A model generated the notes under the pieces. It was not told the DNA's origin. It was given only the letters and a program-made list of their open reading frames with translations, and did no database searches. A stretch of DNA of 63,856 nt, filler included, from an uncultured Myxococcia bacterium (GTDB lineage Bacteria > CAZTWC01): the NCBI GenBank assembly GCA_964617105.1. It is 3 parts of 3 records of this genome, joined end to end, with 100 filler letters (N's around TTAATTAATTAA, not from the genome) between each part and the next. Parts side by side here need not be neighbours in the genome. Positions count along the whole stretch, not along the records: positions 24,324 to 48,036 come from CAZTWC010000023.1; 2 more parts are not named here. One strand, written 5' to 3'. This document shows positions 1-63,856 of the stretch, one piece after another; position 1 is the first letter of the stretch; the number at the start of each line of letters is the position of its first letter. The translations under genes and the position numbers were made by a program.

Positions 1-1
1 C

Positions 2-208
2 CAAAAGAAATACCAGGTTTTTGGCGGCAATATGCGCTTTATCAACACCGGCACCTGGACCAAAATGGTCAACCTGGACCTGGGTGAAATCGGAGTAACC
101 GAAAGAATGAATTACGCTCTGATCGAATACGATGAAAAGGGACATCCCGATGTCTCTTTGATGCGCTGGCGAGGACAACTACAGGTGCTGGAACAGGTTA
201 TTCATTAG
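2..208 (+). CDS. C-terminal fragment of a metallophosphoesterase-like protein (5' end outside window)
   Basis: Open frame 2 read by hand: QKKYQVFGGNMRFINTGTWTKMVNLDLG...EQVIH*, TAG at 206-208. NTGTW is typical of the last motif of LpxH-like calcineurin-type phosphoesterases. Confidence 0.5.
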   Translation, partial: QKKYQVFGGNMRFINTGTWTKMVNLDLGEIGVTERMNYALIEYDEKGHPDVSLMRWRGQLQVLEQVIH

Positions 209-417
209 CAGTGTCCATCCGGACACCAGGTAGTTCCCACGAGAAACAACCCCCTCCACTCAATATCAGCTTGACTTGCCTTACCTATTAATATATTAAG
301 ATATTCTGGTTAGCATTTGATGATTTTTCTTTGATAAGGGGTTAACTCTTCAGATGAAAACTGTTCTAAAATAGGAACCAATAGCGCTCCTAAGCGAGCA
401 GAAAAGAGGTATATAGA

Positions 418-828
418 TTGGCCACTATAATAATCAATGAAAGGTGTTTTGACAAAAAATTTGTTCGAAAACTGGAGGAAATAAGCGGAACCAATTTCCA
501 CCAGTGCATGCAATGCGGCACCTGCTCAGGCGGCTGCCCCATGGTGGATGATATGGATGTTACGCCCAGGCGTTTGATGCTGTTGGCCCACATGGGCAGA
601 AAAGACTTACTGGACGTTGCCAAAACCGCCTGGTTGTGCGCATCCTGCCACAAATGCGAAGTTCGCTGTCCCAGGGGTATTGATATTCCCAAGACCATGG
701 AAGCAATTAGGCAGATAAAATTACGGGAAAATGAAAACTACATCGAACCCTTTGAAATTCCGACTGAAACAATTAAAGAGGCGCCCCAAATCGCCATGAT
801 CAGTTGTTTTAGAAAAATGACCTCGTAA
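418..828 (+). CDS. hdrC: Heterodisulfide reductase subunit C-like 2x[4Fe-4S] protein
   Basis: CMQCGTCSGGCP and WLCASCHKCEVRCPRGIDIPKTMEAIR; TTG start after AAGAGGT; directly upstream of hdrB. Confidence 0.9.
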   Translation: MATIIINERCFDKKFVRKLEEISGTNFHQCMQCGTCSGGCPMVDDMDVTPRRLMLLAHMGRKDLLDVAKTAWLCASCHKCEVRCPRGIDIPKTMEAIRQIKLRENENYIEPFEIPTETIKEAPQIAMISCFRKMTS

Positions 829-896
829 TTGTATTAAACTACTCCCCCGCTATAGAGGGAAGTTTTCTTTCATTAATAATAAAAGGATTTCACACC

Positions 897-1775
897 ATGA
901 AGGTAAGTTATTATCCAGGTTGTACCTTAAAGACAAAAGCAAAAAATCTCGACCTGCCGGCTCTCAAAGCCATGGCCGTACTGGGCGTGGAGATGGAAGA
1001 ATTGCCGCGCTGGAACTGCTGTGGCGCAGTTTATTCCCTGGCTGACGATGATTTGATTCACCAGATAGCACCTGTCCGGGATCTGGTGCGGGCCAAAGAA
1101 TCTGGTGCGGAACAACTCATCACTCTGTGCGCCATGTGCTACAACACCCTGGCCAGAGCCAACCAGTTGATGACCAACGATGAAGAAAAACGCCAGACTA
1201 TCAATACTTTTATGGAGGAGGAGATAGATTATACCGGTGAAGTTAAGGTCTATCACCTGCTGGAGTTTCTGAAAACCCAGGTGGGTTGGGAAAAATTGAC
1301 CGAAGCGGTTAAAAAACCCCTCAACGGTCTGCGAGTAGCCCCCTATTATGGCTGCACTCTGTTAAGACCCAAAGATATCTCCATTGACCAGAGAGTAGAC
1401 AGTCCCACCATTTTTCAAGAGTTTATTCAGGCTCTGGGCGGTGAGGTAGTAACTTACTCTGAGTCCACCTCCTGCTGCTCCTCTTTTCAAATTTTGAGCA
1501 ATAAAGAGGCTGCTCTCAAAGGGATTGGCACTATCATCTCTTCGGCCAACCAATCAGGAGCCGAGGTGATAATCTCCAGTTGCCCCCTGTGTGAATATAA
1601 CCTGGGCCGGAAGCAGACAGATGCGCTTCAGGCAGACCAGAGTTTGACCGAGATCCCCACCCTCTATTTCTCCCAAATTTTGGCTTTGGCCCTGGGGATA
1701 GATGGTGATGATATCAACCTGGAAATGAATATTCCGGCCAGCAAAGCGCTGCTGGAACAAAAAGGTTTACTGTAA
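897..1775 (+). CDS. hdrB: Heterodisulfide reductase subunit B-like CCG-domain protein
   Basis: MKVSYYPGC...WNCCGA...CAMC and APYYGC...CCSS...CPLCEYNL...IPTLYFSQILALALG: two CCG-type motifs. Confidence 0.92.
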   Translation: MKVSYYPGCTLKTKAKNLDLPALKAMAVLGVEMEELPRWNCCGAVYSLADDDLIHQIAPVRDLVRAKESGAEQLITLCAMCYNTLARANQLMTNDEEKRQTINTFMEEEIDYTGEVKVYHLLEFLKTQVGWEKLTEAVKKPLNGLRVAPYYGCTLLRPKDISIDQRVDSPTIFQEFIQALGGEVVTYSESTSCCSSFQILSNKEAALKGIGTIISSANQSGAEVIISSCPLCEYNLGRKQTDALQADQSLTEIPTLYFSQILALALGIDGDDINLEMNIPASKALLEQKGLL

Positions 1776-1851
1776 TATGAATAGGCCGGTTAATCGGTCT
1801 AATAAATTATATTTCTACTTTTATTAATTTGCCAATGCAAGTGAGGTGAAG

Positions 1852-2595
1852 ATGAGCGATGTAACAGATAAAGTAATGGCGGAGATAATTCCTGTCTACA
1901 TTATGGGGAAAAAATACGATGTCCCTGACTCCCTTACCATTATGAAGGCCATGGAATACGCGGGTTATAAATATGTTCGGGGATGTGGATGCCGGGGAGG
2001 TATCTGCGGAGCCTGCGCTACGGTTTACCGCAAACCTGGTGATTATCACATCCGGGTGGGATTGGCCTGCCAAACGGTAGTGGAACCCGACATGTACCTG
2101 ACCCAAATTCCCTTTTTCCCGGCCAACCGCTCGGTGTACGATTTTGAACAGATTACCGGCGATCCGGAACAAGTGTTTGAGGCCTATCCAGAGATGTTTC
2201 GCTGTGTGGCATGCAATGCCTGCACCAAAGTATGTCCTATGGATGTCCAGGTGATGGATTATATCTCCGCTATCAAGCGGGGTGATTTGCTGGATGCCTG
2301 CGAAATATCCTTTGACTGTATCCAATGCGGACTCTGCGCCACCCGCTGTATGGGTGAAATGCCCCAGTATCACATTGCCCAGATGGTACGCCGGATAGCC
2401 GGCTCCAAACTGAAACCCAGAGCCCAACACCTGAATACAATGATAGATAATATCAAAGATGAGCAATTCAATCCTGGTTTGGAAGAGTTAAAATCCATGG
2501 ATACCGATAACCTTAAAAAAGTTTATTCCGCCAGAGAACAGGAACCCCACATGGGCGCAGAAGATTGGCGGCCCCAGGATAATGCCCATCTCTAA
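1852..2595 (+). CDS. Succinate dehydrogenase/fumarate reductase-like iron-sulfur subunit ([2Fe-2S] + 2x[4Fe-4S])
   Basis: GCGCRGGICGAC...LACQT, CVACNACTKVCP, CIQCGLCATRC. ATG at 1852 follows GAGGTG (ORF track starts at GTG 1846). Confidence 0.8.
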   Translation: MSDVTDKVMAEIIPVYIMGKKYDVPDSLTIMKAMEYAGYKYVRGCGCRGGICGACATVYRKPGDYHIRVGLACQTVVEPDMYLTQIPFFPANRSVYDFEQITGDPEQVFEAYPEMFRCVACNACTKVCPMDVQVMDYISAIKRGDLLDACEISFDCIQCGLCATRCMGEMPQYHIAQMVRRIAGSKLKPRAQHLNTMIDNIKDEQFNPGLEELKSMDTDNLKKVYSAREQEPHMGAEDWRPQDNAHL

Positions 2596-2700
2596 GCAGT
2601 TGGGATTTAGCCTGTTTTAGTAGAAAAGCAAAATACCCCTCTCCGGCCTTTGCGCATGGCAAGCACGGGGAGAAAAAATTTAATATATAGGAGTTTAATC

Positions 2701-4371
2701 ATGCCGTACCCTGAAAGTTTAAAAGAATTGATTAAAGTGGTGGAAAAAACCCGGGCAGAAAGGGTAGAAAAAAAGAAAAAAGATGAAGAAGTTCCCTTTA
2801 TGAGTCTGGATGAACGGTCTGACATCTTAAAGTATCATCCCGATTTCAAAGAAGAGGGCCGGCGGGAAATTACGGTAGGCCCCAGCAAAGGTTACAAAAT
2901 AGCCCACGAGATGGTGGATCTTCTGGAAGCCAGGGCCAGAGTAAATCCCGACCTGGTGAATTTGAACAAAGTTGATTATGAAACCGATGTTTTGATTTTG
3001 GGTGGTGGTGGAGCCGGCACCGCTGCTGCTCTCACCGCTTTGCGCCATGGTTCCAAAGTATTGTTGGCCACCAAACTGCGCCATGGTGATGCAAACACCA
3101 TGATGGCTGAGGGTGGTATCCAGGCGGCCACCAAAGTGGGCAAAGATTCTCCCTACTATCATTATCTTGATGTAATAGGCGGCGGCCATTTTACCAATGT
3201 GCCCGAGTTGGTGGAAACCCTGGTTAATGAAGCCCCAGATGCTATAAGATGGCTTGAGGAATTAGGTTGTAATTTTTCCAAGTTCAAAGATGGAACCTTA
3301 AAAACCATCCACGGCGGTGGCACCAGTCGTAAACGGATGCATTACGCTGCCGATATCACCGGTGCAGAGATGATGAGAACCGTCAGGGACGAAGCCCGGA
3401 ACCATGCCGACAAGATTACGGTATTGGAGTTTTCTCCAGCCGTGGAGTTGATTCTCAACCAACATGGTGCCTGTAGCGGCGCAGTGTTATACAACATGGA
3501 AACCGAAGAGTATCTGGTAGTAAAAGCCAAGGCCGTGGTTATGGCTACGGGCGGAAGCGGCCGGCTACATATTCAAAATTTTATGACCACCAACCATTAC
3601 GGCGCTACTGCTGACGGCATAGTGATGGCCTACAGGGCTGGTGTTCCCGTATGTTTTCTGCATACAGTGCAATACCATCCCACCGGAGTGGTTTTCCCGG
3701 AGCAGGCCGAAGGAATCTTGATCACCGAGAAATTCCGCGGTTCCGGATCCAACCTGGTCAATATCGAGGGCAACCAGTTTGTTAACGAGAGAGAGCCCAG
3801 AGATGTTGAAGCCTCAGCCATTATCAGAGAATGCACCGAGCGGAGTCAGGGCGTTCCCACCCCCACCGGCAAAGTGGGTGTTTGGCTCGACTCCCCCATG
3901 ATCGATATGCTGGTCGGCGAAGGCACAGTGGAAAAAGAGTTCCCTGGAAAATTTATCCTTTACAAACGCTTTGGCATCAATATCGCCAAAGAGCCTATGT
4001 TGATTTTCCCAACTCTCCACTACCAAAACGGCGGGTTGGAGTTCAAACCCAATGGCGAAACCAAGATCCCCGGCCTCTTCTTGGGTGGAGAAGTTGGGGG
4101 TGGCACCCATGGCGAAAACCGGCTGATGGGCAACTCCCTGCTGGATATCATGGTGTTTGGACGAATCGCTGGCAACAGTGCTGGCAACTATGCCATGAAC
4201 AACTTTAAGGATGGTAAACTTTCCCTGGATCATGTAAACAAATATCACCAGGAGTTAGCAGACTCTGACGTAAAAACCGATCGGATTGCGCCCTTGATTA
4301 TTCCCGACTACACCCTGGAACATGTAAAAGAGAAACAACTCACCACCACCTACGAAGGCTCTATTAGATAA
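2701..4371 (+). CDS. SdhA/FrdA/TfrA-family flavoprotein (fumarate reductase-like)
   Basis: GGGGAG FAD motif, MMAEGGIQAA, ATGG, QYHPT, ITEKFRG, EPRDV, HYQNGG, HGENRLMGNSL. ATG at 2701 follows AGGAG. Confidence 0.85.
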   Translation: MPYPESLKELIKVVEKTRAERVEKKKKDEEVPFMSLDERSDILKYHPDFKEEGRREITVGPSKGYKIAHEMVDLLEARARVNPDLVNLNKVDYETDVLILGGGGAGTAAALTALRHGSKVLLATKLRHGDANTMMAEGGIQAATKVGKDSPYYHYLDVIGGGHFTNVPELVETLVNEAPDAIRWLEELGCNFSKFKDGTLKTIHGGGTSRKRMHYAADITGAEMMRTVRDEARNHADKITVLEFSPAVELILNQHGACSGAVLYNMETEEYLVVKAKAVVMATGGSGRLHIQNFMTTNHYGATADGIVMAYRAGVPVCFLHTVQYHPTGVVFPEQAEGILITEKFRGSGSNLVNIEGNQFVNEREPRDVEASAIIRECTERSQGVPTPTGKVGVWLDSPMIDMLVGEGTVEKEFPGKFILYKRFGINIAKEPMLIFPTLHYQNGGLEFKPNGETKIPGLFLGGEVGGGTHGENRLMGNSLLDIMVFGRIAGNSAGNYAMNNFKDGKLSLDHVNKYHQELADSDVKTDRIAPLIIPDYTLEHVKEKQLTTTYEGSIR

Positions 4372-4381
4372 GATTGGTGGC

Positions 4382-4413
4382 TCCAGTGCACCACCTTCTG
4401 GTGATGCACTGGA
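4382..4413. terminator. GC-rich hairpin between convergent genes (possible terminator or RNA-stabilising stem)
   Basis: TCCAGTGCA-C-CACC ttct GGTG-A-TGCACTGGA; no clear U-tract on either strand. Confidence 0.45.
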
Positions 4414-4430
4414 AGATCACAAAAAACAGG

Positions 4431-4967
4431 CTATTTCAACATTGCTAGCGCCTCTTTGGTGCCAATGTTCTTCAGAGCCCAGCGGGCAATCTCCGCTACC
4501 TCGGGATCGGGGTCATCAATATACCTGGCAATAAGGTAAGCGGCAGGAGTCAGCACCTGGGGATTTTTTGCCCCCATATGCCCGGCAGCCCACAACACCT
4601 TGGGTCGCAACTTCTCATCTCGATGATAGTTCATCAATACATCCAGAAAACTCTCGATATACTCGGGGCAGTTGTAACCGATCTCCCCTAAAATCTCCGG
4701 TGCTGCCTCTGGATTATGACCAGATTCATCGTTTAAAATCCAGACGAACCGGCTAATCAGGTCTTTGACCTTCTGGGGGTTCTTCCAACTGTATTTACCG
4801 GTCAGACGACCGATATATTTGGCTGCTTTTTTTTGCAGACTCCGATTCGCATCAAAACCGATGGAGATCAGGGTTCGCAAAAGTTTAAAGTCCTTCCCGG
4901 TTATCTCTTTTAACGGGTCTTTACCTTCCTTTAACACGGTGATTACAGTCTCTTTTATAGATGCCAT
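4431..4967 (-). CDS. HEAT/PBS-lyase-repeat protein, DVU0298-like
   Basis: RFVWILNDESG..APEILGEI and LWAAGHMG, DPDPEVAEIARWALKNIG repeats. Confidence 0.7.
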   Translation of the reverse strand: MASIKETVITVLKEGKDPLKEITGKDFKLLRTLISIGFDANRSLQKKAAKYIGRLTGKYSWKNPQKVKDLISRFVWILNDESGHNPEAAPEILGEIGYNCPEYIESFLDVLMNYHRDEKLRPKVLWAAGHMGAKNPQVLTPAAYLIARYIDDPDPEVAEIARWALKNIGTKEALAMLK

Positions 4968-5021
4968 AGTTCAATAATAAAATTTGATTCCAACCGAAGA
5001 CCCAAGGGCAGTAACACAGGG

Positions 5022-5060
5022 CAATTCTCGCAACAAAATGAATTTCCGGACGGAATATAG
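5022..5060. repeat. Remnant of a dispersed MITE-like repeat (terminus copy)
   Basis: CAATTCTCGCAACAAAATGAATTTCCGGACGGAATATAG closely matches 29670-29708 CAATTCTCGCGACCAGGTGAATTTCCGGACGGGTAGTAA. Confidence 0.6.
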
Positions 5061-5183
5061 ATTAAATGTTGATATCCAGTAATTGATAAATTATAATCTG
5101 ATTGAGAAAATAATTAAAGGGTAAAAACTAATTTTTTTTTTACCTCTAGTGCCCTGTCAATCAACAAATTTTGGAGTACACCT

Positions 5184-5372
5184 GTGAAAGAAAACAAACC
5201 AAGCGAACAACCAGGCTCTCTTCAGGGCGGCGGTTATGAGGCAGAAGATGTATTTGCCGGAGCAGAACCCTGGGTGGAAGCGGAAACCAAACTGGTGATG
5301 TGGTCATTTATCTCTGCCCTGGTAGGGTTGGTAATTTTTGCCACACTAATACATATATATATTTTACCTTAG
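5184..5372 (+). CDS. Small single-pass membrane protein, first gene of the exporter operon
   Basis: GTG start after GGAG; acidic N-terminus then a hydrophobic helix (LVMWSFISALVGLVIFATLIHIYIL). Confidence 0.7.
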   Translation: MKENKPSEQPGSLQGGGYEAEDVFAGAEPWVEAETKLVMWSFISALVGLVIFATLIHIYILP

Positions 5373-5391
5373 AAAACAGCGCTTACAAATT

Positions 5392-5637
5392 ATGATAGAG
5401 GTAATTATTAGTCACAACGGCCAAAATTGGCTGGTTTTTCACCAGCAATTTACTGCTGAAGCCTTAACCCTGGAAAAATTGGATGCTGAAGTTGAAAATA
5501 AACTCCGCCAATTGGGGATGTTAAAAAAAGGGGAGAAGCAGAAAGTTTTTATGGCCTTTGAAAATTCGGTTATTCCTCAATGGATACGGCAATATGCTCA
5601 ACATTACTTTAACCGGATTATTGAATTAAACGGCTAA
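5392..5637 (+). CDS. Small conserved hypothetical protein (DUF5395-like)
   Basis: HNGQNW...LEKLD...VFMAFENSVIPQWIRQYAQHYFNR resembles DUF5395 proteins seen beside YeiH-type exporters. Confidence 0.6.
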   Translation: MIEVIISHNGQNWLVFHQQFTAEALTLEKLDAEVENKLRQLGMLKKGEKQKVFMAFENSVIPQWIRQYAQHYFNRIIELNG

Positions 5638-5648
5638 GGAGCACTTAA

Positions 5649-7130
5649 ATGACAACTAATAGTCTGGCCAATAGAAAATGGTATTCTGGAATGCTCACAC
5701 AGGAGGACTGGTGGGCGGTGTGGATCGGAGTGTTTTTCTTTTTTTTAGGGCTGCTGTCGGTCACTGGAATTGACCTGGTGGGCTGGATTGCCTATCCATC
5801 CAAATGGGGCGGCGATATCAGTATTGCCAAAGCCATCAAGCCTCTGGGAAAAGATTACCAATTTCTGGGTCCCTTTGGCAGTATTGTGGTCACCTATATT
5901 CTTTTTACCGCAGCCACCTGTATTGGGGCCTTTTTTATGAGGTGGAAGGTTAAAAAATTCTTTTGGGGATGGACCTTTATTTTTATCGTAACCTATCTGC
6001 TATGGATCCTGGGCCACCACGCCTTTTTAGCCGCCAATGAAACTAACCGGGGAAATTATGGGCTATCCTACAGCCTCTCTTTGGGGGGCGGCGCTTCTTT
6101 TATTTTAGCCCTATCAGTGGGATTGATTATTGGAAATTTCTTTAAGAAAACCGCGGGTTTTTTAAGCGAAGCAGCCAAACCGGAATGGTTTATTAAGACC
6201 GCTATTGTGTTTTTGGGAGTTAAGGTGGGATACATGGCCATGAAAGCGGCTAATGTGGTTTTTGAACTTGCTATTACCGGTGCTGCGGCCACCATAGTGG
6301 CCTATCTTATCTTTTGGCCGGGCACCTATTTGATCTGCAGAAAACTGTTTTTATTGCCCCGAAAGATGTCGGCGGTGTTGAGTTCTGGCATCTCTATATG
6401 TGGAGTATCAGCGGCAGTGGCCACTGCTGGAGCGGTTCGGGCCAAACCGATAATCCCGGTAATGGTTTCCGCCTTGATTGTGGTCTATGCAGTTATTGAA
6501 CTGGTAATTCTACCGCCAATATTTACTTATACCATGATAGACGAACCTATTGTGGCTGGCGCCGCCATGGGGATGGCGGTTAAAACTGATGGCGCCGATG
6601 CGGCGGCCGGTGCGGTTATGGATGAGTTGATGCGGAACAAAAAAGAGAATATGGATGGCACCAAATGGGAAGAGGGGTGGATAACTACCAGCGCGGTTAT
6701 GACCAAAATCTGGATCGATATGTTTATTGGATTATGGGCTTTTGTTTTGGCCCTGGTATGGGTTTACAAAATTGAACGGAAAAAGGGGGAGCATGTTCCG
6801 GTGTCAGAGGTATGGCACCGGTTTCCAAAATTTGTTATTGGATATTTTTTCACCTGGTTTGTCTATCTGGGTATTTTATTTTTTGCTTCCCATTTAACCG
6901 AAGCCGCCAAAATCGGCGCCATCCCGGTGGAGAAGGGGATGAGGAAACTGTTTTTTATGCTTACCTTTTTAAGTATTGGAATTATTACCGATTTTAAAAA
7001 GTTGGCCGAAGCAAGATTTGGCAAGATGATCTTTGTCTATTTTATTGCCCTGTTTGTTTTTATTATCCCCATTGCGGTGATAGTGAGCTATATTTTTCAT
7101 CACGGCATGACAGTTCCCCTGGCCAAATAA
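5649..7130 (+). CDS. Putative sulfate exporter (YeiH/PSE) family transporter
   Basis: EDWWAVWIG, PEWFIKTAIV, SGISICGVSAAVATAGAV, RFPKFVIGY; many TM helices. Confidence 0.88.
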   Translation: MTTNSLANRKWYSGMLTQEDWWAVWIGVFFFFLGLLSVTGIDLVGWIAYPSKWGGDISIAKAIKPLGKDYQFLGPFGSIVVTYILFTAATCIGAFFMRWKVKKFFWGWTFIFIVTYLLWILGHHAFLAANETNRGNYGLSYSLSLGGGASFILALSVGLIIGNFFKKTAGFLSEAAKPEWFIKTAIVFLGVKVGYMAMKAANVVFELAITGAAATIVAYLIFWPGTYLICRKLFLLPRKMSAVLSSGISICGVSAAVATAGAVRAKPIIPVMVSALIVVYAVIELVILPPIFTYTMIDEPIVAGAAMGMAVKTDGADAAAGAVMDELMRNKKENMDGTKWEEGWITTSAVMTKIWIDMFIGLWAFVLALVWVYKIERKKGEHVPVSEVWHRFPKFVIGYFFTWFVYLGILFFASHLTEAAKIGAIPVEKGMRKLFFMLTFLSIGIITDFKKLAEARFGKMIFVYFIALFVFIIPIAVIVSYIFHHGMTVPLAK

Positions 7131-7269
7131 AGGCACAATTTATCCGGCACCACTACGATTGCTGAATGCGGGCATTGGTAATTTTATGTCATATTGATTT
7201 TAGCGCCTGATTATGCTATATCAAAATTATAAATTATGCTTTATGGCTACTATGAGGAGTAATTAAATA

Positions 7270-9120
7270 ATGTACGCTTTTATGGGTAAAATCCTGCTAG
7301 TTAATTTAACCGAAAAAACATATCAGACCATAGACAAAGATGATCACTTTTATCGCCAATATATGGGTGGTTCGCTACTGGCAGCCCAACTTTTTACTGA
7401 ACATTTTGAAGTGACTGAGGATGCTGGACCTTTTTCTTCAAAAAATCCGCTAATTTTTGCCACTGGACCCCTGGCTGGAGGGTCTGTATGTGGGGTGACC
7501 AGGGTAAATGTATTAACTATTTCCCCAGAAACTACCGGCATCTACCTTTCACAGGCAGGGGGAGAATTCGGGCCTGAGATGAAAAGGGCTGGCTTTGATG
7601 CAGTGGTTGTTATTGGCAAAGCATCTTCACCAGTCTATTTAAAAATAACCACTTTAAATCAAAAAACTTTTTGTGATTTTTTACCGGCGGATCATCTTTG
7701 GGGAAAGGATAGAGTTGAGGCCAATGAGATCCTCAAAAAAGATTTACCGGAAAAATACTCCATGGCTTCCATTGGTCCTGCTGGAGAGAAACTGGTAGCT
7801 CAAGCCAATATTATGTTCGAACTAGACCATTATGCCGGGCGAGGTGGTTTGGGAGCGGTTATGGGCGCTAAAAATCTAAAGGCAATTTGCCTTAAAGGAG
7901 ATCAGAAAATAGCCTTTAAGGACCCTAAAAAGATGATGGCCATAAATAAAGTTGGTGCTAAGCGATTTAAGGAGTCTGATCCGAATTCCTTTGGTAAAGT
8001 CCTTCGTAAAAACGGTACCTTTGGCCTTTTAGCTCTTAACCAGGATGCTGGTAACCTGCCAACTAAAAACTTTAAACATGCCCAGGTTGATTCAGAAGAA
8101 TATGAAAAAGAGATCAGCCATTCACATATTAGAGAGAAGTATGTGGGCAAATCTGTCCCTTGCAGGGCTTGTTACCTTGCTTGTAAAAAGCAGTACAAAC
8201 AGGATTCACCATGGTCTGATTACACTGTATGTGCTGAATATGAAAGCATTGCCCTGTTGGCGCCAAATATTGGCCTGGAGACAGATTTTGCCGAAGGTCT
8301 CAGGGCCTGCGAGATATGTAACCGCCTTGGAATAGACACCATGAGCGCCGGAGATATTGTCTCCTGGCTAATGGATTGTTTTGAAAACCAGGTTCTTACC
8401 GAGGAAAAAACCGGGTTTTCAATAAAGTTTGGTGATGGTCAAAAAGCTTGTGAACTGGTAGAAGATATTGCTCTAAGAAAGGGGCCCCTGGGCGATCTGT
8501 TAGCCTCTGGCATTGAAAAATCGCTCCTTAAACTTGGTGAAGCCACCAGGCCATATTTGCGTTTCTCAAAAGGTATAGGATTCCCAGCCCATATGCCAAG
8601 AAGGAAACCGGGGATCGGCTTTGGCTATCTTCATGGTCCCAATCCTGCTGATCATATGAAACTTGAGCATGACTGGATTGTATCGGAAAAAGAGATATTA
8701 AAGGGTTTAGGGCTCAATATCAGTTCAACTTTGGATACCCTGGACAAAAACAAGGTTGAAATTGCCAGGGCTACCCAATGCTACTATTCCATGGTGGATG
8801 TTTTGAGTTCGTGCATGTTCGTGTTTGGTCCTGGAAACATCTATACTTTTACAGAAATTACCGAGATGGTAAATGCCGCAACCGGTTTTGATTTGACCTT
8901 TAAAGAATTATTGGCACTTGGCGAGCGCAGTATTCAAATTCAGAGAAAAATTTACTGTGATTTAGGCGGCCAGGATGAAGAGTATCTCCCATATCTTAAA
9001 GAGAAGATTCCTGCCGGCGCTGGAGAAGGGTACCATATAACCGAAAAAGATTTTAAAGAGACCAGAGCACATTATTATTCCCTTTGGGGTTGGGATGAAA
9101 AAGGAGTACCCAAAGTGTAA
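7270..9120 (+). CDS. aor: Tungsten-type aldehyde:ferredoxin oxidoreductase family protein
   Basis: GKILLVNLT, SPETTG..SQAGG, AGFDAVV, SIGPAGE, GRGGLGAVMGAKNLKAI, CRACYLAC, EYESIA, GIDTMS, YYSLWGWDEKGVP. Confidence 0.9.
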   Translation: MYAFMGKILLVNLTEKTYQTIDKDDHFYRQYMGGSLLAAQLFTEHFEVTEDAGPFSSKNPLIFATGPLAGGSVCGVTRVNVLTISPETTGIYLSQAGGEFGPEMKRAGFDAVVVIGKASSPVYLKITTLNQKTFCDFLPADHLWGKDRVEANEILKKDLPEKYSMASIGPAGEKLVAQANIMFELDHYAGRGGLGAVMGAKNLKAICLKGDQKIAFKDPKKMMAINKVGAKRFKESDPNSFGKVLRKNGTFGLLALNQDAGNLPTKNFKHAQVDSEEYEKEISHSHIREKYVGKSVPCRACYLACKKQYKQDSPWSDYTVCAEYESIALLAPNIGLETDFAEGLRACEICNRLGIDTMSAGDIVSWLMDCFENQVLTEEKTGFSIKFGDGQKACELVEDIALRKGPLGDLLASGIEKSLLKLGEATRPYLRFSKGIGFPAHMPRRKPGIGFGYLHGPNPADHMKLEHDWIVSEKEILKGLGLNISSTLDTLDKNKVEIARATQCYYSMVDVLSSCMFVFGPGNIYTFTEITEMVNAATGFDLTFKELLALGERSIQIQRKIYCDLGGQDEEYLPYLKEKIPAGAGEGYHITEKDFKETRAHYYSLWGWDEKGVPKV

Positions 9121-9166
9121 TTGCCCTCTGGGATGACAATTTACTGTAATTATCAAAGGAGATATA

Positions 9167-10318
9167 ATGTCGAAATCAAGACATACGTATTCATTTCCAA
9201 CCCATCTGGAATATGGCCCAAAAGCGGCCAGGGATTTGGCCCGTATTATCAAAAAAACCGGTGTTAAAAAAGGGTTGCTGGTTACAGATCAAGGGATCGA
9301 AAAAAGTGGGAATGCTGATCTTCTTAGAGATTATTTTAAGCAGGAAAACCTGGAATTGGTTACCTTTAATGATGTTAAACCAAATCCCGTAGATGACAAT
9401 GTGTATCAGGGCGCCAAAATATATAAGGAATCGGGTGCTGAATTTATTGTTGGTCTTGGCGGAGGTTCGCCTCTGGATGTTGCCAAGGTGATTAAGTGTC
9501 TGGCAACCCATGATGGGCCTTTAGAAAAATATGATGACCAAAAGGGGGGAGACCAATATATACAGGATAATATGCCGCCATTTTATGCTATCCCCACTAC
9601 GGCCGGCACCGGTAGCGAAGTTGGCAAAAGTAGTGTTATCACCATAAAGAGCACCAACAAAAAAACCATCATTTTTTCACCATACTTTATGCCCACCATT
9701 GCCGTATTGGATCCGGAATTAACCGTTTCGTTGCCAAAAGGCTTGACCGCAGCTACTGGAGTTGATGCTTTTGTCCACAATCTGGAGGCCTATCTTATCA
9801 ATTCCTTCCACCCCTTTGCAGATGGGCTGGCTCGGGAAGGGATCTATCGCAGTTTTAAATATCTTCCCAAAGCGGTTGAAAATGGCCAAGATATTCAGGC
9901 CAGAGGGGAGATGCTAATAGCCTCGGCTATGGGAGCTACCGCATTTCAAAAAGGGCTGGGAATTAACCACTCCATTGCCCATGCTTTGGGTGTTCTTTTT
10001 GATATGCATCATGGCCTGGCCAATGCAGCCGTACTTATTGAAGTGCTAAAATACAATTTTAAGGGACCTTGCGTCAAACAGAAACTGGCCTCGATTGGCT
10101 TTTTGCTCAAGACAAAAAGCAGCCATGAAGTGGTTATTGATACCCTTGAAAAATGGCTGGTTTCTCTTGATATGCCAACCGACTTAAAAAGTTTTAAGAT
10201 ACCGGAAAATAAAATCCAAGCAATAGAAGATTATGCTTTGGCAGATCCCTGCTGCCCCCTGAATCCCAGGAAAGTTGAGAAGGGCGATGTTGTGAAGATA
10301 TTAAAAAATATAACTTAA
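9167..10318 (+). CDS. Iron-containing alcohol dehydrogenase
   Basis: GLGGGSPLDVAK, IPTTAGTGSE, GVDAFVHNLE, HSIAH, HHGLANA. Confidence 0.92.
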   Translation: MSKSRHTYSFPTHLEYGPKAARDLARIIKKTGVKKGLLVTDQGIEKSGNADLLRDYFKQENLELVTFNDVKPNPVDDNVYQGAKIYKESGAEFIVGLGGGSPLDVAKVIKCLATHDGPLEKYDDQKGGDQYIQDNMPPFYAIPTTAGTGSEVGKSSVITIKSTNKKTIIFSPYFMPTIAVLDPELTVSLPKGLTAATGVDAFVHNLEAYLINSFHPFADGLAREGIYRSFKYLPKAVENGQDIQARGEMLIASAMGATAFQKGLGINHSIAHALGVLFDMHHGLANAAVLIEVLKYNFKGPCVKQKLASIGFLLKTKSSHEVVIDTLEKWLVSLDMPTDLKSFKIPENKIQAIEDYALADPCCPLNPRKVEKGDVVKILKNIT

Positions 10319-10338
10319 GTTCCCGTCCGAGAATTCAC
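10317..10338. repeat. MITE-like terminus immediately after the ADH stop codon
   Basis: AAGTTCCCGTCCGAGAATTCAC; its reverse complement matches the 5040-5056 and 29686-29706 ends. Confidence 0.55.
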
Positions 10339-10399
10339 TAACTTCGGGCTCGCTCAGAAGAAGTTATTTTCGCCTGAACCATTAATATGAGGATAACCA

Positions 10400-11152
10400 A
10401 TGGAAAATTTAATTAAAGGAATCACCTTTGATATTTGGGATACAATTTTAATAGATGATTCAGATGAGCCTAAAAGGGCGGCAAAAGGTTTGCCAACCAA
10501 AACAGAATCCAGGATCATAGAAGTTTTTGAGGTGGCTAAAAAATATAAACCTATCTCCATGGAAGATGCCAGAAGAGCCTACCAGGAAAATCTGAAAGAA
10601 TTTGAGAAAATTTGGCATGATGATTATGTGACATTATTGGTGCCGGAACGTTTAAAAAGACTTTTCAATTCTCTTGATATAAATCCTGGTGAAGATGATC
10701 TTAAAAAAGCCAACAAAGCCTGGGAAGAGATGGAATATGAAATTGCCCCGGATCTTGCACCTGGAGTTGTTGATGCTTTGAAAAAACTAGCACCAAATTA
10801 TAAATTAGCGATTATATCAGATGCCATCGTCTCTCCAGGAAGGGTGTTAAGGAAAATTCTGGATAAATACCATATTTTGAAATTTTTTAAGGTCTTCTCT
10901 TTTTCCGATGAAGTGGGTGCCTCAAAACCTTCAAAAAAAGTCTTTGAGGTCACCATAGGGCAACTTCAACTAGAACCATCTGAAATTGTGCATATCGGTG
11001 ACCGCCCATATAATGATATTGATGGGCCCAAGGATGCCGGGCTGAAAGCATTTCTTTATGATGGTTTAAAAAAGAGGGAAATTACCCGATATAAACCAGA
11101 TGCTGTTTTTTCTGATTATGCAAAATTGCCTGAACTTCTTAGTACGCTTTAA
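10400..11152 (+). CDS. HAD-family hydrolase (subfamily IA)
   Basis: FDIWDT motif I, ISDA, SKP, HIGDRPYNDIDG. Confidence 0.9.
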   Translation: MENLIKGITFDIWDTILIDDSDEPKRAAKGLPTKTESRIIEVFEVAKKYKPISMEDARRAYQENLKEFEKIWHDDYVTLLVPERLKRLFNSLDINPGEDDLKKANKAWEEMEYEIAPDLAPGVVDALKKLAPNYKLAIISDAIVSPGRVLRKILDKYHILKFFKVFSFSDEVGASKPSKKVFEVTIGQLQLEPSEIVHIGDRPYNDIDGPKDAGLKAFLYDGLKKREITRYKPDAVFSDYAKLPELLSTL

Positions 11153-12005
11153 GTTTCCGCGGTAGTACTACCCAGTTAAGCCAGTTTACAAATTCACAAT
11201 GTTTAATCTGGTCTGAAAGCAGATCATCGTCAATCGCCAGTTGCCAACGCAAATCCTTTCGTTGCGGCTGGGCGTGCAATAATTTCATTTGGTTTACATA
11301 GCGCTGGCAATCCTCAGATTTTCCAAAAAAACCCTGGTCAATCAATCTTTTTTCTCTGGCCATGGTAAGACTGGCAACTTCATGAAGGTCATACTCCGGA
11401 TGGTATTGGGTAGCCCAAAATATCCCCTCTTTGTATTTTACCGAAACTGCCTGAACACTGGTGAAATCGTTAGAAGCCAGGCATTGTGCCTCTGAAGGAA
11501 GTTTGGTAATTTCGTCCTCATGGCTGATAAAGGCGTCAAAAACCGGTGGCTTACCTTCAAACATGGGATGATCCTGACCAGATTTGGTAAGATGAATCTT
11601 GCGGGCAATCCCCATCTCTCTCCCTTTGGGGTTAACTTTAACTTCACCGCCTATGGCATAAACCGCTATTTGGATACCCCAGCAACTTCCAAACTGGGGT
11701 ATCCCCAATTCATAACCAAATTTGACTAAATCGATCATTTTTCTAGTCGTTCGATTTTTAGTATCAAAAATAGTCAGATTACATCCTGGCCACAAGATGG
11801 CATCATAATCCTTGAGTCTTTGTTTATCGGGAAACTCAACCTCGGGATCACTAACATACTTTATATCGCATTTGGCATCGGGCTGGTATTGCCAAAGCAT
11901 GTTCGCATAAAGTTGGCCGGCAAGGCACATGCCAACCTGGCCGAATTTATCCCGGCTGACCTTTGGATAACCATCAATAATTAAACAATAGAGTGAATTT
12001 GCCAT
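11139..12005 (-). CDS. Class I glutamine amidotransferase (GMP-synthase-like, stand-alone)
   Basis: FGSCWGIQ nucleophile elbow, SHEDEI, QYHPE triad. Confidence 0.88.
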   Translation of the reverse strand: MANSLYCLIIDGYPKVSRDKFGQVGMCLAGQLYANMLWQYQPDAKCDIKYVSDPEVEFPDKQRLKDYDAILWPGCNLTIFDTKNRTTRKMIDLVKFGYELGIPQFGSCWGIQIAVYAIGGEVKVNPKGREMGIARKIHLTKSGQDHPMFEGKPPVFDAFISHEDEITKLPSEAQCLASNDFTSVQAVSVKYKEGIFWATQYHPEYDLHEVASLTMAREKRLIDQGFFGKSEDCQRYVNQMKLLHAQPQRKDLRWQLAIDDDLLSDQIKHCEFVNWLNWVVLPRKLKAY

Positions 12006-12142
12006 GCTGTTATCTGTTCCTTTCTGTTAAATTGCATCAATAATAACAAATAATTTTTACTATACTTTCATCTCTGGCCAACATAAGCCCTTAATCATTG
12101 CACATCCCCTCATCTTTCCACAGCAGAATCAGATCTTTTTCT

Positions 12143-13576
12143 TTAATATAGCGTAGAACAGGAACATCCGGCCGGCCCTGCCGTCTGTTGAGGCGAATTA
12201 CCGGCTCTTCCGGTATCGGCCTTTTCTGGCAGGTAATCGACATTGGTAGAGTTATCAATAATCTCTTGTCCACCTTCAAAATTATCTTGAACTTCAGAAA
12301 GGTCTGGTTCTATAGATAACTCCCCTTGATCATCTGTGTAGGTAAGCAAAGCCAATTCCGGCTGGTAGTGGGCGATAATATCTTTATATGAATCGCCCCT
12401 CAGTCCTCTCTCCAACATTCCCCACTGGCAAAAACCCCTGACCAGACATTTTTTGGATGCCTTGCACCCAGATGGGGTGGTGGGATTTGGGACATCAGGG
12501 TTAATTTCATGGGCAGCGCAGCAATTGTGACCACACCATTTGCCAATACAATCATTTCGTCCGGTTTTATCTGGTACGGTATTAGTTCGATATTCTGGTA
12601 AGGTGCCATACCGGCCGCAACTGGAAGCGTATTCAATTTTATCCAGTATAGAGTGATCCTTTTTTTTCACCAGGACCATCCCTTTGGTTAAATCTACCGC
12701 CTCATCAATGATGCTCAACCGGGTATCTTCATAGCGCTGGTTGCATACTGTGTCGTTGATATGGTATTTGTAAACCTCACTGCGTCTCTTTATATAAAAA
12801 TAGTAGGCATAAGTTCTGGCGGCGACAGCTAAGGTTTTAAAAGTTTCCAGGGCTGCTCTTTTCCCCTGTTTATTGTGGGCAAACACCCCGATCTCGGCGT
12901 AAACCGCCCCTTTGACATAATCTTCAAAATCGATCTCATCGATACGATCTGGAGTCGATGAGCAGGGCTTGCAACTATCGCCCAGGCAATACCTGGCCAC
13001 CTTGATGGTTTTTGGCAGTTGGTCGGTTACCGTCAACTCCCGCTTTTGGTTCCCATTAGTCCAGGAAAAACCTGGTTTTGGATTAATCTGCGCGTCTGAT
13101 TCCAGTTCAAAGGCTGGCAAGTTTAAGGGATCTTGCTGCTTCCTGGGTATTGGCAAGCCAAAAGGGTATTTGGCCAGACGAATATCTTCTTCGATCTGAG
13201 CCGGTAAAACCGATAATGCCCGCATCTCAGTACCTAAGGGTGTTGGGGAAAGAATATTGACCAGTTTGATATCGCCATCAAGCCGTTTGACCAAAAAATT
13301 ATGAACTCCCCGGGGTAATAAAAAACTAACCATACCCTGCCTATCGGTTATAGCGGCCTTACCATTTAATAGGCAGACCACCTTTTCAGCGGTTAGAGGA
13401 GTTTTGTCCAGGGCGTTAATAATCCTGAATTTTACTGTGGATAAAGGTTCACTATTGGTAGCCACACCGTTTTTAATCGGCAGTAAAAAAATAAGGGTCA
13501 TAACCCAAAAAAGCACTAAAGATTTTATGGCGATAGCCTGCTTGGATGATGGGTCCAGAAAAAACAAATTTTCCAT
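12143..13576 (-). CDS. Secreted SpoIID/LytB-domain lytic transglycosylase-like protein with a C-terminal GCSCS motif
   Basis: N-terminal hydrophobic segment; FEDYVKGAVYAEI, LAVAARTYA, INDTVCNQRY, GFCQWG...YKDIIAHY; acidic linker then AGCSCSTLY*. Confidence 0.8.
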   Translation of the reverse strand: MENLFFLDPSSKQAIAIKSLVLFWVMTLIFLLPIKNGVATNSEPLSTVKFRIINALDKTPLTAEKVVCLLNGKAAITDRQGMVSFLLPRGVHNFLVKRLDGDIKLVNILSPTPLGTEMRALSVLPAQIEEDIRLAKYPFGLPIPRKQQDPLNLPAFELESDAQINPKPGFSWTNGNQKRELTVTDQLPKTIKVARYCLGDSCKPCSSTPDRIDEIDFEDYVKGAVYAEIGVFAHNKQGKRAALETFKTLAVAARTYAYYFYIKRRSEVYKYHINDTVCNQRYEDTRLSIIDEAVDLTKGMVLVKKKDHSILDKIEYASSCGRYGTLPEYRTNTVPDKTGRNDCIGKWCGHNCCAAHEINPDVPNPTTPSGCKASKKCLVRGFCQWGMLERGLRGDSYKDIIAHYQPELALLTYTDDQGELSIEPDLSEVQDNFEGGQEIIDNSTNVDYLPEKADTGRAGNSPQQTAGPAGCSCSTLY

Positions 13577-13590
13577 ATGTCAATATCCCT

Positions 13591-13630
13591 AAAAAAACCC
13601 CGCCTGATTTTAACAACCGGGCGGGGTTTT
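13591..13630 (-). terminator. Rho-independent terminator after the OM-barrel gene
   Basis: Minus strand reads AAAACCCCGCCCGG-loop-CAGGCGGGG-TTTTTTT. Confidence 0.85.
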
Positions 13631-13728
13631 GTTTGATTTCCGGTTTTCACGCCATCAGATACAGGACTCAACTCCTGTTGAGTGTTAACCAGATCTCCCG
13701 GGGTGAATACCGGTGATTACTCAGATTT

Positions 13729-14469
13729 TTACAGGCCAAATCTGCCGCTAAAGCCTATCAGGAAATAACGGTTGTCAATAGCGTCCTCTTTCAGGTTGGT
13801 AAGACCGAATTTACCAAAGATATCATAGTTTTTCTCCAGGGTGTGATACACGGCCAAAGCCAGAGGCATAGTCATGGCGTCGGTTTCGAAGTCAGGCATG
13901 TAAACACCAAAGTCCAGGGCCAGGGCCATACAATCACTGGGTTTGAAGGTAGGAGCCAGATTGAGGTAGAAATTTTTCTGCATGGGATCGGTAAGCACCA
14001 AAGAGAGGCTCAGGCCGGCATTCATGACAAACATATCATGCAACTCTTTGCTGAATACCACAGCCGGAGCGATACCCAGTTTGGCGCCATCCTCTACCGG
14101 AATATTAAAAGCCAACTCAACCGCCAACTCGGGGATAATGCCATAGCGCACATAGAGATCAGGATTCTGGAAACTATTGATTTCGTCAGGATCTTTAATG
14201 AACTGCAGATTCAACATCAAGCCTGCCTCTAAGTTCTCAATAATGCCAAAACCGGCACCAATTGCCATGGGGATATTTTTGGCTACTTGATCCTTGGATA
14301 GATTGATATTGGCGCCAAAAGAGGCTTCCAGGGTCATGGGTTCCAAAACCAAAGGCCGGGTGGGATTGTGATAGCCAGTTCTAATGCCAGCTGAGGGGCT
14401 TTGAGCGAAAGCACTGGTGGCCACTAAAAAAGATAAACAAACAATCAATACACTTAGAGTTTTTTTCAT
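13729..14469 (-). CDS. Outer-membrane beta-barrel protein, function unknown
   Basis: ATG at 14469 after AGGAGA; signal peptide ending AFA-Q; alternating amphipathic strands; C-terminus YFLIGFSGRFGL. Confidence 0.7.
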   Translation of the reverse strand: MKKTLSVLIVCLSFLVATSAFAQSPSAGIRTGYHNPTRPLVLEPMTLEASFGANINLSKDQVAKNIPMAIGAGFGIIENLEAGLMLNLQFIKDPDEINSFQNPDLYVRYGIIPELAVELAFNIPVEDGAKLGIAPAVVFSKELHDMFVMNAGLSLSLVLTDPMQKNFYLNLAPTFKPSDCMALALDFGVYMPDFETDAMTMPLALAVYHTLEKNYDIFGKFGLTNLKEDAIDNRYFLIGFSGRFGL

Positions 14470-14847
14470 TTTTTTTCTCCTGAATTTGTGAAATAAAAAA
14501 ACGCTTAATAAAAATTTTAATCTCATTAAAAACAATTTCTGGTTGTGACGAGTTCTTTCCAGGCGCCTCCTTTCTCAAGTCTGCCTTTTGGCAGCAGGTT
14601 TCATTACTTGCAAATTATTTGCCAAATTATTTTTCTAGTGGCAAATAATAGTTAAAAAGTTAATATAAGCACAAAAATAACACAACGCAAGTTTTTATCA
14701 TATTTTTTTGGCCTAAACTCGGCAGATAAATTAAAGTCCGACGCTGTGAATAACTGTGAAAATAAAATACAGTGTGAAATTTGCCTTCTGAAATTGGGGC
14801 TGGTAAAATAGGCTAAATTTTAATCTCATTTTAGAAAGGTATAATAG

Positions 14848-16370
14848 ATGAGGATTAACTCTTTTCAAATGAGCCGCACCCTCTTTAGATTGTTCTTCTT
14901 GAAACTATTTCGGCTCTTAAAACCTGGAGCCTTAACCTTTGTTTTAATTGCCGGCCTGCTTTTTGCAACTCATATCAATGCAGAGAATAAACAACCGCCA
15001 GAAAATCTGCTCAAAGAGCAAAAAACAGATGGAGAATTGTGGTCATTGGAAAAACTAATTAGCCTGGCTCAGGAAAACAACCAGGAGATAAAAGTGCAAA
15101 AGGCGGTTTTAAACACTGCCTGGCAAACCAGGCGGCGGGCTGAGTGGGCCCGGTATATTCCCCATCTGGAAATGCGTTCTATCAATGGGCTGGTGCCAGA
15201 AGCAAAAAATTGCCCCCTGGATGGTTCGGCCACAGCAAACAGCCAGTGCCGGCAGTCGCCAGCAGAACTTGGCTCCACTTTTGATAATCTGGGATTTTTT
15301 ACCCGTTGGGAGGTAGACCTGGTTCAACCCCTCTATACTTTTGGCAAACTTGAAGGGGCACTTAAAGCGGCACAAAGTAATATCAAAATCAGGCGCCAAC
15401 AGGTAAAGCAGAAAAAGCAAACTATCGCAATTAGAATATCCAAACTCTACTGGAGCATCCTTTTTGCCAGAGATTCTTTAGAAGTTATCAGCGAAGTGGA
15501 AGAGAAACTGGAGGAGGCAGAAGAGAAAGTAAAAGAGAAACTGGAGGAGGAAACCGGCGAGGTTACNNNNNNNNNNAGGCTGATCTATTTAAGGTTAAAG
15601 TATATAAAGGAGACGTGGCCGCTAAACGACTGGAGGCGGAAAAGGGAATGAAAACCGCCATCGAGGTAATTTTAAACACCGCGGGTCTGACCCAAGAGGA
15701 GCAATATAAAATATTTCTGGGTGACCTGGAGGAATTGGCCTTAGAGAGCAAACCCCTCTCTTTTTACCTGAAAAAAATGGTTACATCCCGGCCAGAATTG
15801 GAAATATTAAAACAGGGATTAAAGGCAAAACACGCCCAGGTGGCAGTGGTAAAAAGTGATTATTTTCCCCAAATCTTTATTGGCGGCATGTTACGCTTTG
15901 CTTACGCTCCTAACAGGGAGGAACCCAATAACGCCTATATTTCCGACTACTTCAACACCTTTTCTCTGGGAGCAGGGGTGGGTTTAAAACAAAAACTGGG
16001 TTTCCACACCACCTATGCAAAACTGGAAGAGAGCCGGGCTCAACTAATGGAATTACAACGACAAAACTCTCTGCTTAACCATGTTTTACCCCTGGAGGTG
16101 AAAAAAAACTACTATGCTCTACAGGAGACACAGCAACGGCTGGAAGCATCATATTCCAGTTACAAGGCGGGGAAAAGTTGGTTCAGGTCGGTGGGGATGA
16201 ATTATGGTGTGGGCATCTGCGATATCGATGAGATGCTGGAGGCCTACGGAGCATATATCAAAACCAAGACCATGTATTACAAGGCCATACTGGATTTTAA
16301 CCTGGCTGTGATTGAACTAAATGCGTCTGCCGGTATATTTGACTTTTCTCCGACTACAGTTGGGGATTGA
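14848..16370 (+). CDS. TolC-family outer-membrane channel (one gene split by a 10-N gap at 15567-15576)
   Basis: LEKLISLAQENN, QPLYTFGK, SRPEL, SDYFPQI, YYKAILDFNLAVIELNASAG. The two ORF-track pieces rejoin as EVT(Q)ADLFKVK across the gap. Confidence 0.85.
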
Positions 16371-16381
16371 TTGAGGGAAAA

Positions 16382-16966
16382 ATGATGAAAAACACAATCT
16401 GGACAGTTATTGTAGTAATGCTAATTAGCCTTTTGGCAGAGGCTGCCTCTAATCCGATTACTATGTTAAAACAACGAGATCGCTCAATTACCAAAATTAT
16501 CAAAGGAAAAGGAGAGAAACTTTCTCCGACGGACAAGAAGAAACTCAAGGATATAATCAACAGCATTGTTGATTTTAACCAAATGTCTAAACTATCCTTA
16601 AAAAAACACTGGGCAGGGTTGAGTAATGAGCAGCAAAAGGAATTTGTATCCCTCTTTTCCCAACTGATCCGTAATTCATCCATCAAAAAACTGGAATACT
16701 ACCGGGCTGAAAATATAAATTACAAAAGCCGCAAAATAAAGGGGAAAACAGCCTCTATCCAGACCATAGTCAAGGTAAAGAAGGAGAAGATAGAGATCAT
16801 TTACAGAATGTGGTTAAAGGCCGGCAAATGGATGATTTTCGATATGGTAATCGATGACTTAAGCACCACCCAGAATTACAAATCTTCCTTTAATAAGATT
16901 ATCACCAAATCCAAGTTCGAAGGATTGCTAAAAAAATTACGGCGCAAGGTTGCCAATCTCAAATAA
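16382..16966 (+). CDS. MlaC/Ttg2D-family periplasmic lipid-binding protein
   Basis: Signal peptide; VDFNQMSKLSLKKHW, EFVSLF, KWMIFDMVIDDLS..NYKSSF. Confidence 0.88.
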   Translation: MMKNTIWTVIVVMLISLLAEAASNPITMLKQRDRSITKIIKGKGEKLSPTDKKKLKDIINSIVDFNQMSKLSLKKHWAGLSNEQQKEFVSLFSQLIRNSSIKKLEYYRAENINYKSRKIKGKTASIQTIVKVKKEKIEIIYRMWLKAGKWMIFDMVIDDLSTTQNYKSSFNKIITKSKFEGLLKKLRRKVANLK

Positions 16967-17815
16967 CCGCTTGTGGGCGTGATTAGCTGCTTCGCTTTCC
17001 GGATATCTGTTGATAATCCGGTTAAAAATAGATCGGGCTTGTTTAAAGGCGCGAATAGATTCTGACTTATGGTGCAGGTGAAGATAACATTTCCCAACCA
17101 TAAAGTATGAATCGGCCAACTTGTTGCCGCGGGGATATTTTTCAATCACCTCCATAAACTCCACCAGAGCCAACTTGTATTCTCCCTGATTAAAATAACT
17201 CTCACCAATCCAATAGTAGCAGTTGTCAGCATTTCGGTGATGAGGATAAGCCCTTAAAAATTTGGTGTAAGCATTTATAGCCTGGGGGTAATTACGCTGA
17301 TTGAAAAAATTGGTTGCCTGGTGATATAACATGGCTGCTTTGCTTTTAGCGGTTGTATAACGCCTGACTTTTCGATTTATTTTTGGCTCCTCTGGCTCTC
17401 TTATCCGAACCATTGCCTGACCGGAGTTTCCCCTCCCGGTGTTGGCGCCGCCTCCAGAAGAGCGGGCCGTACTTTTTACCTCAATTTTTTCCTTTTTTAA
17501 CTGGTGTTGCTTAATGTGGGTTTCCAAACGAAGTCGATAATTCTCCACAATTTCAATCAAATCCTGGAGTTTATGCTTAACTTGAGTATTATTCTCCTCT
17601 TGTTTTGCCAACTTTCGCTCTAAAGTTTCAATTTGTTTTTGCTGGCTGAGTATCAGACGCTGACACGAATCTTTATTGTCAATATTTTCAACTAGTTGTA
17701 CCTCAGCGCCGGTTTGTTTTTCCATCGCTTGATCAGCGGCCAGAGCAACAGTGAATCTGATCAGACAACCGGTAAAACAAAAAATTGCAACTATATATTT
17801 TTTAAACTTCTTCAT
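16937..17815 (-). CDS. cpoB: Tol-Pal-associated TPR protein YbgF/CpoB-like
   Basis: Signal peptide, coiled coil, then YPQAINAYTKFLRAYP..ADNCYYWIGESYF..YPRGNKLADS. Confidence 0.75.
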   Translation of the reverse strand: MKKFKKYIVAIFCFTGCLIRFTVALAADQAMEKQTGAEVQLVENIDNKDSCQRLILSQQKQIETLERKLAKQEENNTQVKHKLQDLIEIVENYRLRLETHIKQHQLKKEKIEVKSTARSSGGGANTGRGNSGQAMVRIREPEEPKINRKVRRYTTAKSKAAMLYHQATNFFNQRNYPQAINAYTKFLRAYPHHRNADNCYYWIGESYFNQGEYKLALVEFMEVIEKYPRGNKLADSYFMVGKCYLHLHHKSESIRAFKQARSIFNRIINRYPESEAANHAHKRLFEIGNLAP

Positions 17816-17875
17816 ATTGTCTATCTATGATATAATTTGATGTTTCTGTCAAGAATTTCCCGCGAGGTAATAATC

Positions 17876-20029
17876 ATGATCAGGGTTGGTGACATTGTTG
17901 ACAATTTATCTACTTACCATCCTAACGCAGACCTGGAATTAATTAACAAAGCCTATATTGTTGCTTCCATGGCTCATCGCGGTCAAATCCGTAAAAGTCA
18001 GGAACCTTACTTTAACCATCCTCTCCATGTGGCCTATCTGATTACCCGCCTCAATCTGGATGAAGCCAGTGTATGCTGCGGACTACTTCACGATACCGTC
18101 GAAGATACCGATACCACGTTAGAAGATATTAAAAACGGTTTTGGGGAAGAGATTGCCGGGCTGGTAGATGGCATGACCAAATTAAATCAGATAGAGTACT
18201 CTTCCAAGGAGGATCAACAGGCAGAAAATTTCCGCAAATTGGTAGTGGCTACCTCTAAAGATATCAGAGTAATTTTAATTAAACTGGCCGACCGATATCA
18301 CAACATGAGCACTTTGGGATCGATGCCGCCCCACAAGCAGGAACGGATCGCTGCAGAAACTTTCCAGATCTATGCTCCGCTGGCCAACCGGCTGGGCATT
18401 GGTTGGATAAAAACCGAGTTGGAGGATATATCTTTTAAATATCTTTATCCTAACGAATATAAAGAGATCCGCGACAATATTGACAAAACCAAAGAGGAGA
18501 GAAAAAAATATATTCAGATGATGGAAAAACTTCTGAAAGAGAAACTGAACCAAATAAATATAACGTCTCAGGTCTTTGGCAGGGCGAAACACATTACCAG
18601 TATTTACCGTAAAATGAAACGCTCCAACATCGATTTCGATCAGGTATACGATATTATCGCCTTTAGAATTCTCACTAAGACTATCCCGGAGTGCTATGAA
18701 GTTTTGGGACTTATTCACGGCAATTGGAAACCGCTAAACAAACGATTCAAAGATTATATCGGCATACCCAAACCAAATCTTTATCGTTCTCTCCATACCA
18801 CCGTAGTTGGCCCTAAAGGGGAGATGGTAGAGGTCCAAATTCGGACAGAAGAGATGAATATGGTAGCGGAGGAGGGGATCGCCGCCCACTGGAGGTACAA
18901 GGAGAAAAACAAAAAATTAAACATCAAGGACCATGAGCAATTTTCCTGGTTGAGACAACTTGGCGAATGGGTCACCAGTCTGAAAGACCCTAAAGAGTTC
19001 TGGGAAATTGTCAAAGTCGATCTGTTTACTGATGAGGTTTATGCTTTTACACCAAGGGGAGAAGTAAAGGCGCTGCCAGAAGGAGCCACACCGATAGACT
19101 TTGCCTATGCCATCCATACCGAGGTAGGAGATAACTGTGTGGGGGCCAAAGTCAACGGCAGAATTGTTCCGCTTCGGTATCAAATATCCAACGGTGACAT
19201 GATAGAGATTATCACCGCTAAAAACTCCAAGCCCAACAAAGATTGGCTGCAATTTATCAAATCTGCCCGGGCTAAAGCCAAAATCAGAAGCTACTTGAAA
19301 AAAGAGCAAAGAGAGAGAAGTCTGCAGTTGGGTCGGGAACTTTTAGACAAAGACCTGAAAAAATACGGCACTTCGCTAAATAAAGTGCTCAAGTCGGGGA
19401 GTTTAGAGCTAGTAGCGCAGGAAGATAAATACAACAACGCCGAAGAGTTGCTCACCGCTCTGGGATTCGGCAGAATAGCCACCAAGGTAGTAGTGGAACA
19501 ACTGGTTCCCCAGGATAAACTGAAAAAGCCTAAAAAAGAAACCGGGAAAGTTGGGCAATTTGTCCAGCGGATGATGGGGAATCAAAGTTCTGGTATTTCA
19601 GTAGGTGGAGAAAACGATATTCTCTCCCAGTACGCCAAATGCTGCAATCCTTTGCCAGGTGATGACATCATTGGTTTCATCACCCGGGGACGGGGCATGA
19701 CTATCCATCGGTGTGACTGCTCCAAGGTTCTGGATCAGGATGAAAACCGGAGAATAGCCATCCAGTGGGATGTAAAGGATGACTTTACCAGGCCTATCAC
19801 CTTAAAAGTGCTCTGCGATGATAAACCGGGAATTCTAGCCGATATGAGCATGTCTTTCTCCGAGGAAAAAATCAATATCACCCAGGCCCATTGCCGTCCT
19901 GCAGATGATCACAAACGCGCAGTAAATATTTTTAAGGTTGAAGTAAAAGGGATTGAGCAATTAAACCAGTTGGTGCGCAGATTAAAAAGGGTAAAAGGGG
20001 TAGTTTCTGTAGAAAGAGTAAGTTCCTAA
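17876..20029 (+). CDS. rel: Bifunctional (p)ppGpp synthetase/hydrolase (long RSH)
   Basis: HDTVED hydrolase motif, RFKDYI, YRSLHT, EVQIRT, TGS (TPIDFAYAIHT), CC motif and ACT domain. ATG at 17876 after GAGGT. Confidence 0.95.
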   Translation: MIRVGDIVDNLSTYHPNADLELINKAYIVASMAHRGQIRKSQEPYFNHPLHVAYLITRLNLDEASVCCGLLHDTVEDTDTTLEDIKNGFGEEIAGLVDGMTKLNQIEYSSKEDQQAENFRKLVVATSKDIRVILIKLADRYHNMSTLGSMPPHKQERIAAETFQIYAPLANRLGIGWIKTELEDISFKYLYPNEYKEIRDNIDKTKEERKKYIQMMEKLLKEKLNQINITSQVFGRAKHITSIYRKMKRSNIDFDQVYDIIAFRILTKTIPECYEVLGLIHGNWKPLNKRFKDYIGIPKPNLYRSLHTTVVGPKGEMVEVQIRTEEMNMVAEEGIAAHWRYKEKNKKLNIKDHEQFSWLRQLGEWVTSLKDPKEFWEIVKVDLFTDEVYAFTPRGEVKALPEGATPIDFAYAIHTEVGDNCVGAKVNGRIVPLRYQISNGDMIEIITAKNSKPNKDWLQFIKSARAKAKIRSYLKKEQRERSLQLGRELLDKDLKKYGTSLNKVLKSGSLELVAQEDKYNNAEELLTALGFGRIATKVVVEQLVPQDKLKKPKKETGKVGQFVQRMMGNQSSGISVGGENDILSQYAKCCNPLPGDDIIGFITRGRGMTIHRCDCSKVLDQDENRRIAIQWDVKDDFTRPITLKVLCDDKPGILADMSMSFSEEKINITQAHCRPADDHKRAVNIFKVEVKGIEQLNQLVRRLKRVKGVVSVERVSS

Positions 20030-20119
20030 ACTGCCAAGAACCAGTTTTCGAGATTTAACGCCTAACCATAGTCCATTTGGAAATTAACTTGGTTGCGAAC
20101 ATTAGGAGGTTTGATACCA

Positions 20120-20506
20120 ATGAGAGAAGTGATTACCAGCAAAGAAGCACCAGGTGCTATTGGCCCCTATTCCCAGGCTATTTTAGCCAAAGGAGAAAAA
20201 ATGCTATTTATTTCAGGCCAAATCCCTTTGGACCCTGAAAGCGGCAAAATGGTAGAGGGAGATATAAAAGCACAAACAACTCGAGTAATGGCTAACCTGG
20301 AAGGGGTGCTCAAAGCGGCAAAGATGAATTTTTCCCAGGTGGCAAAAACCACTATATATCTAATAGATATGGAAGATTTTGCCGCTGTAAACGAAGTCTA
20401 CGGACAATATTTCCCCAAAAACCCACCGGCCAGAGCAACCGTAGCAGTAAGAGGATTACCTCTGGGAGTCAGAGTAGAAATGGATATGGTAGCAGTAGGA
20501 GAGTGA
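20120..20506 (+). CDS. ridA: RidA/YjgF reactive-intermediate deaminase
   Basis: APGAIGPYSQA, ISGQIPLDP, FAAVNEVYGQYF, PPARATVAV..LPLG..VE. ATG after AGGAGG. Confidence 0.93.
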   Translation: MREVITSKEAPGAIGPYSQAILAKGEKMLFISGQIPLDPESGKMVEGDIKAQTTRVMANLEGVLKAAKMNFSQVAKTTIYLIDMEDFAAVNEVYGQYFPKNPPARATVAVRGLPLGVRVEMDMVAVGE

Positions 20507-20544
20507 GGCGTCCGTAGATGCGCTGCTGTCAACACCAAAGAATT

Positions 20545-20669
20545 AGTTGATGTCGAGAGTAGTGTGGATGCAAGGCGCTCGAAACGATTTAACCGGAGGT
20601 GTATAATAATACTCCGAGGATTAAATCGTTTCGAGCAGCGCAGCAGACGCGCTGCTATCGACATCAACT
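20545..20669. repeat. ERIC/IRU-like 125-bp imperfect palindromic intergenic element
   Basis: Termini AGTTGATGTCGA / TCGACATCAACT; inner stem GCTCGAAACGATTTAA / TTAAATCGTTTCGAGC; internal CAAGGCG, GGAGGTGTA..TAC and CAGCGCAG. Confidence 0.75.
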
Positions 20670-20951
20670 CTTGAAGAGGGCGTCTAGTTTAGACTTGGCC
20701 TGCGCCGCCACATCCTCCGAATTAACCTCGGGTTTTCCCTCTTTGAACTTGAAAAAATGGCAAAAATTTGACCTTTCCCGGTCTCTGACATAAAGACTCA
20801 AAGGCTCCCGGCACTGATTGCGGGAATTCTCTTCATGAAGGATGCAGTTCAAGCATACATGCAAATCTGTTCCGCAATGTATACAAGTATCACCCCTACC
20901 GACTTCAAAATCGACCTCCAGTTCTCGGCCACATTTAAAACAGTAATACAT
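20664..20951 (-). CDS. Small Cys-rich zinc-binding conserved hypothetical protein
   Basis: MYYCFKCG..CIHCG..CLNC..C..RSNFCHFF..AKSKLDALFK. ATG at 20951 follows GGAGG. Confidence 0.75.
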   Translation of the reverse strand: MYYCFKCGRELEVDFEVGRGDTCIHCGTDLHVCLNCILHEENSRNQCREPLSLYVRDRERSNFCHFFKFKEGKPEVNSEDVAAQAKSKLDALFKS

Positions 20952-20952
20952 T

Positions 20953-21258
20953 TTAATCCTCCGCATCTTTAATGGCATCTCGCATCTCATTTTTTAAGAC
21001 CCGAACTCCATTTTCCAATTTCTCTTTGCCTTTTTGCTTTATATAATCTTGCCCTTTTTCTACTCTATCAATCAGTAGTTTCTTGATGTTCTTGATGTTT
21101 TGAGGTGTTTCTTTGCCTGTATATCGCAAATATCCAAAGTATAGGCCTACTACTAGAAACAAAATTATAAAAATTACAATTAGTCGTTTAATCAAAAAAT
21201 AAATTATTATTGCGAACAGTATAAGAATACCCAGCAAGACATAAGGATTCTCCAACAC
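20953..21258 (-). CDS. Small membrane protein (two N-terminal TM helices)
   Basis: GTG start after AGGAGG; hydrophobic first half, charged helical tail. Confidence 0.7.
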   Translation of the reverse strand: MLENPYVLLGILILFAIIIYFLIKRLIVIFIILFLVVGLYFGYLRYTGKETPQNIKNIKKLLIDRVEKGQDYIKQKGKEKLENGVRVLKNEMRDAIKDAED

Positions 21259-21430
21259 TTTGGCCTCCTTCTGAATATTAACGTATCATTGGCAAATCAA
21301 TAAAATTCATGGATCTCAATATCGGCTATGGATTTTATATCTATCAAAAGATTATCTGAAAATATATTTTCTGTCAATTGCCTCTCACAATTTGATCTTC
21401 AGGATTATCGCCCCGACTCTTCGAATCTCC

Positions 21431-21460
21431 TTGACAGATTTACTCTTTTTACGTTAAAAT
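21431..21460 (+). promoter_or_regulatory. Sigma70-type promoter for the MXAN_5187-like gene
   Basis: TTGACA-18 nt-TAAAAT, about 55 bp upstream of the ATG. Confidence 0.55.
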
Positions 21461-21514
21461 TTCTTATTATCTCTATTACCTTTTCAAAATATCCAAAAAA
21501 ATAGGTGATAAACT

Positions 21515-23026
21515 ATGGTTAGATTCAAACTGCTCTTAACCCTATTTGTAACTATCGGCATTTTTACATTCGTAGTTCATAATATTATCCTCAATAAATA
21601 TGAGCAACACCAGTTGGATGCTATCAAGAATGAGACTAAAAGTATCCAGGAGATATTTGCCCGGGTCCAGGCCAACGATTACGAATATTTAAAAACCACG
21701 GCTAAAAAAATTGCCGGGAAAAGAAATATTAGAGATATTATTGATTCAGATACCCAGATAGAACAAAAAGCAAATTTGCTTCAGCAGGAAGTTGCGGTTG
21801 CTAACGCCTCCTTGCGGGCCGAAGTAATGTTAATTACCGATGAATACGGTAAAATCCTTGTTAAGGACAAGCAACTGGACGTTTACCAGAGTGATGGACT
21901 TAACCGCTTCCCAATTATTTCTGATTGCCTTAGCGGCAATGCAACTGCTACTATTACCCTGAAAGATGAACAACTTAAAAAAGAGGTTTGCGCCCCTATT
22001 TTAATAAATGAACAATTAAAAGGGATCGTGTTTTTCCAGCAAAAATTTTCCGGTGTGCATGCTTATAAAAATGCCCTGCTTACCAACAGTTCCTTTGTAT
22101 ATTATCTACCCAACAAAGTAGTTTCCTCCACCTTGACAGTAACAGAAGAACAAAACTTTGCCGAATTTATCAAAGATAAGCCCAATTTAATCAGAGAGAT
22201 AGTTAAAAATTATCGCACCTCAAATCCTCTCAATATTACCCTGGACAAGCAACACTTTATTGCAATTTTAGCACCCATAAAAAAATCAGAAGGTAATCCG
22301 GGGGGTTACGCTATTTTAAAGCCTATCACCCAGCGGACAGAAAAACTCGAGCTTTTAAAGAGTTCTATTCCCCTGCTAGGCATATTGGTTTTCCTGGTTG
22401 GAGCAATTTTTGTATTGATTATTGCGGGCAATGTTCTTCGTCCTCTGGAGATGGTGGAGCAGGGAGTATTGGAAGTTATTTGTGGAAAATTCGATTATAT
22501 TTTCAAACCATACAAAAAATCGATAGATGGTTCGCTAGCGCACCACTTGAATATAATGACTGCCATCTTGCAAGGTAAAGAACCGCCAGATTCGCAGATA
22601 CACGGCTGCCAGGACTGGCTGGAAGAACTCATTGACGAAGGGGAACTAGAAATTACTGAAAATGACCGGCAAGAGGAAGATAAAACTTCACCTTCGGCAG
22701 AATCTAAGCCAACGTTGGTAAATATAGAAGATGAGTCCAGCAAACCAACCACAACACCGGAGACTGTTGTAACGCCCAAACCCGCCGATGGACCTATGCA
22801 AGAGGCCTTGAAAGAGGAACAATATTACAGTGAATTGTTTAAGAAGTATATCGAGGCTAAAGAAAAAGTAGGCGATGATGTCAACCAAATCACCATGGAA
22901 CGGTTCATCGACAAACTAAAAAATAATGAAAAAAACCTGATGGGCAAATACGACTGCAAAAAGGTAATATTTGAAGTTGTGATTAGTGATGATAAGGTCA
23001 ACCTTAAGCCACTAATTTTAACCTAG
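21515..23026 (+). CDS. Membrane protein with Cache-like periplasmic domain, HAMP-like linker and MXAN_5187-type C-terminal domain
   Basis: TM-sensor-TM layout; C-terminus YYSELFKKYIEAKEKVGD..ITMERFIDKLKNNE..YDCKKVIFEVVISDDKVNLKP. Confidence 0.7.
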   Translation: MVRFKLLLTLFVTIGIFTFVVHNIILNKYEQHQLDAIKNETKSIQEIFARVQANDYEYLKTTAKKIAGKRNIRDIIDSDTQIEQKANLLQQEVAVANASLRAEVMLITDEYGKILVKDKQLDVYQSDGLNRFPIISDCLSGNATATITLKDEQLKKEVCAPILINEQLKGIVFFQQKFSGVHAYKNALLTNSSFVYYLPNKVVSSTLTVTEEQNFAEFIKDKPNLIREIVKNYRTSNPLNITLDKQHFIAILAPIKKSEGNPGGYAILKPITQRTEKLELLKSSIPLLGILVFLVGAIFVLIIAGNVLRPLEMVEQGVLEVICGKFDYIFKPYKKSIDGSLAHHLNIMTAILQGKEPPDSQIHGCQDWLEELIDEGELEITENDRQEEDKTSPSAESKPTLVNIEDESSKPTTTPETVVTPKPADGPMQEALKEEQYYSELFKKYIEAKEKVGDDVNQITMERFIDKLKNNEKNLMGKYDCKKVIFEVVISDDKVNLKPLILT

Positions 23027-23057
23027 TAAGAATTTGGATGCATCCCGGCTAAACACT

Positions 23058-23720
23058 CTAAAACCTATAACCTGCTGCAAGCCTACAACCTAAAAAATAT
23101 CTTTCTTTCAATACTACTCCGCCCAACTGGAGCCGAAATTCTGCCGGTATTTCCAAGATATTGTCCATCAAAACTCTATACCCTATGGCTGAAGATAGTC
23201 CCAGCAGCAGCTGAGATGCCTTTTCCTTTTTCCCCATAACCTCTATTTCAGAATAATTGGCTAAAGCAGTGGGACCAGTTTTTATAAAGGCCCCCCCCTG
23301 GGCTAGAGGGAAAAAAAACAGCAGATGACAGGAGTAAAAGTTTTTCCGATTTTTTACTCCTATCACCGATGTTCCCTGACCTCTGGTAATAGACAAAATC
23401 TCCATCTCCCAGGCCAGGCGCGGATGAACAAAACCGGTAAGACCTCCCCCTCGGGATTGCTGGCCCATGAAACCATTGCCCAGAGTATCCCGACTATACT
23501 CCACACCCCAAAAACCTGAGAGAACATACTGCTTTCCAACCTGGGGCAGATGCTCTTTGGCAAAAACCGGCCTGGTCAGAAAAAATCCTCCAACCAATAA
23601 AAAAATCAGGAGGAGATAACTCCATACTCTAAAGCATCTCTTAGGATATTTTAAGAACGAAGAGAATTCCCGGGATTTCAATGCCGGGTTGACCCATGAA
23701 TTATAGCATTTTTTAATCAT
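23058..23720 (-). CDS. Small outer-membrane beta-barrel-like hypothetical protein
   Basis: Signal-like segment ending VFA-K; beta-strand pattern; C-terminal AGYRF. Confidence 0.55.
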   Translation of the reverse strand: MIKKCYNSWVNPALKSREFSSFLKYPKRCFRVWSYLLLIFLLVGGFFLTRPVFAKEHLPQVGKQYVLSGFWGVEYSRDTLGNGFMGQQSRGGGLTGFVHPRLAWEMEILSITRGQGTSVIGVKNRKNFYSCHLLFFFPLAQGGAFIKTGPTALANYSEIEVMGKKEKASQLLLGLSSAIGYRVLMDNILEIPAEFRLQLGGVVLKERYFLGCRLAAGYRF

Positions 23721-24223
23721 TTTTTGAGAAGGCCATCAATCTTACCAGCCAGAGCCGGATAAACCTGTTTAAATATTTGAGACGCCTTTTCCCTTTTCTG
23801 ATCGGGGAGTTGAGAGATAAAATAGTTAGCCGCCAGGGTAAAATCAAATTGGCTGGCGTGGGTGGTTATCAGGCTCTTAAACTTTTTAAAAAAGTTATAC
23901 AAGAATTGGCCGGTGAGACCGGGAATCACTTCACTCTCCAGTCTAAATAGAGCGTGGGCCCAGATGGAGCCTAAATAATGAGGTTCCAGCCGGCCTGGTT
24001 GGTGATTTCCATATTCCTCTATTTGGCGATGCAAGTCGGCATCGTATCTCTTGGGCAGGGACAGATTTCGATATACTACCTGAGAAAAATCGGCCGGAAA
24101 GGAGGAGGAAAAAAAATAGGGTTGGCCGCTCACCTTAAAGGCGATAAAATCGGCGCTACCCTCCTCGATAGCAGTGGTGATCAATTCCAACCGCCCCTCA
24201 ATCTGGCTTAAGGGCAAATCAGA
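23717..24223 (-). CDS. Hypothetical protein, C-terminal part (5' end lost at the contig edge)
   Basis: Frame stays open up to the N linker; stop overlaps the next start (ATGA). Confidence 0.55.
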   Translation of the reverse strand, partial: SDLPLSQIEGRLELITTAIEEGSADFIAFKVSGQPYFFSSSFPADFSQVVYRNLSLPKRYDADLHRQIEEYGNHQPGRLEPHYLGSIWAHALFRLESEVIPGLTGQFLYNFFKKFKSLITTHASQFDFTLAANYFISQLPDQKREKASQIFKQVYPALAGKIDGLLKK

Positions 24224-24323
24224 NNNNNNNNNNNNNNNNNNNNNNNNNNNNNNNNNNNNNNNNNNNNTTAATTAATTAANNNNNNNNNNNNNNNNNNNNN
24301 NNNNNNNNNNNNNNNNNNNNNNN
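24224..24323. other. Artificial contig linker (N44-TTAATTAATTAA-N44)
   Basis: Exactly 100 bp with a six-frame stop spacer; identical copy at 48037-48136. Confidence 0.97.
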
Positions 24324-25211
24324 AAAACGGAAATGGTTCTTTTCCGCCCCTTCCAGGTTATATTGTCCCCGGTTTTTTTCCGCCCATACATATCCTCCCT
24401 CACCGTGCAGACCCACCTGCAAAATCTCTCCGCTGAAACTACCTCCAGCCAGATGCCAGCGGGTCTGTCCCAGGACATTTTCCGGCGCAATTTTATTGGC
24501 TAACACGCTCTGCAGATCTTGTCGTTGAATTGTGGCGGCCACATAGAGCAGAGAGATATCCCAAAGATCCTGGTGGGTTTTCAACCTCAACATCCAGTCT
24601 CCGTCTTCGACCCGCTGGAAATCACGGGATCGCTGATGGGAGGTGCCAAAAAAGTAGGTTATCTCCAACTCATTATCTTCCAGAAAGGTGAGGCTCCCCA
24701 TAATGGCATCAGTCCCCTCCACTTCATATCCGGGATTAAGGGGATCTTTACGGTTGATCAAATCGATAGGATTAAAGGCATACCCAGTGCCCAGGTAGAT
24801 TTTTTGGCGGCCGGCACAAAATTTTAATGGACCAGCAAAAAACATCCCAAAAGCCTCTTGCAGCCAAAGTTGGTTCTGCATGGTATGGATCAGGTATGGT
24901 TGTGCAAAGGCCGGTATAGTATTTCTTTCTCTTTGCGAAAGAAAATCGAAAAGCTCAAAGGTGGTGGCGCCGGTGTATAGATTGCCGATAATGGAAATTC
25001 CGACTTCCACCATTTCTCCCCCGCTAGCATTAAGATTCAAGCGGGTGCGAAAGTTTTGTAAAATGGGAAAAAGTTTTTTGTCTTTCCGGTAATCACCCAA
25101 GGTGGTGCTCTCAAAATAGCCGCCAGCCTGTATATTGTCCTGATCAAAGGCTAAGGCAGCACTATTAATAAGGAAATAATATAGAAACAACAGACAACTA
25201 ATCAATCGCAT
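24324..25211 (-). CDS. Outer-membrane protein of the type that accompanies LolA-like/MMPL pairs (3' end lost at the contig edge)
   Basis: Signal peptide; LQEAF..AGRQKIYLGTGYAFNPIDLIN..DP..EVEGTDA; starts 3 bp after the LolA-like gene. Confidence 0.7.
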
Positions 25212-25214
25212 TTT

Positions 25215-26108
25215 TTAATCCCTGATCTTCTTTCCCAGCCGTCTGGGGTTGAAAATATCTTTGGGCATCTTATGGTTGAATTTAACTTTTTTTAACACAT
25301 TCAGGGTCTGGCCACCATCTTCCAGGTTGGTCATGGTTATGCTCATCTGCACCAATTTTTTGCCGATTTTTTGAACATCTGCCAGAATCAAGCGCTTATG
25401 AGGTTTTTTTTCTCCGGAGTCGAAAAAATCAACTCTGCGGACCAGATAGTCATGTTTTCCTACCCACAGGAGAATTTTATCGTAAGTGGGGCCTTTGGGA
25501 GTGGGTTTTAATTGCAGCAGGTAACAATCTTTTCCCCCCTCTTTTTGTATCTGCAGAGTTTTACCCCGATATTTCTCGCGGTAATTGCCGCCAGCATTGT
25601 CTTCATAGGTAAAATCAGAGCCCATCACCCTCTTTTTACGGGCATGAGAGGCAATTTTTCGGGTGCGGCGGGTAGAAGGAGAATAGTACCAGATATCATC
25701 ACCGTGTTTTAGGATTAAGATTTTTACTCCCTTAATACGGGCAGGCGACAGGTAAACAGAAACCTGCTTTTCCCCATTGTTTATAGCCCACCCCTGGATC
25801 ACCATGGTTCGTTTTGAGCCGCCACTGGTGGTGATGGTTTGGGCCATCTCCATAAAAACAGTTATAAACCCTTCCGCCTTATCGATTTGCTCCAGAATTG
25901 ACTCAGCCGAGGGAAGTTTATTTTTCGTCTCCTGCCCAAAAGTATAGGGGCAAAAGTAGAAAAATGATAAGCAATAGATAACGCTAACCCAAATTGTTAG
26001 GTTCCATGTCAACCCGGCATTAAAATCCCGGGAATTCTTTTCATTTCTAAAAAGTTGCCAACCAGATATAAACTTTGCAGCAAAAATTCTGTCCATAATT
26101 ACATCCAT
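25215..26108 (-). CDS. LolA-like outer-membrane lipoprotein-sorting protein
   Basis: SPARIKGVKIL, IWYYSPSTRRTRKIAS, MGSDFTYED, CYLLQLKP, YDKILLWV. The true start may lie downstream of 26108. Confidence 0.88.
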   Translation of the reverse strand: MDVIMDRIFAAKFISGWQLFRNEKNSRDFNAGLTWNLTIWVSVIYCLSFFYFCPYTFGQETKNKLPSAESILEQIDKAEGFITVFMEMAQTITTSGGSKRTMVIQGWAINNGEKQVSVYLSPARIKGVKILILKHGDDIWYYSPSTRRTRKIASHARKKRVMGSDFTYEDNAGGNYREKYRGKTLQIQKEGGKDCYLLQLKPTPKGPTYDKILLWVGKHDYLVRRVDFFDSGEKKPHKRLILADVQKIGKKLVQMSITMTNLEDGGQTLNVLKKVKFNHKMPKDIFNPRRLGKKIRD

Positions 26109-26262
26109 CTTTGCAGTGCTGTCCAGAGATTCATTATTTTTAGTTCCACCTTAAAAAATCACACAGTTAATTGACTCTGTAAAGTGTTTTTTTGCTTTCT
26201 TTTTCAGGGAGTGATATTTTTTCTTTTATAGTAATCATATTTGCGGTAACATATTCTACACA

Positions 26263-27618
26263 ATGGAAAATTTATATCTAGCATTCAGCCGTGGTCTTTT
26301 TGACCAATGTATTAAATCTATTTTAGACTATCAGCGGAAAACCGGCCAGACCAATCCTGATCTGGACTATTTGCTGCTAATGAGTTATATCCGCGGCAAT
26401 TATACTGACAAAGCGGTTTACCATGCTATTGGCCTCTACCAGTTACTGTTCAGGTTTGAACCCGGCAGTGAGATTTTTCAAAGATATCTCAATTTGCTAA
26501 AAGGTACCAATATCCTGCAAACGGGTATACAGGTTATCAGGGAATTGAAAGAACTAAGCGAGATCGGTCCCGATTATTCAAGTATCTATCAAGATGTTTT
26601 ACAACAGGTAATTATTGATTTGTCCGACCAACAGCGGCAGTTAATCGTTTTCCCGATGATATGGCCAATTGCTTTTGGTGACTCTATTGTTCTGCACCAG
26701 TTTATCAAGCAGAAGAAAAAAGAGAATAGCCAGGCAGCCATTATGCTGATAATGCCGTTGAACAGGCCCGATCTTCAATACTTGGCCGAACTGAATAGTT
26801 CCATCGATTATCTTATTGATATTACCCTGCTGCCGGATCAAGAAAAGAACCGGCTTTCCACTTTGAACTTGAGCAACCAGCGATTTCTCAATGTAACTTT
26901 GCAGGAATGTATTATTCACAGTATATTGGATGAAATAAAAGCAAGTCATATTAACTTTCAGATTGAAAAAACCCGTTACCTGCCACTGCTTGACCGGTAT
27001 AAATATAACGCCGGCTGGCGGATATGGGAAAAACGGGCCGAATTATTTGTAAAATATGGTATTGAATTGCCCAAACTGTGCCTCCAGAAGGAGAAAAAGC
27101 AAAAGAAGATAACGGTTCATTTCAGGGAGGGTGATTATGGGGCTGAATCGAGAAATGTCAAGCCACAGCAGTCCCAGGAATTAATCGACTTACTAAAGAC
27201 TACTTATCCAACTCATGAAATTGTCCGCCTGGGCGATTGCTCTATGACGCCCATGAAAAATTGCCACGACCTTAGCCAGCAGAATTTATCTCTTCAAGCC
27301 CAAATTAAAGAGATCCAGGAGAGTGTTTTATATCTTGGCAGCCATTCCGGCCCTCAGCATTTAGCGATTGCCTGTAGTGATACCCCGGTGATCTGCACCC
27401 ATTATACAGTTGCTCCTGAATGTTTCAATTTTAATGACCAAATCAGCAAAATGTCTTTAGAACCGGTGGGGAAACAAGTTAAAGCGCTTTTATATAATAA
27501 AATGTATGATCAAAACAACAATTTGGTTTTGCCAAATTATGAACACAAAAATGTTCGTGTAGAGCAACCAGTCAATAGTGAAATTATCGAAAAAGTAAAA
27601 CAGGTTATCCAAGGTTAA
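26263..27618 (+). CDS. Putative GT-B glycosyltransferase (TIGR04372/GT9-like) with a helical N-terminal region
   Basis: AFGD, ITVHFREGDY..SRNV, IVRLGD, YLGSHSGPQHLA..TPVIC. Confidence 0.6.
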   Translation: MENLYLAFSRGLFDQCIKSILDYQRKTGQTNPDLDYLLLMSYIRGNYTDKAVYHAIGLYQLLFRFEPGSEIFQRYLNLLKGTNILQTGIQVIRELKELSEIGPDYSSIYQDVLQQVIIDLSDQQRQLIVFPMIWPIAFGDSIVLHQFIKQKKKENSQAAIMLIMPLNRPDLQYLAELNSSIDYLIDITLLPDQEKNRLSTLNLSNQRFLNVTLQECIIHSILDEIKASHINFQIEKTRYLPLLDRYKYNAGWRIWEKRAELFVKYGIELPKLCLQKEKKQKKITVHFREGDYGAESRNVKPQQSQELIDLLKTTYPTHEIVRLGDCSMTPMKNCHDLSQQNLSLQAQIKEIQESVLYLGSHSGPQHLAIACSDTPVICTHYTVAPECFNFNDQISKMSLEPVGKQVKALLYNKMYDQNNNLVLPNYEHKNVRVEQPVNSEIIEKVKQVIQG

Positions 27619-27636
27619 TAATTAAAGGAATGAAAT

Positions 27637-28899
27637 ATGGCTAAGTGCTACATTTTAGGCGCCGGTTTAACCGGACTCACTGCCGCCTATAAATTACAAG
27701 ATAAATTCTCTGAAGTGAAGGTCTTTGAACAAAAAAATTACCTGGGCGGAATTTGCCAGACTCATAAGATAGAGGGGATAAATTACGAATATGGTCCCCA
27801 TATCCTCTATACAACTACTGAAGAGCAAAAGAAGTTTTGGTTGTCACTGGTTGCCAACAACTTGTTTGACTATTATGTCCGCTGCAGCATCGATGGTAAA
27901 GTGGGCAAATATGAAGAACTCTATGATTTCCCCATCAGCAATAGAAATTTAACCCGTCTGGGAGTGTCATGTTCGCCCCAACCACCCGATTACAGCAATT
28001 TTGAAAACTATATGATCAGTCAAATCGGGCTGAAAGCGTACCAGACTTTTGTGAAAAACTACAACATTAAACAGTGGGGCATACCACCAAGCCAAATGTC
28101 CGCTGAATGGGCAAAAGGCAGACCGTTATCTCTTAAAGAAGATAACCCGAAGATGTTTGGCAATAAATGGGCTGGTCATCCAGGCTCATACCGACATTTT
28201 TTCGAAAAATTGAGTCATGGTTCCAGGCACTATTTAAACCTTAGGATAACTGGTGCTAAAATTGAAGATAATCTAATCAAAACCATTAATTGCCGTGAAT
28301 TGACTGAAGATAAACCAATGGTTGTTCAGGTGGCTCCTGATGATCTGGTGATCAATACTTTACCCATTGATCTCTTTTTTAAAGGAGAGTTGAGTTGGAG
28401 AGGGATCAGGAAAGTTTTTGTGGTCTTGGATAGGGAATCGTTAATGCCAACCTATAGCACAACTTTTCCCAATAATTATCCCTGGACCAGAATAATCGAA
28501 TACCCCAAACATTCTGGCCAAAAGGTAAAGGGCAAGTCGTTGATCTCTTTCGCCCTCCCCTATGGAGTGAAACAGCCGTTGAAGCCAGGATCTATGGAGG
28601 AAATTGATCAATTTATCGATAATGAAATTAAAGCGACAGAATTAAATCGCAGGATTGAACAGGAGGACAATATATATCCCATATCGAGTCATGAAAATTT
28701 GATCAATCTCGATAACATTCTGGCCGAAGCATCGAAGATCAATAATTTCATTACTATTGGACGCCTGGGTCTTTATGCCTATATTTCTATGAGTAGAGCC
28801 GTGGAGATGGTATTCCAACTCTCCCAGTCTATGGAAGATTTAAACAATTCTGCTGAACGTCTGGACTTTTATCAAAGCCTGAGGAAAGATTTGTGGTGA
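27637..28899 (+). CDS. FAD-dependent UDP-galactopyranose mutase (Glf)-like enzyme, divergent
   Basis: ILGAGLTG, EQKNYLGG, YGPHILYT, YNIKQWG, WTRIIEY, IGRLGLYAYISM. Confidence 0.75.
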   Translation: MAKCYILGAGLTGLTAAYKLQDKFSEVKVFEQKNYLGGICQTHKIEGINYEYGPHILYTTTEEQKKFWLSLVANNLFDYYVRCSIDGKVGKYEELYDFPISNRNLTRLGVSCSPQPPDYSNFENYMISQIGLKAYQTFVKNYNIKQWGIPPSQMSAEWAKGRPLSLKEDNPKMFGNKWAGHPGSYRHFFEKLSHGSRHYLNLRITGAKIEDNLIKTINCRELTEDKPMVVQVAPDDLVINTLPIDLFFKGELSWRGIRKVFVVLDRESLMPTYSTTFPNNYPWTRIIEYPKHSGQKVKGKSLISFALPYGVKQPLKPGSMEEIDQFIDNEIKATELNRRIEQEDNIYPISSHENLINLDNILAEASKINNFITIGRLGLYAYISMSRAVEMVFQLSQSMEDLNNSAERLDFYQSLRKDLW

Positions 28900-28904
28900 A
28901 AGAG

Positions 28905-29705
28905 ATGAAGTTGAGTTTTGCCGTCTCTATATCAGAAACCAGGTTTGAGGCAATTGCCAGTGGGAATTGGCAGAAAAATATCAAATTGATGGCAGACCTT
29001 AAATTTGATGGGGTGGAGTTGAGTGTTCGTTCGCCAAAAACTGTTGATCTCAAAAAATTGCTGTCTGATTTGGATAAAACCGGGCTGGAAGTTTCCGCTA
29101 TCGGCACCGGGCAGGCCCTGGTTGACGATTCCCTCTCCCTGACTGATGATGACCAGGAAATTCGTTTTCGGACGATATCAAGGATTAAGCAGCATGTAGA
29201 TTTGGCTTGCCATCTAAAGACCAGGGTAATTATAGGCCTTATTCGCGGCCGGATGGGTCTGGAGCCAAACCGGCGGGCTCAAAAGATCGCCTATTTTAAA
29301 GAGGGTCTCAAACTGTTAGCAGATTACTCTTTGCCCAAAGGGATAACCTTATTGATTGAGCCATTGAACCGGTATGAAGGTGATTATTTAAGTTCTGCCG
29401 AGGAAACTATCGATTTTATAGAGGAGATTGGTTGTTCAAACCTGGCTTTGCTTTTAGATACCTTTCATATGAATATTGAAGAGGCTGATATCCTGGAGAG
29501 TTTCCGAAGATCAAAGAACTATTTACAGCATGTTCATATTGCCGACAGCAATAGAAGATCACCGGGAGAAGGCCACCTTGATATTAGAGGTATTGTCGAG
29601 GTGCTAAAAGAGATCGACTATGACGGTTATTTATCTGGAGAAATTTTAAAGCATATTTTGATAATCTCCCAATTCTCGCGACCAGGTGAATTTCCGGACG
29701 GGTAG
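28905..29705 (+). CDS. iolO: IolO/TM0416-like 5-keto-gluconate epimerase (sugar epimerase TIM barrel); last helix replaced by repeat-derived sequence
   Basis: MKLSF, GTGQA..DSLSL, VIIGLIRG, IEPLNRYE, DTFHMNIEE, HIADSNR..PG.GH, SGE. Confidence 0.75.
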   Translation: MKLSFAVSISETRFEAIASGNWQKNIKLMADLKFDGVELSVRSPKTVDLKKLLSDLDKTGLEVSAIGTGQALVDDSLSLTDDDQEIRFRTISRIKQHVDLACHLKTRVIIGLIRGRMGLEPNRRAQKIAYFKEGLKLLADYSLPKGITLLIEPLNRYEGDYLSSAEETIDFIEEIGCSNLALLLDTFHMNIEEADILESFRRSKNYLQHVHIADSNRRSPGEGHLDIRGIVEVLKEIDYDGYLSGEILKHILIISQFSRPGEFPDG

Positions 29706-29708
29706 TAA
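29670..29708. repeat. MITE-like terminus overlapping the iolO-like 3' end
   Basis: Near-identical to 5022-5060; supplies the TAG stop of the gene. Confidence 0.6.
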
Positions 29709-29711
29709 TCT

Positions 29712-29763
29712 CGTCATTCTTGCAAAATGTGTCTACGATTCCTATTGGGGAGCGGGAATCCAG
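29712..29763. repeat. GTCATTC...GCGGGAATCCAG-type REP-like palindrome with inner hairpin
   Basis: CGTCATTCTTGC...(hairpin)...GCGGGAATCCAG, a degenerate form of the widespread GTCATTCCCGCG..GCGGGAATCCA repeat. Confidence 0.55.
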
Positions 29764-29780
29764 AAAGTTTGAGGCGATAA

Positions 29781-30566
29781 ATGGAAACAAAATTTAGTGA
29801 TAAAGCAGTAGATCAAGTTGGTAGTAATGAGGTTGAATTGTGCAGTGAATTCAACTATATCAAGGGATTTATTTTGGCCAATATTAACCGGTCAACCCCT
29901 TATGAAGATTATAGCCAAGAGAGTGAAACTGCCCTGATTATTCTCCAGGGGGTCTGCGATATAACCATCAATGAGAATCAATATAAAGATATTGGCGAGC
30001 GGAAAAATGTGTTTGACGGGCTACCTTTTGGCGCCTATATACCGGTTGATACCCATTATTCAATTCAAAGTGAACAGGCATTGGTTGCTGTTTGCAAATG
30101 CAAATGTGAAAAAAAAACCAGGGAGCAGATTATTTCTCCAAAGCAGATAAAAGTAATGGAGGTGGGAAAAGATAATTGGACCCGAGAGGTGAGGATCATT
30201 TTAGGTCCTGATTCTCCGGCAGTCAATCTGATCCTGGGAGAGACCATCAATCCGCCGGGGAATTGGTCGGGGATACCACCGGCAAAACATGAGCAGGTTA
30301 ATTTGCCCTATGAGTCGCTTCACGAGGAGTTATACTATTTTAAAACCGATAAACCTCAGGGGTGGGGGGTTGAGAGGATCTATTCCCCGGAGCGGAAGTG
30401 CAATCAATTGGTTCATTTGGAGGATGGGACGGTTACCTTTATGCCCTGGGGATACCACCAGGTGGTAGCCGCTCCAGGATATACTCTCTATTATCTGTTT
30501 TTTCTGGGTGGAGAGGGTAATAATCTGGCTCAATTTGAAGACCCTGAACACAATTGGATAAAATAG
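29781..30566 (+). CDS. IolB/KduI-family cupin isomerase (5-deoxy-glucuronate isomerase-like), divergent
   Basis: RKNVFDG.P, GETINPPGNWSGIPPAKHE, HEELYYF, GYHQVVAAPGYTLYYL, DPEHNWI. Confidence 0.85.
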   Translation: METKFSDKAVDQVGSNEVELCSEFNYIKGFILANINRSTPYEDYSQESETALIILQGVCDITINENQYKDIGERKNVFDGLPFGAYIPVDTHYSIQSEQALVAVCKCKCEKKTREQIISPKQIKVMEVGKDNWTREVRIILGPDSPAVNLILGETINPPGNWSGIPPAKHEQVNLPYESLHEELYYFKTDKPQGWGVERIYSPERKCNQLVHLEDGTVTFMPWGYHQVVAAPGYTLYYLFFLGGEGNNLAQFEDPEHNWIK

Positions 30567-30666
30567 TTCTCTGCAGGCTTTTGATGAATTGTACAAATGC
30601 CACTGATTGTAATTAAGCGGGACTTTGGTAAGGATTTGTTAACATCTTTAAAGGGGAAAAATAGTT

Positions 30667-31596
30667 ATGAAAGATATCTCGGCCGATGATATTGCTAAAA
30701 ATATACCTTTGATCACCAGGAAAGATTTTGCCAGGCAGGTTGAGGCCGGTCAGGTAAAGATTGGTGGCAAAAAACTCACCATCATGGCTGGCCCATGCAC
30801 TGTGGAGAGTAAAAGCCAAATATTTCAAATCGCCAAAGCGGTTAAAGAGTCGGGCGCCGCCATGTTAAGGGGCGGTGTTTTTAAACCGCTCACTTTTCCT
30901 TATGGGGACCCGATTGGCCAACCTGATGCAGATTCTTCTGAACCACCGGCTTTTGACCGGATGCAGGTTCTCTCCAAACCAGAGTTGTTCAAAATGGCGG
31001 AGAAAAGATTTGCCTATTTTAAAGAGGCAGGTGTCAAATATGGCTTGCCGATTATCTCGGAAGTACTCTATGCCGATTCGGTGGAGATGCTCAGCCAATA
31101 TGTCGATGTGTTCCAGATTGGGTACCGTCACATGTTCAATATGGACCTTATCGAAGCGCTGGCTCATACCGACAAGCCGGTTATGATAAAACGTCATTAC
31201 GGGGAGAGTATCCGTTCACTTCTGGGGGTGGGAGAGCATTTTGATGCCAGGGGAAAAGAGAACATTCTCTTTTGTGAGCGCGGTGTTTGCTCTCCCCACA
31301 CTCATAACGTTGAATCCCGGGCCATTATCGATATTCAGGCCATCCCGGCTCTAAAGGAATATTGCCCTTCAGTGCCGGTTATTATCGATCCCAGCCACTC
31401 CACCTTTAAAAGAGACTACGTGTCTGCCATTTCCAGGGCTGCCATAGCCGCAGGGGCGGATGGTCTTCTAATTGAGGTTCATCCAGATCCGGAGAAAGCC
31501 TGGGTCGATCCATTGCAGGCCCTGGGCTTTAAGGCTTTTGACAAATTAATGCGGGAGATAGAAGGGATCGGTAGGGTTATTGGCAGAGAATTGTAA
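30667..31596 (+). CDS. DAHP-synthase type I-beta / KDO8PS-family PEP aldolase-like synthase, atypical
   Basis: MAGPCTVES, LRGGVFKPLT, QIGYRHM, KRH, CERG, DPSHS, EVHPDPEKAWVD; no regulatory domain. Confidence 0.88.
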   Translation: MKDISADDIAKNIPLITRKDFARQVEAGQVKIGGKKLTIMAGPCTVESKSQIFQIAKAVKESGAAMLRGGVFKPLTFPYGDPIGQPDADSSEPPAFDRMQVLSKPELFKMAEKRFAYFKEAGVKYGLPIISEVLYADSVEMLSQYVDVFQIGYRHMFNMDLIEALAHTDKPVMIKRHYGESIRSLLGVGEHFDARGKENILFCERGVCSPHTHNVESRAIIDIQAIPALKEYCPSVPVIIDPSHSTFKRDYVSAISRAAIAAGADGLLIEVHPDPEKAWVDPLQALGFKAFDKLMREIEGIGRVIGREL

Positions 31597-31606
31597 AACG
31601 GTCTGC

Positions 31607-33709
31607 CTACTCGAGCCATTTATTGCCGTCAGTGCAGGCTTTGATAACCGCTTGATACAATCTATGGTTGGCGCAGAAACGTTCTTCTGGAATGGTGGTC
31701 TCGTGTGCCCATTTGATGGTATCGATAACTCGGTTTTCACTGTGCATATAGATAAAGGTGAGAGCCGGTTTTAGTGCGCGCAGCAACTTGTCCTCAAAGG
31801 ATAACAGCCGCTTTATTTTATCTGAAGGCAGGGAAGATGACTGGTTGAGCCGGGCGCATTGTCGGGCCAAATATAGGCACTTTTTAAAACTCAATTTTAA
31901 ATTACCCTTCTCTTTTTTCAGGTATTTTCTTTTCTTTTCTTTGTCGGAGACCATAAGAAGATTGGTGGAAAAGGGTTCCCAATTTTGAATGTGGTTAAAA
32001 TCGAACTGTTCCACCACGGTTTTCAAGGGGATATGCTCCATGTTGTCAATATAGGCCCCGCCCTCTGTACTATTGATTATTCGAACCTGTTCTTTAATCT
32101 CCAGGGCCGAATCTTCAAGAAATTCGCGAGTGATGCTCCAATTTTTAAAAGTCAGCACTTTTTTGTCAAAATATCCCCGGGTTTCCTCCATCTCTTCCTG
32201 GCCGGTCAGATTAATGTGGCTGTGTTGGTTATCCATTTTATTGGCTTTTTGGCTCCAGCCTTTAATCGTAAAAGTTTTATTGTCATCTGACAGGTTGACT
32301 CTGGTGTGTTTGTCGTGAACAGTATGGTCGTAAATCCGCCCATCTTGAAAAGCCAAATCATGTCCAACCAGAATTATCGGGTCACAGCCTAAAAGTTTAG
32401 CTAATGAAAAAGCAGCGGTTGCCACCGTGACACTAGAGTGTAAATAGGTTTCCTTGTCAAACAGGTAGTCGAGCCATTGAGCGATGTTGGTTTCACTGTT
32501 GTATAAAAAAACCTGTTTAAAGTTGAGTTCTAATACCTTTGGATTAACTTGACCGGATAGAATTACCGCCTTTAGTTGTTCAACTGGATAGTCGTCAAAA
32601 TGGTAGCAGATATCAGAAGGAGCCACTACCTGGACAATGTCGGGGATGATATCCTTTTTTTTGAGGGGCGCCAATGCTTTGCTATAGGCCAGTAAAAGGG
32701 CTTTGCCCTTTAGGCTTTGGATGAGATCGATGTTTTTTGCCAAAGAGGGGCCAGGGGCAATCAAGACAATTGGTTTTTTCTGCCATCTATTTTTTAGGGT
32801 CGAGACCAGGGGCCAGCGGGTAAATTGATTCAGGTTGCTAAGGGTTTGGGGAATAGATATTTTAGCAAAATGTTTTTGCCGAAAATTTAATATCATTTTA
32901 TTACGGAAAAAGTTCTCCAGGATACTGGTAAGATACTCAAGTTTTGGGCGGGAAAGAGCCATTTTTAAGAGAGATTTCCCAATGATAGTTTCCGGCAAAG
33001 GAGAGGAAAGATTGTCCATGGCATTTAGCAATTCAGGTTCGTTTCTGACCACCGTTATCAGGGACGGCAGGTTTTCAATGGTTTTTTGATCTTCAAGAAA
33101 AAGGACAATTCGAGTCTGTCCGCGCCGGGCTAACTCTCTAGCCACATCAGCCAAGTCAGAACCAAATAGGATGGAGATATTAAGGTTAAAATTCCAGGCC
33201 AGAGGCAGCATCCGGTCTACAAAACCGGAGATATTTTCGGCCAGGCCCATGTTTCGCCTGCCAACCAGGGCGCCAGTAGGAAACCAGTTGGCCAGCAATT
33301 GCTGTTGGGTAAGAGGCCCGGATTGATTCAGCCAGGCTAAGATAACTTCATTCGCCTGACGGCAGGAGGAGGTTAACTCTTTCATCTGTTCAACCAGGCC
33401 GGACCACTTTGAAAAGTCATCGATATTGATCTCTTCTAGGGCCTGGTGAACCCGGTTGAAATTGGCTCTGGCAACCCGGCTGCGGTCAATTAGTTTTCGG
33501 ATCTCTTTATTATTGCCAGCCTGGCTGGCCACGCTTTTTTTTATTTTTTTTCCCAAACTGTCCAAATCTTTTAGATTAGTCAGCATAAATTTTATCTTGT
33601 CCGAATCCGGCCACTGGGGATCCCAGAGGATCTCTTCAGCCGGCAAATTGATGGTGGTATCTGGTCTGGGGTCAATTTGAGATTGTTGTTTTTGGGGTGA
33701 CTTAGGCAT
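31607..33709 (-). CDS. Maf (motility-associated factor)/DUF115 MptE-like glycosyltransferase
   Basis: IAPGPSLAKNID, IIPDI, SVTVATAAFSLA..LGCDPIILVGHDLAF, INSTEGGAYI. ATG at 33709 after AGGAGA. Confidence 0.85.
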   Translation of the reverse strand: MPKSPQKQQSQIDPRPDTTINLPAEEILWDPQWPDSDKIKFMLTNLKDLDSLGKKIKKSVASQAGNNKEIRKLIDRSRVARANFNRVHQALEEINIDDFSKWSGLVEQMKELTSSCRQANEVILAWLNQSGPLTQQQLLANWFPTGALVGRRNMGLAENISGFVDRMLPLAWNFNLNISILFGSDLADVARELARRGQTRIVLFLEDQKTIENLPSLITVVRNEPELLNAMDNLSSPLPETIIGKSLLKMALSRPKLEYLTSILENFFRNKMILNFRQKHFAKISIPQTLSNLNQFTRWPLVSTLKNRWQKKPIVLIAPGPSLAKNIDLIQSLKGKALLLAYSKALAPLKKKDIIPDIVQVVAPSDICYHFDDYPVEQLKAVILSGQVNPKVLELNFKQVFLYNSETNIAQWLDYLFDKETYLHSSVTVATAAFSLAKLLGCDPIILVGHDLAFQDGRIYDHTVHDKHTRVNLSDDNKTFTIKGWSQKANKMDNQHSHINLTGQEEMEETRGYFDKKVLTFKNWSITREFLEDSALEIKEQVRIINSTEGGAYIDNMEHIPLKTVVEQFDFNHIQNWEPFSTNLLMVSDKEKKRKYLKKEKGNLKLSFKKCLYLARQCARLNQSSSLPSDKIKRLLSFEDKLLRALKPALTFIYMHSENRVIDTIKWAHETTIPEERFCANHRLYQAVIKACTDGNKWLE

Positions 33710-33743
33710 ATAGTTCTCCTGAACAGGCGTGGGCAATCAACTG

Positions 33744-36515
33744 TTAGCAGTGCCCAGGCCGATCCCCTTGTCTTTCGGTTAAAAACCTGCTGGCCACGTG
33801 CATTAAGGGGGGCATTACCAAAATGGTTGAGCACAGGCAGGCTCCCACCCCGATCAGTAGCACTACCCCCAGGCTGGCCATGCCGGGATGGGCGTAAAAG
33901 GCGATATTGCCAAAACCGATCATAGTGGTGAAACTGGTCATCATCACTGCCCGGCCTACGCTGGTAAATATGATTGATAAAGATTTGCTCCTGTCTTCCA
34001 AATATCGGTGCAGCACATGTACTCCATCATCCACGCCAATGCCAATCATAATCGGTACCGCTATCAGGTTGACCATGTTGTATTTGACCCCTAATGCCCA
34101 GGCAGCCAGCAGCATCCAGGTCACTCCCACTCCCAGGGGAACCACTGCCAGCAAGGCTGGTAAAATACGCCTGAAATCCAATAATAGCAGTAAAAAAATA
34201 GCCGCGGCTGTGGCCAGGATAGTCAGGTTACCATCACTGATAAGTTGAGTGTTCATCTCCAGCATCAAAGCGGGAATACCGGTAATCTGGGGCGCTATTT
34301 TAGACACCGTAGCAGTAAATCTCTCCAATGGCTCTTTGTCATAAATAAAATAGCGAGGATACAACTGAACCAGGTATCCACCTTTGCTGCTTTTATAGCG
34401 GTTTAAGATCTCCGGAGGCAGCATATCTTCAGTAACCGGACCCCGGTTGGCGCTCATCTCTTTAAGCCTGGCGGCCAGTAATTTTTGAAAGCGCTCAAAG
34501 AATTTCTGTAAATGTTCTTTATCCACTCTCTGGCCGATTTTAAACTGTTCAACCAATTTTGCCAGAGGGCCTCCTCCTTTTTCTCCACCGGTGAGGCGCT
34601 CCAATTTGGCAACCACCCTATCCTGCCCGCCGATATAGGACAACTCTTCCATCTCCAGAATATTTTGATATAGCCTTTCCAACTGAGCAGTTAAAGATTC
34701 AAGATTGATTTGAGCGGCCAGACTATTCTCTTTGGGTTTCTGGTTGCCGGTCCGAATATTTTTCGATGCTATTGATGAATGATTTTTTTCAGAATCCATT
34801 AAGAACTGGTGTAATTTTTCCACCAACCGGTCATTTTTCTCTTGCCATTTTGGGTCGGGGATCAAAAATGAGATACTGTCGATATCGCCTACCAGCCGTT
34901 TCTTTTTAAACGCCCTGGTCAGTTTACGGGCCTGGCCGATGTTATCTGCCACTACACTGCTCATCTCCGGGCTCATTTTATAGCGGTCAATAATCTCTTT
35001 TTGCAAAAAAACCGAGTCCACTTGCGGCTCCATTTCCAGAAAATTGTATTCATAGGGAATTTGGTCTTTTATCCAAAAGCCCAGAGCCAGGGAGATAATA
35101 GTGAAAGATAAAATCAGCCAGCGCCATTTTACAAAACTCTGGGTAAAGCGTCCCAGGGGAGCGAAATTCGGACTTTTTATCTTTTTGTGCCGGGATATGT
35201 TTCGTTGTTCATGCCATACCAACAAAGAGGGGAGAATTAGCAGGATGGCTCCCAGGGTAAAGAGGATGCCGAAACCAGCGCAGAAACCGAATTCATAGGT
35301 GCCTTTGGATTCAGAAATCATGGTGGCGAAAAAAGCAGCAGCCGTGGTAATCGCCCCCATCATCACTCCCCGGCCGGTTCCCACTACAGCCAAGGTAAGA
35401 GCTTGCTCAAGGGTGCCGCCTTTGAGCCTTTCTTCCCGGAACCGATTTAAGATATGGATGGAAAAATCGATGCCAATACCTATTAAAACCAGCATAATCA
35501 TGGCGGTAATCAGGTTCAGGGTCTTGATAGTTACAGCGTAAAAACCCATGGACCAACTTATGCCTATCAGGAGTGGTAGAATTCCCCATAGAGGTGTCAG
35601 CCAGTCTCCAAAGTTCCAGCGTAGCATAATCAGCACCAACAACAAGGCCAAAATAGTCAGTATCATGGTTTGAGGACCAAGAGTCCTCATCTCGTCAGCA
35701 CCAATGGGGACCATGCCGGTGCGCCTGATTTTTATACCGGGATATTTCTTTTCTATGTTTTTGAGTAAGACCTGAAGATCTTCATCCATTGGTAAATACT
35801 GGTCAAAATCATCAATACTAAAAGTGGAGGCTAAAAGCACCATGGTCATTTGGCGATCTGGAGAGAAATAATAGGGATTGCCAGTGGTTAAATCTCTGAT
35901 TACCCGTTTTACATCAGTCTTGGAATTGCTGTCGGCGGCACTGGAGATGGCCAGCACCAGTTTTTCTATGGAATCCATCCGGTTAACCACGTCTCGTTGG
36001 TTATTGCGGATATTTTCTTCATCACCAACGTATTCTTTTTCTAAATCATTATTGAGATGAGTAAGAAAAGGGAGTAGCCGGGGATCGGAAAAAAGATTAA
36101 CCGTTCGCTTCAGATCCTTAATTTCCATAGTTCGCAAGCCGTGTTTCAGGACAAATTGTTCAGGCATTTTGCCAACTACCAATTTAACCCATTTAGTCTC
36201 CTTCTTAAGGCTTTCGATAACCTCTTCAGTGACCTGTTCCAGTAATATTTCGTTGTCTTCCTCATTGTTTCCTTCAATGTCTCTTTCAATAACCACCAGA
36301 TAGTTGCCGGGATTGGAAAAATCTTTATCAATCCGTTTATACTCCTGCACTACCGGCATGGTTTCCGGCAAAAGGTGAGTCCATTGGTAACTCATTTTAA
36401 TTTGGCTGGCCAATACCAGAGAGATTAAGGTGCTGACCAGAGAAAAGATAAGAACAGTCCGCCGTTTTTCCAGAGCCAGGTAAACCAGCAGTTTAAGGAA
36501 TTTTTTTTTATACAT
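33744..36515 (-). CDS. MMPL/RND-family lipid exporter
   Basis: Two repeats with IGIGIDFSIH and IGIGVDDGVHVLHRY; TTAAAF / TTMIGFG; large periplasmic loops. Confidence 0.92.
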   Translation of the reverse strand: MYKKKFLKLLVYLALEKRRTVLIFSLVSTLISLVLASQIKMSYQWTHLLPETMPVVQEYKRIDKDFSNPGNYLVVIERDIEGNNEEDNEILLEQVTEEVIESLKKETKWVKLVVGKMPEQFVLKHGLRTMEIKDLKRTVNLFSDPRLLPFLTHLNNDLEKEYVGDEENIRNNQRDVVNRMDSIEKLVLAISSAADSNSKTDVKRVIRDLTTGNPYYFSPDRQMTMVLLASTFSIDDFDQYLPMDEDLQVLLKNIEKKYPGIKIRRTGMVPIGADEMRTLGPQTMILTILALLLVLIMLRWNFGDWLTPLWGILPLLIGISWSMGFYAVTIKTLNLITAMIMLVLIGIGIDFSIHILNRFREERLKGGTLEQALTLAVVGTGRGVMMGAITTAAAFFATMISESKGTYEFGFCAGFGILFTLGAILLILPSLLVWHEQRNISRHKKIKSPNFAPLGRFTQSFVKWRWLILSFTIISLALGFWIKDQIPYEYNFLEMEPQVDSVFLQKEIIDRYKMSPEMSSVVADNIGQARKLTRAFKKKRLVGDIDSISFLIPDPKWQEKNDRLVEKLHQFLMDSEKNHSSIASKNIRTGNQKPKENSLAAQINLESLTAQLERLYQNILEMEELSYIGGQDRVVAKLERLTGGEKGGGPLAKLVEQFKIGQRVDKEHLQKFFERFQKLLAARLKEMSANRGPVTEDMLPPEILNRYKSSKGGYLVQLYPRYFIYDKEPLERFTATVSKIAPQITGIPALMLEMNTQLISDGNLTILATAAAIFLLLLLDFRRILPALLAVVPLGVGVTWMLLAAWALGVKYNMVNLIAVPIMIGIGVDDGVHVLHRYLEDRSKSLSIIFTSVGRAVMMTSFTTMIGFGNIAFYAHPGMASLGVVLLIGVGACLCSTILVMPPLMHVASRFLTERQGDRPGHC

Positions 36516-36651
36516 AGCCAGGTATCCTCAAGTTATGAGTGAGTTGCTCGACTTTATAGCCGAGTTTAGCAGTTTTTTAACGATTTTGGGCAAAATTATT
36601 TCTGTCACTATCCCAAAATATAATCGCCTAAAAAAGGCGCGTGTTGACAAC

Positions 36652-36680
36652 TTGACAAAATGAGACTTGATTGCTATACT
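36652..36680 (+). promoter_or_regulatory. Near-consensus sigma70 promoter with extended -10
   Basis: TTGACA-17 nt-TATACT with TG one base before the -10; GGGAGG RBS and ATG at 36726 follow. Confidence 0.75.
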
Positions 36681-36725
36681 AATAATTAGGAACCAATTTG
36701 CAAGAATAGAAGATGGGAGGTAAGT

Positions 36726-37091
36726 ATGAGAGGAAAAAAATTATCAGGTCCCTGCATAACTGATGGAGAAACCGGCCTGATGTGGCAAAATGCCTATTCC
36801 AACAAGAGATTGAATTGGGAGCAGGCCATGGATTACCCACAAATTCTTAATCAAGGCAGGTATGGCGGCTTTACCGACTGGCGGTTGCCCAACCAGGAAG
36901 AGTATGACGATATGCGGGCCAAAGAGGAGTTCCGTAAACTATTTTTCGAAACTGATTGGTATTGGACCTCTTATCAGGCAGCAGTTTCTAGTGGCTGGGG
37001 CCGTGAATTTCCCCGTTGGCGGCGGGTTTACCCGCGGCACGATCAGCGGAAATATGTGCGTTGCGTGCGTGATTTCATAAAAGACCACTAA
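36726..37091 (+). CDS. Stand-alone DUF1566 (Lcl C-terminal, C-type-lectin-fold) protein
   Basis: DGETGLMWQ, LNWEQA, YGGFTDWRLPN..E, YWTS, YVRCVR. Confidence 0.9.
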   Translation: MRGKKLSGPCITDGETGLMWQNAYSNKRLNWEQAMDYPQILNQGRYGGFTDWRLPNQEEYDDMRAKEEFRKLFFETDWYWTSYQAAVSSGWGREFPRWRRVYPRHDQRKYVRCVRDFIKDH

Positions 37092-37113
37092 AAGATCAAA
37101 ATTGTTGAACAAG

Positions 37114-37155
37114 AAAAAGCGGCTTCCCGTCAAAAAGTGGAGCCGCTTTTTTTTT
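37114..37155 (+). terminator. Rho-independent terminator
   Basis: AAAAAGCGGCTTCC-loop-GGAGCCGC followed by T9. Confidence 0.9.
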
Positions 37156-37160
37156 AAAAG

Positions 37161-37216
37161 GTGCGCGCCTGGTAGGGTGCATCCACTTTGTGGGTGAGAG
37201 TCTTCTATGGACCCGA
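37161..37216 (+). mobile_element. Truncated 5' end of a group IIC intron
   Basis: GTGCGCGCCTGGTAGGGTGC...GGGTGAGAGTC starts 5 nt after a terminator U-tract, matching the class IIC 5' pattern and target rule. No RT ORF or domain V seen. Confidence 0.6.
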
Positions 37217-37342
37217 TCTTATTTTTAGGTTGTAATTAACTTCTTTTTTTATTAATATGTATCCCAAACTTTGGTTTTTAAGCCAACAATTGATTTCTGA
37301 AATTATACTATTCAGACCAGTCCTATTCATGGAGGTGCTAAA

Positions 37343-38437
37343 GTGAAATTAAGACTCTTATTTTTTGTTATCATTATCAGCATAATGGTTTTTGCTCTTT
37401 TATCTGGTTGTAAAAGAGATGATCTGGGTTCTCAACCAAATGACTTAACCACCGCTGAAAAAACTATTGATACTCCCGTTCCGCCAACTGGAGAAATCGT
37501 CCAAAAAGAATCTGCCAAATCGATGCCGTCAATCGTACCAAAACCTGCTCCTAAAGGAGACAAAATACCGGAATCTGGCCCTTTAGCCAAAGTCAACGGC
37601 AAGGTAATTAAAGTGGAAGATATCAAGGACGAAGTTGAGGCAATGAAAAAGGTTTTAAAGGGGATCCCTCCCCAGGAGGCAGAGAAGATAAAAAAACAGA
37701 TTTTAGAATCAACTATCCATTTTACCATTATGCAGGAAGAAACTGAAAAACTCGGTATTAAGATAACCGCTCAAGAGATTGCTTCAAAAATGGGTGAAAT
37801 TATGAGAGATCAAAACTATAAAAAATTTGCCGCTCAAATGGGACAGTCGGAGGACTATCTAAAGAAAATGGTAAGCAAAACTCTTTTAATGGAAAAACTC
37901 TTTTCCAGGGTTTTTAATACTAACTTTCAAGTTACAGATAAGCACATCAACGACTATTACCAGAAAAATAAAGAGGAGTTTAAAAGGCAGCCAAAAGTCA
38001 AAGCCAGTCATATCCTGTTAAAAGTTGCTCCAGAAGATGACGAAAAAACCAAACAGGGGAAGTTAACAAAACTTAAAAGTGTTTTAGAAAAAATTAAAAA
38101 GGGTGGAGATTTCGTTGCTATGGCCAAAAAACATTCTCAGTGTCCATCATCCGCCAGCGGCGGTGATTTGGGTGAGTTTACCAAGGATATGATGGTTAAG
38201 GAGTTTAGTGAGATTGTTTTCAATATGAAAAAAGGGCAAGTTTCCGAAGTGTTTAAAACTCAGTTTGGCTATCATATCGCCAAAGTCACCGGCATAATAA
38301 CGGCTGGCTACAGCACTTTGGATGAGGTCAAGCAATTTATTAAAAACAAAATATTAAGCCAACGGGTTAAACCTGAAAAAATTAAAGAATATATGGATAA
38401 ATTGTTAAAAAGTGCCCAGATAGAATATCTTTTTTAA
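37343..38437 (+). CDS. PpiC/parvulin peptidyl-prolyl isomerase lipoprotein (SurA/PrsA-like)
   Basis: Lipobox LSGC; VKASHILLK, HSQCPSSASGGDLG, MVKEF, TQFGYHI. Confidence 0.92.
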   Translation: MKLRLLFFVIIISIMVFALLSGCKRDDLGSQPNDLTTAEKTIDTPVPPTGEIVQKESAKSMPSIVPKPAPKGDKIPESGPLAKVNGKVIKVEDIKDEVEAMKKVLKGIPPQEAEKIKKQILESTIHFTIMQEETEKLGIKITAQEIASKMGEIMRDQNYKKFAAQMGQSEDYLKKMVSKTLLMEKLFSRVFNTNFQVTDKHINDYYQKNKEEFKRQPKVKASHILLKVAPEDDEKTKQGKLTKLKSVLEKIKKGGDFVAMAKKHSQCPSSASGGDLGEFTKDMMVKEFSEIVFNMKKGQVSEVFKTQFGYHIAKVTGIITAGYSTLDEVKQFIKNKILSQRVKPEKIKEYMDKLLKSAQIEYLF

Positions 38438-38451
38438 ATATAAAATAACTC

Positions 38452-38519
38452 AAATTCTCGTCCGAGAAGTCACTTCATTGCAAATTAGGAGCAGAAGGGA
38501 GGTTTCGGAAAAGAAATTA
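38452..38519. repeat. Short MITE-like element with both degenerate termini
   Basis: AAATTCTCGTCCGAGAAGTCAC...AGCAGAAGGGAGGTTTCGGAAAAGAAATTA; the right end matches 42631-42658 in reverse complement. Confidence 0.5.
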
Positions 38520-38538
38520 TTTATTAGGAGACCGGTAG

Positions 38539-40338
38539 ATGGCTCAAAGTAAAGGTTTTATAGATCAGATTAAAAGTTATCCCAAAGCCTTTTGGGTGGC
38601 CAACACCATGGAGATTTTCGAACGGCTGTCTTGGTATGGCTGGTTCACGGTAATGGCCCTCTATGTTACCGCTCCTCCGGAAAACGGCGGCTTAGGTTTT
38701 TCCACCGAAGTAAGGGGAAACCTTCAGGGTATTGTCCCCTTTTTTCTATACCTGATGCCGGTTATCACTGGAGCCCTGGCAGACAAAATTGGTTTTAAAA
38801 AGATGTTTATCATCGCTTTTTTGATAATGATCGTCTCTTACTATTCCCTGGGGCAATTCACATCTTTACCCGGTTTCTTTTTAGCCTTCATGTTTGTTGC
38901 GGTGGGGGCGGCAATTTTCAAACCTGTGGTGGTGGGCACGGTAGCCCGGGTAACAGATGAATCAAATTCCGCTTTAGGATTTGGACTTTTTTACATGATG
39001 GTTAATATCGGCGGGTTTGTCGGCCCAATCGTGGCGGGCATAGTCAGGGGCTGGAGTTGGAATTATGTCTTTATAGCTTGCTCTTTCTGGGCGTTTGTCA
39101 ATCTGCTGATAGTTACTTTTTTCTATAAAGATCCGCCGGCAGTAGAGGTTAAGCCGGACCAGCCCAAACGGTCGGTAATCGACAACGCTGTTGATGTATT
39201 GGGCAATCTGCGTTTTTTTCTGACTGTGGGAGTTGTCCTGGTGGCCTTGATGATGGCCGGCCTGGGTCAGGATTGGTTTACCTGGACCAACTGCGGTATA
39301 TTTTGTTTTCTGTGGCTACTACTCAATTTTCTTTATGATCGTAGGTTGCCCAAAAACCATAAAAATAGTTCTGAAAGTGGTACTACTGGTTGGCTACGGC
39401 AGCGCATGCATTGTAGCAATTGGCGATTCGCCCTGTTTTTATTGATCATGTCCGGTTTTTGGACCTCTTTTAACCAAATATTTCTCACCATGCCGGAATA
39501 TATCCGTGACTTTACTGACACCAGACCGTTAATTTCCACATTTGAAGGGGTTTTTGGTGAGAGCGACAGCCAGGATCCCAATAAAGGGATCGCCTCAAAA
39601 ATTGCTACGGTAAGCAAAGAGGAAAGGGCAACTATCGAGGCCACCCTGGATAAACTCTTGCAGGCTTCTCAAACAGGGGGGCTTACCAAAGAGAAATTGG
39701 AGAAAGGCTCCCATTCTCTTTTAGCCAGCAAGATTCGTATATCGCCGGACAAACTGGAGCAGATGATCCAAAAAGCGGAAAACGACCAGAAAAAATTGAC
39801 CGACCGGGTGATTATATCTGCCCGCCAATTTAACCCTGAATTTATTATTAATATCAATGCCGGCGCTATTGTGATTTTTCAGATTTTAGTCTCTTTTATG
39901 ATGGGACGATTTAACCGATTTTTCACCATGATTGTGGGGATGGTTGTAGCTGGAGTAGGGATAGGTCTCTCCACTTTTGCCGGTGCAGAGGGGATGTTGG
40001 GAGCCGGTGGCTCGGTTTGGTTTGTTTGCCTGGGTTTGTTCATTTTTTCCTTTGGTGAAATGATGGCCAGCCCCACCAGCCAGGAGTATGTAGGACGCAT
40101 CGCACCGGATGATAAAAAGGCCTTGTATATGGGTTACTATTTTGTAGCTATTGCTCTGGGCAATCTGTTTGGTGGAATTTTATCCGGCCAGTTCTACGGC
40201 TGGCTGGCCAGAGATCTGCAGCGTCCCGACCTGATGTGGATGTGTTTTGGGATATTGATGTTTGGTACTGCTTTTATTTTTGTGTTATATAACCGTTTTG
40301 CCATGTCTAAAACTTCGCAGCCCGTTATCTCAGATTAA
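38539..40338 (+). CDS. POT/PTR-like MFS peptide transporter with a large soluble insertion
   Basis: MEIFERLSWYG (ExxER), GALADKIG, FKP, FYMMVNIG, GEMMASP. Confidence 0.88.
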   Translation: MAQSKGFIDQIKSYPKAFWVANTMEIFERLSWYGWFTVMALYVTAPPENGGLGFSTEVRGNLQGIVPFFLYLMPVITGALADKIGFKKMFIIAFLIMIVSYYSLGQFTSLPGFFLAFMFVAVGAAIFKPVVVGTVARVTDESNSALGFGLFYMMVNIGGFVGPIVAGIVRGWSWNYVFIACSFWAFVNLLIVTFFYKDPPAVEVKPDQPKRSVIDNAVDVLGNLRFFLTVGVVLVALMMAGLGQDWFTWTNCGIFCFLWLLLNFLYDRRLPKNHKNSSESGTTGWLRQRMHCSNWRFALFLLIMSGFWTSFNQIFLTMPEYIRDFTDTRPLISTFEGVFGESDSQDPNKGIASKIATVSKEERATIEATLDKLLQASQTGGLTKEKLEKGSHSLLASKIRISPDKLEQMIQKAENDQKKLTDRVIISARQFNPEFIININAGAIVIFQILVSFMMGRFNRFFTMIVGMVVAGVGIGLSTFAGAEGMLGAGGSVWFVCLGLFIFSFGEMMASPTSQEYVGRIAPDDKKALYMGYYFVAIALGNLFGGILSGQFYGWLARDLQRPDLMWMCFGILMFGTAFIFVLYNRFAMSKTSQPVISD

Positions 40339-40397
40339 GCAGTAGTAAAAAGCGGTTATAATAATCAATAACAGTTGTTCCATAAAAAGGACCTATT

Positions 40398-40763
40398 ATG
40401 AAAAATGTATTGATTGTCGATGATTCCTTATCAATGAGAACTACGGTAAAAATGGTGTTGCAGGTAGCGGGTTATAATGTTAATGATGCCGAGGATGGTC
40501 TGGAGGCTTTGAATTTATTAAAAAACTATTGTCCAGATCTAATTTTGCTGGATGTAAATATGCCTAAAATGAATGGTTTGGATCTTTTGCGAGAGTTAAG
40601 GAAAATTCCCTCCTGCCGCTTAATTCCAGTGATAATGCTTACCACCCGTACGGATGAGGAATCAATACAACGAGCGGAGAAAGAGGGGGTAAAGGGTTGG
40701 ATAACCAAACCCTTTAATACCGATGATTTAGTCAATATGGTTAATAACCTGTTGATTTGTTAA
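40398..40763 (+). CDS. Single-domain response regulator (CheY-like)
   Basis: LIVDDS, LLDVNMPKMNG, MLTT, ITKPF. Confidence 0.93.
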   Translation: MKNVLIVDDSLSMRTTVKMVLQVAGYNVNDAEDGLEALNLLKNYCPDLILLDVNMPKMNGLDLLRELRKIPSCRLIPVIMLTTRTDEESIQRAEKEGVKGWITKPFNTDDLVNMVNNLLIC

Positions 40764-40797
40764 AAGCTATATACCCAGAGTATAATTTACCAGAAAA

Positions 40798-41319
40798 TTA
40801 TTTCCCCAAATAATCCTTCAGTGCCCTAATAACAAATTCTGAAAAAGGTGTTTCTTTTCGTTTTGAATCTATTTCTTCGATCAACCCGACCGGTATGGTG
40901 ATGGCTTTGATCCGGGTTATATCCTTGGCATCCGCGGTTTTTACCAGAGGTGCAATATCATCGGTTCCATCCCTGACTGTATCGCCAAAGGTGAAACCCT
41001 GCTGGGGAGTCTCTGCAAAGTTATTGAGCAGCACCTTAAATTCTTCATCACTAAGGGAAAGGTGGCTGAAACCGATCAGTTGTTTTCCGTTCTCTTCCTT
41101 TTTTACCCAATCGACCTGGGCGTGACAGGTCATCCGTTTGCGCCGGTTGTCGAATACCAGCCGCAGTTTGACGGTTTTACCCTCTTCTAACATGAAACTG
41201 CCAGAAGTAGCAGGTAAGGAGGCCTCAACTCCGTATTGTTCGGCAAAATTAGAATTGATTATAGGCGGGGTTTTGGCATAGCGGCAATATACATGACCTT
41301 CTAAGTGTCCATACTTCAT
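40798..41319 (-). CDS. PilZ-like domain with a C-terminal ribbon-helix-helix-like segment
   Basis: CHAQVDWV...IGFSHLSLSDEE (PilZ barrel end); ITIPVGLIEEID..PFSEFVIRALKDYL (CopG-like). Confidence 0.55.
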   Translation of the reverse strand: MKYGHLEGHVYCRYAKTPPIINSNFAEQYGVEASLPATSGSFMLEEGKTVKLRLVFDNRRKRMTCHAQVDWVKKEENGKQLIGFSHLSLSDEEFKVLLNNFAETPQQGFTFGDTVRDGTDDIAPLVKTADAKDITRIKAITIPVGLIEEIDSKRKETPFSEFVIRALKDYLGK

Positions 41320-41540
41320 ATCGTTTTACTCCTGCAAATGGTGTTGATTGATAGAAAAATATCATTAAACTGTTTTAGTTGCATAATCTATTATAGTAAT
41401 AATAACATTAAATGAGCAAAAAGGCTACCATCATCCATTTTTCTATTATCAATAGTCGGAAATTTTGTTATAGTGTTTATGCTTTTTCTTAATTATATGG
41501 ATCCTATGTATTAATGGTTATTTAGTGAAAGGAAAATGAT

Positions 41541-42629
41541 ATGAAACATAACCGTATTTATAATTTCAATGCAGGTCCTGCTGCCCTGCCCCTTCCTGTA
41601 CTAGAGGAGATCCAAGAATCTTTGCTCAACTACAACAACAGCGGCATGTCTATTATGGAGATCAGCCACCGCTCCAAAGATTTTGACAATGTTATCAACG
41701 ATGCCGTGGCCAGGACTAAACGGCTTTTAAAGTTGGACGACCGTTTTACCGTGCTCTTTATTCAAGGCGGCGCCAGTATGCAGTTTGCCATGATTCCCAT
41801 GAACTTTCTGCCTGGCGACAGTAGCGCTGATTATATCAACACTGGAACCTGGTCCACCAAGGCTATTAAAGAGGCTCAGATTCAGGGTAAGAATCACCAG
41901 GTAGTGGCCTCTTCTGAAGACAAGAATTTCTCCTATATTCCCAAAAATATAAAGTTTTCTGATAATGCCACCTTTGTCCACCTGACCTCTAACAATACCA
42001 TAAAAGGCACCCAGTGGCACAGTGTTCCCAATACCAACGGCAAGCCCATTGTAGCGGATATGTCCTCTGATATTATGAGCCGGTCATTGGATATGGATAA
42101 ATTCGGGTTTATCTATGCCGGCGCCCAAAAGAATATTGGTCCGGCTGGGGTGTGTATGGCAATTATCAGGGATGATATGTTGAAATTGGTCTCCGATAAT
42201 CTGCCTTCCATGCTGAAATACACCACCTATACTGCTAAAAACTCCCTGTACAATACTCCTCCCTCATTTTCTATTTACACCATCCAGGTGGTGCTCAAAT
42301 GGTTAGAGGAAACTATTGGCGGTTTAGACAAAATGGAGGAGATCAACCGTAAAAAAGGTGAGATCCTTTATGGGTACATCGATTCCAGTGATTTCTATCA
42401 GGGCACAGCTGAAAAAGATAGCCGTTCTTTGATGAATGTCACCTTCAGGCTTCCAAGTGAAGATTTGGAAAAAAAGTTTGTGGCTGATGGGCTGGAAAAC
42501 CAAATGGGCGGGCTGAAAGGCCACCGCTCTGTTGGCGGTTGCCGGGCCTCTATATATAATGCCAGTTCCATAGAGGCTATTGAGAATTTAGTGTCTTTTA
42601 TGAAGGAGTTTAAACGCAAGAATGGCTAA
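41541..42629 (+). CDS. serC: Phosphoserine aminotransferase
   Basis: NFNAGPAALP, MEISHRS, QGGASMQF, DMSSD, YAGAQKNIGPAG, YNTPP, LKGHRSVGGCRASIYNA. Confidence 0.97.
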   Translation: MKHNRIYNFNAGPAALPLPVLEEIQESLLNYNNSGMSIMEISHRSKDFDNVINDAVARTKRLLKLDDRFTVLFIQGGASMQFAMIPMNFLPGDSSADYINTGTWSTKAIKEAQIQGKNHQVVASSEDKNFSYIPKNIKFSDNATFVHLTSNNTIKGTQWHSVPNTNGKPIVADMSSDIMSRSLDMDKFGFIYAGAQKNIGPAGVCMAIIRDDMLKLVSDNLPSMLKYTTYTAKNSLYNTPPSFSIYTIQVVLKWLEETIGGLDKMEEINRKKGEILYGYIDSSDFYQGTAEKDSRSLMNVTFRLPSEDLEKKFVADGLENQMGGLKGHRSVGGCRASIYNASSIEAIENLVSFMKEFKRKNG

Positions 42630-42630
42630 A

Positions 42631-42658
42631 TAGTTGCCGTCCGATAACCCCTTCTGCT
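42631..42658. repeat. MITE-like terminus just after the serC stop
   Basis: TAGTTGCCGTCCGATAACCCCTTCTGCT. Confidence 0.5.
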
Positions 42659-42714
42659 GACGCCGACGATTGGTAACAATTTACGAATCACAAACTGATC
42701 GGGACTATCAAGAT

Positions 42715-45267
42715 ATGTTAATCAGAAAAAATATTTATATTTCGACAGTGTTTTTTTTATTGCTTATAGTGTTTACCAATTTTGCCATAGCGGCCCAAAA
42801 ACCCAAGGCCCAAAAACCCAAGGCCCAAAACGGTATTCTGGATTTGACATCCATAGATCTTGAACAAAAAGGTATAGTAGATCTAGAGGGAGAGTGGAAA
42901 TTTATCTGGATGCAAGATAGCCCAGAATTTGCCCGCCCAGATTATAACGATGTCTCCTGGGATATAATTGATGTACCGGGATATTGGAACAATAAGACTG
43001 ATACTGGCACAGGATATGCTTGGTATAGGCTGACTATTAAAATAGGGCCGGCTGTTTCCAAAATCTGGCGGGAAAAAGGGTTGAGTCTTTACCTGGGCCG
43101 TATCCATACTGCGGTTGATCTGTATATAAACGGCAAAAAAGTGATAACCCTCGGGCAAGTTAGTAAAAGCAAAATAGATTCTTTCCCCAAGATATTACCG
43201 CAGCAAGTGGTTTTACTACCTAAACTAATAAAATTATCTGAACACCAAGATAGTGTTGTAGTAGCAGTTCGAATCTCCAATTATCATCACAACAGCGGCG
43301 GTTTGGCTGCCAACCCCAAGTTGGGCCTTATCAAGAAGTTGAGTAAAGAACACTGGGACAATGATGTTCAAAACATGATAGTTCTGGGTATCCTGTTGAT
43401 GATGTTTATCTATCATATGCTTTTATGGTTTGGTCGGCGTGAAGATAAGGCCAGTTTATTTTTTGCTCTTTTTTGTCTGTGTGTTTTTATGCGAAAAATA
43501 GCCACCGACAATTATTTCGAATTATTTTGGCCCGCTACAGAACTGTATGAAATACGCTTCAAAATGGAGTATTTGACTATATTTCCCTTACAGATGCCAA
43601 TTTTTGCCCTATTTTTACACCATCTTTTTCCTAAAGAGATATCTAAAAGGTTTTTAAAAATAATAATTGGAGCCGGGTGTCTAATTGCCCTTTTAACCCT
43701 TTTGACCAATAGTATCACCTACTCAAGTTATCTGTTTATTTACCAGATAGCGCTTTTAGGCAGTTCTTTATGGCTATTTTTCTGCATAAGCATGGCGATT
43801 TACGCCCGGAGAGAATCTGCCTGGCTGGTTTTTGGGGGCAGTATGATTCTTATACTCACGATTGTGAATGATATGCTCTATGCTAATGAGATTATTCGCA
43901 CTGCCTTTCTGACTCCTGTCGGTCTGGTAGTATTTATTTTATTACAATCTGCCATCCTGTCCAGCCGTTTTGCCAATGCTCACCGTCAGTCCAACAAACT
44001 TAGCCGCCAGTTAGGGGAAGTTCACCGGATCGGAGTGGAAATATCCAAAATGCAAAACCTTTTTCCCTTGCTTGAAGAGTCTCTTAAATCTATGATCAAC
44101 ATCACTAAAATTCCCCGGGGAGTTGTCTATCTTTATGATGATAAAGATCAACTGTTGAAGGATATTGCCAATCATGGCTATACTGACAGATCAGAGATAG
44201 AATCACTTTATCAGCCAGGCAAGGGGATTATAGGCAAATGTTTTATAAACCAACAGACTATGGTGGTAGATTTTGTCCATAGCCACGAAATGGTAACTGG
44301 GAAAGCTGAGGCTGTCGGGCAAGATACTATAGCCTCCATAGCAATTCCCCTCAAGTATCAGGATGAAATATTTGGAGTTATTATTTTGCAGAACCTGCCA
44401 GGAGTTAAAAAATATTCTTTTAACCGCAGTGATATTTTTATTGCTGAAACTCTGTCGACCAATATAACTATCCAGGTCAAAAACATTGAACTTTTAAAAG
44501 AGACGGCAGAAAAAGCCAGAATGGATCAGGAGTTGAGGACCGCTCAAGCAGTACAGAAGGCTCTTTTCCCATCCAATGATTTTGTTTTTAAGAATCTCGA
44601 TGTGGCTGGTTTTTTCTGCTCAGCATCAGAAACCGGCGGCGATTGGTACGGATATCTGCTGGACGGTGAAAAATACAGCTATATTCTAATTGGAGATGTT
44701 ACCGGCCACGGAACACCGGCAGCGTTGGTAACTTCCGGAGTACGTAGTACCTGCTCGATTTTGGAAACTCTAAAGCAGGAATATCCTGATATTGTAATTT
44801 CTCCGAAAACAATTTTGCGTTATCTCAATAACATTGTAACCGAAACCGGGCAGAAAAAATGGACTATGACTTTTTTTGTGGCCCGTTATGATAATGAAAC
44901 CAAAGAGATGGTCTTTGCCAATGCTGGCCACAATTTTCCTTTTTACTATTCTTCTGCCAAAAATGCTGTGAAGTCTTTATTGGCCAGAGGCAATCGTCTG
45001 GGAAATGAAAAAAATGAAAAATATTGGGAGGAGTCTATTCAACTGAACTCTGGAGATAAAATTTTATTTTACACCGATGGGATAATTGAGTGCACTAATG
45101 AAAAGGGAGTGGAATACGGGAAAAGAAGGATTAAAAAGTTATTAACCGCCAACCAGGAATTATCAGCGGAAAAATTACGGGATAAATTGGTTAAAGATGC
45201 CTTTGGTTTTTTTGGCGAAGAGCCCCGGGCAGATGATGTTACCCTGGTGGTAGTAAATTTTCCCTAA
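42715..45267 (+). CDS. 7TM-DISM sensor / GAF / SpoIIE (PP2C) phosphatase
   Basis: Signal peptide; LEGEWKF..VPGYW..GYAWYRL carbohydrate-binding-like domain; 7 TMs; GAF; GGDWY, IGDVTGHG, NAGH, YTDG, DDVT. Confidence 0.9.
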   Translation: MLIRKNIYISTVFFLLLIVFTNFAIAAQKPKAQKPKAQNGILDLTSIDLEQKGIVDLEGEWKFIWMQDSPEFARPDYNDVSWDIIDVPGYWNNKTDTGTGYAWYRLTIKIGPAVSKIWREKGLSLYLGRIHTAVDLYINGKKVITLGQVSKSKIDSFPKILPQQVVLLPKLIKLSEHQDSVVVAVRISNYHHNSGGLAANPKLGLIKKLSKEHWDNDVQNMIVLGILLMMFIYHMLLWFGRREDKASLFFALFCLCVFMRKIATDNYFELFWPATELYEIRFKMEYLTIFPLQMPIFALFLHHLFPKEISKRFLKIIIGAGCLIALLTLLTNSITYSSYLFIYQIALLGSSLWLFFCISMAIYARRESAWLVFGGSMILILTIVNDMLYANEIIRTAFLTPVGLVVFILLQSAILSSRFANAHRQSNKLSRQLGEVHRIGVEISKMQNLFPLLEESLKSMINITKIPRGVVYLYDDKDQLLKDIANHGYTDRSEIESLYQPGKGIIGKCFINQQTMVVDFVHSHEMVTGKAEAVGQDTIASIAIPLKYQDEIFGVIILQNLPGVKKYSFNRSDIFIAETLSTNITIQVKNIELLKETAEKARMDQELRTAQAVQKALFPSNDFVFKNLDVAGFFCSASETGGDWYGYLLDGEKYSYILIGDVTGHGTPAALVTSGVRSTCSILETLKQEYPDIVISPKTILRYLNNIVTETGQKKWTMTFFVARYDNETKEMVFANAGHNFPFYYSSAKNAVKSLLARGNRLGNEKNEKYWEESIQLNSGDKILFYTDGIIECTNEKGVEYGKRRIKKLLTANQELSAEKLRDKLVKDAFGFFGEEPRADDVTLVVVNFP
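42792..42830 (+). repeat. In-frame 15-bp tandem repeat (AQKPK x2.6)
   Basis: GGCCCAAAAACCCAA twice plus GGCCCAAAA, just after the signal peptide. Confidence 0.9.
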
Positions 45268-45278
45268 AACTATCACTC

Positions 45279-46945
45279 ATGAAAAAAATAATTTTATTAT
45301 TGGGAGCAGTAGTTTTAATGCTCCTCTATCTATATTGGCCCGAAAGTAGCCACCTTGAGTTTCAATCCTGGGATATAGATGTTCAACCTGAATCAGAGGG
45401 CAATGTACAATTTACTGCCTGGCAAGTTCCTGAAAATTTGATAAAGGTGAGTTTGTGGAAAGATGGCGAGAATTTTGCTGAAAATAGCCAGAACCAGGGG
45501 GAACAAGATACTAAAGTCGGCCAGAATGAAAGCGGGACAATTTCTCCGCCAAAGACTCAGGGAAAAAAGAAACGCCAAAGAGGCAAAGGTAAATTGCCTA
45601 AGGTCGCTCCCTCTTTAAGCAAGGGAATTCACCTGTTGGTCAAATTACTCAATCAGAGATTGGAACATATTAGCAAAATGGCGCCCGTGTTGCTAACTCA
45701 GGGAAAAATGAACAAAGAGGTGTTGAAATTATTTCAAAATGGAAATTATCTGAAGGCCATGGAAAAAATGGATTTGCTGGCCTCCAAATATGCTAATGAT
45801 CAGGAGGTGGTTTTTGCTTTTCAAACAGCCTGCTACTTGACCGTATTGAAATCTATAGAGAAGGGACATGATTTGCAGGGTTTGAAATGGCTGGAAAAGA
45901 GCATTACTTATCGATACCGGGATTATAATTTTTGGCTGTTTGAGGCAATTATATTTTATCGAATGAGGCTTTACCAGGGAGCGGCTCTATCGTTTTCTAA
46001 TATGATAAATCTAACTCTGCCTATGGATGTCCTCAATGTTGCCGAATTTTACCTGGCCAGGATCAATCACGGATTAGGCAGATCTGAGCGTGGGTTGGAA
46101 TATATCGAGAAATTTCTGCAGAGAAATCGAAATGACCGCCAGGCGGAAAAATTGAAAGAAGAGATCATTAAGGAGATAAAAAGAGATCAAAACCTGATTC
46201 TTCAACAAAACTCGGTGGTTTCAATTAAATACCCGGCTGATTTGGCCAAAAAAGATTGGACAATAGCCTGTATCCAGGAAGGATTAACCAAAGGAAGCAG
46301 TTATCTATTCAGCACTTTTGGACTACAGGTTGAACAATCTCCCCTGGTGGTGATTTACCAGAATAAAAAATATTTTCATAGCGCCACCGGAGCGCCCACC
46401 TGGAGTTCAGCCTTTTTTGACCGCAAGATAAGATTGCCGGTGGACAGCAAACATTTGGGCAAAAATTCCTATTGCCGTTATTTGCAAAAAATGGTGAGCC
46501 ATGAATATGTGCATTACCTGTTATTTATGGTGGCAGGTGGTAATTTGCCTATCTGGTTTCACGAGGGTTTGGCTCAACTAGTGAGTGGCGAATCGGATCA
46601 GTCCCGGTTGAAAACCTATAAAATGTTTGCCAAATCGGGCTCGTTTATCCCTTTTACATCCCTGGAAGGNNNNNNNNNNCTTCCTCAATAGAAACTGTTG
46701 GATGCCAACCAAGTTCATTTTTGATTTTTGAAAAGGAAGATGCCAAAATAGCCTATCACCAAAGCCTCTCTATATTGGAGTATATCAGGGACAGGTACGG
46801 AGCGGCTTATATCAAAGAGATTATCCAGGCCTATATTCAAAAGAGAACGTTGGAAAAAGTGGTTCAAAAGGTTTTTAATATCGATTTAACTACCTGGCAG
46901 AAAGAATGGCTGTTTTATCTACAGAAAACTTATGGCGGTAAATAA
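45279..46945 (+). CDS. TPR + peptidase MA-family zinc metalloprotease (split by a 10-N gap at 46670-46679)
   Basis: N-terminal anchor, TPR helices, HEYVH...WFHEGLAQ; the downstream piece AKIAYHQSLSILEYIRDRYG..W..YL is the expected C-terminus. Confidence 0.8.
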
Positions 46946-46970
46946 CTAGTGCCCAAAGAGGGTTAATCCT

Positions 46971-47972
46971 ATGCGAAAAAAAGATATTTACCGGATAGTC
47001 CATTTAACCGATGCTCACGTTTCCGGACTTACTCCGGCTATAATTCCCAAATGTTTTAACAAGCGGATTATTGGGGTGGCCAACATTATTTTAAGGCGGC
47101 AGCACCAATACAGCCAGGAAATATTCAAAACCGCCTGCTGGGATATTTGCCAGCAGGAAGCGGATCATTTGGTGTTTAGTGGAGATCTTACCAGTATAGG
47201 CACCAGAGAGGAGATGGAAAAGGCCAGGAAAATATTTCAGCCCTTAAAGCAGAAATTTGGTCCCCACATCTCTATGGTGCAGGGAAACCACGATCTGTAT
47301 GTAAAAGAGTGTGTCAAACAAAATTGGCTGGAAAGATATTTTAACCTTGACAATTCGTCACAGGTTAAAGTCCTGAATTCTCACCTGGCCCTGGTGACTA
47401 TTAATTCCGCTCTACCTACCTCCTGGTTGAAATCCACCGGCCAGGTTTCAGACCAACAAAGGGGTCTAGTTAAAAACTTATTAATTGCTAACCGGGAGTT
47501 GACCGGGAAAAAATTGATAGTTGTATCCCATTTTCATCTTGAGGATCCGCCTGATGGCCAGGCTCATCTCTTTCCCCACCATCTGGAAAATAGGCAGCAA
47601 ATGATAAAATTTCTATTTGATGCCAAAGTTGATTATTATCTACACGGTCATCTGCACCATGGATATACCTATAGATTATCTCCCGGAGATTATCCGTTAG
47701 ATTTGACGCCATTGGAGGCAAAATCAGATGAAGCTATTAAAAAAGAGGCTGAACAATTAAAAGAGATAATCACCTTGAATCCCGGCTCTATTGCCAGAAA
47801 ACATTTAGATTTGACTAAGACCGCTGCCTATAACATCTATAATTTTAAGGCGGGTAAATTGCAATCCATCAAACGCCGGGTGTTTTTAAAAGAGCAAAAT
47901 GGATTCTTTGATCTATCTCCCCGCAAAATGGAGAACTATATCGAGCCCATCAGGGACCATCTGTCGGGGTAA
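46971..47972 (+). CDS. Calcineurin-like metallophosphoesterase
   Basis: HLTDAH, SGDLT, GNHD, SHF, HGHLH, NPGS. Confidence 0.9.
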   Translation: MRKKDIYRIVHLTDAHVSGLTPAIIPKCFNKRIIGVANIILRRQHQYSQEIFKTACWDICQQEADHLVFSGDLTSIGTREEMEKARKIFQPLKQKFGPHISMVQGNHDLYVKECVKQNWLERYFNLDNSSQVKVLNSHLALVTINSALPTSWLKSTGQVSDQQRGLVKNLLIANRELTGKKLIVVSHFHLEDPPDGQAHLFPHHLENRQQMIKFLFDAKVDYYLHGHLHHGYTYRLSPGDYPLDLTPLEAKSDEAIKKEAEQLKEIITLNPGSIARKHLDLTKTAAYNIYNFKAGKLQSIKRRVFLKEQNGFFDLSPRKMENYIEPIRDHLSG

Positions 47973-48036
47973 ACAACTGCTTGAGCCAATCGACATGTCC
48001 AGGATCCCAAGAGTAATCAATAGTTGCTTCACCCCA
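47950..48036 (-). CDS. Possible C-terminal fragment of a gene cut by the contig edge
   Basis: Open frame from the linker: WGEATIDYSWDPGHVDWLKQLFTPTDGP*. Confidence 0.3.
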   Translation of the reverse strand, partial: WGEATIDYSWDPGHVDWLKQLFTPTDGP

Positions 48037-48136
48037 NNNNNNNNNNNNNNNNNNNNNNNNNNNNNNNNNNNNNNNNNNNNTTAATTAATTAANNNNNNNN
48101 NNNNNNNNNNNNNNNNNNNNNNNNNNNNNNNNNNNN
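48037..48136. other. Artificial contig linker (N44-TTAATTAATTAA-N44)
   Basis: Same 100-bp structure as 24224-24323. Confidence 0.97.
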
Positions 48137-48337
48137 CAGTTTCTCCAGGGCAATGTCAAAGAGATTAGGGTTCATATAAGAGAGGTCCCCATTACTAATG
48201 ATATCTGTGGCGATTATATCAATGACGCGGAGTTCAAACAGGTTTTTCATAAGTGGCTCAACCAATTGTGGCTGGAAAAGAATCAACTGTTGGACAAAAT
48301 GCTGACCCCGAAAAGCAAAGATGATGAACTCCATTGA
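48137..48337 (+). CDS. C-terminal fragment of a YihG-like lysophospholipid acyltransferase (not in the ORF track)
   Basis: QFLQGNVKEIRVHIREVP...GDYINDAEFKQVFHKWLNQLWLEKNQLL...*, TGA at 48335-48337. Confidence 0.75.
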   Translation, partial: QFLQGNVKEIRVHIREVPITNDICGDYINDAEFKQVFHKWLNQLWLEKNQLLDKMLTPKSKDDELH

Positions 48338-48355
48338 ATTTATTTTGAGGTTAAA

Positions 48356-49909
48356 ATGGCAAAACAGATTAGAAAATTTCCAGAGGATCAATACCAGATC
48401 CTCATTTATCTCTTTAAAAACCGAGAGAAAATAACCATCTCCTCTCTGTCGGAAAAGTTAAAAATAGATCAAATTTTTGTAGCCTCTTCTTGTCTGGCGT
48501 TGGCGGAGTTGGGATTGTTGGGGATGGCGGAGTGCAAAGAGGAGGAATTGAGGCTGGGAACCAGGGCTAAAGAACTTTTTGTCGAGCAAAAACCGCAGAT
48601 GCCGGAAAAGCGGATGCTTAAAACTCTGTTTCAAAGAGGAAGTTTGAGTATCCCCCAGCTGGCAAAGGCAATGGGGATAGACAAAAAAGAGGTGGGGCAG
48701 AATCTAAAGTTTTTAAAAGGCCGTGGTTGGGCAGAAAATAAACGGGGAGTATTGAGCGCTTTAGAGAACCTGGAAGTGTTGGATAAAGTTTTACCTGAGG
48801 AGACGCTTTTAGCCCTAATCGCTGAGAAAGGTACCATTTTTACCAACCAGATTAAAGGCGATAAAGGTGCTGAAGAGTTGATACAGGCGCTGAACTCCTT
48901 GAAAAAACGGAAAAATGTGATTAAAACCTCTATCAGGACCATCCGAGAAGTGTGGCTGCTGCCAGAGGGGCAGGTGGTGGTGTCCGGCGGTATTCAGTTG
49001 CGCCGGGAAATAACCCAGTTGACTAGCGATATGTTGTTGAGCGAAGAGTGGAAAGATGCGGTTTTCAAGCCCTACGATGTTACTCTGGAGGCAGCCCCGG
49101 TTTTTCCAGGTAAACAGCATCCCTTCAGCCGGGTGATGAGAGATACCAGGCGGATCTTTTTTGAGATGGGCTTTAGCGAAATAGCCTCTCCCCATGCAGA
49201 GGTGGCCTTTTGGGATTTCGACGCCCTGTTCCAACCCCAGGACCATCCAGCCCGGGAGATGCAGGATACTTTTTACCTCTCCCGGCCTGCCCGTGGCAAA
49301 CTGCCTGCAGATCAGATTGTAGAAAAGGTAGCCCAAACCCACCAGGACGGCGGTGACACCGGTTCCCGGGGCTGGGGCTACAAGTGGAGCCAGGAGGTGG
49401 CCTCCAAGATGGTGCTGAGAACTCACACTACGGCCGCCACCATCAGGGATTTGGCTGAAAAACCCAGCGGCCCTCGCAAGGTATTTTGCATTGGTAAGGT
49501 TTTTCGCCGGGAAACTATTGACTACAAGCACTTGCCGGTTTTTCATCAGGTGGACGGCATCATTGTGGACCCCAGGGCTACTTTTACCAACCTGTTGGGA
49601 ACTTTGGCCGCCTTTTACCAAAAAATGGGATTTGACGAGGTGGAGTTTCGGCCAGCCTTTTTCCCCTACACCGAACCTTCGGTGGAGATATTCGTATTCT
49701 TGAAAGACCGCCAGGATTGGGTGGAGATGGGGGGCGCCGGTATCTTCCGGCCGGAGGTGACATTGCCTTTGGGATGCAGTGAGCCAGTGTTGGCCTGGGG
49801 ATTGGGTCTGGAGAGGCTGGCAATGTTTAAATATAACCTTACCGATATCCGCCAGATCTATCAATCCGATTTGAAATGGCTTAAGGAGGTGCCCTTATGC
49901 CAGTTATAG
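48356..49909 (+). CDS. pheS: Phenylalanine-tRNA ligase alpha subunit, archaeal/eukaryotic type
   Basis: 517 aa with an approximately 220-aa winged-helix-like N-terminus; FDALFQPQDHPAREMQDTF, GSRGWGYKW, LRTHTT, FPYTEPS, GAGIFRPEV, AWGLGLERLAM. Confidence 0.95.
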   Translation: MAKQIRKFPEDQYQILIYLFKNREKITISSLSEKLKIDQIFVASSCLALAELGLLGMAECKEEELRLGTRAKELFVEQKPQMPEKRMLKTLFQRGSLSIPQLAKAMGIDKKEVGQNLKFLKGRGWAENKRGVLSALENLEVLDKVLPEETLLALIAEKGTIFTNQIKGDKGAEELIQALNSLKKRKNVIKTSIRTIREVWLLPEGQVVVSGGIQLRREITQLTSDMLLSEEWKDAVFKPYDVTLEAAPVFPGKQHPFSRVMRDTRRIFFEMGFSEIASPHAEVAFWDFDALFQPQDHPAREMQDTFYLSRPARGKLPADQIVEKVAQTHQDGGDTGSRGWGYKWSQEVASKMVLRTHTTAATIRDLAEKPSGPRKVFCIGKVFRRETIDYKHLPVFHQVDGIIVDPRATFTNLLGTLAAFYQKMGFDEVEFRPAFFPYTEPSVEIFVFLKDRQDWVEMGGAGIFRPEVTLPLGCSEPVLAWGLGLERLAMFKYNLTDIRQIYQSDLKWLKEVPLCQL

Positions 49910-51750
49910 GTGTTCCAGTAAAAGAGTTAAACCTATTGGTAGGTAAAAATATTGAGCCTGACCAGATGGTCTCTATTTTGAAGCAACTTGGTTGCGATGT
50001 GGAGGGGTTTGCCCGGTTACATCGGTTTAGCTGCCAAAGGTGCCAGAACATAATTGAAACCACGGAAACCGAAGAAAATCCCTGCATCTGTGATCTCTGC
50101 GGCGCTGATTTCAAGAATGGGGCCGAATTAATATCCCTGGATCCGGTAGAAGTGATCCGCATGGAACTTCTGGCCGTGCGGCCCGATATGTTTGATGTGG
50201 GCGGCCTGGCCCGGGCGCTGCGGGGTTATTTAGGATTTGAAACCGGACTGCCCAATTACCAGGTTTCCCCGCCCAAATTGAAACTGCAGGTGGATCCGGC
50301 AATGTCCTCCCCAGATTGTTTTCGGCCTTACATCGCCTGTGCTGTGGTGAGAGGGGTAAAATTAAACGATTTTTTTATCCGAGCTTTGATGAAACTGCAG
50401 GAAAATCTCCACTGGGCCATGGGAAGAAACCGCAAACTGGCTTCCATAGGGGTTTATGATCTGGATATTTTGCAGGGGGATATATATTATCGCCCGGTGG
50501 CGCCTGATGGAGTGGCGTTCGTTCCTTTGGGAGCGGCGGGAACCGAGGAGGGAGGCGGGCTGGCGGTTACCCCAAAACAAATTTTGCTGGAGCATCCCAA
50601 AGGTAAAGCCTTTAGTTATTTGTTGGAAAAACACAACTATTATCCCCTGCTTCTGGACAGCCGGGGGACGGTGCTTTCCATGCCGCCTATTATCAACAGT
50701 CACCAAACCAGGGTAACTGCTGAAACCACCAATTTTTTTGTTGATGTAACCGGCACGGTTGAAAAGGTGGTGAACAAAACCTTGAATACCTTCATCTGTT
50801 CTTTGAAAGAGATGGAACCGGGAATGGAGATAGAACAGGTTGAAATTATTTCTGGATTATCGGGTCAGGAAAAACAAATCAATACCCCCGATTTTAAACC
50901 CGATACCATATCTTTATCTTCCACTGATACCAACCAGTTGCTAGGTCTTGATCTGGATGTGGATACCATGGTGAGCCTGTTGGAAAAGATGCGCCATCAG
51001 GCCATTGTAGATGGTGAGCACATTCAAGTTCAAATACCCTCTTTTCGCAGTGATATTTTACATCCACAGGACTTGATTGAGGATGTGGCCATAGCTTACG
51101 GATATCATAACCTGGTCCCCGAACTGCTCGACACTATGACTGTTGGCCAGGCCAGTAATGACCAGGAAGTCGCCTTTTTGGCCCGGGATATTTTATGCGG
51201 TTTGGGATTTTTTGAGATTATTTCTCTGATGCTTACCTGTCCGGAGAAGAGTTTTGACGCCCTGGGCCTCCCCAGAACAGAAAACTATGTAAAGATCGAA
51301 AATCCCATCAGTTGGGAACAGAGCATGGTCCGGAACAGCCTGGTCCCCGGGTTATTGGATCTGTTCGCTCACAACCGGGAAAACGATTTGCCCCAACACC
51401 TGTTTGAGGTGGGGGAAGTAGCGGAGTTGATGGAGGTTGAAGGGCAGCAAATAAGCCATGAATATTTCAAGGTGGCGGCAGGCATACTGTCCAGCCGGGC
51501 TTCATACGCGGAGATCCGGTCCCGGGTGGAGGCTTTCCTGCGGGAATTCGGATTAACCATAGAGGTAGAGCCTTTGAATCATCCCCTGTTTATTCCCGGC
51601 CGGGGCGCAGCCATAAAACTGGTGGAAACAGTGGATGGAAAGAGAGAGTTACATACCTGGGGTTTTATGGGCGAGGTTCATCCCCAGGTATTGGAGATTT
51701 TTAACCTGACCCATCCTCTGTCCCTGTTCGAGGTCAACCTGCCAAATTGA
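49897..51750 (+). CDS. pheT: Phenylalanine-tRNA ligase beta subunit, archaeal/eukaryotic type
   Basis: 617 aa; RPYIACAVVR, QENLHWAMGRNRK..SIGVYDLD, LSMPPIINS, RSDILHPQDLIEDVAIAYGY; no OB-fold or FDX-ACB domain. Confidence 0.93.
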   Translation: MPVIGVPVKELNLLVGKNIEPDQMVSILKQLGCDVEGFARLHRFSCQRCQNIIETTETEENPCICDLCGADFKNGAELISLDPVEVIRMELLAVRPDMFDVGGLARALRGYLGFETGLPNYQVSPPKLKLQVDPAMSSPDCFRPYIACAVVRGVKLNDFFIRALMKLQENLHWAMGRNRKLASIGVYDLDILQGDIYYRPVAPDGVAFVPLGAAGTEEGGGLAVTPKQILLEHPKGKAFSYLLEKHNYYPLLLDSRGTVLSMPPIINSHQTRVTAETTNFFVDVTGTVEKVVNKTLNTFICSLKEMEPGMEIEQVEIISGLSGQEKQINTPDFKPDTISLSSTDTNQLLGLDLDVDTMVSLLEKMRHQAIVDGEHIQVQIPSFRSDILHPQDLIEDVAIAYGYHNLVPELLDTMTVGQASNDQEVAFLARDILCGLGFFEIISLMLTCPEKSFDALGLPRTENYVKIENPISWEQSMVRNSLVPGLLDLFAHNRENDLPQHLFEVGEVAELMEVEGQQISHEYFKVAAGILSSRASYAEIRSRVEAFLREFGLTIEVEPLNHPLFIPGRGAAIKLVETVDGKRELHTWGFMGEVHPQVLEIFNLTHPLSLFEVNLPN

Positions 51751-51761
51751 CAAATATCTGA

Positions 51762-53966
51762 TTACCAGTAATAAGAGTCGGGAACGCTGGAAAATATGGG
51801 GGTGGACAGAAATCCATCCGGAGGCCACTTTTCTATCTCCGAAACATTTCGGTTCAGGCTGACTATAAACCGGATCTCTTTATGTTCCTCTACCTGGAGC
51901 AGGTAAAGGGGTATGCTCAATTCCAAAATGTTTTCCATAGCCAGAGAATCGAGTTGTTTTTCCAGGTGCCATTCTCCTTGCTGCTGGTTATATAGGTCGA
52001 TTTTATTACTCTTTAGATTACATACCGCTTTTATCTCTTGAGGATAGATCTGGTACAGGATAAAAGTGTAATCCATCTCCTGCAGGGTATATTTATCTGA
52101 AAGGGAAAAATCGAAACGAAGGCTGAAGTTGTAAGTATCAGTACCAAAATATAGGCGCTGAATTAATCCCTTGGTGGTGGCACGGTGCATGGTGCTGCCG
52201 GCGGTAGAGGGGTCAAAAATACCCGCCTGGCTCCATTCAAAAAAGTTGGTGTCAAAGCCATCCAGCACCGGTGAAACTTGTCCTTTTGGAGACAGGACGG
52301 TGGCAGCGCTTTCTGGACGGAAAATAGGTACGGTCAAAAAGGCGGGCACTTCTTTCTGCAAAAAACTATACACATTAGCCAGATGATTTCGGAAACAGGA
52401 GTCAAAAGTGTCTTTGTTGGGGATGGTGAACTGATCTCCATACCACCAGAACCAGTCACTTCCTTCGGCAGCATAGAAAGTTTCCCAGGCTTTTTCCAAC
52501 TTTCCGGAGAGCGGTTTTTCATCCGGCCGAAGTTTCTGATTTTGGGAATAAGGAATACTGCATCCAGCCATCTTGGTTGCTATAACCAGGTCTTTTCTGG
52601 TTCTAAGCAAGTAATTCCAGGCCATATTTTCCTCTTCGCCGCCGATCCAAATACCATAGTCGGAATTGATCCAGGAGCCACTGTGCAGAGAAGGAAGAGG
52701 AGTGGTCTTATGGTTCTCCAAATAGTTCCCCACCGTGGTCATTGCTAAACTCTTTTCTTGCTCCAGTCGGCTATAGAGTTCGTTTAGAAATCCTTCTCCT
52801 CCATCGACAAAGTATTCCCAGACGTTTTCTCCGTCCAGGATAATAGCCACCATAGCCTCTGGGCTGTTCTGGTGATCCCTGATAGCCAACAGATGGTTAA
52901 GAAGATCTTTGGCCGCATCCCGGGGCCGGTTACGGGAATATACAAAACCAATTTTATCGGACAGGCCGTGGTCCCTAAAGACCATTTTCATCTCTGCCTG
53001 GCCAAACTTATGTGAATAGCCTTTAAATAGAGCATCCGCTGGATTTCCATCCATAGAGTTGAACAGAATCGCTTCATCGGTAGCGATCCACTCCAAGCCT
53101 GCTTCTTGAAGCAAGGGAACCAGTTCGGGGCATACAGAACCTTCGGAAGGCCACATTCCCTTTGGTCTCCGTTCAAATACTTTTTCAAAATAGTCAACCG
53201 CTTTTTCTATCTGGGCCCGGGCATCTTCGGGGAAATTAAAACGGGGCCGGGGCAAAGTGGCGTTAGGCATGCAGCGCTCGGCGATATCGGTATTGTAGAG
53301 TAAGGGCAGGATGGGGTGGTAAAAAGGAGTGGTGGAGAGTTCTATCTGTCCCGTTTCCATCATCTCCCGGTAGAGGGGGATAGTCCTGGCCATTATTTTT
53401 AATTGGGCATCTAAAACAACCGTCTTGTCTTTTTCGTTGAAGTTGTGGTCTTTACAAAACATCTCAGCCACTTGAGGCAAATCTTTTCGGGCGTAAAACC
53501 CGAACCAGGTGAGGTTGAACCAGACCTGCAAATCCAGATACTCTTGAGTAGAAAAACGGGCAATGGCGATTTTCTTCTCCGGTTCAGAAGAAAAATTGCC
53601 CCGTTTTTCCAGCAGTTTAGAGTAACCGGAATAGGGATTAATCATAGTGTCCCAATTGCACATGAAAAAATTTTGCAATAAAAATTCTTTTTCTGTTCGC
53701 TCCAGTTGGCCGGCTGGTTTTTGGGAAATTTGAAGGAAATAATCCTCGGCCTCGCCCTTCAGATAATCATCAATTTGCTTCAGCAGAGAACAGGTCAGGT
53801 TGAAGGTCTGGCGGATGCCAGGAAAATCACCTAAAATCGAGGGCATATCGTAATAACCCTTTAAACAGTGCAACCTTACCCAGGGCAGTTGATAACGACC
53901 CGAAAGATAATTTTTATAAAAGGGCTGATGCATGTGCCATAAAAATAGAACATTCAATTTGTTCAT
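51762..53966 (-). CDS. Glycoside hydrolase family 57 (amylopullulanase-like)
   Basis: WHMHQP, HPILPLL, GMWPSEGSV, ILDGEN, AEGSDWFWWYG. Confidence 0.93.
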   Translation of the reverse strand: MNKLNVLFLWHMHQPFYKNYLSGRYQLPWVRLHCLKGYYDMPSILGDFPGIRQTFNLTCSLLKQIDDYLKGEAEDYFLQISQKPAGQLERTEKEFLLQNFFMCNWDTMINPYSGYSKLLEKRGNFSSEPEKKIAIARFSTQEYLDLQVWFNLTWFGFYARKDLPQVAEMFCKDHNFNEKDKTVVLDAQLKIMARTIPLYREMMETGQIELSTTPFYHPILPLLYNTDIAERCMPNATLPRPRFNFPEDARAQIEKAVDYFEKVFERRPKGMWPSEGSVCPELVPLLQEAGLEWIATDEAILFNSMDGNPADALFKGYSHKFGQAEMKMVFRDHGLSDKIGFVYSRNRPRDAAKDLLNHLLAIRDHQNSPEAMVAIILDGENVWEYFVDGGEGFLNELYSRLEQEKSLAMTTVGNYLENHKTTPLPSLHSGSWINSDYGIWIGGEEENMAWNYLLRTRKDLVIATKMAGCSIPYSQNQKLRPDEKPLSGKLEKAWETFYAAEGSDWFWWYGDQFTIPNKDTFDSCFRNHLANVYSFLQKEVPAFLTVPIFRPESAATVLSPKGQVSPVLDGFDTNFFEWSQAGIFDPSTAGSTMHRATTKGLIQRLYFGTDTYNFSLRFDFSLSDKYTLQEMDYTFILYQIYPQEIKAVCNLKSNKIDLYNQQQGEWHLEKQLDSLAMENILELSIPLYLLQVEEHKEIRFIVSLNRNVSEIEKWPPDGFLSTPIFSSVPDSYYW

Positions 53967-54031
53967 GGCTGAATTAACCTCTTTTCCCTGATGTTATACC
54001 GATCCTAATACCCTGTTAAGGCTCTGTTATC

Positions 54032-55060
54032 TTAAATATTAACCTCAATATTTCTCAAGTAGCGGGCCGCCTCTTCCGGGACTGTGGGGTTAATGTAAAA
54101 GCCGGTGCCCCACTCGAATCCCGCTGTCCTGAGCAGGCGGGGCATCAGTTCGATATGCCAGTGAAAATCTTCATTAATAGTGGTCCAGTATCCCCGGCGG
54201 GAAGTAAGATTGGGAGCGGTGTGAATAAGCAGGTTGTACTGGGGGTTTTTCAGGGCTTTGGATAATTTAATTAGAGTAACCTTTATAATTTCTCCCAGGG
54301 AGGTGGGGGATGCCTCCATCTCAAAGAAGTGGTGATGGTGTTGTTTGGGAATGATACAAATTTCAAAGGGGAAACGAGAGGCAAAGGGGCAGTAAGCCAG
54401 AAACTCTTCGTTTTCATATACTATCCTAACTCCGGAATCTCTCTCCTGGGAGATAACATCGCAAAATATACACCGCTCTTTCAGGTCAAAGTAGCGCCGG
54501 GCTCCATTTAACTCCTCTTTAACCCGTTTGGGGGTTACCGGGGTGGCGATTATCTGAGAATGGGAATGACTCAGAGAGGCGCCGGCACTAACCCCGTGAT
54601 TTTTAAAAACCAATATATAACGGAGTCTTTTATCGCGATGCAAATCTTCAATCCGGTTCTGCATGACCGTAATAATTTCGCCAATCTCCTGGCTGGACAT
54701 CTCTTTTAGGCTTTTGTGATGATCCGGAGTTTCCACTATAACTTCGTGGGCGCCAATCCCGTTCATCATGTCGTACATCCCTATACCCCGTTTTTCCAAG
54801 TCACCTTCAATCCTCAGGGCGGGAAATTTATTGGGAATTACTCGCACTTGCCATCCAGGTTTGTCTTTTTCAGTATTTTCTTTGCGGATGGCTACAATCT
54901 CGTTGGGAGTAAGATGTTCATTACCCTGGCAAAAAGGACATTTGGCCGGTATAAAAGAATGGCCTTCCATTTCAGTGCTGAAATCATGAGGGCGAAGGCT
55001 TCTCTCGGTGGCGATAATTATCCACCGGCCGGTAACCGGATCTTTTCTTAATTGGGGCAT
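54032..55060 (-). CDS. galT: GalT-family nucleotidyltransferase (possibly ADP-glucose phosphorylase-like)
   Basis: LRKDPVTGRW, CPFC, NKFPAL, GAHEVIVE, KNHG..AGASLSHSHSQ, AGFEWGTG. Confidence 0.85.
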   Translation of the reverse strand: MPQLRKDPVTGRWIIIATERSLRPHDFSTEMEGHSFIPAKCPFCQGNEHLTPNEIVAIRKENTEKDKPGWQVRVIPNKFPALRIEGDLEKRGIGMYDMMNGIGAHEVIVETPDHHKSLKEMSSQEIGEIITVMQNRIEDLHRDKRLRYILVFKNHGVSAGASLSHSHSQIIATPVTPKRVKEELNGARRYFDLKERCIFCDVISQERDSGVRIVYENEEFLAYCPFASRFPFEICIIPKQHHHHFFEMEASPTSLGEIIKVTLIKLSKALKNPQYNLLIHTAPNLTSRRGYWTTINEDFHWHIELMPRLLRTAGFEWGTGFYINPTVPEEAARYLRNIEVNI

Positions 55061-55335
55061 TTAAACTCCTTGGTTGATTACAAAAAAATGCTCGGATGCA
55101 CAGCCAATTTAGTAAATAAAACTGGAAAAGTCAATATATCATAATATCTTACCCGCTATCTTTTATAGTTTTTGAGAGCCGGAGCCGGAGCAGCGTCTGG
55201 TGTAGCATTGCATTTGCCCTTTTTTTGTAGAATAAAGTTTTATTTTATGATAGTTTATTTCGGCTGTCAGGGGGCAAATATTCAAAGTATAGTTACCCTA
55301 ATCGGAAAAAAAAATTAGTTTTTTATTTATAGTAA

Positions 55336-57594
<2,259 letters not shown>

Positions 57595-57645
57595 TATGAA
57601 GGGGCTTTGTGGCAATAATTCGGATAGAACACCAAAGGAGTTGAG

Positions 57646-59004
57646 ATGAAACGGCAGTCACAATTGGTGATTTTGTTATCCATAGTTTTTTGTTTGATTT
57701 TATCTTTGGCGGTTTTTAACTGTTCTGATGATCCTGAATCTGGAGGGACCAGTGGAGATGGGGGCAGTGGTCAGAATGGTGGAAGCGAAACCGGTGACGG
57801 CGGTATTTTGCTGGATATTTTCAAATGTGAGCGGGATGCTCAGTGCGAGTCCGATGAGGTTTGTGACCGCGATAGCGGCAAATGTATCAAGGGCACCAAG
57901 GCTTGTACCGAAGATTATAATTGTGACTATGATACTGAATACTGCGATAAGAAGGGACAGATTTGCAAGAAACACCAGGAACTTTGCCAGCCTTGCGAAG
58001 AGGATCTGGAGTGTGGTAAGGAAGAGGATGGCCACAAGTGTATCGAATACCCGGCTGAAGCGAAAGACAATAAGACTACGGTTGATGGCGGGGAAGAGAC
58101 CCCAAAAGTCAAGCCCAAGTTCTGTGGCCGCTCTTGCGGCGCCTGTCCCAAGGGATATTACTGCAACGCCATGGAAGGGGATTTTCCAACGGCCCAGTGT
58201 ATTCCTTTGGAAAAGAGTTGCACTGCGGTTACTGTGTGTTTAACAGACGCTGATTGCAAGGATGGCGACGTGTGCAATATGGCCAATGGCGCCTGCGTGC
58301 CCAAGTGCAGTTTTGACCGCAAAAAAAATGATTCCCTGGGTTGCGCGGTGGGATTGGTTTGCCACAAGAACGGTAAATGCGGCAAACGCTGTTTGAGCAA
58401 AAGCGATTGCCAGGGTGAATTTATTTGTGAGGATGTAACCGGACGGTGCCGCATCGAAGGGTGTATCGATTCTGATGAATGTCCCGGCAATCACTACTGC
58501 GAAAAATCGAACCACACGTGTATCGAAGGCTGTGAAAAGACCGAAGACTGCATGAGCGGATATGAGTGCAAGGCGGATACAAAGAAATGCGAACAACTCA
58601 AGTGTACTGCCCGGGGTAAAAATATAAGTTGCGACTTGCTTCAGTTCTGCTGCGGTGAAAATCCCAACATCGCCTGCACGGCCGGTGTTCCCCAGGGAGA
58701 CTGTTTTGACGCTCCAGAGCCCTATTGTAAAACCTGTGACCCCAAAAATGCGGACCAGCAGACCGGTTTTTCCAATGGCCAGTGCGCCGGACCGCGTAAC
58801 GGCCAGGATCACTTATGTCTTACCGTGGAAGATGAGTCTGAAAATAAACACAATTTTTGCGGAGTAGGGTGCAAAGATAGCAATGATTGTCCCAGAGGTT
58901 TGCCCTGTATGGAGATAGAGGTCGGAGCAGAAGGGCAGAAGAAAATAATAAAAAACTGCTTCGACCCAGCCTGTATGCAAAAGGCAAAGAAAACAACTCC
59001 TTAA
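57646..59004 (+). CDS. Cysteine-rich repeat lipoprotein (myxobacterial type)
   Basis: Lipobox AVFNC; Gly/Ser linker; repeated C..D.DC..G..C....G.C units. Confidence 0.8.
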   Translation: MKRQSQLVILLSIVFCLILSLAVFNCSDDPESGGTSGDGGSGQNGGSETGDGGILLDIFKCERDAQCESDEVCDRDSGKCIKGTKACTEDYNCDYDTEYCDKKGQICKKHQELCQPCEEDLECGKEEDGHKCIEYPAEAKDNKTTVDGGEETPKVKPKFCGRSCGACPKGYYCNAMEGDFPTAQCIPLEKSCTAVTVCLTDADCKDGDVCNMANGACVPKCSFDRKKNDSLGCAVGLVCHKNGKCGKRCLSKSDCQGEFICEDVTGRCRIEGCIDSDECPGNHYCEKSNHTCIEGCEKTEDCMSGYECKADTKKCEQLKCTARGKNISCDLLQFCCGENPNIACTAGVPQGDCFDAPEPYCKTCDPKNADQQTGFSNGQCAGPRNGQDHLCLTVEDESENKHNFCGVGCKDSNDCPRGLPCMEIEVGAEGQKKIIKNCFDPACMQKAKKTTP

Positions 59005-59055
59005 AGGCTGTCAAGTAACCATTGACGTAAAATATAGTGTTCTAATGGCTGGTAA

Positions 59056-61146
59056 ATGAAGTTCAATCCAAAAGGGATAATCTATACTCTCTTTTTGCTG
59101 ATAATCTTCAGTTCCCAATCGGTTCAGCCTTTTGAACATGTTATCCAATTGGAAAAAATCTCCATTGATAACCAGGGGAAAAATTTATCTATATTTATCC
59201 CCTTAATCATTCCAGCCAATTTTAATATTTATCGCTCCCTGGATGGACAAAAACTTTTTATAGACTTGCCGGGCATATCATGCAATACCAGGAGTTGGCA
59301 ATTGGGTAAGCGCTTAAAAGGCTCATTGCATTCCACCCTCGCCATAATAGGAGATGGCAGTGGTAAAGGGTGCCGGTTCACGGTGAAATTTTATAACCAA
59401 AATAAACCCTTGCAATACACCGCCTCTCAATTGGAAGAGGGGCTAAAACTACATCTGTTGCCTATACCAGATTTTGATGGCCCAGTTTTACTGGCTGGAA
59501 CATTTTCCTCTTTAAAAATGCCCAAAACCGCGGCTAAACTGCCAGAGATTCAATTCTGGGCCAGGCAGAGTTTGTTAGACCCGGATCCAATTATAAACTC
59601 AGATCTCTTGACCCGGCATGTCCATAAGTCCGGGGGAAAATTGCTCTCATTTTTAGCCGTTAACGGCAAAATGGAGAGCATAGATTTATTGAGAAAAGGC
59701 AAACATAGGAATCAACCAGAGATAATTTTCGTGAACCGGCGGATATCTTTTAGCCCAACAGAATTGCCCAGATTCGATTCCTGGCCGCTAACAACCTTGT
59801 CAAAGACACTGGAGGCCATCACTTTTTTTACTGCTAACCGATATATTTCATTTTTGGACAGTACTGTAAAACCAGAAGATGCTTACATGGCCGGAGATTT
59901 TGCTGGCCAACGAAAAAAAATGGCGCTGGTACAGGTTTGGAAAAGTTATGGCCGAAAAGCCTATACTGGCACCAGGTTGCCTGATATTGAAACTAATATA
60001 GGTTTGCTGGAAACTGTATCTTATTCTCAAAAGGGTAAAATTACCTCCATCTCCCCAAGTTTAATTGCTCTTTCTGCCTCCGATTTTGTCCTATCTTCTC
60101 CTCCCGAGATCTCATTACCCAACCTGCTGGCTGCCCACCAACTCCTGAAACAACCGCCTGAACAATTTGTTGCCCAAACCGAACTGCCTCCTTTAAAATT
60201 AAAGGTGAGCCTGCAAAGCGATCACCAGGTTTTAAACTTGGGAGCGGGCTCAATAACTCGGGCAGAATTTTTTCGAGATAGCCGGATTAAATTTTTAGCC
60301 GGAACTTTTATGGAAACTATAAAATCTGAGGCTAAACTTGGGCTTTTTACCAAAAAGAGAGAAAAGATCGCTTTTAGACTGGCGGATCGTATTTTTAAAT
60401 TGGAAAAAAGATCTAAGTTGCCCTTTTTGCCCGACCTGGAACCTGGATTGGCGGCCGGCTTAACTCTCAAGGTCATAAAAACTTCATCTTCGGGTCAGCC
60501 TCAACTAATTGCTCAGGTAAAAAAAGATATCCCTTTCATGTATAGAAATAAAAAGCGCCTGGAACCAATAAAATTATCTTTTACTCCAAGTCGCTCCAAC
60601 ATGGTTATATCATCTGAGCGAAAGATTTCTTTGCCGCTACTTTCAAGCCTGGCGGACAAGGTTGTAGCCGCCCCGGCGCCAGCGGCGTCTCTGCCGACAG
60701 TTGAAAAGGAGAGCCCGGTCCCGGAAACCAAAACCCTGTGGGCATCTGGCATGACGGTCACCGGGGCGGATCATTACAGCAGCGCCAGGCAAAACCAGCT
60801 TAAAGACCTGGGGTTTAGGAAAACAGAAGAGAACTCCCTGGTCATACTTAAATTCAGAAACTCACCCTCATTCAAAGCCCGATGTTTACCCGACCAAAGG
60901 TTACTGATTATTTTTTCCAATACAACGGTGAAAAAGAGGAATTTACTTCTACCCCTGGACACCTCTTTTTTTTACAGTCCGATAGTTAAGATTTCACCTG
61001 GATTAAAACCATCCAAAAGGGTTATGCGGGGGGGAAAGAAAAGGAAGGATTTATATCTGCATCTTCGTCTCAGGGATAAATGCGGCTTTTCCTTTGAGGT
61101 AAAGGAGGAGAAATTGGTTATAAAAATAGGTAACACTGATGTCTAG
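59056..61146 (+). CDS. Periplasmic protein with AMIN-like N- and C-terminal domains
   Basis: Signal peptide; KLFIDLPG and LGFRK..SLVILK..LLIIFSNT..PLDTSFF; overlaps the lptD start. Confidence 0.55.
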   Translation: MKFNPKGIIYTLFLLIIFSSQSVQPFEHVIQLEKISIDNQGKNLSIFIPLIIPANFNIYRSLDGQKLFIDLPGISCNTRSWQLGKRLKGSLHSTLAIIGDGSGKGCRFTVKFYNQNKPLQYTASQLEEGLKLHLLPIPDFDGPVLLAGTFSSLKMPKTAAKLPEIQFWARQSLLDPDPIINSDLLTRHVHKSGGKLLSFLAVNGKMESIDLLRKGKHRNQPEIIFVNRRISFSPTELPRFDSWPLTTLSKTLEAITFFTANRYISFLDSTVKPEDAYMAGDFAGQRKKMALVQVWKSYGRKAYTGTRLPDIETNIGLLETVSYSQKGKITSISPSLIALSASDFVLSSPPEISLPNLLAAHQLLKQPPEQFVAQTELPPLKLKVSLQSDHQVLNLGAGSITRAEFFRDSRIKFLAGTFMETIKSEAKLGLFTKKREKIAFRLADRIFKLEKRSKLPFLPDLEPGLAAGLTLKVIKTSSSGQPQLIAQVKKDIPFMYRNKKRLEPIKLSFTPSRSNMVISSERKISLPLLSSLADKVVAAPAPAASLPTVEKESPVPETKTLWASGMTVTGADHYSSARQNQLKDLGFRKTEENSLVILKFRNSPSFKARCLPDQRLLIIFSNTTVKKRNLLLPLDTSFFYSPIVKISPGLKPSKRVMRGGKKRKDLYLHLRLRDKCGFSFEVKEEKLVIKIGNTDV

Positions 61147-63550
61147 ATTGTTTTTCTTAGTTATGGTTTTACTTTTGGTGGGCAGCCTGGCCTATGGCCA
61201 GAGTCAGTTCCAATTTTTAGATTTGGACCAGCAGGGGGAAAGCGTGGAGGTGGAAGCGGACAGGATGGAAAAAGAAGGGGATATGGTGTATCTAACCGGG
61301 GATGTGAGAATCAATTTTAATGATTTAAGCCTGTTTGCTCCGGCTGTTTCCATGGATACCAAGAAGAAATTGATCTTAACCGACTTGGAAACTTATATTG
61401 TCCGCCAACGCCGGGTTATTAAGTGCCGCCGCTTACAATTACGCCTGAAAGGGATGCGCAGTTTACTTGACTTCGTTCAAATGCGTTTAAAGACCAAACC
61501 ATTGCCGAGTCTTTTATCACCGGCCGAGTCTTTTGGCTGCTGTCGCAATGAGATATCTATTGATGCTCGTCACCTGGAGGTAGAGGGGCAATTGTACAAG
61601 TTGGAAAGAGGAAACTATACTCCCTGTGATTGTGGAGGCCAGGAACAGCCCAGTTGGAGCCTGTATGTGTATAAGGGCGATATTGAAATTGACCAGGAGG
61701 CCAGGTTGTGGCTGCCAATTATCAAGGTCAAGGGAATTCCCCTGCTGCCTTTACCCTATCTACAGTTTTCCCTGCAGCATCGAAAAACCGGTCTTTTGTG
61801 GCCCAGATTTGAATACTCCTCCCGTCACAATTTTATTCTTAAAAATGCCCTGTTTATCACCCTGGGAAGAAGTGCTGATCTCACTTTGCAACATGGCTAC
61901 TTAAATCTGTTTCAAAATCAAGAATCGGATAAACCCCACCTGGCTGATAGGCGCCATTGGTGGGGTTTGGAACTCAGGTTCAGGCCCCACCAAACCTGGT
62001 GGGGAAATATCAATTTCAATACCTTTGCTGAACCTTTGCTGGCCAAACGGCAGGATAGCCGGCGTTGGTTGTTTGACATGCACCAGGTCTGGCTTTTATC
62101 CCATCACCAGTTTTTTACCAAAATAGATTTGGTTTCTGATAGACTGCTGCCGGCTCACCTATCGCCTGACCTGACAATTAAGGTTACTCGTTACCGGATT
62201 TCCAGGGCTACCTGGCTCTGGGATTACCACAGTCATGGAGGTGGGGTGCGGCTTAACTATATTCAAAATTTGGCTTTATCTGATGGGAAAGATTACAGTC
62301 TTTTCAGCCGAAAGCACCGCCAGCAGACGATGCATCATTTGCCAGCAATGCATATATGGCGGCGTTTTACAATAAACCAATATCCTTTGGTGGCCGGACG
62401 GATATTGAGCCGTTTCGACCATTTTACCCCTATATCAACCGATCCTTTTCTGGATGGGCAATTGATATCACCCCAGACTGGGAAGAATTCAGTTGACCCA
62501 AAAAGCTTAGAGAATGATATTTTTGATGCTGACGAGATTCTTCTGCAGATGAGCCGTTTGCATGTTCAAACCGATCTCAACGCTGCTTTGCCGGTCTGGC
62601 ACTGGGCCGCCTGTCTGCTGGATATCAGCTATGCTCACCAGTTTCTGCACAGCAATACTAACCCTGATACCAAAGGCCGCCAGGGCTTTTTTTCGGGTAA
62701 GATAACCTTGGAAACTCAACTATCCCGAGTTTTTCATTTAAAGAGAGGCCGGCGGATAAAACACTCCATAATATCGGGGCTGGAGTATTTATATATCCCT
62801 GATCCTTTCAACACTTTTAATGTTTCCAAAGATAACTATTTTGATCTGTACCACCATCCCCAGGGCGCGAATCAATTGCGTTTCTTTTTCAAACAGATAC
62901 TTTTTAAAAGAGATGATTCCGGGCCAATTACTTCATTTTTAACCCTATATCTGGCTCAGGGTTATAACTTACCTCCAAAAGAGGCGGAAAAACAGTGGGG
63001 AGAGTTGGAAACCTGGCTCAAAATGCCCCTTTCTTTAGCAGATCTCTTTTTATATTCCTCTTTTGACTGGAATGAAGAGGCTTTAAGTGAGATGGGTGGG
63101 AAAATAGCCTTCAGGCTTTTGCCGCTTCGTGTAAACCTCAACTATCTTTATTTGCTTGAGGGCGGAAGTGGACGTTATTATCGAAATTGGCAGTGGCTTT
63201 TTGGTTACAAGAGTAAAAACAGTGAGGTGAATAGTAAAATTCCCTATACCCACGAATTGGCAATAAGGCCGGTCTTGACCGTTGGGTATGGACTAACCCT
63301 GTTTTATTCGGCCCAGGTTTCTCTGCAGGACCAGGTAAAGCAGCGGATATTATCTCAGTCAGGAGGCCTGCGCTACAAATCTTCCTGCCGGTGTTGGTCA
63401 ACCTCTCTGGCTTTGTCTATGACACCCAATATCAACAAGGCCTGTGGATCAGGTGACAATTGCTACCGGTTTTTATGGCAATTAAACCTTGCTGGTCTGG
63501 GAAATATCAGCGGCGGGGCTGGTGGAAGTCAGGGGATGAAGATGCACTAA
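61139..63550 (+). CDS. lptD: LPS-assembly protein LptD
   Basis: VEADRM..LTGDV, YTPCDC..PSW, RKTGLLWP, long beta-barrel, YKSSCRCW, LAGLG. Confidence 0.85.
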   Translation: MSRLFFLVMVLLLVGSLAYGQSQFQFLDLDQQGESVEVEADRMEKEGDMVYLTGDVRINFNDLSLFAPAVSMDTKKKLILTDLETYIVRQRRVIKCRRLQLRLKGMRSLLDFVQMRLKTKPLPSLLSPAESFGCCRNEISIDARHLEVEGQLYKLERGNYTPCDCGGQEQPSWSLYVYKGDIEIDQEARLWLPIIKVKGIPLLPLPYLQFSLQHRKTGLLWPRFEYSSRHNFILKNALFITLGRSADLTLQHGYLNLFQNQESDKPHLADRRHWWGLELRFRPHQTWWGNINFNTFAEPLLAKRQDSRRWLFDMHQVWLLSHHQFFTKIDLVSDRLLPAHLSPDLTIKVTRYRISRATWLWDYHSHGGGVRLNYIQNLALSDGKDYSLFSRKHRQQTMHHLPAMHIWRRFTINQYPLVAGRILSRFDHFTPISTDPFLDGQLISPQTGKNSVDPKSLENDIFDADEILLQMSRLHVQTDLNAALPVWHWAACLLDISYAHQFLHSNTNPDTKGRQGFFSGKITLETQLSRVFHLKRGRRIKHSIISGLEYLYIPDPFNTFNVSKDNYFDLYHHPQGANQLRFFFKQILFKRDDSGPITSFLTLYLAQGYNLPPKEAEKQWGELETWLKMPLSLADLFLYSSFDWNEEALSEMGGKIAFRLLPLRVNLNYLYLLEGGSGRYYRNWQWLFGYKSKNSEVNSKIPYTHELAIRPVLTVGYGLTLFYSAQVSLQDQVKQRILSQSGGLRYKSSCRCWSTSLALSMTPNINKACGSGDNCYRFLWQLNLAGLGNISGGAGGSQGMKMH

Positions 63551-63551
63551 C

Positions 63552-63574
63552 TAGTTCCTGTCGGACAGGAACTA
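63552..63574. repeat. Perfect inverted repeat made of two fused MITE-like termini
   Basis: TAGTTCCTGTC-G-GACAGGAACTA between convergent stop codons. Confidence 0.65.
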
Positions 63575-63575
63575 A

Positions 63576-63854
63576 CTAATGTATGGTATCTGAAGGCGGC
63601 ATCATATTTGGTGGCAACTTGTCGTCATTATTGGAATTGTCGTCATGGTCTGCGCTATTGAAATCATCCTTTTCTTTATATAATGACAGCAGTTGCTCCT
63701 CCAATTCCATTTTGGCTCTTTTCTCTTTGCTCTGTTGCCGTTTTTTCAAATAACTTACCAAAAAAAGAAGCGTTATCAGGAACCAGATAGTGCTGGAACT
63801 GGTTATCAGGGGGATCCAATTATACCTTACAGTGATATCCCGCAGCCAATTTCG
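63576..63854 (-). CDS. C-terminal fragment of a membrane-anchored protein, resembling myxobacterial peptidase MA tails (5' end outside window)
   Basis: Frame open to the window end: RNWLRDITVRYNWIPLITSSSTIWFLITLLFLVSYLKKR...MELEE...*. Confidence 0.55.
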   Translation of the reverse strand, partial: RNWLRDITVRYNWIPLITSSSTIWFLITLLFLVSYLKKRQQSKEKRAKMELEEQLLSLYKEKDDFNSADHDDNSNNDDKLPPNMMPPSDTIH

Positions 63855-63856
63855 TT

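Follow-up and report, generated by a model that had tools for sequence, protein, structure and literature searches.

Background

Ulosonic acids such as Kdo, sialic, pseudaminic and legionaminic acid are key sugars of cell surfaces. To our knowledge, only two types of synthase make ulosonic acids for glycans. In the nonulosonic-acid pathways (NeuB/PseI/LegI with NeuA/PseF and Maf) a special aldose is condensed with phosphoenolpyruvate (PEP), and the product is activated with CTP and transferred. In the Kdo pathway (KdsD, KdsA, KdsC, KdsB) an isomerase leads to the aldose, an enzyme of the DAHP-synthase family carries out the condensation and a CMP-transferase activates the acid. Both Kdo and Neu5Ac are reported to be substrates that a Maf enzyme is able to transfer (10.1101/2020.06.03.131540; PMC11339370).

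The gene cluster described here would follow the same general plan. Across its loci, the cassette shares with nonulosonic-acid pathways a PseF-like neighbour, Maf and NeuB-type islands near its characteristic synthase, which we call KPLT-type after a sequence motif. However, the condensing enzyme belongs to the DAHP-synthase family and not to NeuB, and the precursors would be supplied by ketose epimerase/isomerase or dehydrogenase pairs instead of UDP-GlcNAc-modifying enzymes. The likeness to the Kdo pathway covers isomerase, condensation and CMP activation, but the cassette lacks the KPRT arginine and a conserved phosphatase neighbour. With type I-beta DAHP synthases (1zco; T. maritima 1rzm) and KdsA the synthase has in common the PF00793 family, the Cys/His/Glu/Asp metal positions and presumably a PEP-dependent aldol-type condensation, whereas its context is glycan synthesis and not aro or lipid A genes. 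Likeness to T. maritima IolO/TM0416 and to IolB of myo-inositol catabolism is confined to sequence families; unlike in that pathway, the IolO/IolB pair has a constant place immediately before the synthase in 24 loci, and IolG-like and AroE-like genes can stand in for it. A literature search, with most subscription journals outside its reach, turned up no description of KPLT-type synthases or of the cassette.

The six-gene cluster is a real, recurrent cassette and probably represents a new variant of ulosonic-acid biosynthesis. Its most likely product is an unusual sugar, similar to sialic acid, with which proteins or surface glycans would be decorated. We estimate the probability at about 60% that it is one version of a widespread cassette making a CMP-activatable 3-deoxy-2-ulosonic (or ulosaric) acid.

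Organization of the gene cluster

The DNA analysed (the window, 63,856 nucleotides from an uncultured Myxococcia bacterium) consists of three concatenated contigs with linkers (N44-TTAATTAATTAA-N44) at 24224-24323 and 48037-48136. The contig of the cluster itself spans 24324-48036 (23.7 kb), and just 1.9 kb of it lies upstream of the first gene, u451. All six ORFs were found at the stated coordinates, with gene content and layout as originally described, five plus-strand genes being convergent with a minus-strand Maf-like (DUF115) gene:

26263..27618, plus strand: u451, predicted N-terminal helical (TPR-like) domain of about 125 aa and GT-B domain of GT9 (heptosyltransferase) type
27637..28899, plus strand: Glf-like FAD enzyme, a divergent relative of UDP-galactopyranose mutase (PF03275, 76 bits)
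28893..29705, plus strand: IolO-like TIM-barrel ketose/keto-acid 3-epimerase (NF041099, 293.9 bits, cut-off 300)
29781..30566, plus strand: IolB/KduI-family cupin aldose-ketose isomerase (PF04962, 214.6 bits; TIGR04378, 214.6 against cut-off 205)
30667..31596, plus strand: KPLT-type synthase, a type I-beta DAHP-synthase paralogue (PF00793, 158.6 bits)
31607..33736, minus strand: Maf-like protein of 709 aa with an MptE-like/DUF115 domain at residues 297-465 (PF01973, 111.8 bits)

The stop of the Maf-like gene is 10 bp from that of the synthase gene, and the Maf-like gene lies 7 bp downstream of an HpnN-like RND gene on the same minus strand. At the other end a LolA_like gene is divergent from u451, and the cluster sits between these two genes. 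This arrangement could indicate that the RND and LolA_like proteins export the product, which would then be a small molecule or lipid head group and not a glycan unit. When the two proteins were searched by tblastn they matched 0 of the 110 other loci described below, across which glycosyltransferases, flippases and cytidylyltransferases recur, making this reading very improbable.

Families aro, iolC, iolD, iolE and iolG were not detected among the 49 window ORFs scanned, in agreement with the absences originally reported for this contig (23.7 kb); since the window is three concatenated contigs, such absences from it say little. There were no Rfam matches in the 20-40 kb part of the window, and scans for promoters and terminators produced only consensus-type matches, which carry no weight. 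The window also contains archaeal-type PheRS, Lcl_C and SpoIIE-7TMR genes, with PheRS on a different contig from the cluster. A spirochaete origin, which these genes might suggest, was rejected, as PheRS alpha had no relative above 54% identity and its named matches were taxonomically mixed.

The KPLT-type synthase

Although it carries the PF00793 domain, the synthase scored under every NCBIfam cut-off for DAHP and KDO8P synthases. The type I-beta DAHP synthase models TIGR01361 and PRK08673 were not reached (238.6 vs 267.75 and 269.2 vs 335, respectively), nor was the KDO8P synthase model TIGR01362 (99 vs 314), and the NeuB model PF03102 was just missed (21.2 against a gathering cut-off of 22.1 bits). 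Among PDB entries it was closest to DAH7PS (198 bits), with KDO8PS at about 64 bits. Its KPLT motif aligned to the KPRT of P. furiosus DAH7PS 1zco and of 4grs, R62 of 1zco being replaced by L75. We take the KPRT arginine to bind the phosphate of the aldose-phosphate acceptor (erythrose-4-phosphate in DAHP synthase). Residues C44, H244, E270 and D281 lay opposite Cys31, His201, Glu227 and Asp238 of 1zco, presumably its metal ligands. The KPLT leucine was invariant across a 19-sequence alignment, as was FKPLTFPYG in the aligned relatives. Compared with type I-beta DAHP synthases, QIGARN was changed to QIGYRH and KRG to KRHYGES; an insertion of about 26 aa follows PYG, and an HTH insertion follows CERG. 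Eighteen matches picked from at least 120 were 67-78% identical to the window synthase and came from several phyla where named.

Five genomes carrying the IolO/IolB cassette (G001-G005) were used as proxies. Four of them (G001, G003, G004 and G005) had two further, higher-scoring DAHP_synth_1 genes (242-281 bits); in G002 the only extra match was partial and lay where a contig ends. A second DAHP_synth_1 gene of KdsA size was present in 4 of the 5. The prediction that the synthase is a paralogue with an altered substrate-site motif is supported. Loss of the arginine, together with the lack of a conserved phosphatase neighbour, implies a non-phosphorylated acceptor.

Distribution and genomic context of KPLT synthases

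A genome scan recovered 137 relatives of the synthase, members of a conserved subfamily that has no name, in species-level genomes of many phyla. Carriers include SAR11, Patescibacteria, Omnitrophota, Desulfobacterota and others, and the cultured bacteria Roseibium sp. MMSF_3544 and Azospirillum halopraeferens DSM 3675. Loci were kept for 80 of the 137 and 30 more came from a metagenome scan, giving 111 sources with the window included; as they were retrieved by the patterns FKPLTFPY or FQ[IV]GYRHM, their family membership is partly circular. Context was counted for the 107 full-length synthases, four partial ones being dropped. A locus was called type A when AroE-like and/or IolG-like genes lay within 3.5 kb of the synthase, and type B when an IolB-like gene did, with or without an IolO-like gene. 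Type A was found in 70 of the 107 loci, type B in 24, neither in 13 and both in none, so that the pairs are mutually exclusive and, between them, account for 94 of the 107 loci. In a quick ML tree, A and B contexts were interleaved in the 56-row clade holding the window (27 A, 24 B), and well-supported branches forced at least four changes of context. This interleaving suggests that the precursor pairs are interchangeable modules.

Genes for NeuB, PseB-like proteins, UDP-sugar dehydrogenase, GT1/2/4 glycosyltransferases, Wzx-like proteins, methyl-, acetyl- and carbamoyl-transferases and DegT were found around the synthases, identifying these loci as glycan loci. A PseF/KdsB-like cytidylyltransferase gene lay within 6 kb of the synthase in 60 of the 68 loci with at least 3 kb of flank on both sides (44/49 of type A, 15/16 of type B and 1/3 of those with neither context). 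A cytidylyltransferase beside the synthase is a signature of CMP-ulosonic-acid synthesis, and such neighbours in glycan loci fit the proposal that a non-phosphorylated aldehyde is extended to an ulosonic or ulosaric acid. The window is the sole exception among the 16 well-flanked type B loci: as had been noted, it contains no cytidylyltransferase gene, a profile of 47 PseF-like proteins giving a best E of 0.67 in its six frames.

These counts also bear on a reading in terms of ordinary metabolism, namely that the synthase is the DAHP synthase of the cell with inositol-catabolism genes IolB and IolO alongside by chance. Sources do annotate the relatives as '3-deoxy-7-phosphoheptulonate synthase', and the IolB-like protein scores above its equivalog cut-off. 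Nevertheless, the failure to reach any DAHPS cut-off, the change of KPRT to KPLT, the cytidylyltransferases adjacent in 60 of 68 loci, the further DAHP_synth_1 paralogues in 4 of the 5 proxy genomes and the lack of aro and iolC/D/E/G families among the ORFs scanned largely refute it.

The IolO-like and IolB-like proteins

The IolO-like protein narrowly missed the IolO model NF041099, and in a PDB search its closest solved relative was TM0416 (2zvr, E 4.6e-51). In the accessible part of its description (PMC8167858), TM0416 is a promiscuous epimerase/isomerase of non-phosphorylated C4-C6 sugars, with D-erythrose reported as the most active substrate. The C-terminus of the window protein is aberrant: a helix conserved in the 12 homologues compared, out of 23 aligned, has been lost or exchanged downstream of 'YLSGEIL', so this copy, to judge from its sequence, may be impaired. 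As the IolB-like protein exceeded the IolB equivalog cut-off (TIGR04378), its substrate may be of the 5-deoxyglucuronate type; it also matched PDB 2qjv (E 9.6e-23). Other loci have a homologue, 49-61% identical, immediately before the synthase.

IolO-like and IolB-like genes flank the synthase in 23 loci besides the window and all six genes recur in the metagenome locus L091, so the co-occurrence is beyond chance. The cluster is a recurrent unit, and the gene-neighbourhood search proposed with the original prediction did not refute it, IolB, IolO and cytidylyltransferase genes recurring beside KPLT synthases. Recruitment from inositol catabolism, which had also been proposed, was not upheld, given that the IolO-like protein is closest to TM0416 and that IolG-like and AroE-like genes replace the pair in 70 of the 107 loci.

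The same chemistry might lead to a known product, by a phosphate-free alternative route to Kdo, Kdn, DAH or 3-deoxy-heptulosaric acid. Any ulosonic acid would be consistent with the PseF/KdsB-like neighbour and the setting among glycan genes, and several loci carry acid-sugar dehydratase and KdgD/NAL-family genes. The closeness of the synthase to DAH7PS in sequence hints at a short acceptor, and TM0416 is reported to be most active on D-erythrose. On the other hand, dedicated epimerising pairs in 94 of 107 loci argue for an acceptor other than a common metabolite, and 4 of the 5 proxy genomes already have the second, KdsA-sized gene. We consider a known product rather unlikely.

The metagenome locus L091

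L091 repeats all six window genes in another order, inside a NeuB/Maf island. Its IolO, IolB, synthase, PseF-like, GalE-like, u451-like and Glf-like genes converge on a Maf gene, and the adjoining set comprises NeuB, a CMP-synthetase-HAD fusion, a second Maf and a PseB-like gene. The u451 homologue (12687-14039) is 50% identical and the Glf-like homologue (14099-15352) 55% identical to the window proteins; among the other loci, u451 and close Glf-like homologues were found only here.

The window copy could be an island in decay, or an incomplete one, from which no activated sugar results in this bacterium. It has no detectable cytidylyltransferase gene, its IolO-like C-terminus is truncated or replaced, and its position between the HpnN-like RND and LolA_like genes is as expected for an insertion. 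However, all six ORFs are full-length, with lengths matching the L091 counterparts (451/450, 420/417, 270/268, 261/263 and 309/308 for the five plus-strand genes in order), and with only 1.9 kb of contig upstream of u451 the cytidylyltransferase gene may lie past the contig end or elsewhere. Decay is accordingly an improbable explanation.

Candidate transferases and the Glf-like protein

No Pfam or NCBIfam family, PF01075 included, matched u451 at E 0.001 or better. Its AF2 model (pLDDT 93, pTM 0.91) has a helical N-domain and a GT-B fold. The best Foldseek matches were the GT9 heptosyltransferases 3tov, WaaC, WaaF and TibC (E 4e-8 to 4e-5), with E 4e-8 to 5e-6 and target-normalised TM of at most 0.59 for the likeness to WaaC/WaaF, and OGT homologues were also matched. 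The model thus resembles GT9 enzymes such as WaaC and TibC, and its order of domains resembles that of TPR and GT-B protein glycosyltransferases of the FlmG/OGT type (for FlmG, the accessible part of PMC7591256); unlike all of these, u451 has no sequence-family match. Its family comprises only 22 clusters in 5.8e9 proteins.

The Glf-like protein carries the PF03275 domain but did not reach the TIGR00031 equivalog (92 bits vs 303.75). Its best PDB match was the UDP-galactopyranose mutase (UGM) 3hdq (E 4.9e-21). The GPHI, KQWG and YR/WR motifs are kept, while Ser takes the place of the mobile-loop Arg and YAYISMS that of YRYYNMD; we take the mobile-loop Arg and the YRYxN region to be substrate-binding in UGM. 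Altered substrate-site motifs, predicted for synthase, isomerase and mutase, were thus borne out for the synthase and in part for the mutase. In L091 the Glf-like gene sits with a GalE-like epimerase and the u451-like GT-B gene, which fits a separate furanose-sugar module; the suggested ring contraction of the acid by this enzyme is not supported.

The MptE-like domain of the Maf-like protein was well above the PF01973 cut-off (34.6). The PseD model NF050051 was not reached (83.7 vs 670), and neither a PF20157 (Maf N-terminal domain) match nor a PDB sequence match was obtained. Maf-like ORFs were present in only 2 of the 111 sources, the window and L091 (two ORFs), and in none of the five type B proxy genomes. 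As the link to Maf is rare, flagellin, one of the attachment sites suggested, is probably not the general target.

Proposed pathway

Observed here are the identities of the genes, the changes in their motifs, their co-occurrence and the fact that the two pairs exclude each other. The chemistry set out below is inferred throughout, as are product, target and an acceptor of C4 to C6 in length. The IolO-like epimerase and IolB-like isomerase would convert a common non-phosphorylated keto-sugar or keto-acid to a rarer aldehyde that would amount to a C3-type epimer of some common aldose or uronate. The KPLT synthase, with its metal site kept and the KPRT arginine lost, would then condense PEP with that aldehyde. 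Activation of the acid could be carried out by the PseF/KdsB-like cytidylyltransferase, whose gene is adjacent in almost all other loci and missing from the 23.7-kb contig. Transferases would attach the acid, the candidates in the window and L091 being the Maf-type transferase and the TPR and GT9-like GT-B enzyme. The Glf-like flavoenzyme may most simply supply a furanose nucleotide sugar for a second residue. In most other genomes the first step would be taken over by the non-homologous IolG-like and AroE-like dehydrogenases, reaching the same stereochemistry through oxidation and then reduction.

A broader reading, which we put forward tentatively, is that KPLT synthases constitute a third route to CMP-ulosonic acids beside KdsA and NeuB, with a DAHP-synthase-derived enzyme joining PEP to an aldose or uronate that is specially epimerised and carries no phosphate. 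One or the other of the two non-homologous, mutually exclusive pairs would supply this acceptor, and the route would be widespread across phyla. The product would be a 3-deoxy-ulosonic or -ulosaric acid so far undescribed in glycans; in this bacterium it would be attached to protein by Maf and extended with a furanose.

Implications

If the third-route reading is true, SAR11, Patescibacteria, Omnitrophota, Desulfobacterota and other groups contain an undescribed acid. The exchange of one precursor module for the other would be a clear-cut example of non-orthologous displacement. Since the KPLT genes are annotated as aromatic-amino-acid enzymes, metabolic reconstructions are misled by them. With Roseibium sp. 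MMSF_3544 and Azospirillum halopraeferens DSM 3675 there are carriers in culture on which the question can be put to a direct test. The presence of a KPLT paralogue beside CMP-transferases, in a subfamily spread over 137 genomes including abundant marine SAR11 and candidate phyla, points to an unrecognised acidic sugar on environmental cell surfaces.

Gene content of the cluster

The original prediction of a six-ORF sugar cluster was borne out, with every ORF located where it had been placed. The ORFs and the two genes flanking them are as follows.

Genes of the sugar cluster and its flanks (window positions)
25215-26108, minus strand: LolA_like gene (PF17131), flanking the cluster
26263-27618, plus strand: u451, a 451-aa protein with no Pfam or NCBIfam match
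27637-28899, plus strand: Glf-like protein, GLF domain at 76 bits
28893-29705, plus strand: IolO-like protein, 293.9 bits, narrowly missing the IolO cut-off of 300
29781-30566, plus strand: IolB-like protein, 214.6 bits, above the IolB cut-off of 205
30667-31596, plus strand: KPLT synthase, DAHP_synth_1 domain, under all DAHPS and KDO8PS cut-offs
31607-33736, minus strand: Maf-like protein of 709 aa, MptE-like/DUF115 domain at 111.8 bits, weak PseD match
33744-36515, minus strand: HpnN-like HAE3 RND transporter, flanking the cluster on the same strand as LolA_like

An AlphaFold model of u451 was built from 20 sequences, namely the query and 19 of its 21 non-self matches (P0140 and P0141 were omitted), and reached a pLDDT of 93 and a pTM of 0.91. 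The predicted structure combines a helical N-terminal domain of about 125 residues with a GT-B fold. Its top Foldseek matches were GT9 heptosyltransferases (3tov, WaaC 2h1h/2gt1, WaaF 1psw and TibC 4rap; E 4e-8 to 4e-5), while homologues of the TPR-GT O-GlcNAc-transferase were ranked lower. Members of the u451 family are few: 22 clusters in 5.8 billion proteins.

The Glf-like protein scored 92 bits, well short of the 303.75 set as the cut-off for UDP-galactopyranose mutase; its nearest solved structure was the mutase 3hdq (E 4.9e-21). In the simplest reading, the gene would encode a nucleotide-sugar mutase whose product goes to the GT-B enzyme alongside, which fits the GalE-like neighbour in the metagenome locus L091. 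Nothing was found in support of the proposed ring contraction of the acid itself. The closest match of the IolO-like protein was T. maritima TM0416 (E 4.6e-51).

The KPLT synthase

When the window synthase was aligned with P. furiosus DAH7PS (1zco), C44, H244, E270 and D281 matched Cys31, His201, Glu227 and Asp238, which we take to be metal ligands. The KPRT of 1zco is replaced by KPLT, an insertion of about 26 residues follows PYG, CERGIR---TFE is changed to CERGVCSPHTHNVE and QIGARN to QIGYRH. Eighteen relatives picked among the 120 matches listed were 67-78% identical to the window synthase, and FKPLTFPYG was invariant in their alignment with it. Where names were given, the sources called these relatives DAHP synthase, NeuB-family or hypothetical, and the named source groups were Deltaproteobacteria, Chloroflexota, Parcubacteria, Margulisiibacteriota or just 'bacterium'. 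The enzyme belongs to the DAHPS/KDO8PS superfamily, but it fell outside DAHP synthase, KDO8P synthase and NeuB alike, and NCBIfam contains no dedicated model for it. Its invariant Arg and His residues (R98, R114, H155, H177, R183, H211, H213, R218 and R249) are candidates for the lining of a carboxylate-binding pocket.

The KPR(T/S) arginine binds the substrate aldose phosphate through its phosphate group. The replacement of this arginine by leucine, together with the lack of a conserved phosphatase neighbour, points to a non-phosphorylated acceptor. Two further, higher-scoring DAHP_synth_1 genes (242-281 bits) were present in each of four of the five proxy genomes with a type B cassette, defined below (G001, G003, G004 and G005), so at least four of these genomes have the KPLT enzyme as an additional paralogue; in G002 the extra match was only partial, at a contig end.

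Neighbourhoods of KPLT synthases

Scanning a single genome for each species yielded 137 synthase relatives, from which 80 loci were kept, and a metagenome scan contributed 30 loci. Because the patterns FKPLTFPY or FQ[IV]GYRHM served to retrieve the loci, the constancy of motifs among them is in part circular. Neighbour ORFs were clustered and representatives then named, and contexts were counted on 107 full-length synthases, four partial ones being dropped. An AroE-like shikimate-dehydrogenase homologue and/or an IolG-like Gfo/Idh/MocA dehydrogenase lay within 3.5 kb of 70 synthases (type A), and an IolB-like gene with or without an IolO-like gene accompanied 24, the window included (type B). 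Neither pair was found at 13 of the 107, comprising the Azospirillum clade and short contigs, and none had both.

A PseF/KdsB-like cytidylyltransferase was present within 6 kb in 60 of the 68 loci having at least 3 kb on each side (type A 44/49, type B 15/16, neither pair 1/3), a lower bound because a single query at E 1e-8 was used. The gene surroundings are typical of glycan loci and include NeuB, PseB-like, UDP-sugar dehydrogenase, GT1/2/4, Wzx-like flippase, methyl-, acetyl- and carbamoyl-transferases, DegT aminotransferase and radical-SAM enzymes; some loci also have an acid-sugar dehydratase together with a KdgD/NAL-family protein.

In several type A loci, the latter two, an enolase-superfamily (gluconate/galactonate-dehydratase-like) dehydratase and a DHDPS/KdgD/NAL-family protein, lie downstream of the synthase (L011 12938-13900, L014 14841-16004 and other loci of clusters c16 and c22); this recurrence hints that these glycan loci host more chemistry of 2-keto-3-deoxy acids. 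GT2-CTP_transf_3 fusions of about 450-470 aa directly adjoin the synthase in many loci (L006 10940-12295, L007, L012, L019, L022, L024-L028, L071 7493-8878 and L091 6980-8365). For L006 and L091 the presence of both domains was verified, the L022 candidate had GT2 and just a weak NTP_transf_3 match, and the others were grouped by clustering only.

Phylogeny of the synthases

A quick maximum-likelihood tree, its careful search unfinished, separated a clade of 56 rows with 60-78% identity to the window protein and the insertion present from one of 50 rows with 39-49% identity, which holds Pelagibacteraceae, Acidobacteriota, Chloroflexota and Azospirillum. Within the 56-row clade, types A (27) and B (24) interleave, and well-supported branches force at least four switches. 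The interleaving and mutual exclusivity of the two precursor pairs suggest non-orthologous displacement.

Five Azospirillum loci (L049, L059, L060, L062 and L063) and the alphaproteobacterial L052 form one KPLT synthase clade, in which the IolO/IolB and IolG/AroE pairs were absent within 3.5 kb (10 kb of flank in four loci), so that it counts as a third type of context. Among its carriers is the cultured A. halopraeferens DSM 3675 (L063); another cultured carrier of a KPLT synthase is Roseibium sp. MMSF_3544 (L071). A KPLT-type synthase also occurs at L050 6452-7315, on a contig labelled Nanoarchaeota, with a long branch (0.76).

The locus L091 and the Maf-like gene

The whole window gene set was found again once, in L091. 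Its order runs from a GT2-cytidylyltransferase fusion through IolO-like (43% identity to the window), IolB-like (53%) and synthase (70%) genes to a PseF-like cytidylyltransferase, a GalE-like epimerase, a u451 homologue (50%), a Glf-like gene (55%) and a convergent Maf-like gene; upstream are a second Maf, NeuB, a CMP-synthetase-HAD fusion, a GT and a PseB-like gene. With its different gene order and modest identities, L091 is an independent instance.

Maf proteins are described as flagellin transferases for nonulosonic acids, and Kdo is reported to be usable by them (10.1101/2020.06.03.131540; PMC11339370). Flagellin had been proposed as one possible target, which the distribution does not favour: with an iterated Maf-domain profile, Maf-like ORFs were found in 2 of 111 sources, the window and L091, and no MptE-like gene was found in the five genomes with a B-type cassette.

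State of the window copy

The N44-TTAATTAATTAA-N44 linkers at 24224-24323 and 48037-48136 mark the window as three contigs joined artificially. The cluster's own contig spans 24324-48036 (23,713 bp, the same length as the longest contig on record for the synthase protein), with just 1.9 kb upstream of u451. The absences claimed for "this contig" therefore refer to three contigs from a single assembly and carry little information on the genome; the lack of a cytidylyltransferase held for the window, but its scope is these contigs, not the genome.

Searching the window revealed no cytidylyltransferase at the cluster, the sole such case among the 16 well-flanked B-type loci. The IolO-like protein diverges from its homologues after YLSGEIL and stops early (23 aligned, 12 inspected). 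The gene end at 29650-29705 reads 'KHILIISQFSRPGEFPDG' and then two stops; the 12 displayed homologues (of 23 aligned) instead run on into a conserved helix, about 20 aa long (PDLxTAxxxYI...), which no other frame encodes. Genes for RND, LolA-like and outer-membrane proteins commonly occur together. The cluster sits between the HpnN-like RND and LolA_like genes, which gives the impression of sugar genes inserted within a group of lipid-export genes. The RND gene is followed after 7 bp by the Maf-like gene, whose stop lies 10 bp from that of the synthase. The missing cytidylyltransferase, the aberrant IolO-like C-terminus and the insertion-like position would all agree with a window copy that is incomplete or decaying. 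Alternatively, the cytidylyltransferase may be situated past the contig end.

Two 10-N scaffold gaps were observed, one (15567-15576) splitting an OEP gene pair (14848-16370) and one (46670-46679) touching the end of ORF 45279-46691, and the minus-strand ORF 24276-25211 is cut by a contig end. An aldehyde:ferredoxin oxidoreductase adjoining an iron-containing alcohol dehydrogenase (7270-10318) and ferredoxin/CCG (heterodisulfide-reductase-like) genes (418-2595) suggest that the owner of that contig is anaerobic. The PheRS encoded at 48356-51750 is of the archaeal/eukaryal type. Its beta subunit has B1, B5 and B3_4 domains, and its 517-aa alpha subunit has HTH-like domains at the N-terminus. 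Among its non-self matches the alpha subunit reached 54% identity at most, and match names were mixed (Myxococcales, Eremiobacterota, Eisenbacteria and Nitrospinae); the organism appears to belong to a poorly sampled lineage. Three large co-oriented ORFs (452, 696 and 803 aa; 57646-63550) had no Pfam family at E 0.001.

Proposed chemistry

On sugar acids, IolB and KduI enzymes convert a terminal hydroxy-ketone into an aldehyde and back. In type B, a ketose 3-epimerase and an isomerase would produce a C3-type epimer of a common sugar, and in type A a ring-hydroxyl dehydrogenase and a reductase would give the same epimer, so that both pairs may converge on one compound. Candidate acceptors range from tetrose to hexose, neutral or uronic. 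According to PMC8167858, Shin et al. reported TM0416 as a promiscuous epimerase/isomerase on non-phosphorylated C4-C6 sugars, with D-erythrose its best substrate by activity. With this enzyme as the nearest solved relative of the IolO-like protein, recruitment from inositol catabolism was not borne out. The original prediction holds in its general idea, but not in its inositol-recruitment, flagellin and ring-contraction details.

No description of the KPLT cassette was found in the part of the literature that was searched. The cassette would work like known ulosonic-acid pathways but differs from them in synthase lineage and precursor enzymes. What recurs throughout is a KPLT synthase with a CMP-transferase and an epimerising pair, inside glycan loci, and this is the same logic as in the Kdo and nonulosonic-acid pathways.

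Follow-up and report, generated by a model that had tools for sequence, protein, structure and literature searches.

Analysis of a synthase gene in the window, by which we mean the whole stretch of 63,856 nucleotides of DNA that was analysed, supports the assignment of its product to a widespread new subfamily that appears to be an offshoot of type I-beta DAH7PS. Gene neighbourhoods of this family are those of glycan biosynthesis, not of the shikimate or LPS pathways. Sequence features and gene context together suggest, with a probability of roughly 70%, that the protein is a PEP-dependent enzyme that makes a CMP-activated 3-deoxy-ulosonic acid from an unphosphorylated, probably acidic sugar aldehyde.

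A preliminary description of this gene had proposed a possible new subfamily and a PEP-dependent synthase for a non-phosphorylated or bulkier aldehyde. The subfamily is upheld by a single 50% identity cluster, scores under every NCBIfam cut-off, a well-supported clade and the glycan neighbourhood. The non-phosphorylated aldehyde fits the kept core, the lost E4P-binding Arg, the feeder enzymes and the CMP-transferase, and is best worded as a probable substrate. The term bulkier gained no specific support, as the replacements, mostly small-to-large (S to F, G to F, A to Y and L to W), could equally indicate a filled, smaller pocket. PEP-dependent alpha-carboxyketose synthases have three known jobs, the synthesis of DAH7P, KDO8P and sialic-acid-like sugars. 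A fourth type, conserved and widely transferred, would, if the proposed function is true, show that the phosphate subsite can be rewritten while PEP chemistry is kept, and would correct a widespread mis-annotation as 3-deoxy-7-phosphoheptulonate synthase.

Active-site residues and family membership of the synthase

The open reading frame begins with ATG, includes its stop codon and is preceded by an AAAGGGG stretch. The protein matched DAHP_synth_1 (PF00793) at 1.9e-46. Pfam identified the catalytic domain alone and the AF2 model (pLDDT 93.5) consists of a single barrel, in agreement with the earlier statement that a regulatory domain is absent. The best Foldseek matches of the model were DAH7PS structures from A. 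pernix, P. furiosus and T. maritima, with KDO8PS second; TM values against these DAH7PS structures were 0.78-0.80 by query length and 0.7-0.9 by target length.

All the motifs listed in the preliminary description, retained and altered alike, were found at their places. In addition to those in Table 1, they are GPC (aa 42-44), RGG (aa 68-70), KRH (aa 175-177), ERG (aa 204-206), DPSH (aa 241-244) and EVH (aa 270-272). The synthase keeps C44, H244, E270 and D281 as metal ligands and R68, K73, R154, K175 and R205 as PEP residues, all of them invariant or near-invariant both across the 120 family members and among canonical enzymes. The roles of the DAH7PS metal, PEP and E4P residues, including the E4P-binding Arg seen by crystallography, are as given in a published account (PMC6362186).

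Table 1. Coordinates of the synthase, its rewritten segments and the neighbouring genes in the window.
Feature	Position	Strand	Evidence
DAH7PS-I-beta-derived synthase, 309 aa	30667..31596	+	Pfam, NCBIfam, HMMER alignment, AF2, Foldseek
KPLTFPY, aa 73-79: E4P-phosphate Arg of KPRT replaced by Leu, following Ser by Phe	30883..30903	+	HMMER alignment, family counts
Family-specific insertion in the beta2-alpha2 loop, aa 81-110	30907..30996	+	Alignment, AF2 model
QIGYRHMFN, aa 150-158: PEP-binding Arg154 kept; A153Y, N155H, Q157F	31114..31140	+	Alignment
PHTH, aa 210-213, beta6-alpha6 loop: second Arg of ERGIRTF replaced by His, Phe by His, 3 residues added	31294..31305	+	Alignment
DPSHSTFKR, aa 241-249: metal-binding His244 kept; G247F invariant	31387..31413	+	Alignment
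AWVD, aa 278-281: metal/aldose-binding Asp281 kept; L279W, S280V	31498..31509	+	Alignment
IolB/KduI-family cupin isomerase, directly upstream of synthase	29781..30566	+	Pfam KduI 2e-63; TIGR04378 214.6 bits (cut-off 205)
IolO/TM0416-like ketose(-uronate) 3-epimerase, xylose-isomerase-like TIM barrel	28893..29705	+	NF041099 293.9 bits (cut-off 300)
GLF-like flavoprotein (UDP-galactopyranose-mutase-like, far under cut-off)	27637..28899	+	Profile match; orthologue in L043 cluster
451-aa protein without Pfam or NCBIfam family	26263..27618	+	Orthologue in L043 cluster
Maf/MptE-like (PseD-like) putative flagellin ulosonic-acid transferase, convergent with synthase	31607..33736	-	Pfam MptE-like 4.1e-32

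HMMER alignment to the DAH7PS of P. furiosus and T. maritima revealed the substitutions already described, namely KPRTSPY to KPLTFPY, QIGARNSQN to QIGYRHMFN, KRG to KRH and ALSD to AWVD. Further family-invariant changes were identified: R211H and F213H (ERGIRTF becomes ERGV..PHTH, with three extra residues), G247F, G177H, M178Y, A180E, E183R, E184S and G282P. Thr76 of KPRT, another E4P ligand, is retained in all 120 members. An insertion does follow the KPLT motif; its length is about 29 amino acids and not the roughly 25 first given, as the HMMER alignment breaks between residues 80 and 111 and MAFFT places 31-32 residues at this site against 3 in canonical enzymes. It is mostly coil in the AF2 model (pLDDT 83-92) and contains the conserved residues D/E81, P82, D87, D89, D97, R98, K104 and E106. 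Among its basic residues, R98 is present in 116/120 members and K104 in 96/120, with arginine at the latter position in 13 more. R183 is a family-specific gain of a basic residue. Through R98, K104 and R183 the enzyme could still bind phosphate, or some other anion, by a new arrangement.

Comparison of the family (the best 120 relatives, taken as 90%-identity clusters) with a canonical set of 144 representatives of at least 240 aa showed how constant the rewritten positions are. The preliminary description had allowed that KPLT might be a singleton substitution; KPLTFPY, and with it leucine at position 75, occurs in 119/120 clusters, whereas R75 and S77 are found in 129/144 and 126/144 canonical enzymes. 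F77, H177, H213, F247 and W279 are each present in 120/120 clusters, Y153 and H211 in 119/120 and H155 in 118/120, far more than chance would produce. A total of 33 positions were family-specific, by the criterion of 95% or more conservation within the family against less than 10% among 138 canonical rows; 17 of them fall in the catalytic-face beta-to-alpha loops, which make up 76 of the 273 aligned positions (hypergeometric P about 0.002, for positions that are not independent).

Members of the family come from no fewer than 10 phyla, CPR bacteria among them, with 57-80% identity between loci. At 50% clustering the family falls into one cluster as a whole, and identity to the next full-length relatives does not exceed 47-50%. 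In a tree with I-beta DAH7PS and KDO8PS, as the preliminary description had proposed, rooted on KDO8PS, the family forms one clade (SH-aLRT 100) nested in I-beta DAH7PS; a sister clade carries KP[LCA]TF. A search for fused members among longer proteins gave canonical DAH7PS fusions only, at 44% identity or less, and 60 genomes of the same domain as the window's genome held no relative above 43% identity.

Gene neighbourhoods in the window and in related loci

The epimerase gene upstream of the isomerase resembles 5-keto-L-gluconate 4-epimerase, its best PDB match being TM0416 (4.6e-51, against 1e-25 for other ketose epimerases). The function of IolO is described in PMC12632266. On the other side of the synthase, the Maf-like protein matched FlagModPseD at 1.1e-23 (83.7 bits against a cut-off of 670). 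As this gene is convergent with the synthase gene, flagellin is the likely target of the sugar in this organism, the adjacency being the single basis for this assignment; the genome contains at least six flagellin genes. In locus L043 the cassette occurs together with a cytidylyltransferase and with orthologues of the window's 451-aa, GLF-like and Maf proteins, the Maf orthologue again flanking the cassette. The 451-aa protein is possibly a GT-B glycosyltransferase, according to a language-model lead. Protein-atlas look-ups of this protein and of a neighbour of about 400 aa in loci of the second type described below returned glycosyltransferase-like leads only.

A putative CMP-ulosonic-acid cassette, that is, the synthase with CTP_transf_3 and glycan-assembly genes, was found in 35/41 related loci whose flanks span 3 kb or more, where the cytidylyltransferase is a separate protein or a GT2-cytidylyltransferase fusion; near-duplicate loci (L005/L006, L010/L047 and L003/L040) mean that this and the other locus counts overstate the number of independent observations. 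The six loci without a cytidylyltransferase all end less than 1.6 kb downstream of the synthase. The cassette cytidylyltransferase scored best against PseF, followed by KdsB, under both cut-offs. There is no cytidylyltransferase on the contig of the window's synthase; an orthologue of the cassette enzyme, 63% identical to that of L017, lies on contig C402 of the same genome and is linked to the synthase by orthology only.

Two types of feeder pair were identified directly upstream of the synthase in 36 of the 37 loci with at least 1.8 kb of upstream sequence. Context A, present in the window, consists of an IolO-like epimerase and an IolB-like isomerase, and 21 loci have the IolB-like gene; context B (15 loci) consists of a GFO/MocA dehydrogenase and a shikimate-dehydrogenase-like (SDH-like) enzyme; one locus has neither. 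The IolO-like gene directly precedes the IolB-like gene in 8/9 type-A loci among L001-L019; in L015 the two are about 9 kb apart, and in three metagenome loci labelling did not identify the gene preceding the IolB-like gene. The synthases of the two contexts are undifferentiated, with median identities of 70.8% (A-A), 71.1% (B-B) and 69.2% (A-B) and no discriminating column. On the ML tree the context labels need three changes, and one change suffices in 0/200 bootstrap trees; if only the well-supported branches are counted, a single switch of context would be enough. A common downstream gene set is found in L004 (type A) and L037/L038 (type B).

The clusters also contain flippases, Wzy, Wzz and O-methyl, acetyl and carbamoyl transferases, along with polysialyltransferase-like genes in L005, L006 and L053. 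A NeuB/PseI/LegI-type system stands alongside the synthase cassette in L002, L035, L037, L043 and L049. SDR epimerases and dehydratases near the cassette gave heterogeneous NCBIfam matches below cut-off and point to no single feeding nucleotide sugar. For contrast, L021, a canonical KPRTSPY relative, lies beside prephenate-dehydrogenase-like and EPSP-synthase-like ORFs, as named from their translations.

Proposed pathway and alternative explanations

The synthase would be a metal-dependent, PEP-utilising enzyme of the aldol type, descended from type I-beta DAH7PS, in which the half of the active site that handles PEP and metal is kept and the aldose half appears to be rebuilt through the loss of both Arg75 and Arg211, which change along with the KPRT signature, replacement of some fifteen residues in catalytic-face loops and some 29 residues added to the beta2-alpha2 lid. 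In the order of steps that we infer, the IolO-like epimerase would invert the carbon beside the keto group of a keto-sugar acid and the IolB-like isomerase would convert the ketose end to an aldehyde, giving an unphosphorylated sugar aldehyde. The synthase would condense this aldehyde with PEP to a 3-deoxy-2-ulosonic acid, the PseF/KdsB-type cytidylyltransferase, whose gene in this fragmented genome is the one on C402, would form the CMP-sugar, and transferases would attach the sugar to glycans. A substrate without phosphate fits the retention of the metal and PEP residues combined with the loss of the E4P-binding Arg. It also fits the characterised relatives of the feeder enzymes, whose substrates are keto- or uronic sugar acids without phosphate, and clusters that contain a CMP-transferase and almost never a phosphatase.

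The substrate class that we favour, tentatively and at somewhat under even odds, is a uronate-type (carboxylate-bearing) aldose, which would give a dicarboxylic 'ulosaric' acid as product. A wider proposal is possible and more doubtful, namely an undescribed bacterial class of CMP-activated 3-deoxy-2-ulosaric acids, for which PEP would be joined to a uronate-type aldehyde, with the carboxylate of the aldehyde standing in for the phosphate of E4P. The aldehyde would be supplied by either the isomerase/epimerase pair or the dehydrogenase/reductase pair, both achieving the same epimerisation. At least 10 phyla, CPR bacteria with their reduced genomes among them, would carry the sugar on surface glycans, this marine bacterium would carry it on flagellin, and the synthase would be a fourth functional type beside DAH7PS, KDO8PS and NeuB. 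Were this true, many uncultured bacteria, among them gene-poor CPR lineages, would bear an unknown acidic sugar on their surfaces, probably on flagella, and the two interchangeable feeder modules would be a clear-cut case from nature of non-homologous parts replacing each other in a sugar pathway. An oxidoreductase pair is known to epimerise pseudaminic acid (PMC12053666). By analogy, the context-B dehydrogenase pair could act after the synthase, which would weaken the case for both modules feeding one common substrate.

The identity of the aldehyde is where a neutral sugar competes with the uronate. The chemistry and glycan role would be the same, with arabinose, mannose or an allo- or altro-configured hexose reaching the synthase through a ketose 3-epimerase and an isomerase, and the product would be a known or nearly known sugar (for example Kdo or an isomer of Kdn) made by a phosphate-free route; this option is nested within the general function proposed here, and we consider it unlikely, yet to be taken seriously. 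Enzymes of the TM0416 type, like their neighbours in the PDB, are ketose 3-epimerases with neutral sugars as substrates (tagatose, psicose and ribulose epimerases), but the epimerase in the window reaches 293.9 bits with the model for 5-keto-L-gluconate epimerase, compared with 126 for psicose epimerase. The isomerase lies above the cut-off of the 5-deoxy-glucuronate isomerase model, and the characterised enzymes IolB and KduI have uronates as substrates. Aromatic residues are typical of sugar CH-pi stacking, and the many aromatic replacements in the synthase (F77, Y153, F157, F247 and W279) suit a neutral aldose, as do Kdo-transferase-like GT30 genes in four loci (L007 and L049-L051). Against these stand the SDH-like partner, which keeps what we take to be the substrate-carboxylate ligands of AroE, and the recurrence in the clusters of acid-sugar enzymes, namely UDP-glucose dehydrogenase, an enolase-superfamily dehydratase and a DHDPS/KdgD-like protein.

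It is improbable that the protein still makes DAH7P, KDO8P or another sugar phosphate, as a specialised isozyme with a rebuilt phosphate site feeding a shikimate-like or Kdo-like branch. The DAH7PS fold, metal ligands and PEP site, the retained T76 and the conserved basic residues R98, K104 and R183 would suit such an isozyme, but Arg75 and Arg211 are both lost in 119/120 members and every NCBIfam DAH7PS or KDO8PS model scores under its cut-off. Relatives are publicly annotated as '3-deoxy-7-phosphoheptulonate synthase' and a shikimate-dehydrogenase-like neighbour is found in 15/37 loci; nevertheless, dehydroquinate synthase, dehydroquinate dehydratase, KdsC and KdsD are all missing from the annotated neighbours, and HAD phosphatase domains occur in three loci only, one of them with a NeuB module. 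The same genome already encodes three DAH7PS, one of type I-alpha on C6 (KPRS) and two of type I-beta on C128 and C119 (both KPRTSPY), and one KDO8PS (KdsA) on C265 with the KANRS and QIPAFLxRQTD motifs. Three CPR genomes of 0.6-0.8 Mb (G061-G063) have PF00793 matches only at loci of this synthase family, and chorismate synthase was found in 0/3 of them (their completeness is not given, and this is no proof of absence), against 2/2 larger genomes, which also carry further PF00793 genes. Still less credible, and in our view very improbable, is a catabolic or salvage role for the epimerase-isomerase-synthase trio, for example in a variant of inositol or uronate degradation, with the glycan genes adjacent by coincidence. 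Homologues of IolO and IolB are known from inositol, L-glucose and uronate catabolism, but synthases of this superfamily that use PEP operate biosynthetically, and operons in many phyla combine the trio, or the version with the dehydrogenase pair, with genes for cytidylyltransferases, glycosyltransferases and flippases. No kinase or aldolase is present to complete a catabolic route, and no sugar-uptake transporter was recognised in the loci; the ABC genes in 7/19 genome-collection loci encode ABC_tran and ABC_membrane fusion proteins, presumably of the exporter type.

Comparison with known synthases

The unregulated form of type I-beta DAH7PS (P. furiosus 1ZCO, A. pernix 1VS1 and the T. maritima core 1RZM/3PG8) shares with the synthase the (beta/alpha)8 fold (Foldseek E 1e-28 to 1e-29, 32-38% identity), the Cys-His-Glu-Asp metal site and the PEP-binding Arg/Lys set. 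The synthase differs from it by the Arg to Leu change in KPRT, by S77F, R211H, F213H, G247F and L279W, by the insertion, and by a glycan instead of a shikimate context, including genomes in which chorismate synthase was not found. Scores on the NCBIfam DAH7PS models were 238.6 bits for TIGR01361 (cut-off 267.75), 269.2 for PRK08673 (cut-off 335), which was the best, and 203.9 for PRK12595 (cut-off 279).

KDO8PS (KdsA) belongs to the same superfamily and has the same reaction type, its product is likewise CMP-activated and transferred to glycans, and Kdo-transferase-like and KdsB-related genes are present in the synthase clusters. Its similarity to the synthase is much weaker than that of DAH7PS (about 21-23% identity, HMMER E 1e-16), the KANRS and QIPAFLxRQTD motifs are absent from the synthase, TIGR01362 gives 99 bits against a cut-off of 314, and the neighbours lack KdsC and KdsD.

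By analogy, the synthase most plausibly works like the nonulosonic acid synthases NeuB, PseI and LegI. These enzymes use PEP and an unphosphorylated aldose supplied by dedicated upstream enzymes, a CMP-transferase follows, and Maf transferases serve flagellin. They are a different family, whose feeders are aminosugar enzymes and not the sugar-acid isomerase, epimerase and dehydrogenase types found here; the NeuB profile PF03102 gave 21.2 bits (gathering cut-off 22.1) over 68 residues only, and Pfam found no SAF domain in the synthase.

In the full-text literature searched, with subscription-only papers outside its scope, no report on this subfamily or on bacterial ulosaric acids was found, and the terms 'nonulosaric' and 'octulosaric' were absent. 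The SugarBase preprint reports new CMP-ulosonic acids, and DAHP-synthase-like genes go unmentioned in the portions of its text that were available.

BagF/FevY and other pathway-dedicated I-beta DAH7PS paralogues are likewise extra paralogues recruited to a specialised pathway, and the synthase scores 180.6 bits on the BagF/FevY model against a cut-off of 700. BagF/FevY enzymes still make DAH7P from E4P, whereas the synthase has lost the phosphate ligand and sits in a glycan-synthesis context.

Signature motifs and phylogeny of the family

In a search of 5.8 billion proteins, over 120 clusters, with members of about 305-312 aa, showed 67-78% identity to the synthase. KPLTFPY was present in 119 of the 120 relatives representing the best 120 clusters, so KPLT is a family signature and not a singleton. 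This result confirms and extends the preliminary description of the protein as a DAH7PS paralogue with a rewritten KPRT motif. Column counts of the family against 144 canonical representatives (ordinary DAH7PS-type sequences) revealed further invariant changes (S77F, A153Y, N155H, Q157F, G177H, M178Y, A180E, E183R, E184S, R211H, F213H, G247F, L279W and G282P) and three residues inserted before H211 throughout the family. Among the 33 family-specific positions, 17 fall in beta-to-alpha loops of the catalytic face, as assigned from the secondary structure of the AF2 model, and these loops account for 76 of the 273 positions aligned (P about 0.002, the positions being non-independent); helix alpha5 holds seven more.

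An exhaustive search of 50%-identity representatives found the whole family in one cluster, the next full-length matches being 44-50% identical. A quick tree with ten KDO8PS sequences as root places the family in a single clade (SH-aLRT 100) that groups with five sister sequences of about 283-300 aa (P0123, P0127, P0128, P0132 and P0155; support 96), the whole group being nested among I-beta DAH7PS. The family signature, the single 50% cluster and the single clade directly support the suggestion of a new subfamily. The sister sequences have KP[L/C/A]TF and the H211/H213 pair in common with the family and lack the insertion; P0155 carries Asn instead of the metal-binding Cys. No long fused forms of the synthase were found in the search, no relatives above 43% identity were found in 60 unrelated genomes, and full-text literature searches yielded no description of the family.

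DAHP_synth_1 is the sole Pfam family assigned to the synthase, with NeuB as a second, sub-threshold match. All NCBIfam DAH7PS and KDO8PS models match below their curated cut-offs, PRK08673 scoring highest (269 bits, cut-off 335). The AF2 model (pLDDT 93.5) resembles I-beta DAH7PS most closely, with KDO8PS next. The segment before the barrel (aa 1-23, 30667-30735; MKDIS..D..NN.PL.TR....R, mostly 117-120 of 120) is unusually conserved across phyla, a hint that it may serve some function, such as capping the barrel, forming an interface or binding a partner.

Gene neighbourhood and cassette contents

In the window, runs of N link three of the genome's 489 contigs (C22, C23 and one more), and neighbourhood arguments for the synthase are therefore valid only inside C23 (24324-48036). 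Spacers lie at 24224-24323 and 48037-48136, with further N runs at 15567-15576 and 46670-46679; a listed minus-strand ORF (24276-25211) extends into a spacer. The 7.5-kb glycan cassette (26263-33736) is flanked by minus-strand LolA-like and MMPL/RND-type genes and could have been inserted into a transporter/LolA-like operon; its GC content is not distinctive.

Features around the synthase on contig C23
Feature	Position	Strand	Remarks
LolA-like gene	25215-26108	−	
451-aa protein without family	26263-27618	+	
GLF-like flavoprotein	27637-28899	+	
Xylose-isomerase-like TIM barrel	28893-29705	+	5-keto-L-gluconate epimerase IolO model 293.9 bits, cut-off 300; T. maritima TM0416 closest PDB relative by far
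KduI/IolB-family cupin protein	29781-30566	+	5-deoxy-glucuronate isomerase model 214.6, cut-off 205 (passed)
Synthase	30667-31596	+	309 aa; Pfam DAHP_synth_1 1.9e-46
Maf/MptE-like gene	31607-33736	−	convergent with synthase
MMPL/RND-type transporter gene	33744-36515	−	

A total of 19 related loci from species genomes (L001-L019) and 30 from metagenomes were analysed; L005/L006, L010/L047 and L003/L040 are near-duplicates, so not every locus counts as an independent observation. Of the 41 loci with 3 kb or more of flanking sequence, 35 carry a CTP_transf_3 cytidylyltransferase or a GT2-cytidylyltransferase fusion, and in each of the six lacking it the sequence stops less than 1.6 kb past the downstream end of the synthase. 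This cytidylyltransferase is closest to PseF, then KdsB, both below cut-off. Recurrent genes include Kdo-transferase-like GT30 and polysialyltransferase-like genes, flippases, Wzy, Wzz, methyl, acetyl and carbamoyl transferases, B12-radical-SAM enzymes, a DHDPS-like protein, an enolase-superfamily dehydratase and UDP-glucose dehydrogenase; in some loci a NeuB module is present in full. Only three loci have HAD phosphatase domains: the near-identical L010 and L047, and the metagenome locus L043, whose HAD domain forms one protein with the NeuB module's cytidylyltransferase.

In L043 the cassette also occurs together with orthologues of the 451-aa protein, the GLF-like protein and the Maf of the window. 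On this one contig (L043:2722-17309) one Maf paralogue lies beside the NeuB and cytidylyltransferase-HAD module and another beside the DAH7PS-like cassette, an arrangement suggesting that two distinct ulosonic acids each have their own transferase. A DHDPS/NanA-like gene repeatedly comes directly after the GT2-cytidylyltransferase fusion, a protein of about 450 aa (L002:7682-10027, L004, L009, L012, L015, L037, L038 and L046). In L009 and L012 a sugar-acid dehydratase of the enolase superfamily follows two genes beyond it; the combination of fusion and DHDPS/NanA-like gene could point to a second keto-acid sugar or to a branch that tailors the same sugar. In CPR loci (L013:3348-5138, L048:31-1776 and L010:6306-8070) the cassette is immediately preceded by a UDP-glucose-dehydrogenase-like protein without the C-terminal UDP-binding domain and by an SDR epimerase/dehydratase that is fused to this protein or directly follows it.

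Alternative putative feeder modules upstream of the synthase

Among 37 loci with at least 1.8 kb upstream, 21 are type A, with an IolB-like gene directly upstream of the synthase as in the window, 15 are type B, with a GFO/IDH/MocA oxidoreductase and a shikimate-dehydrogenase (SDH)-like gene, and one has neither. The IolO-like gene directly precedes the IolB-like gene in eight of the nine type-A loci among L001-L019, the exception being L015 (about 9 kb away); L014 has another gene between the IolB-like gene and the synthase, and in the metagenome type-A loci L041, L042 and L053 the gene preceding the IolB-like gene was left unassigned by the likeness labelling. Across the species and metagenome loci (L001-L019, L033-L062) the two non-homologous pairs share the same slot and almost never occur there together.

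The alternative pairs are a natural case of module replacement. Median synthase identity is 70.8% within type A, 71.1% within type B and 69.2% between them, and no alignment column separates the two types. The ML tree of synthases needs three A/B switches, and all 200 bootstrap trees need more than one, while its strongly supported branches alone are compatible with one switch. Downstream genes are common to L004 (type A) and L037/L038 (type B), and the modules look interchangeable.

Module A most plausibly acts before the synthase, because IolB/IolO-type enzymes require an alpha-hydroxy-carbonyl and a 3-deoxy-2-ulosonic acid offers none. The simplest common function of the modules would be a net epimerisation, two carbons away from the aldehyde, of a sugar or sugar-acid aldose. 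Module A would convert aldose to ketose, 3-epimerise it and return it to an aldose, and module B would oxidise and then re-reduce. The SDH-like proteins keep the Lys/Asp dyad as well as the Ser, Tyr and Gln by which E. coli AroE holds the substrate carboxylate; judged from these residues, a carboxylate-bearing six-membered ring would fit as substrate. This ring could be a 3-keto-uronate or, equally, the ulosonic acid itself, an oxa-analogue of quinate. In PMC12053666 an oxidoreductase pair epimerises pseudaminic acid after its synthesis, a precedent for the ulosonic acid as substrate, so the type-B step could come before or after the synthase. Proteobacterial-type SDH-like proteins (L001, L002, L009, L012, L016, L018 and L019; e.g. 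L002:4205-5242) carry about 40 additional residues inserted in their C-terminal half, which the CPR versions (about 297 aa) lack.

Active site, probable reaction and organism

HMMER aligned the synthase to the solved P. furiosus and T. maritima enzymes in two blocks (residues 24-80 and 111-302), where each previously listed substitution is visible; sub-range translation confirmed the coordinates. In an I-beta DAH7PS, as PMC6362186 describes, the metal ligands are Cys, His, Glu and Asp, the PEP ligands are the RGG Arg, KP Lys, GxR Arg, KR Lys and ERG Arg, and the E4P ligands are the KPRT Arg and Thr plus the final Asp. With roles mapped from that enzyme, the synthase keeps the metal ligands (C44, H244, E270 and D281) and the PEP residues (R68, K73, R154, K175 and R205); at the E4P positions T76 and D281 are kept and Arg is replaced by L75.

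The window's genome encodes four canonical members besides the synthase: an I-alpha DAH7PS (KPRS), two I-beta DAH7PS (KPRTSPY; ERGIRTF or ERGIKTF) and a KDO8PS (KANRS, QIPAFLCRQ). The synthase is very unlikely to be the cell's DAH7PS or KDO8PS. In three CPR genomes (0.6-0.8 Mb; completeness not given) PF00793 matches occur only at the loci fetched with the synthase, and no chorismate synthase gene was found; two larger genomes that carry the synthase have further PF00793 genes and chorismate synthase. L021, a canonical KPRTSPY relative from the same scan, adjoins ORFs read from translation as prephenate dehydrogenase and EPSP synthase.

Overall, our analysis suggests that the synthase is the ulosonic-acid synthase of a CMP-sugar cassette (probability about 0.7), best filed within the known PEP-dependent alpha-carboxyketose synthases. 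The earlier proposal of a PEP-dependent synthase for a non-phosphorylated aldehyde is supported by convergent, indirect evidence. A uronate substrate giving an ulosaric acid is a tentative suggestion, somewhat less likely than not. Retained sugar-phosphate activity is very improbable.

In the window's organism the cassette is likely used for flagellin glycosylation, because the genome has the convergent Maf-like gene and flagellin genes (at least six, with two NeuB genes). The orthologue of the cassette cytidylyltransferase shares 63% identity with its L017 counterpart and is encoded beside a methyltransferase on the 2.8-kb contig C402. Metagenomes of marine and seawater origin, from two studies, contain near-identical DNA, and the sequencing runs listed for it include no RNA run. 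Four tandem flagellin genes (C1:13827-17908) form two near-identical pairs with equal scores; additional copies lie on C10 and C56, and the NeuB genes on the short contigs C451 and C392.
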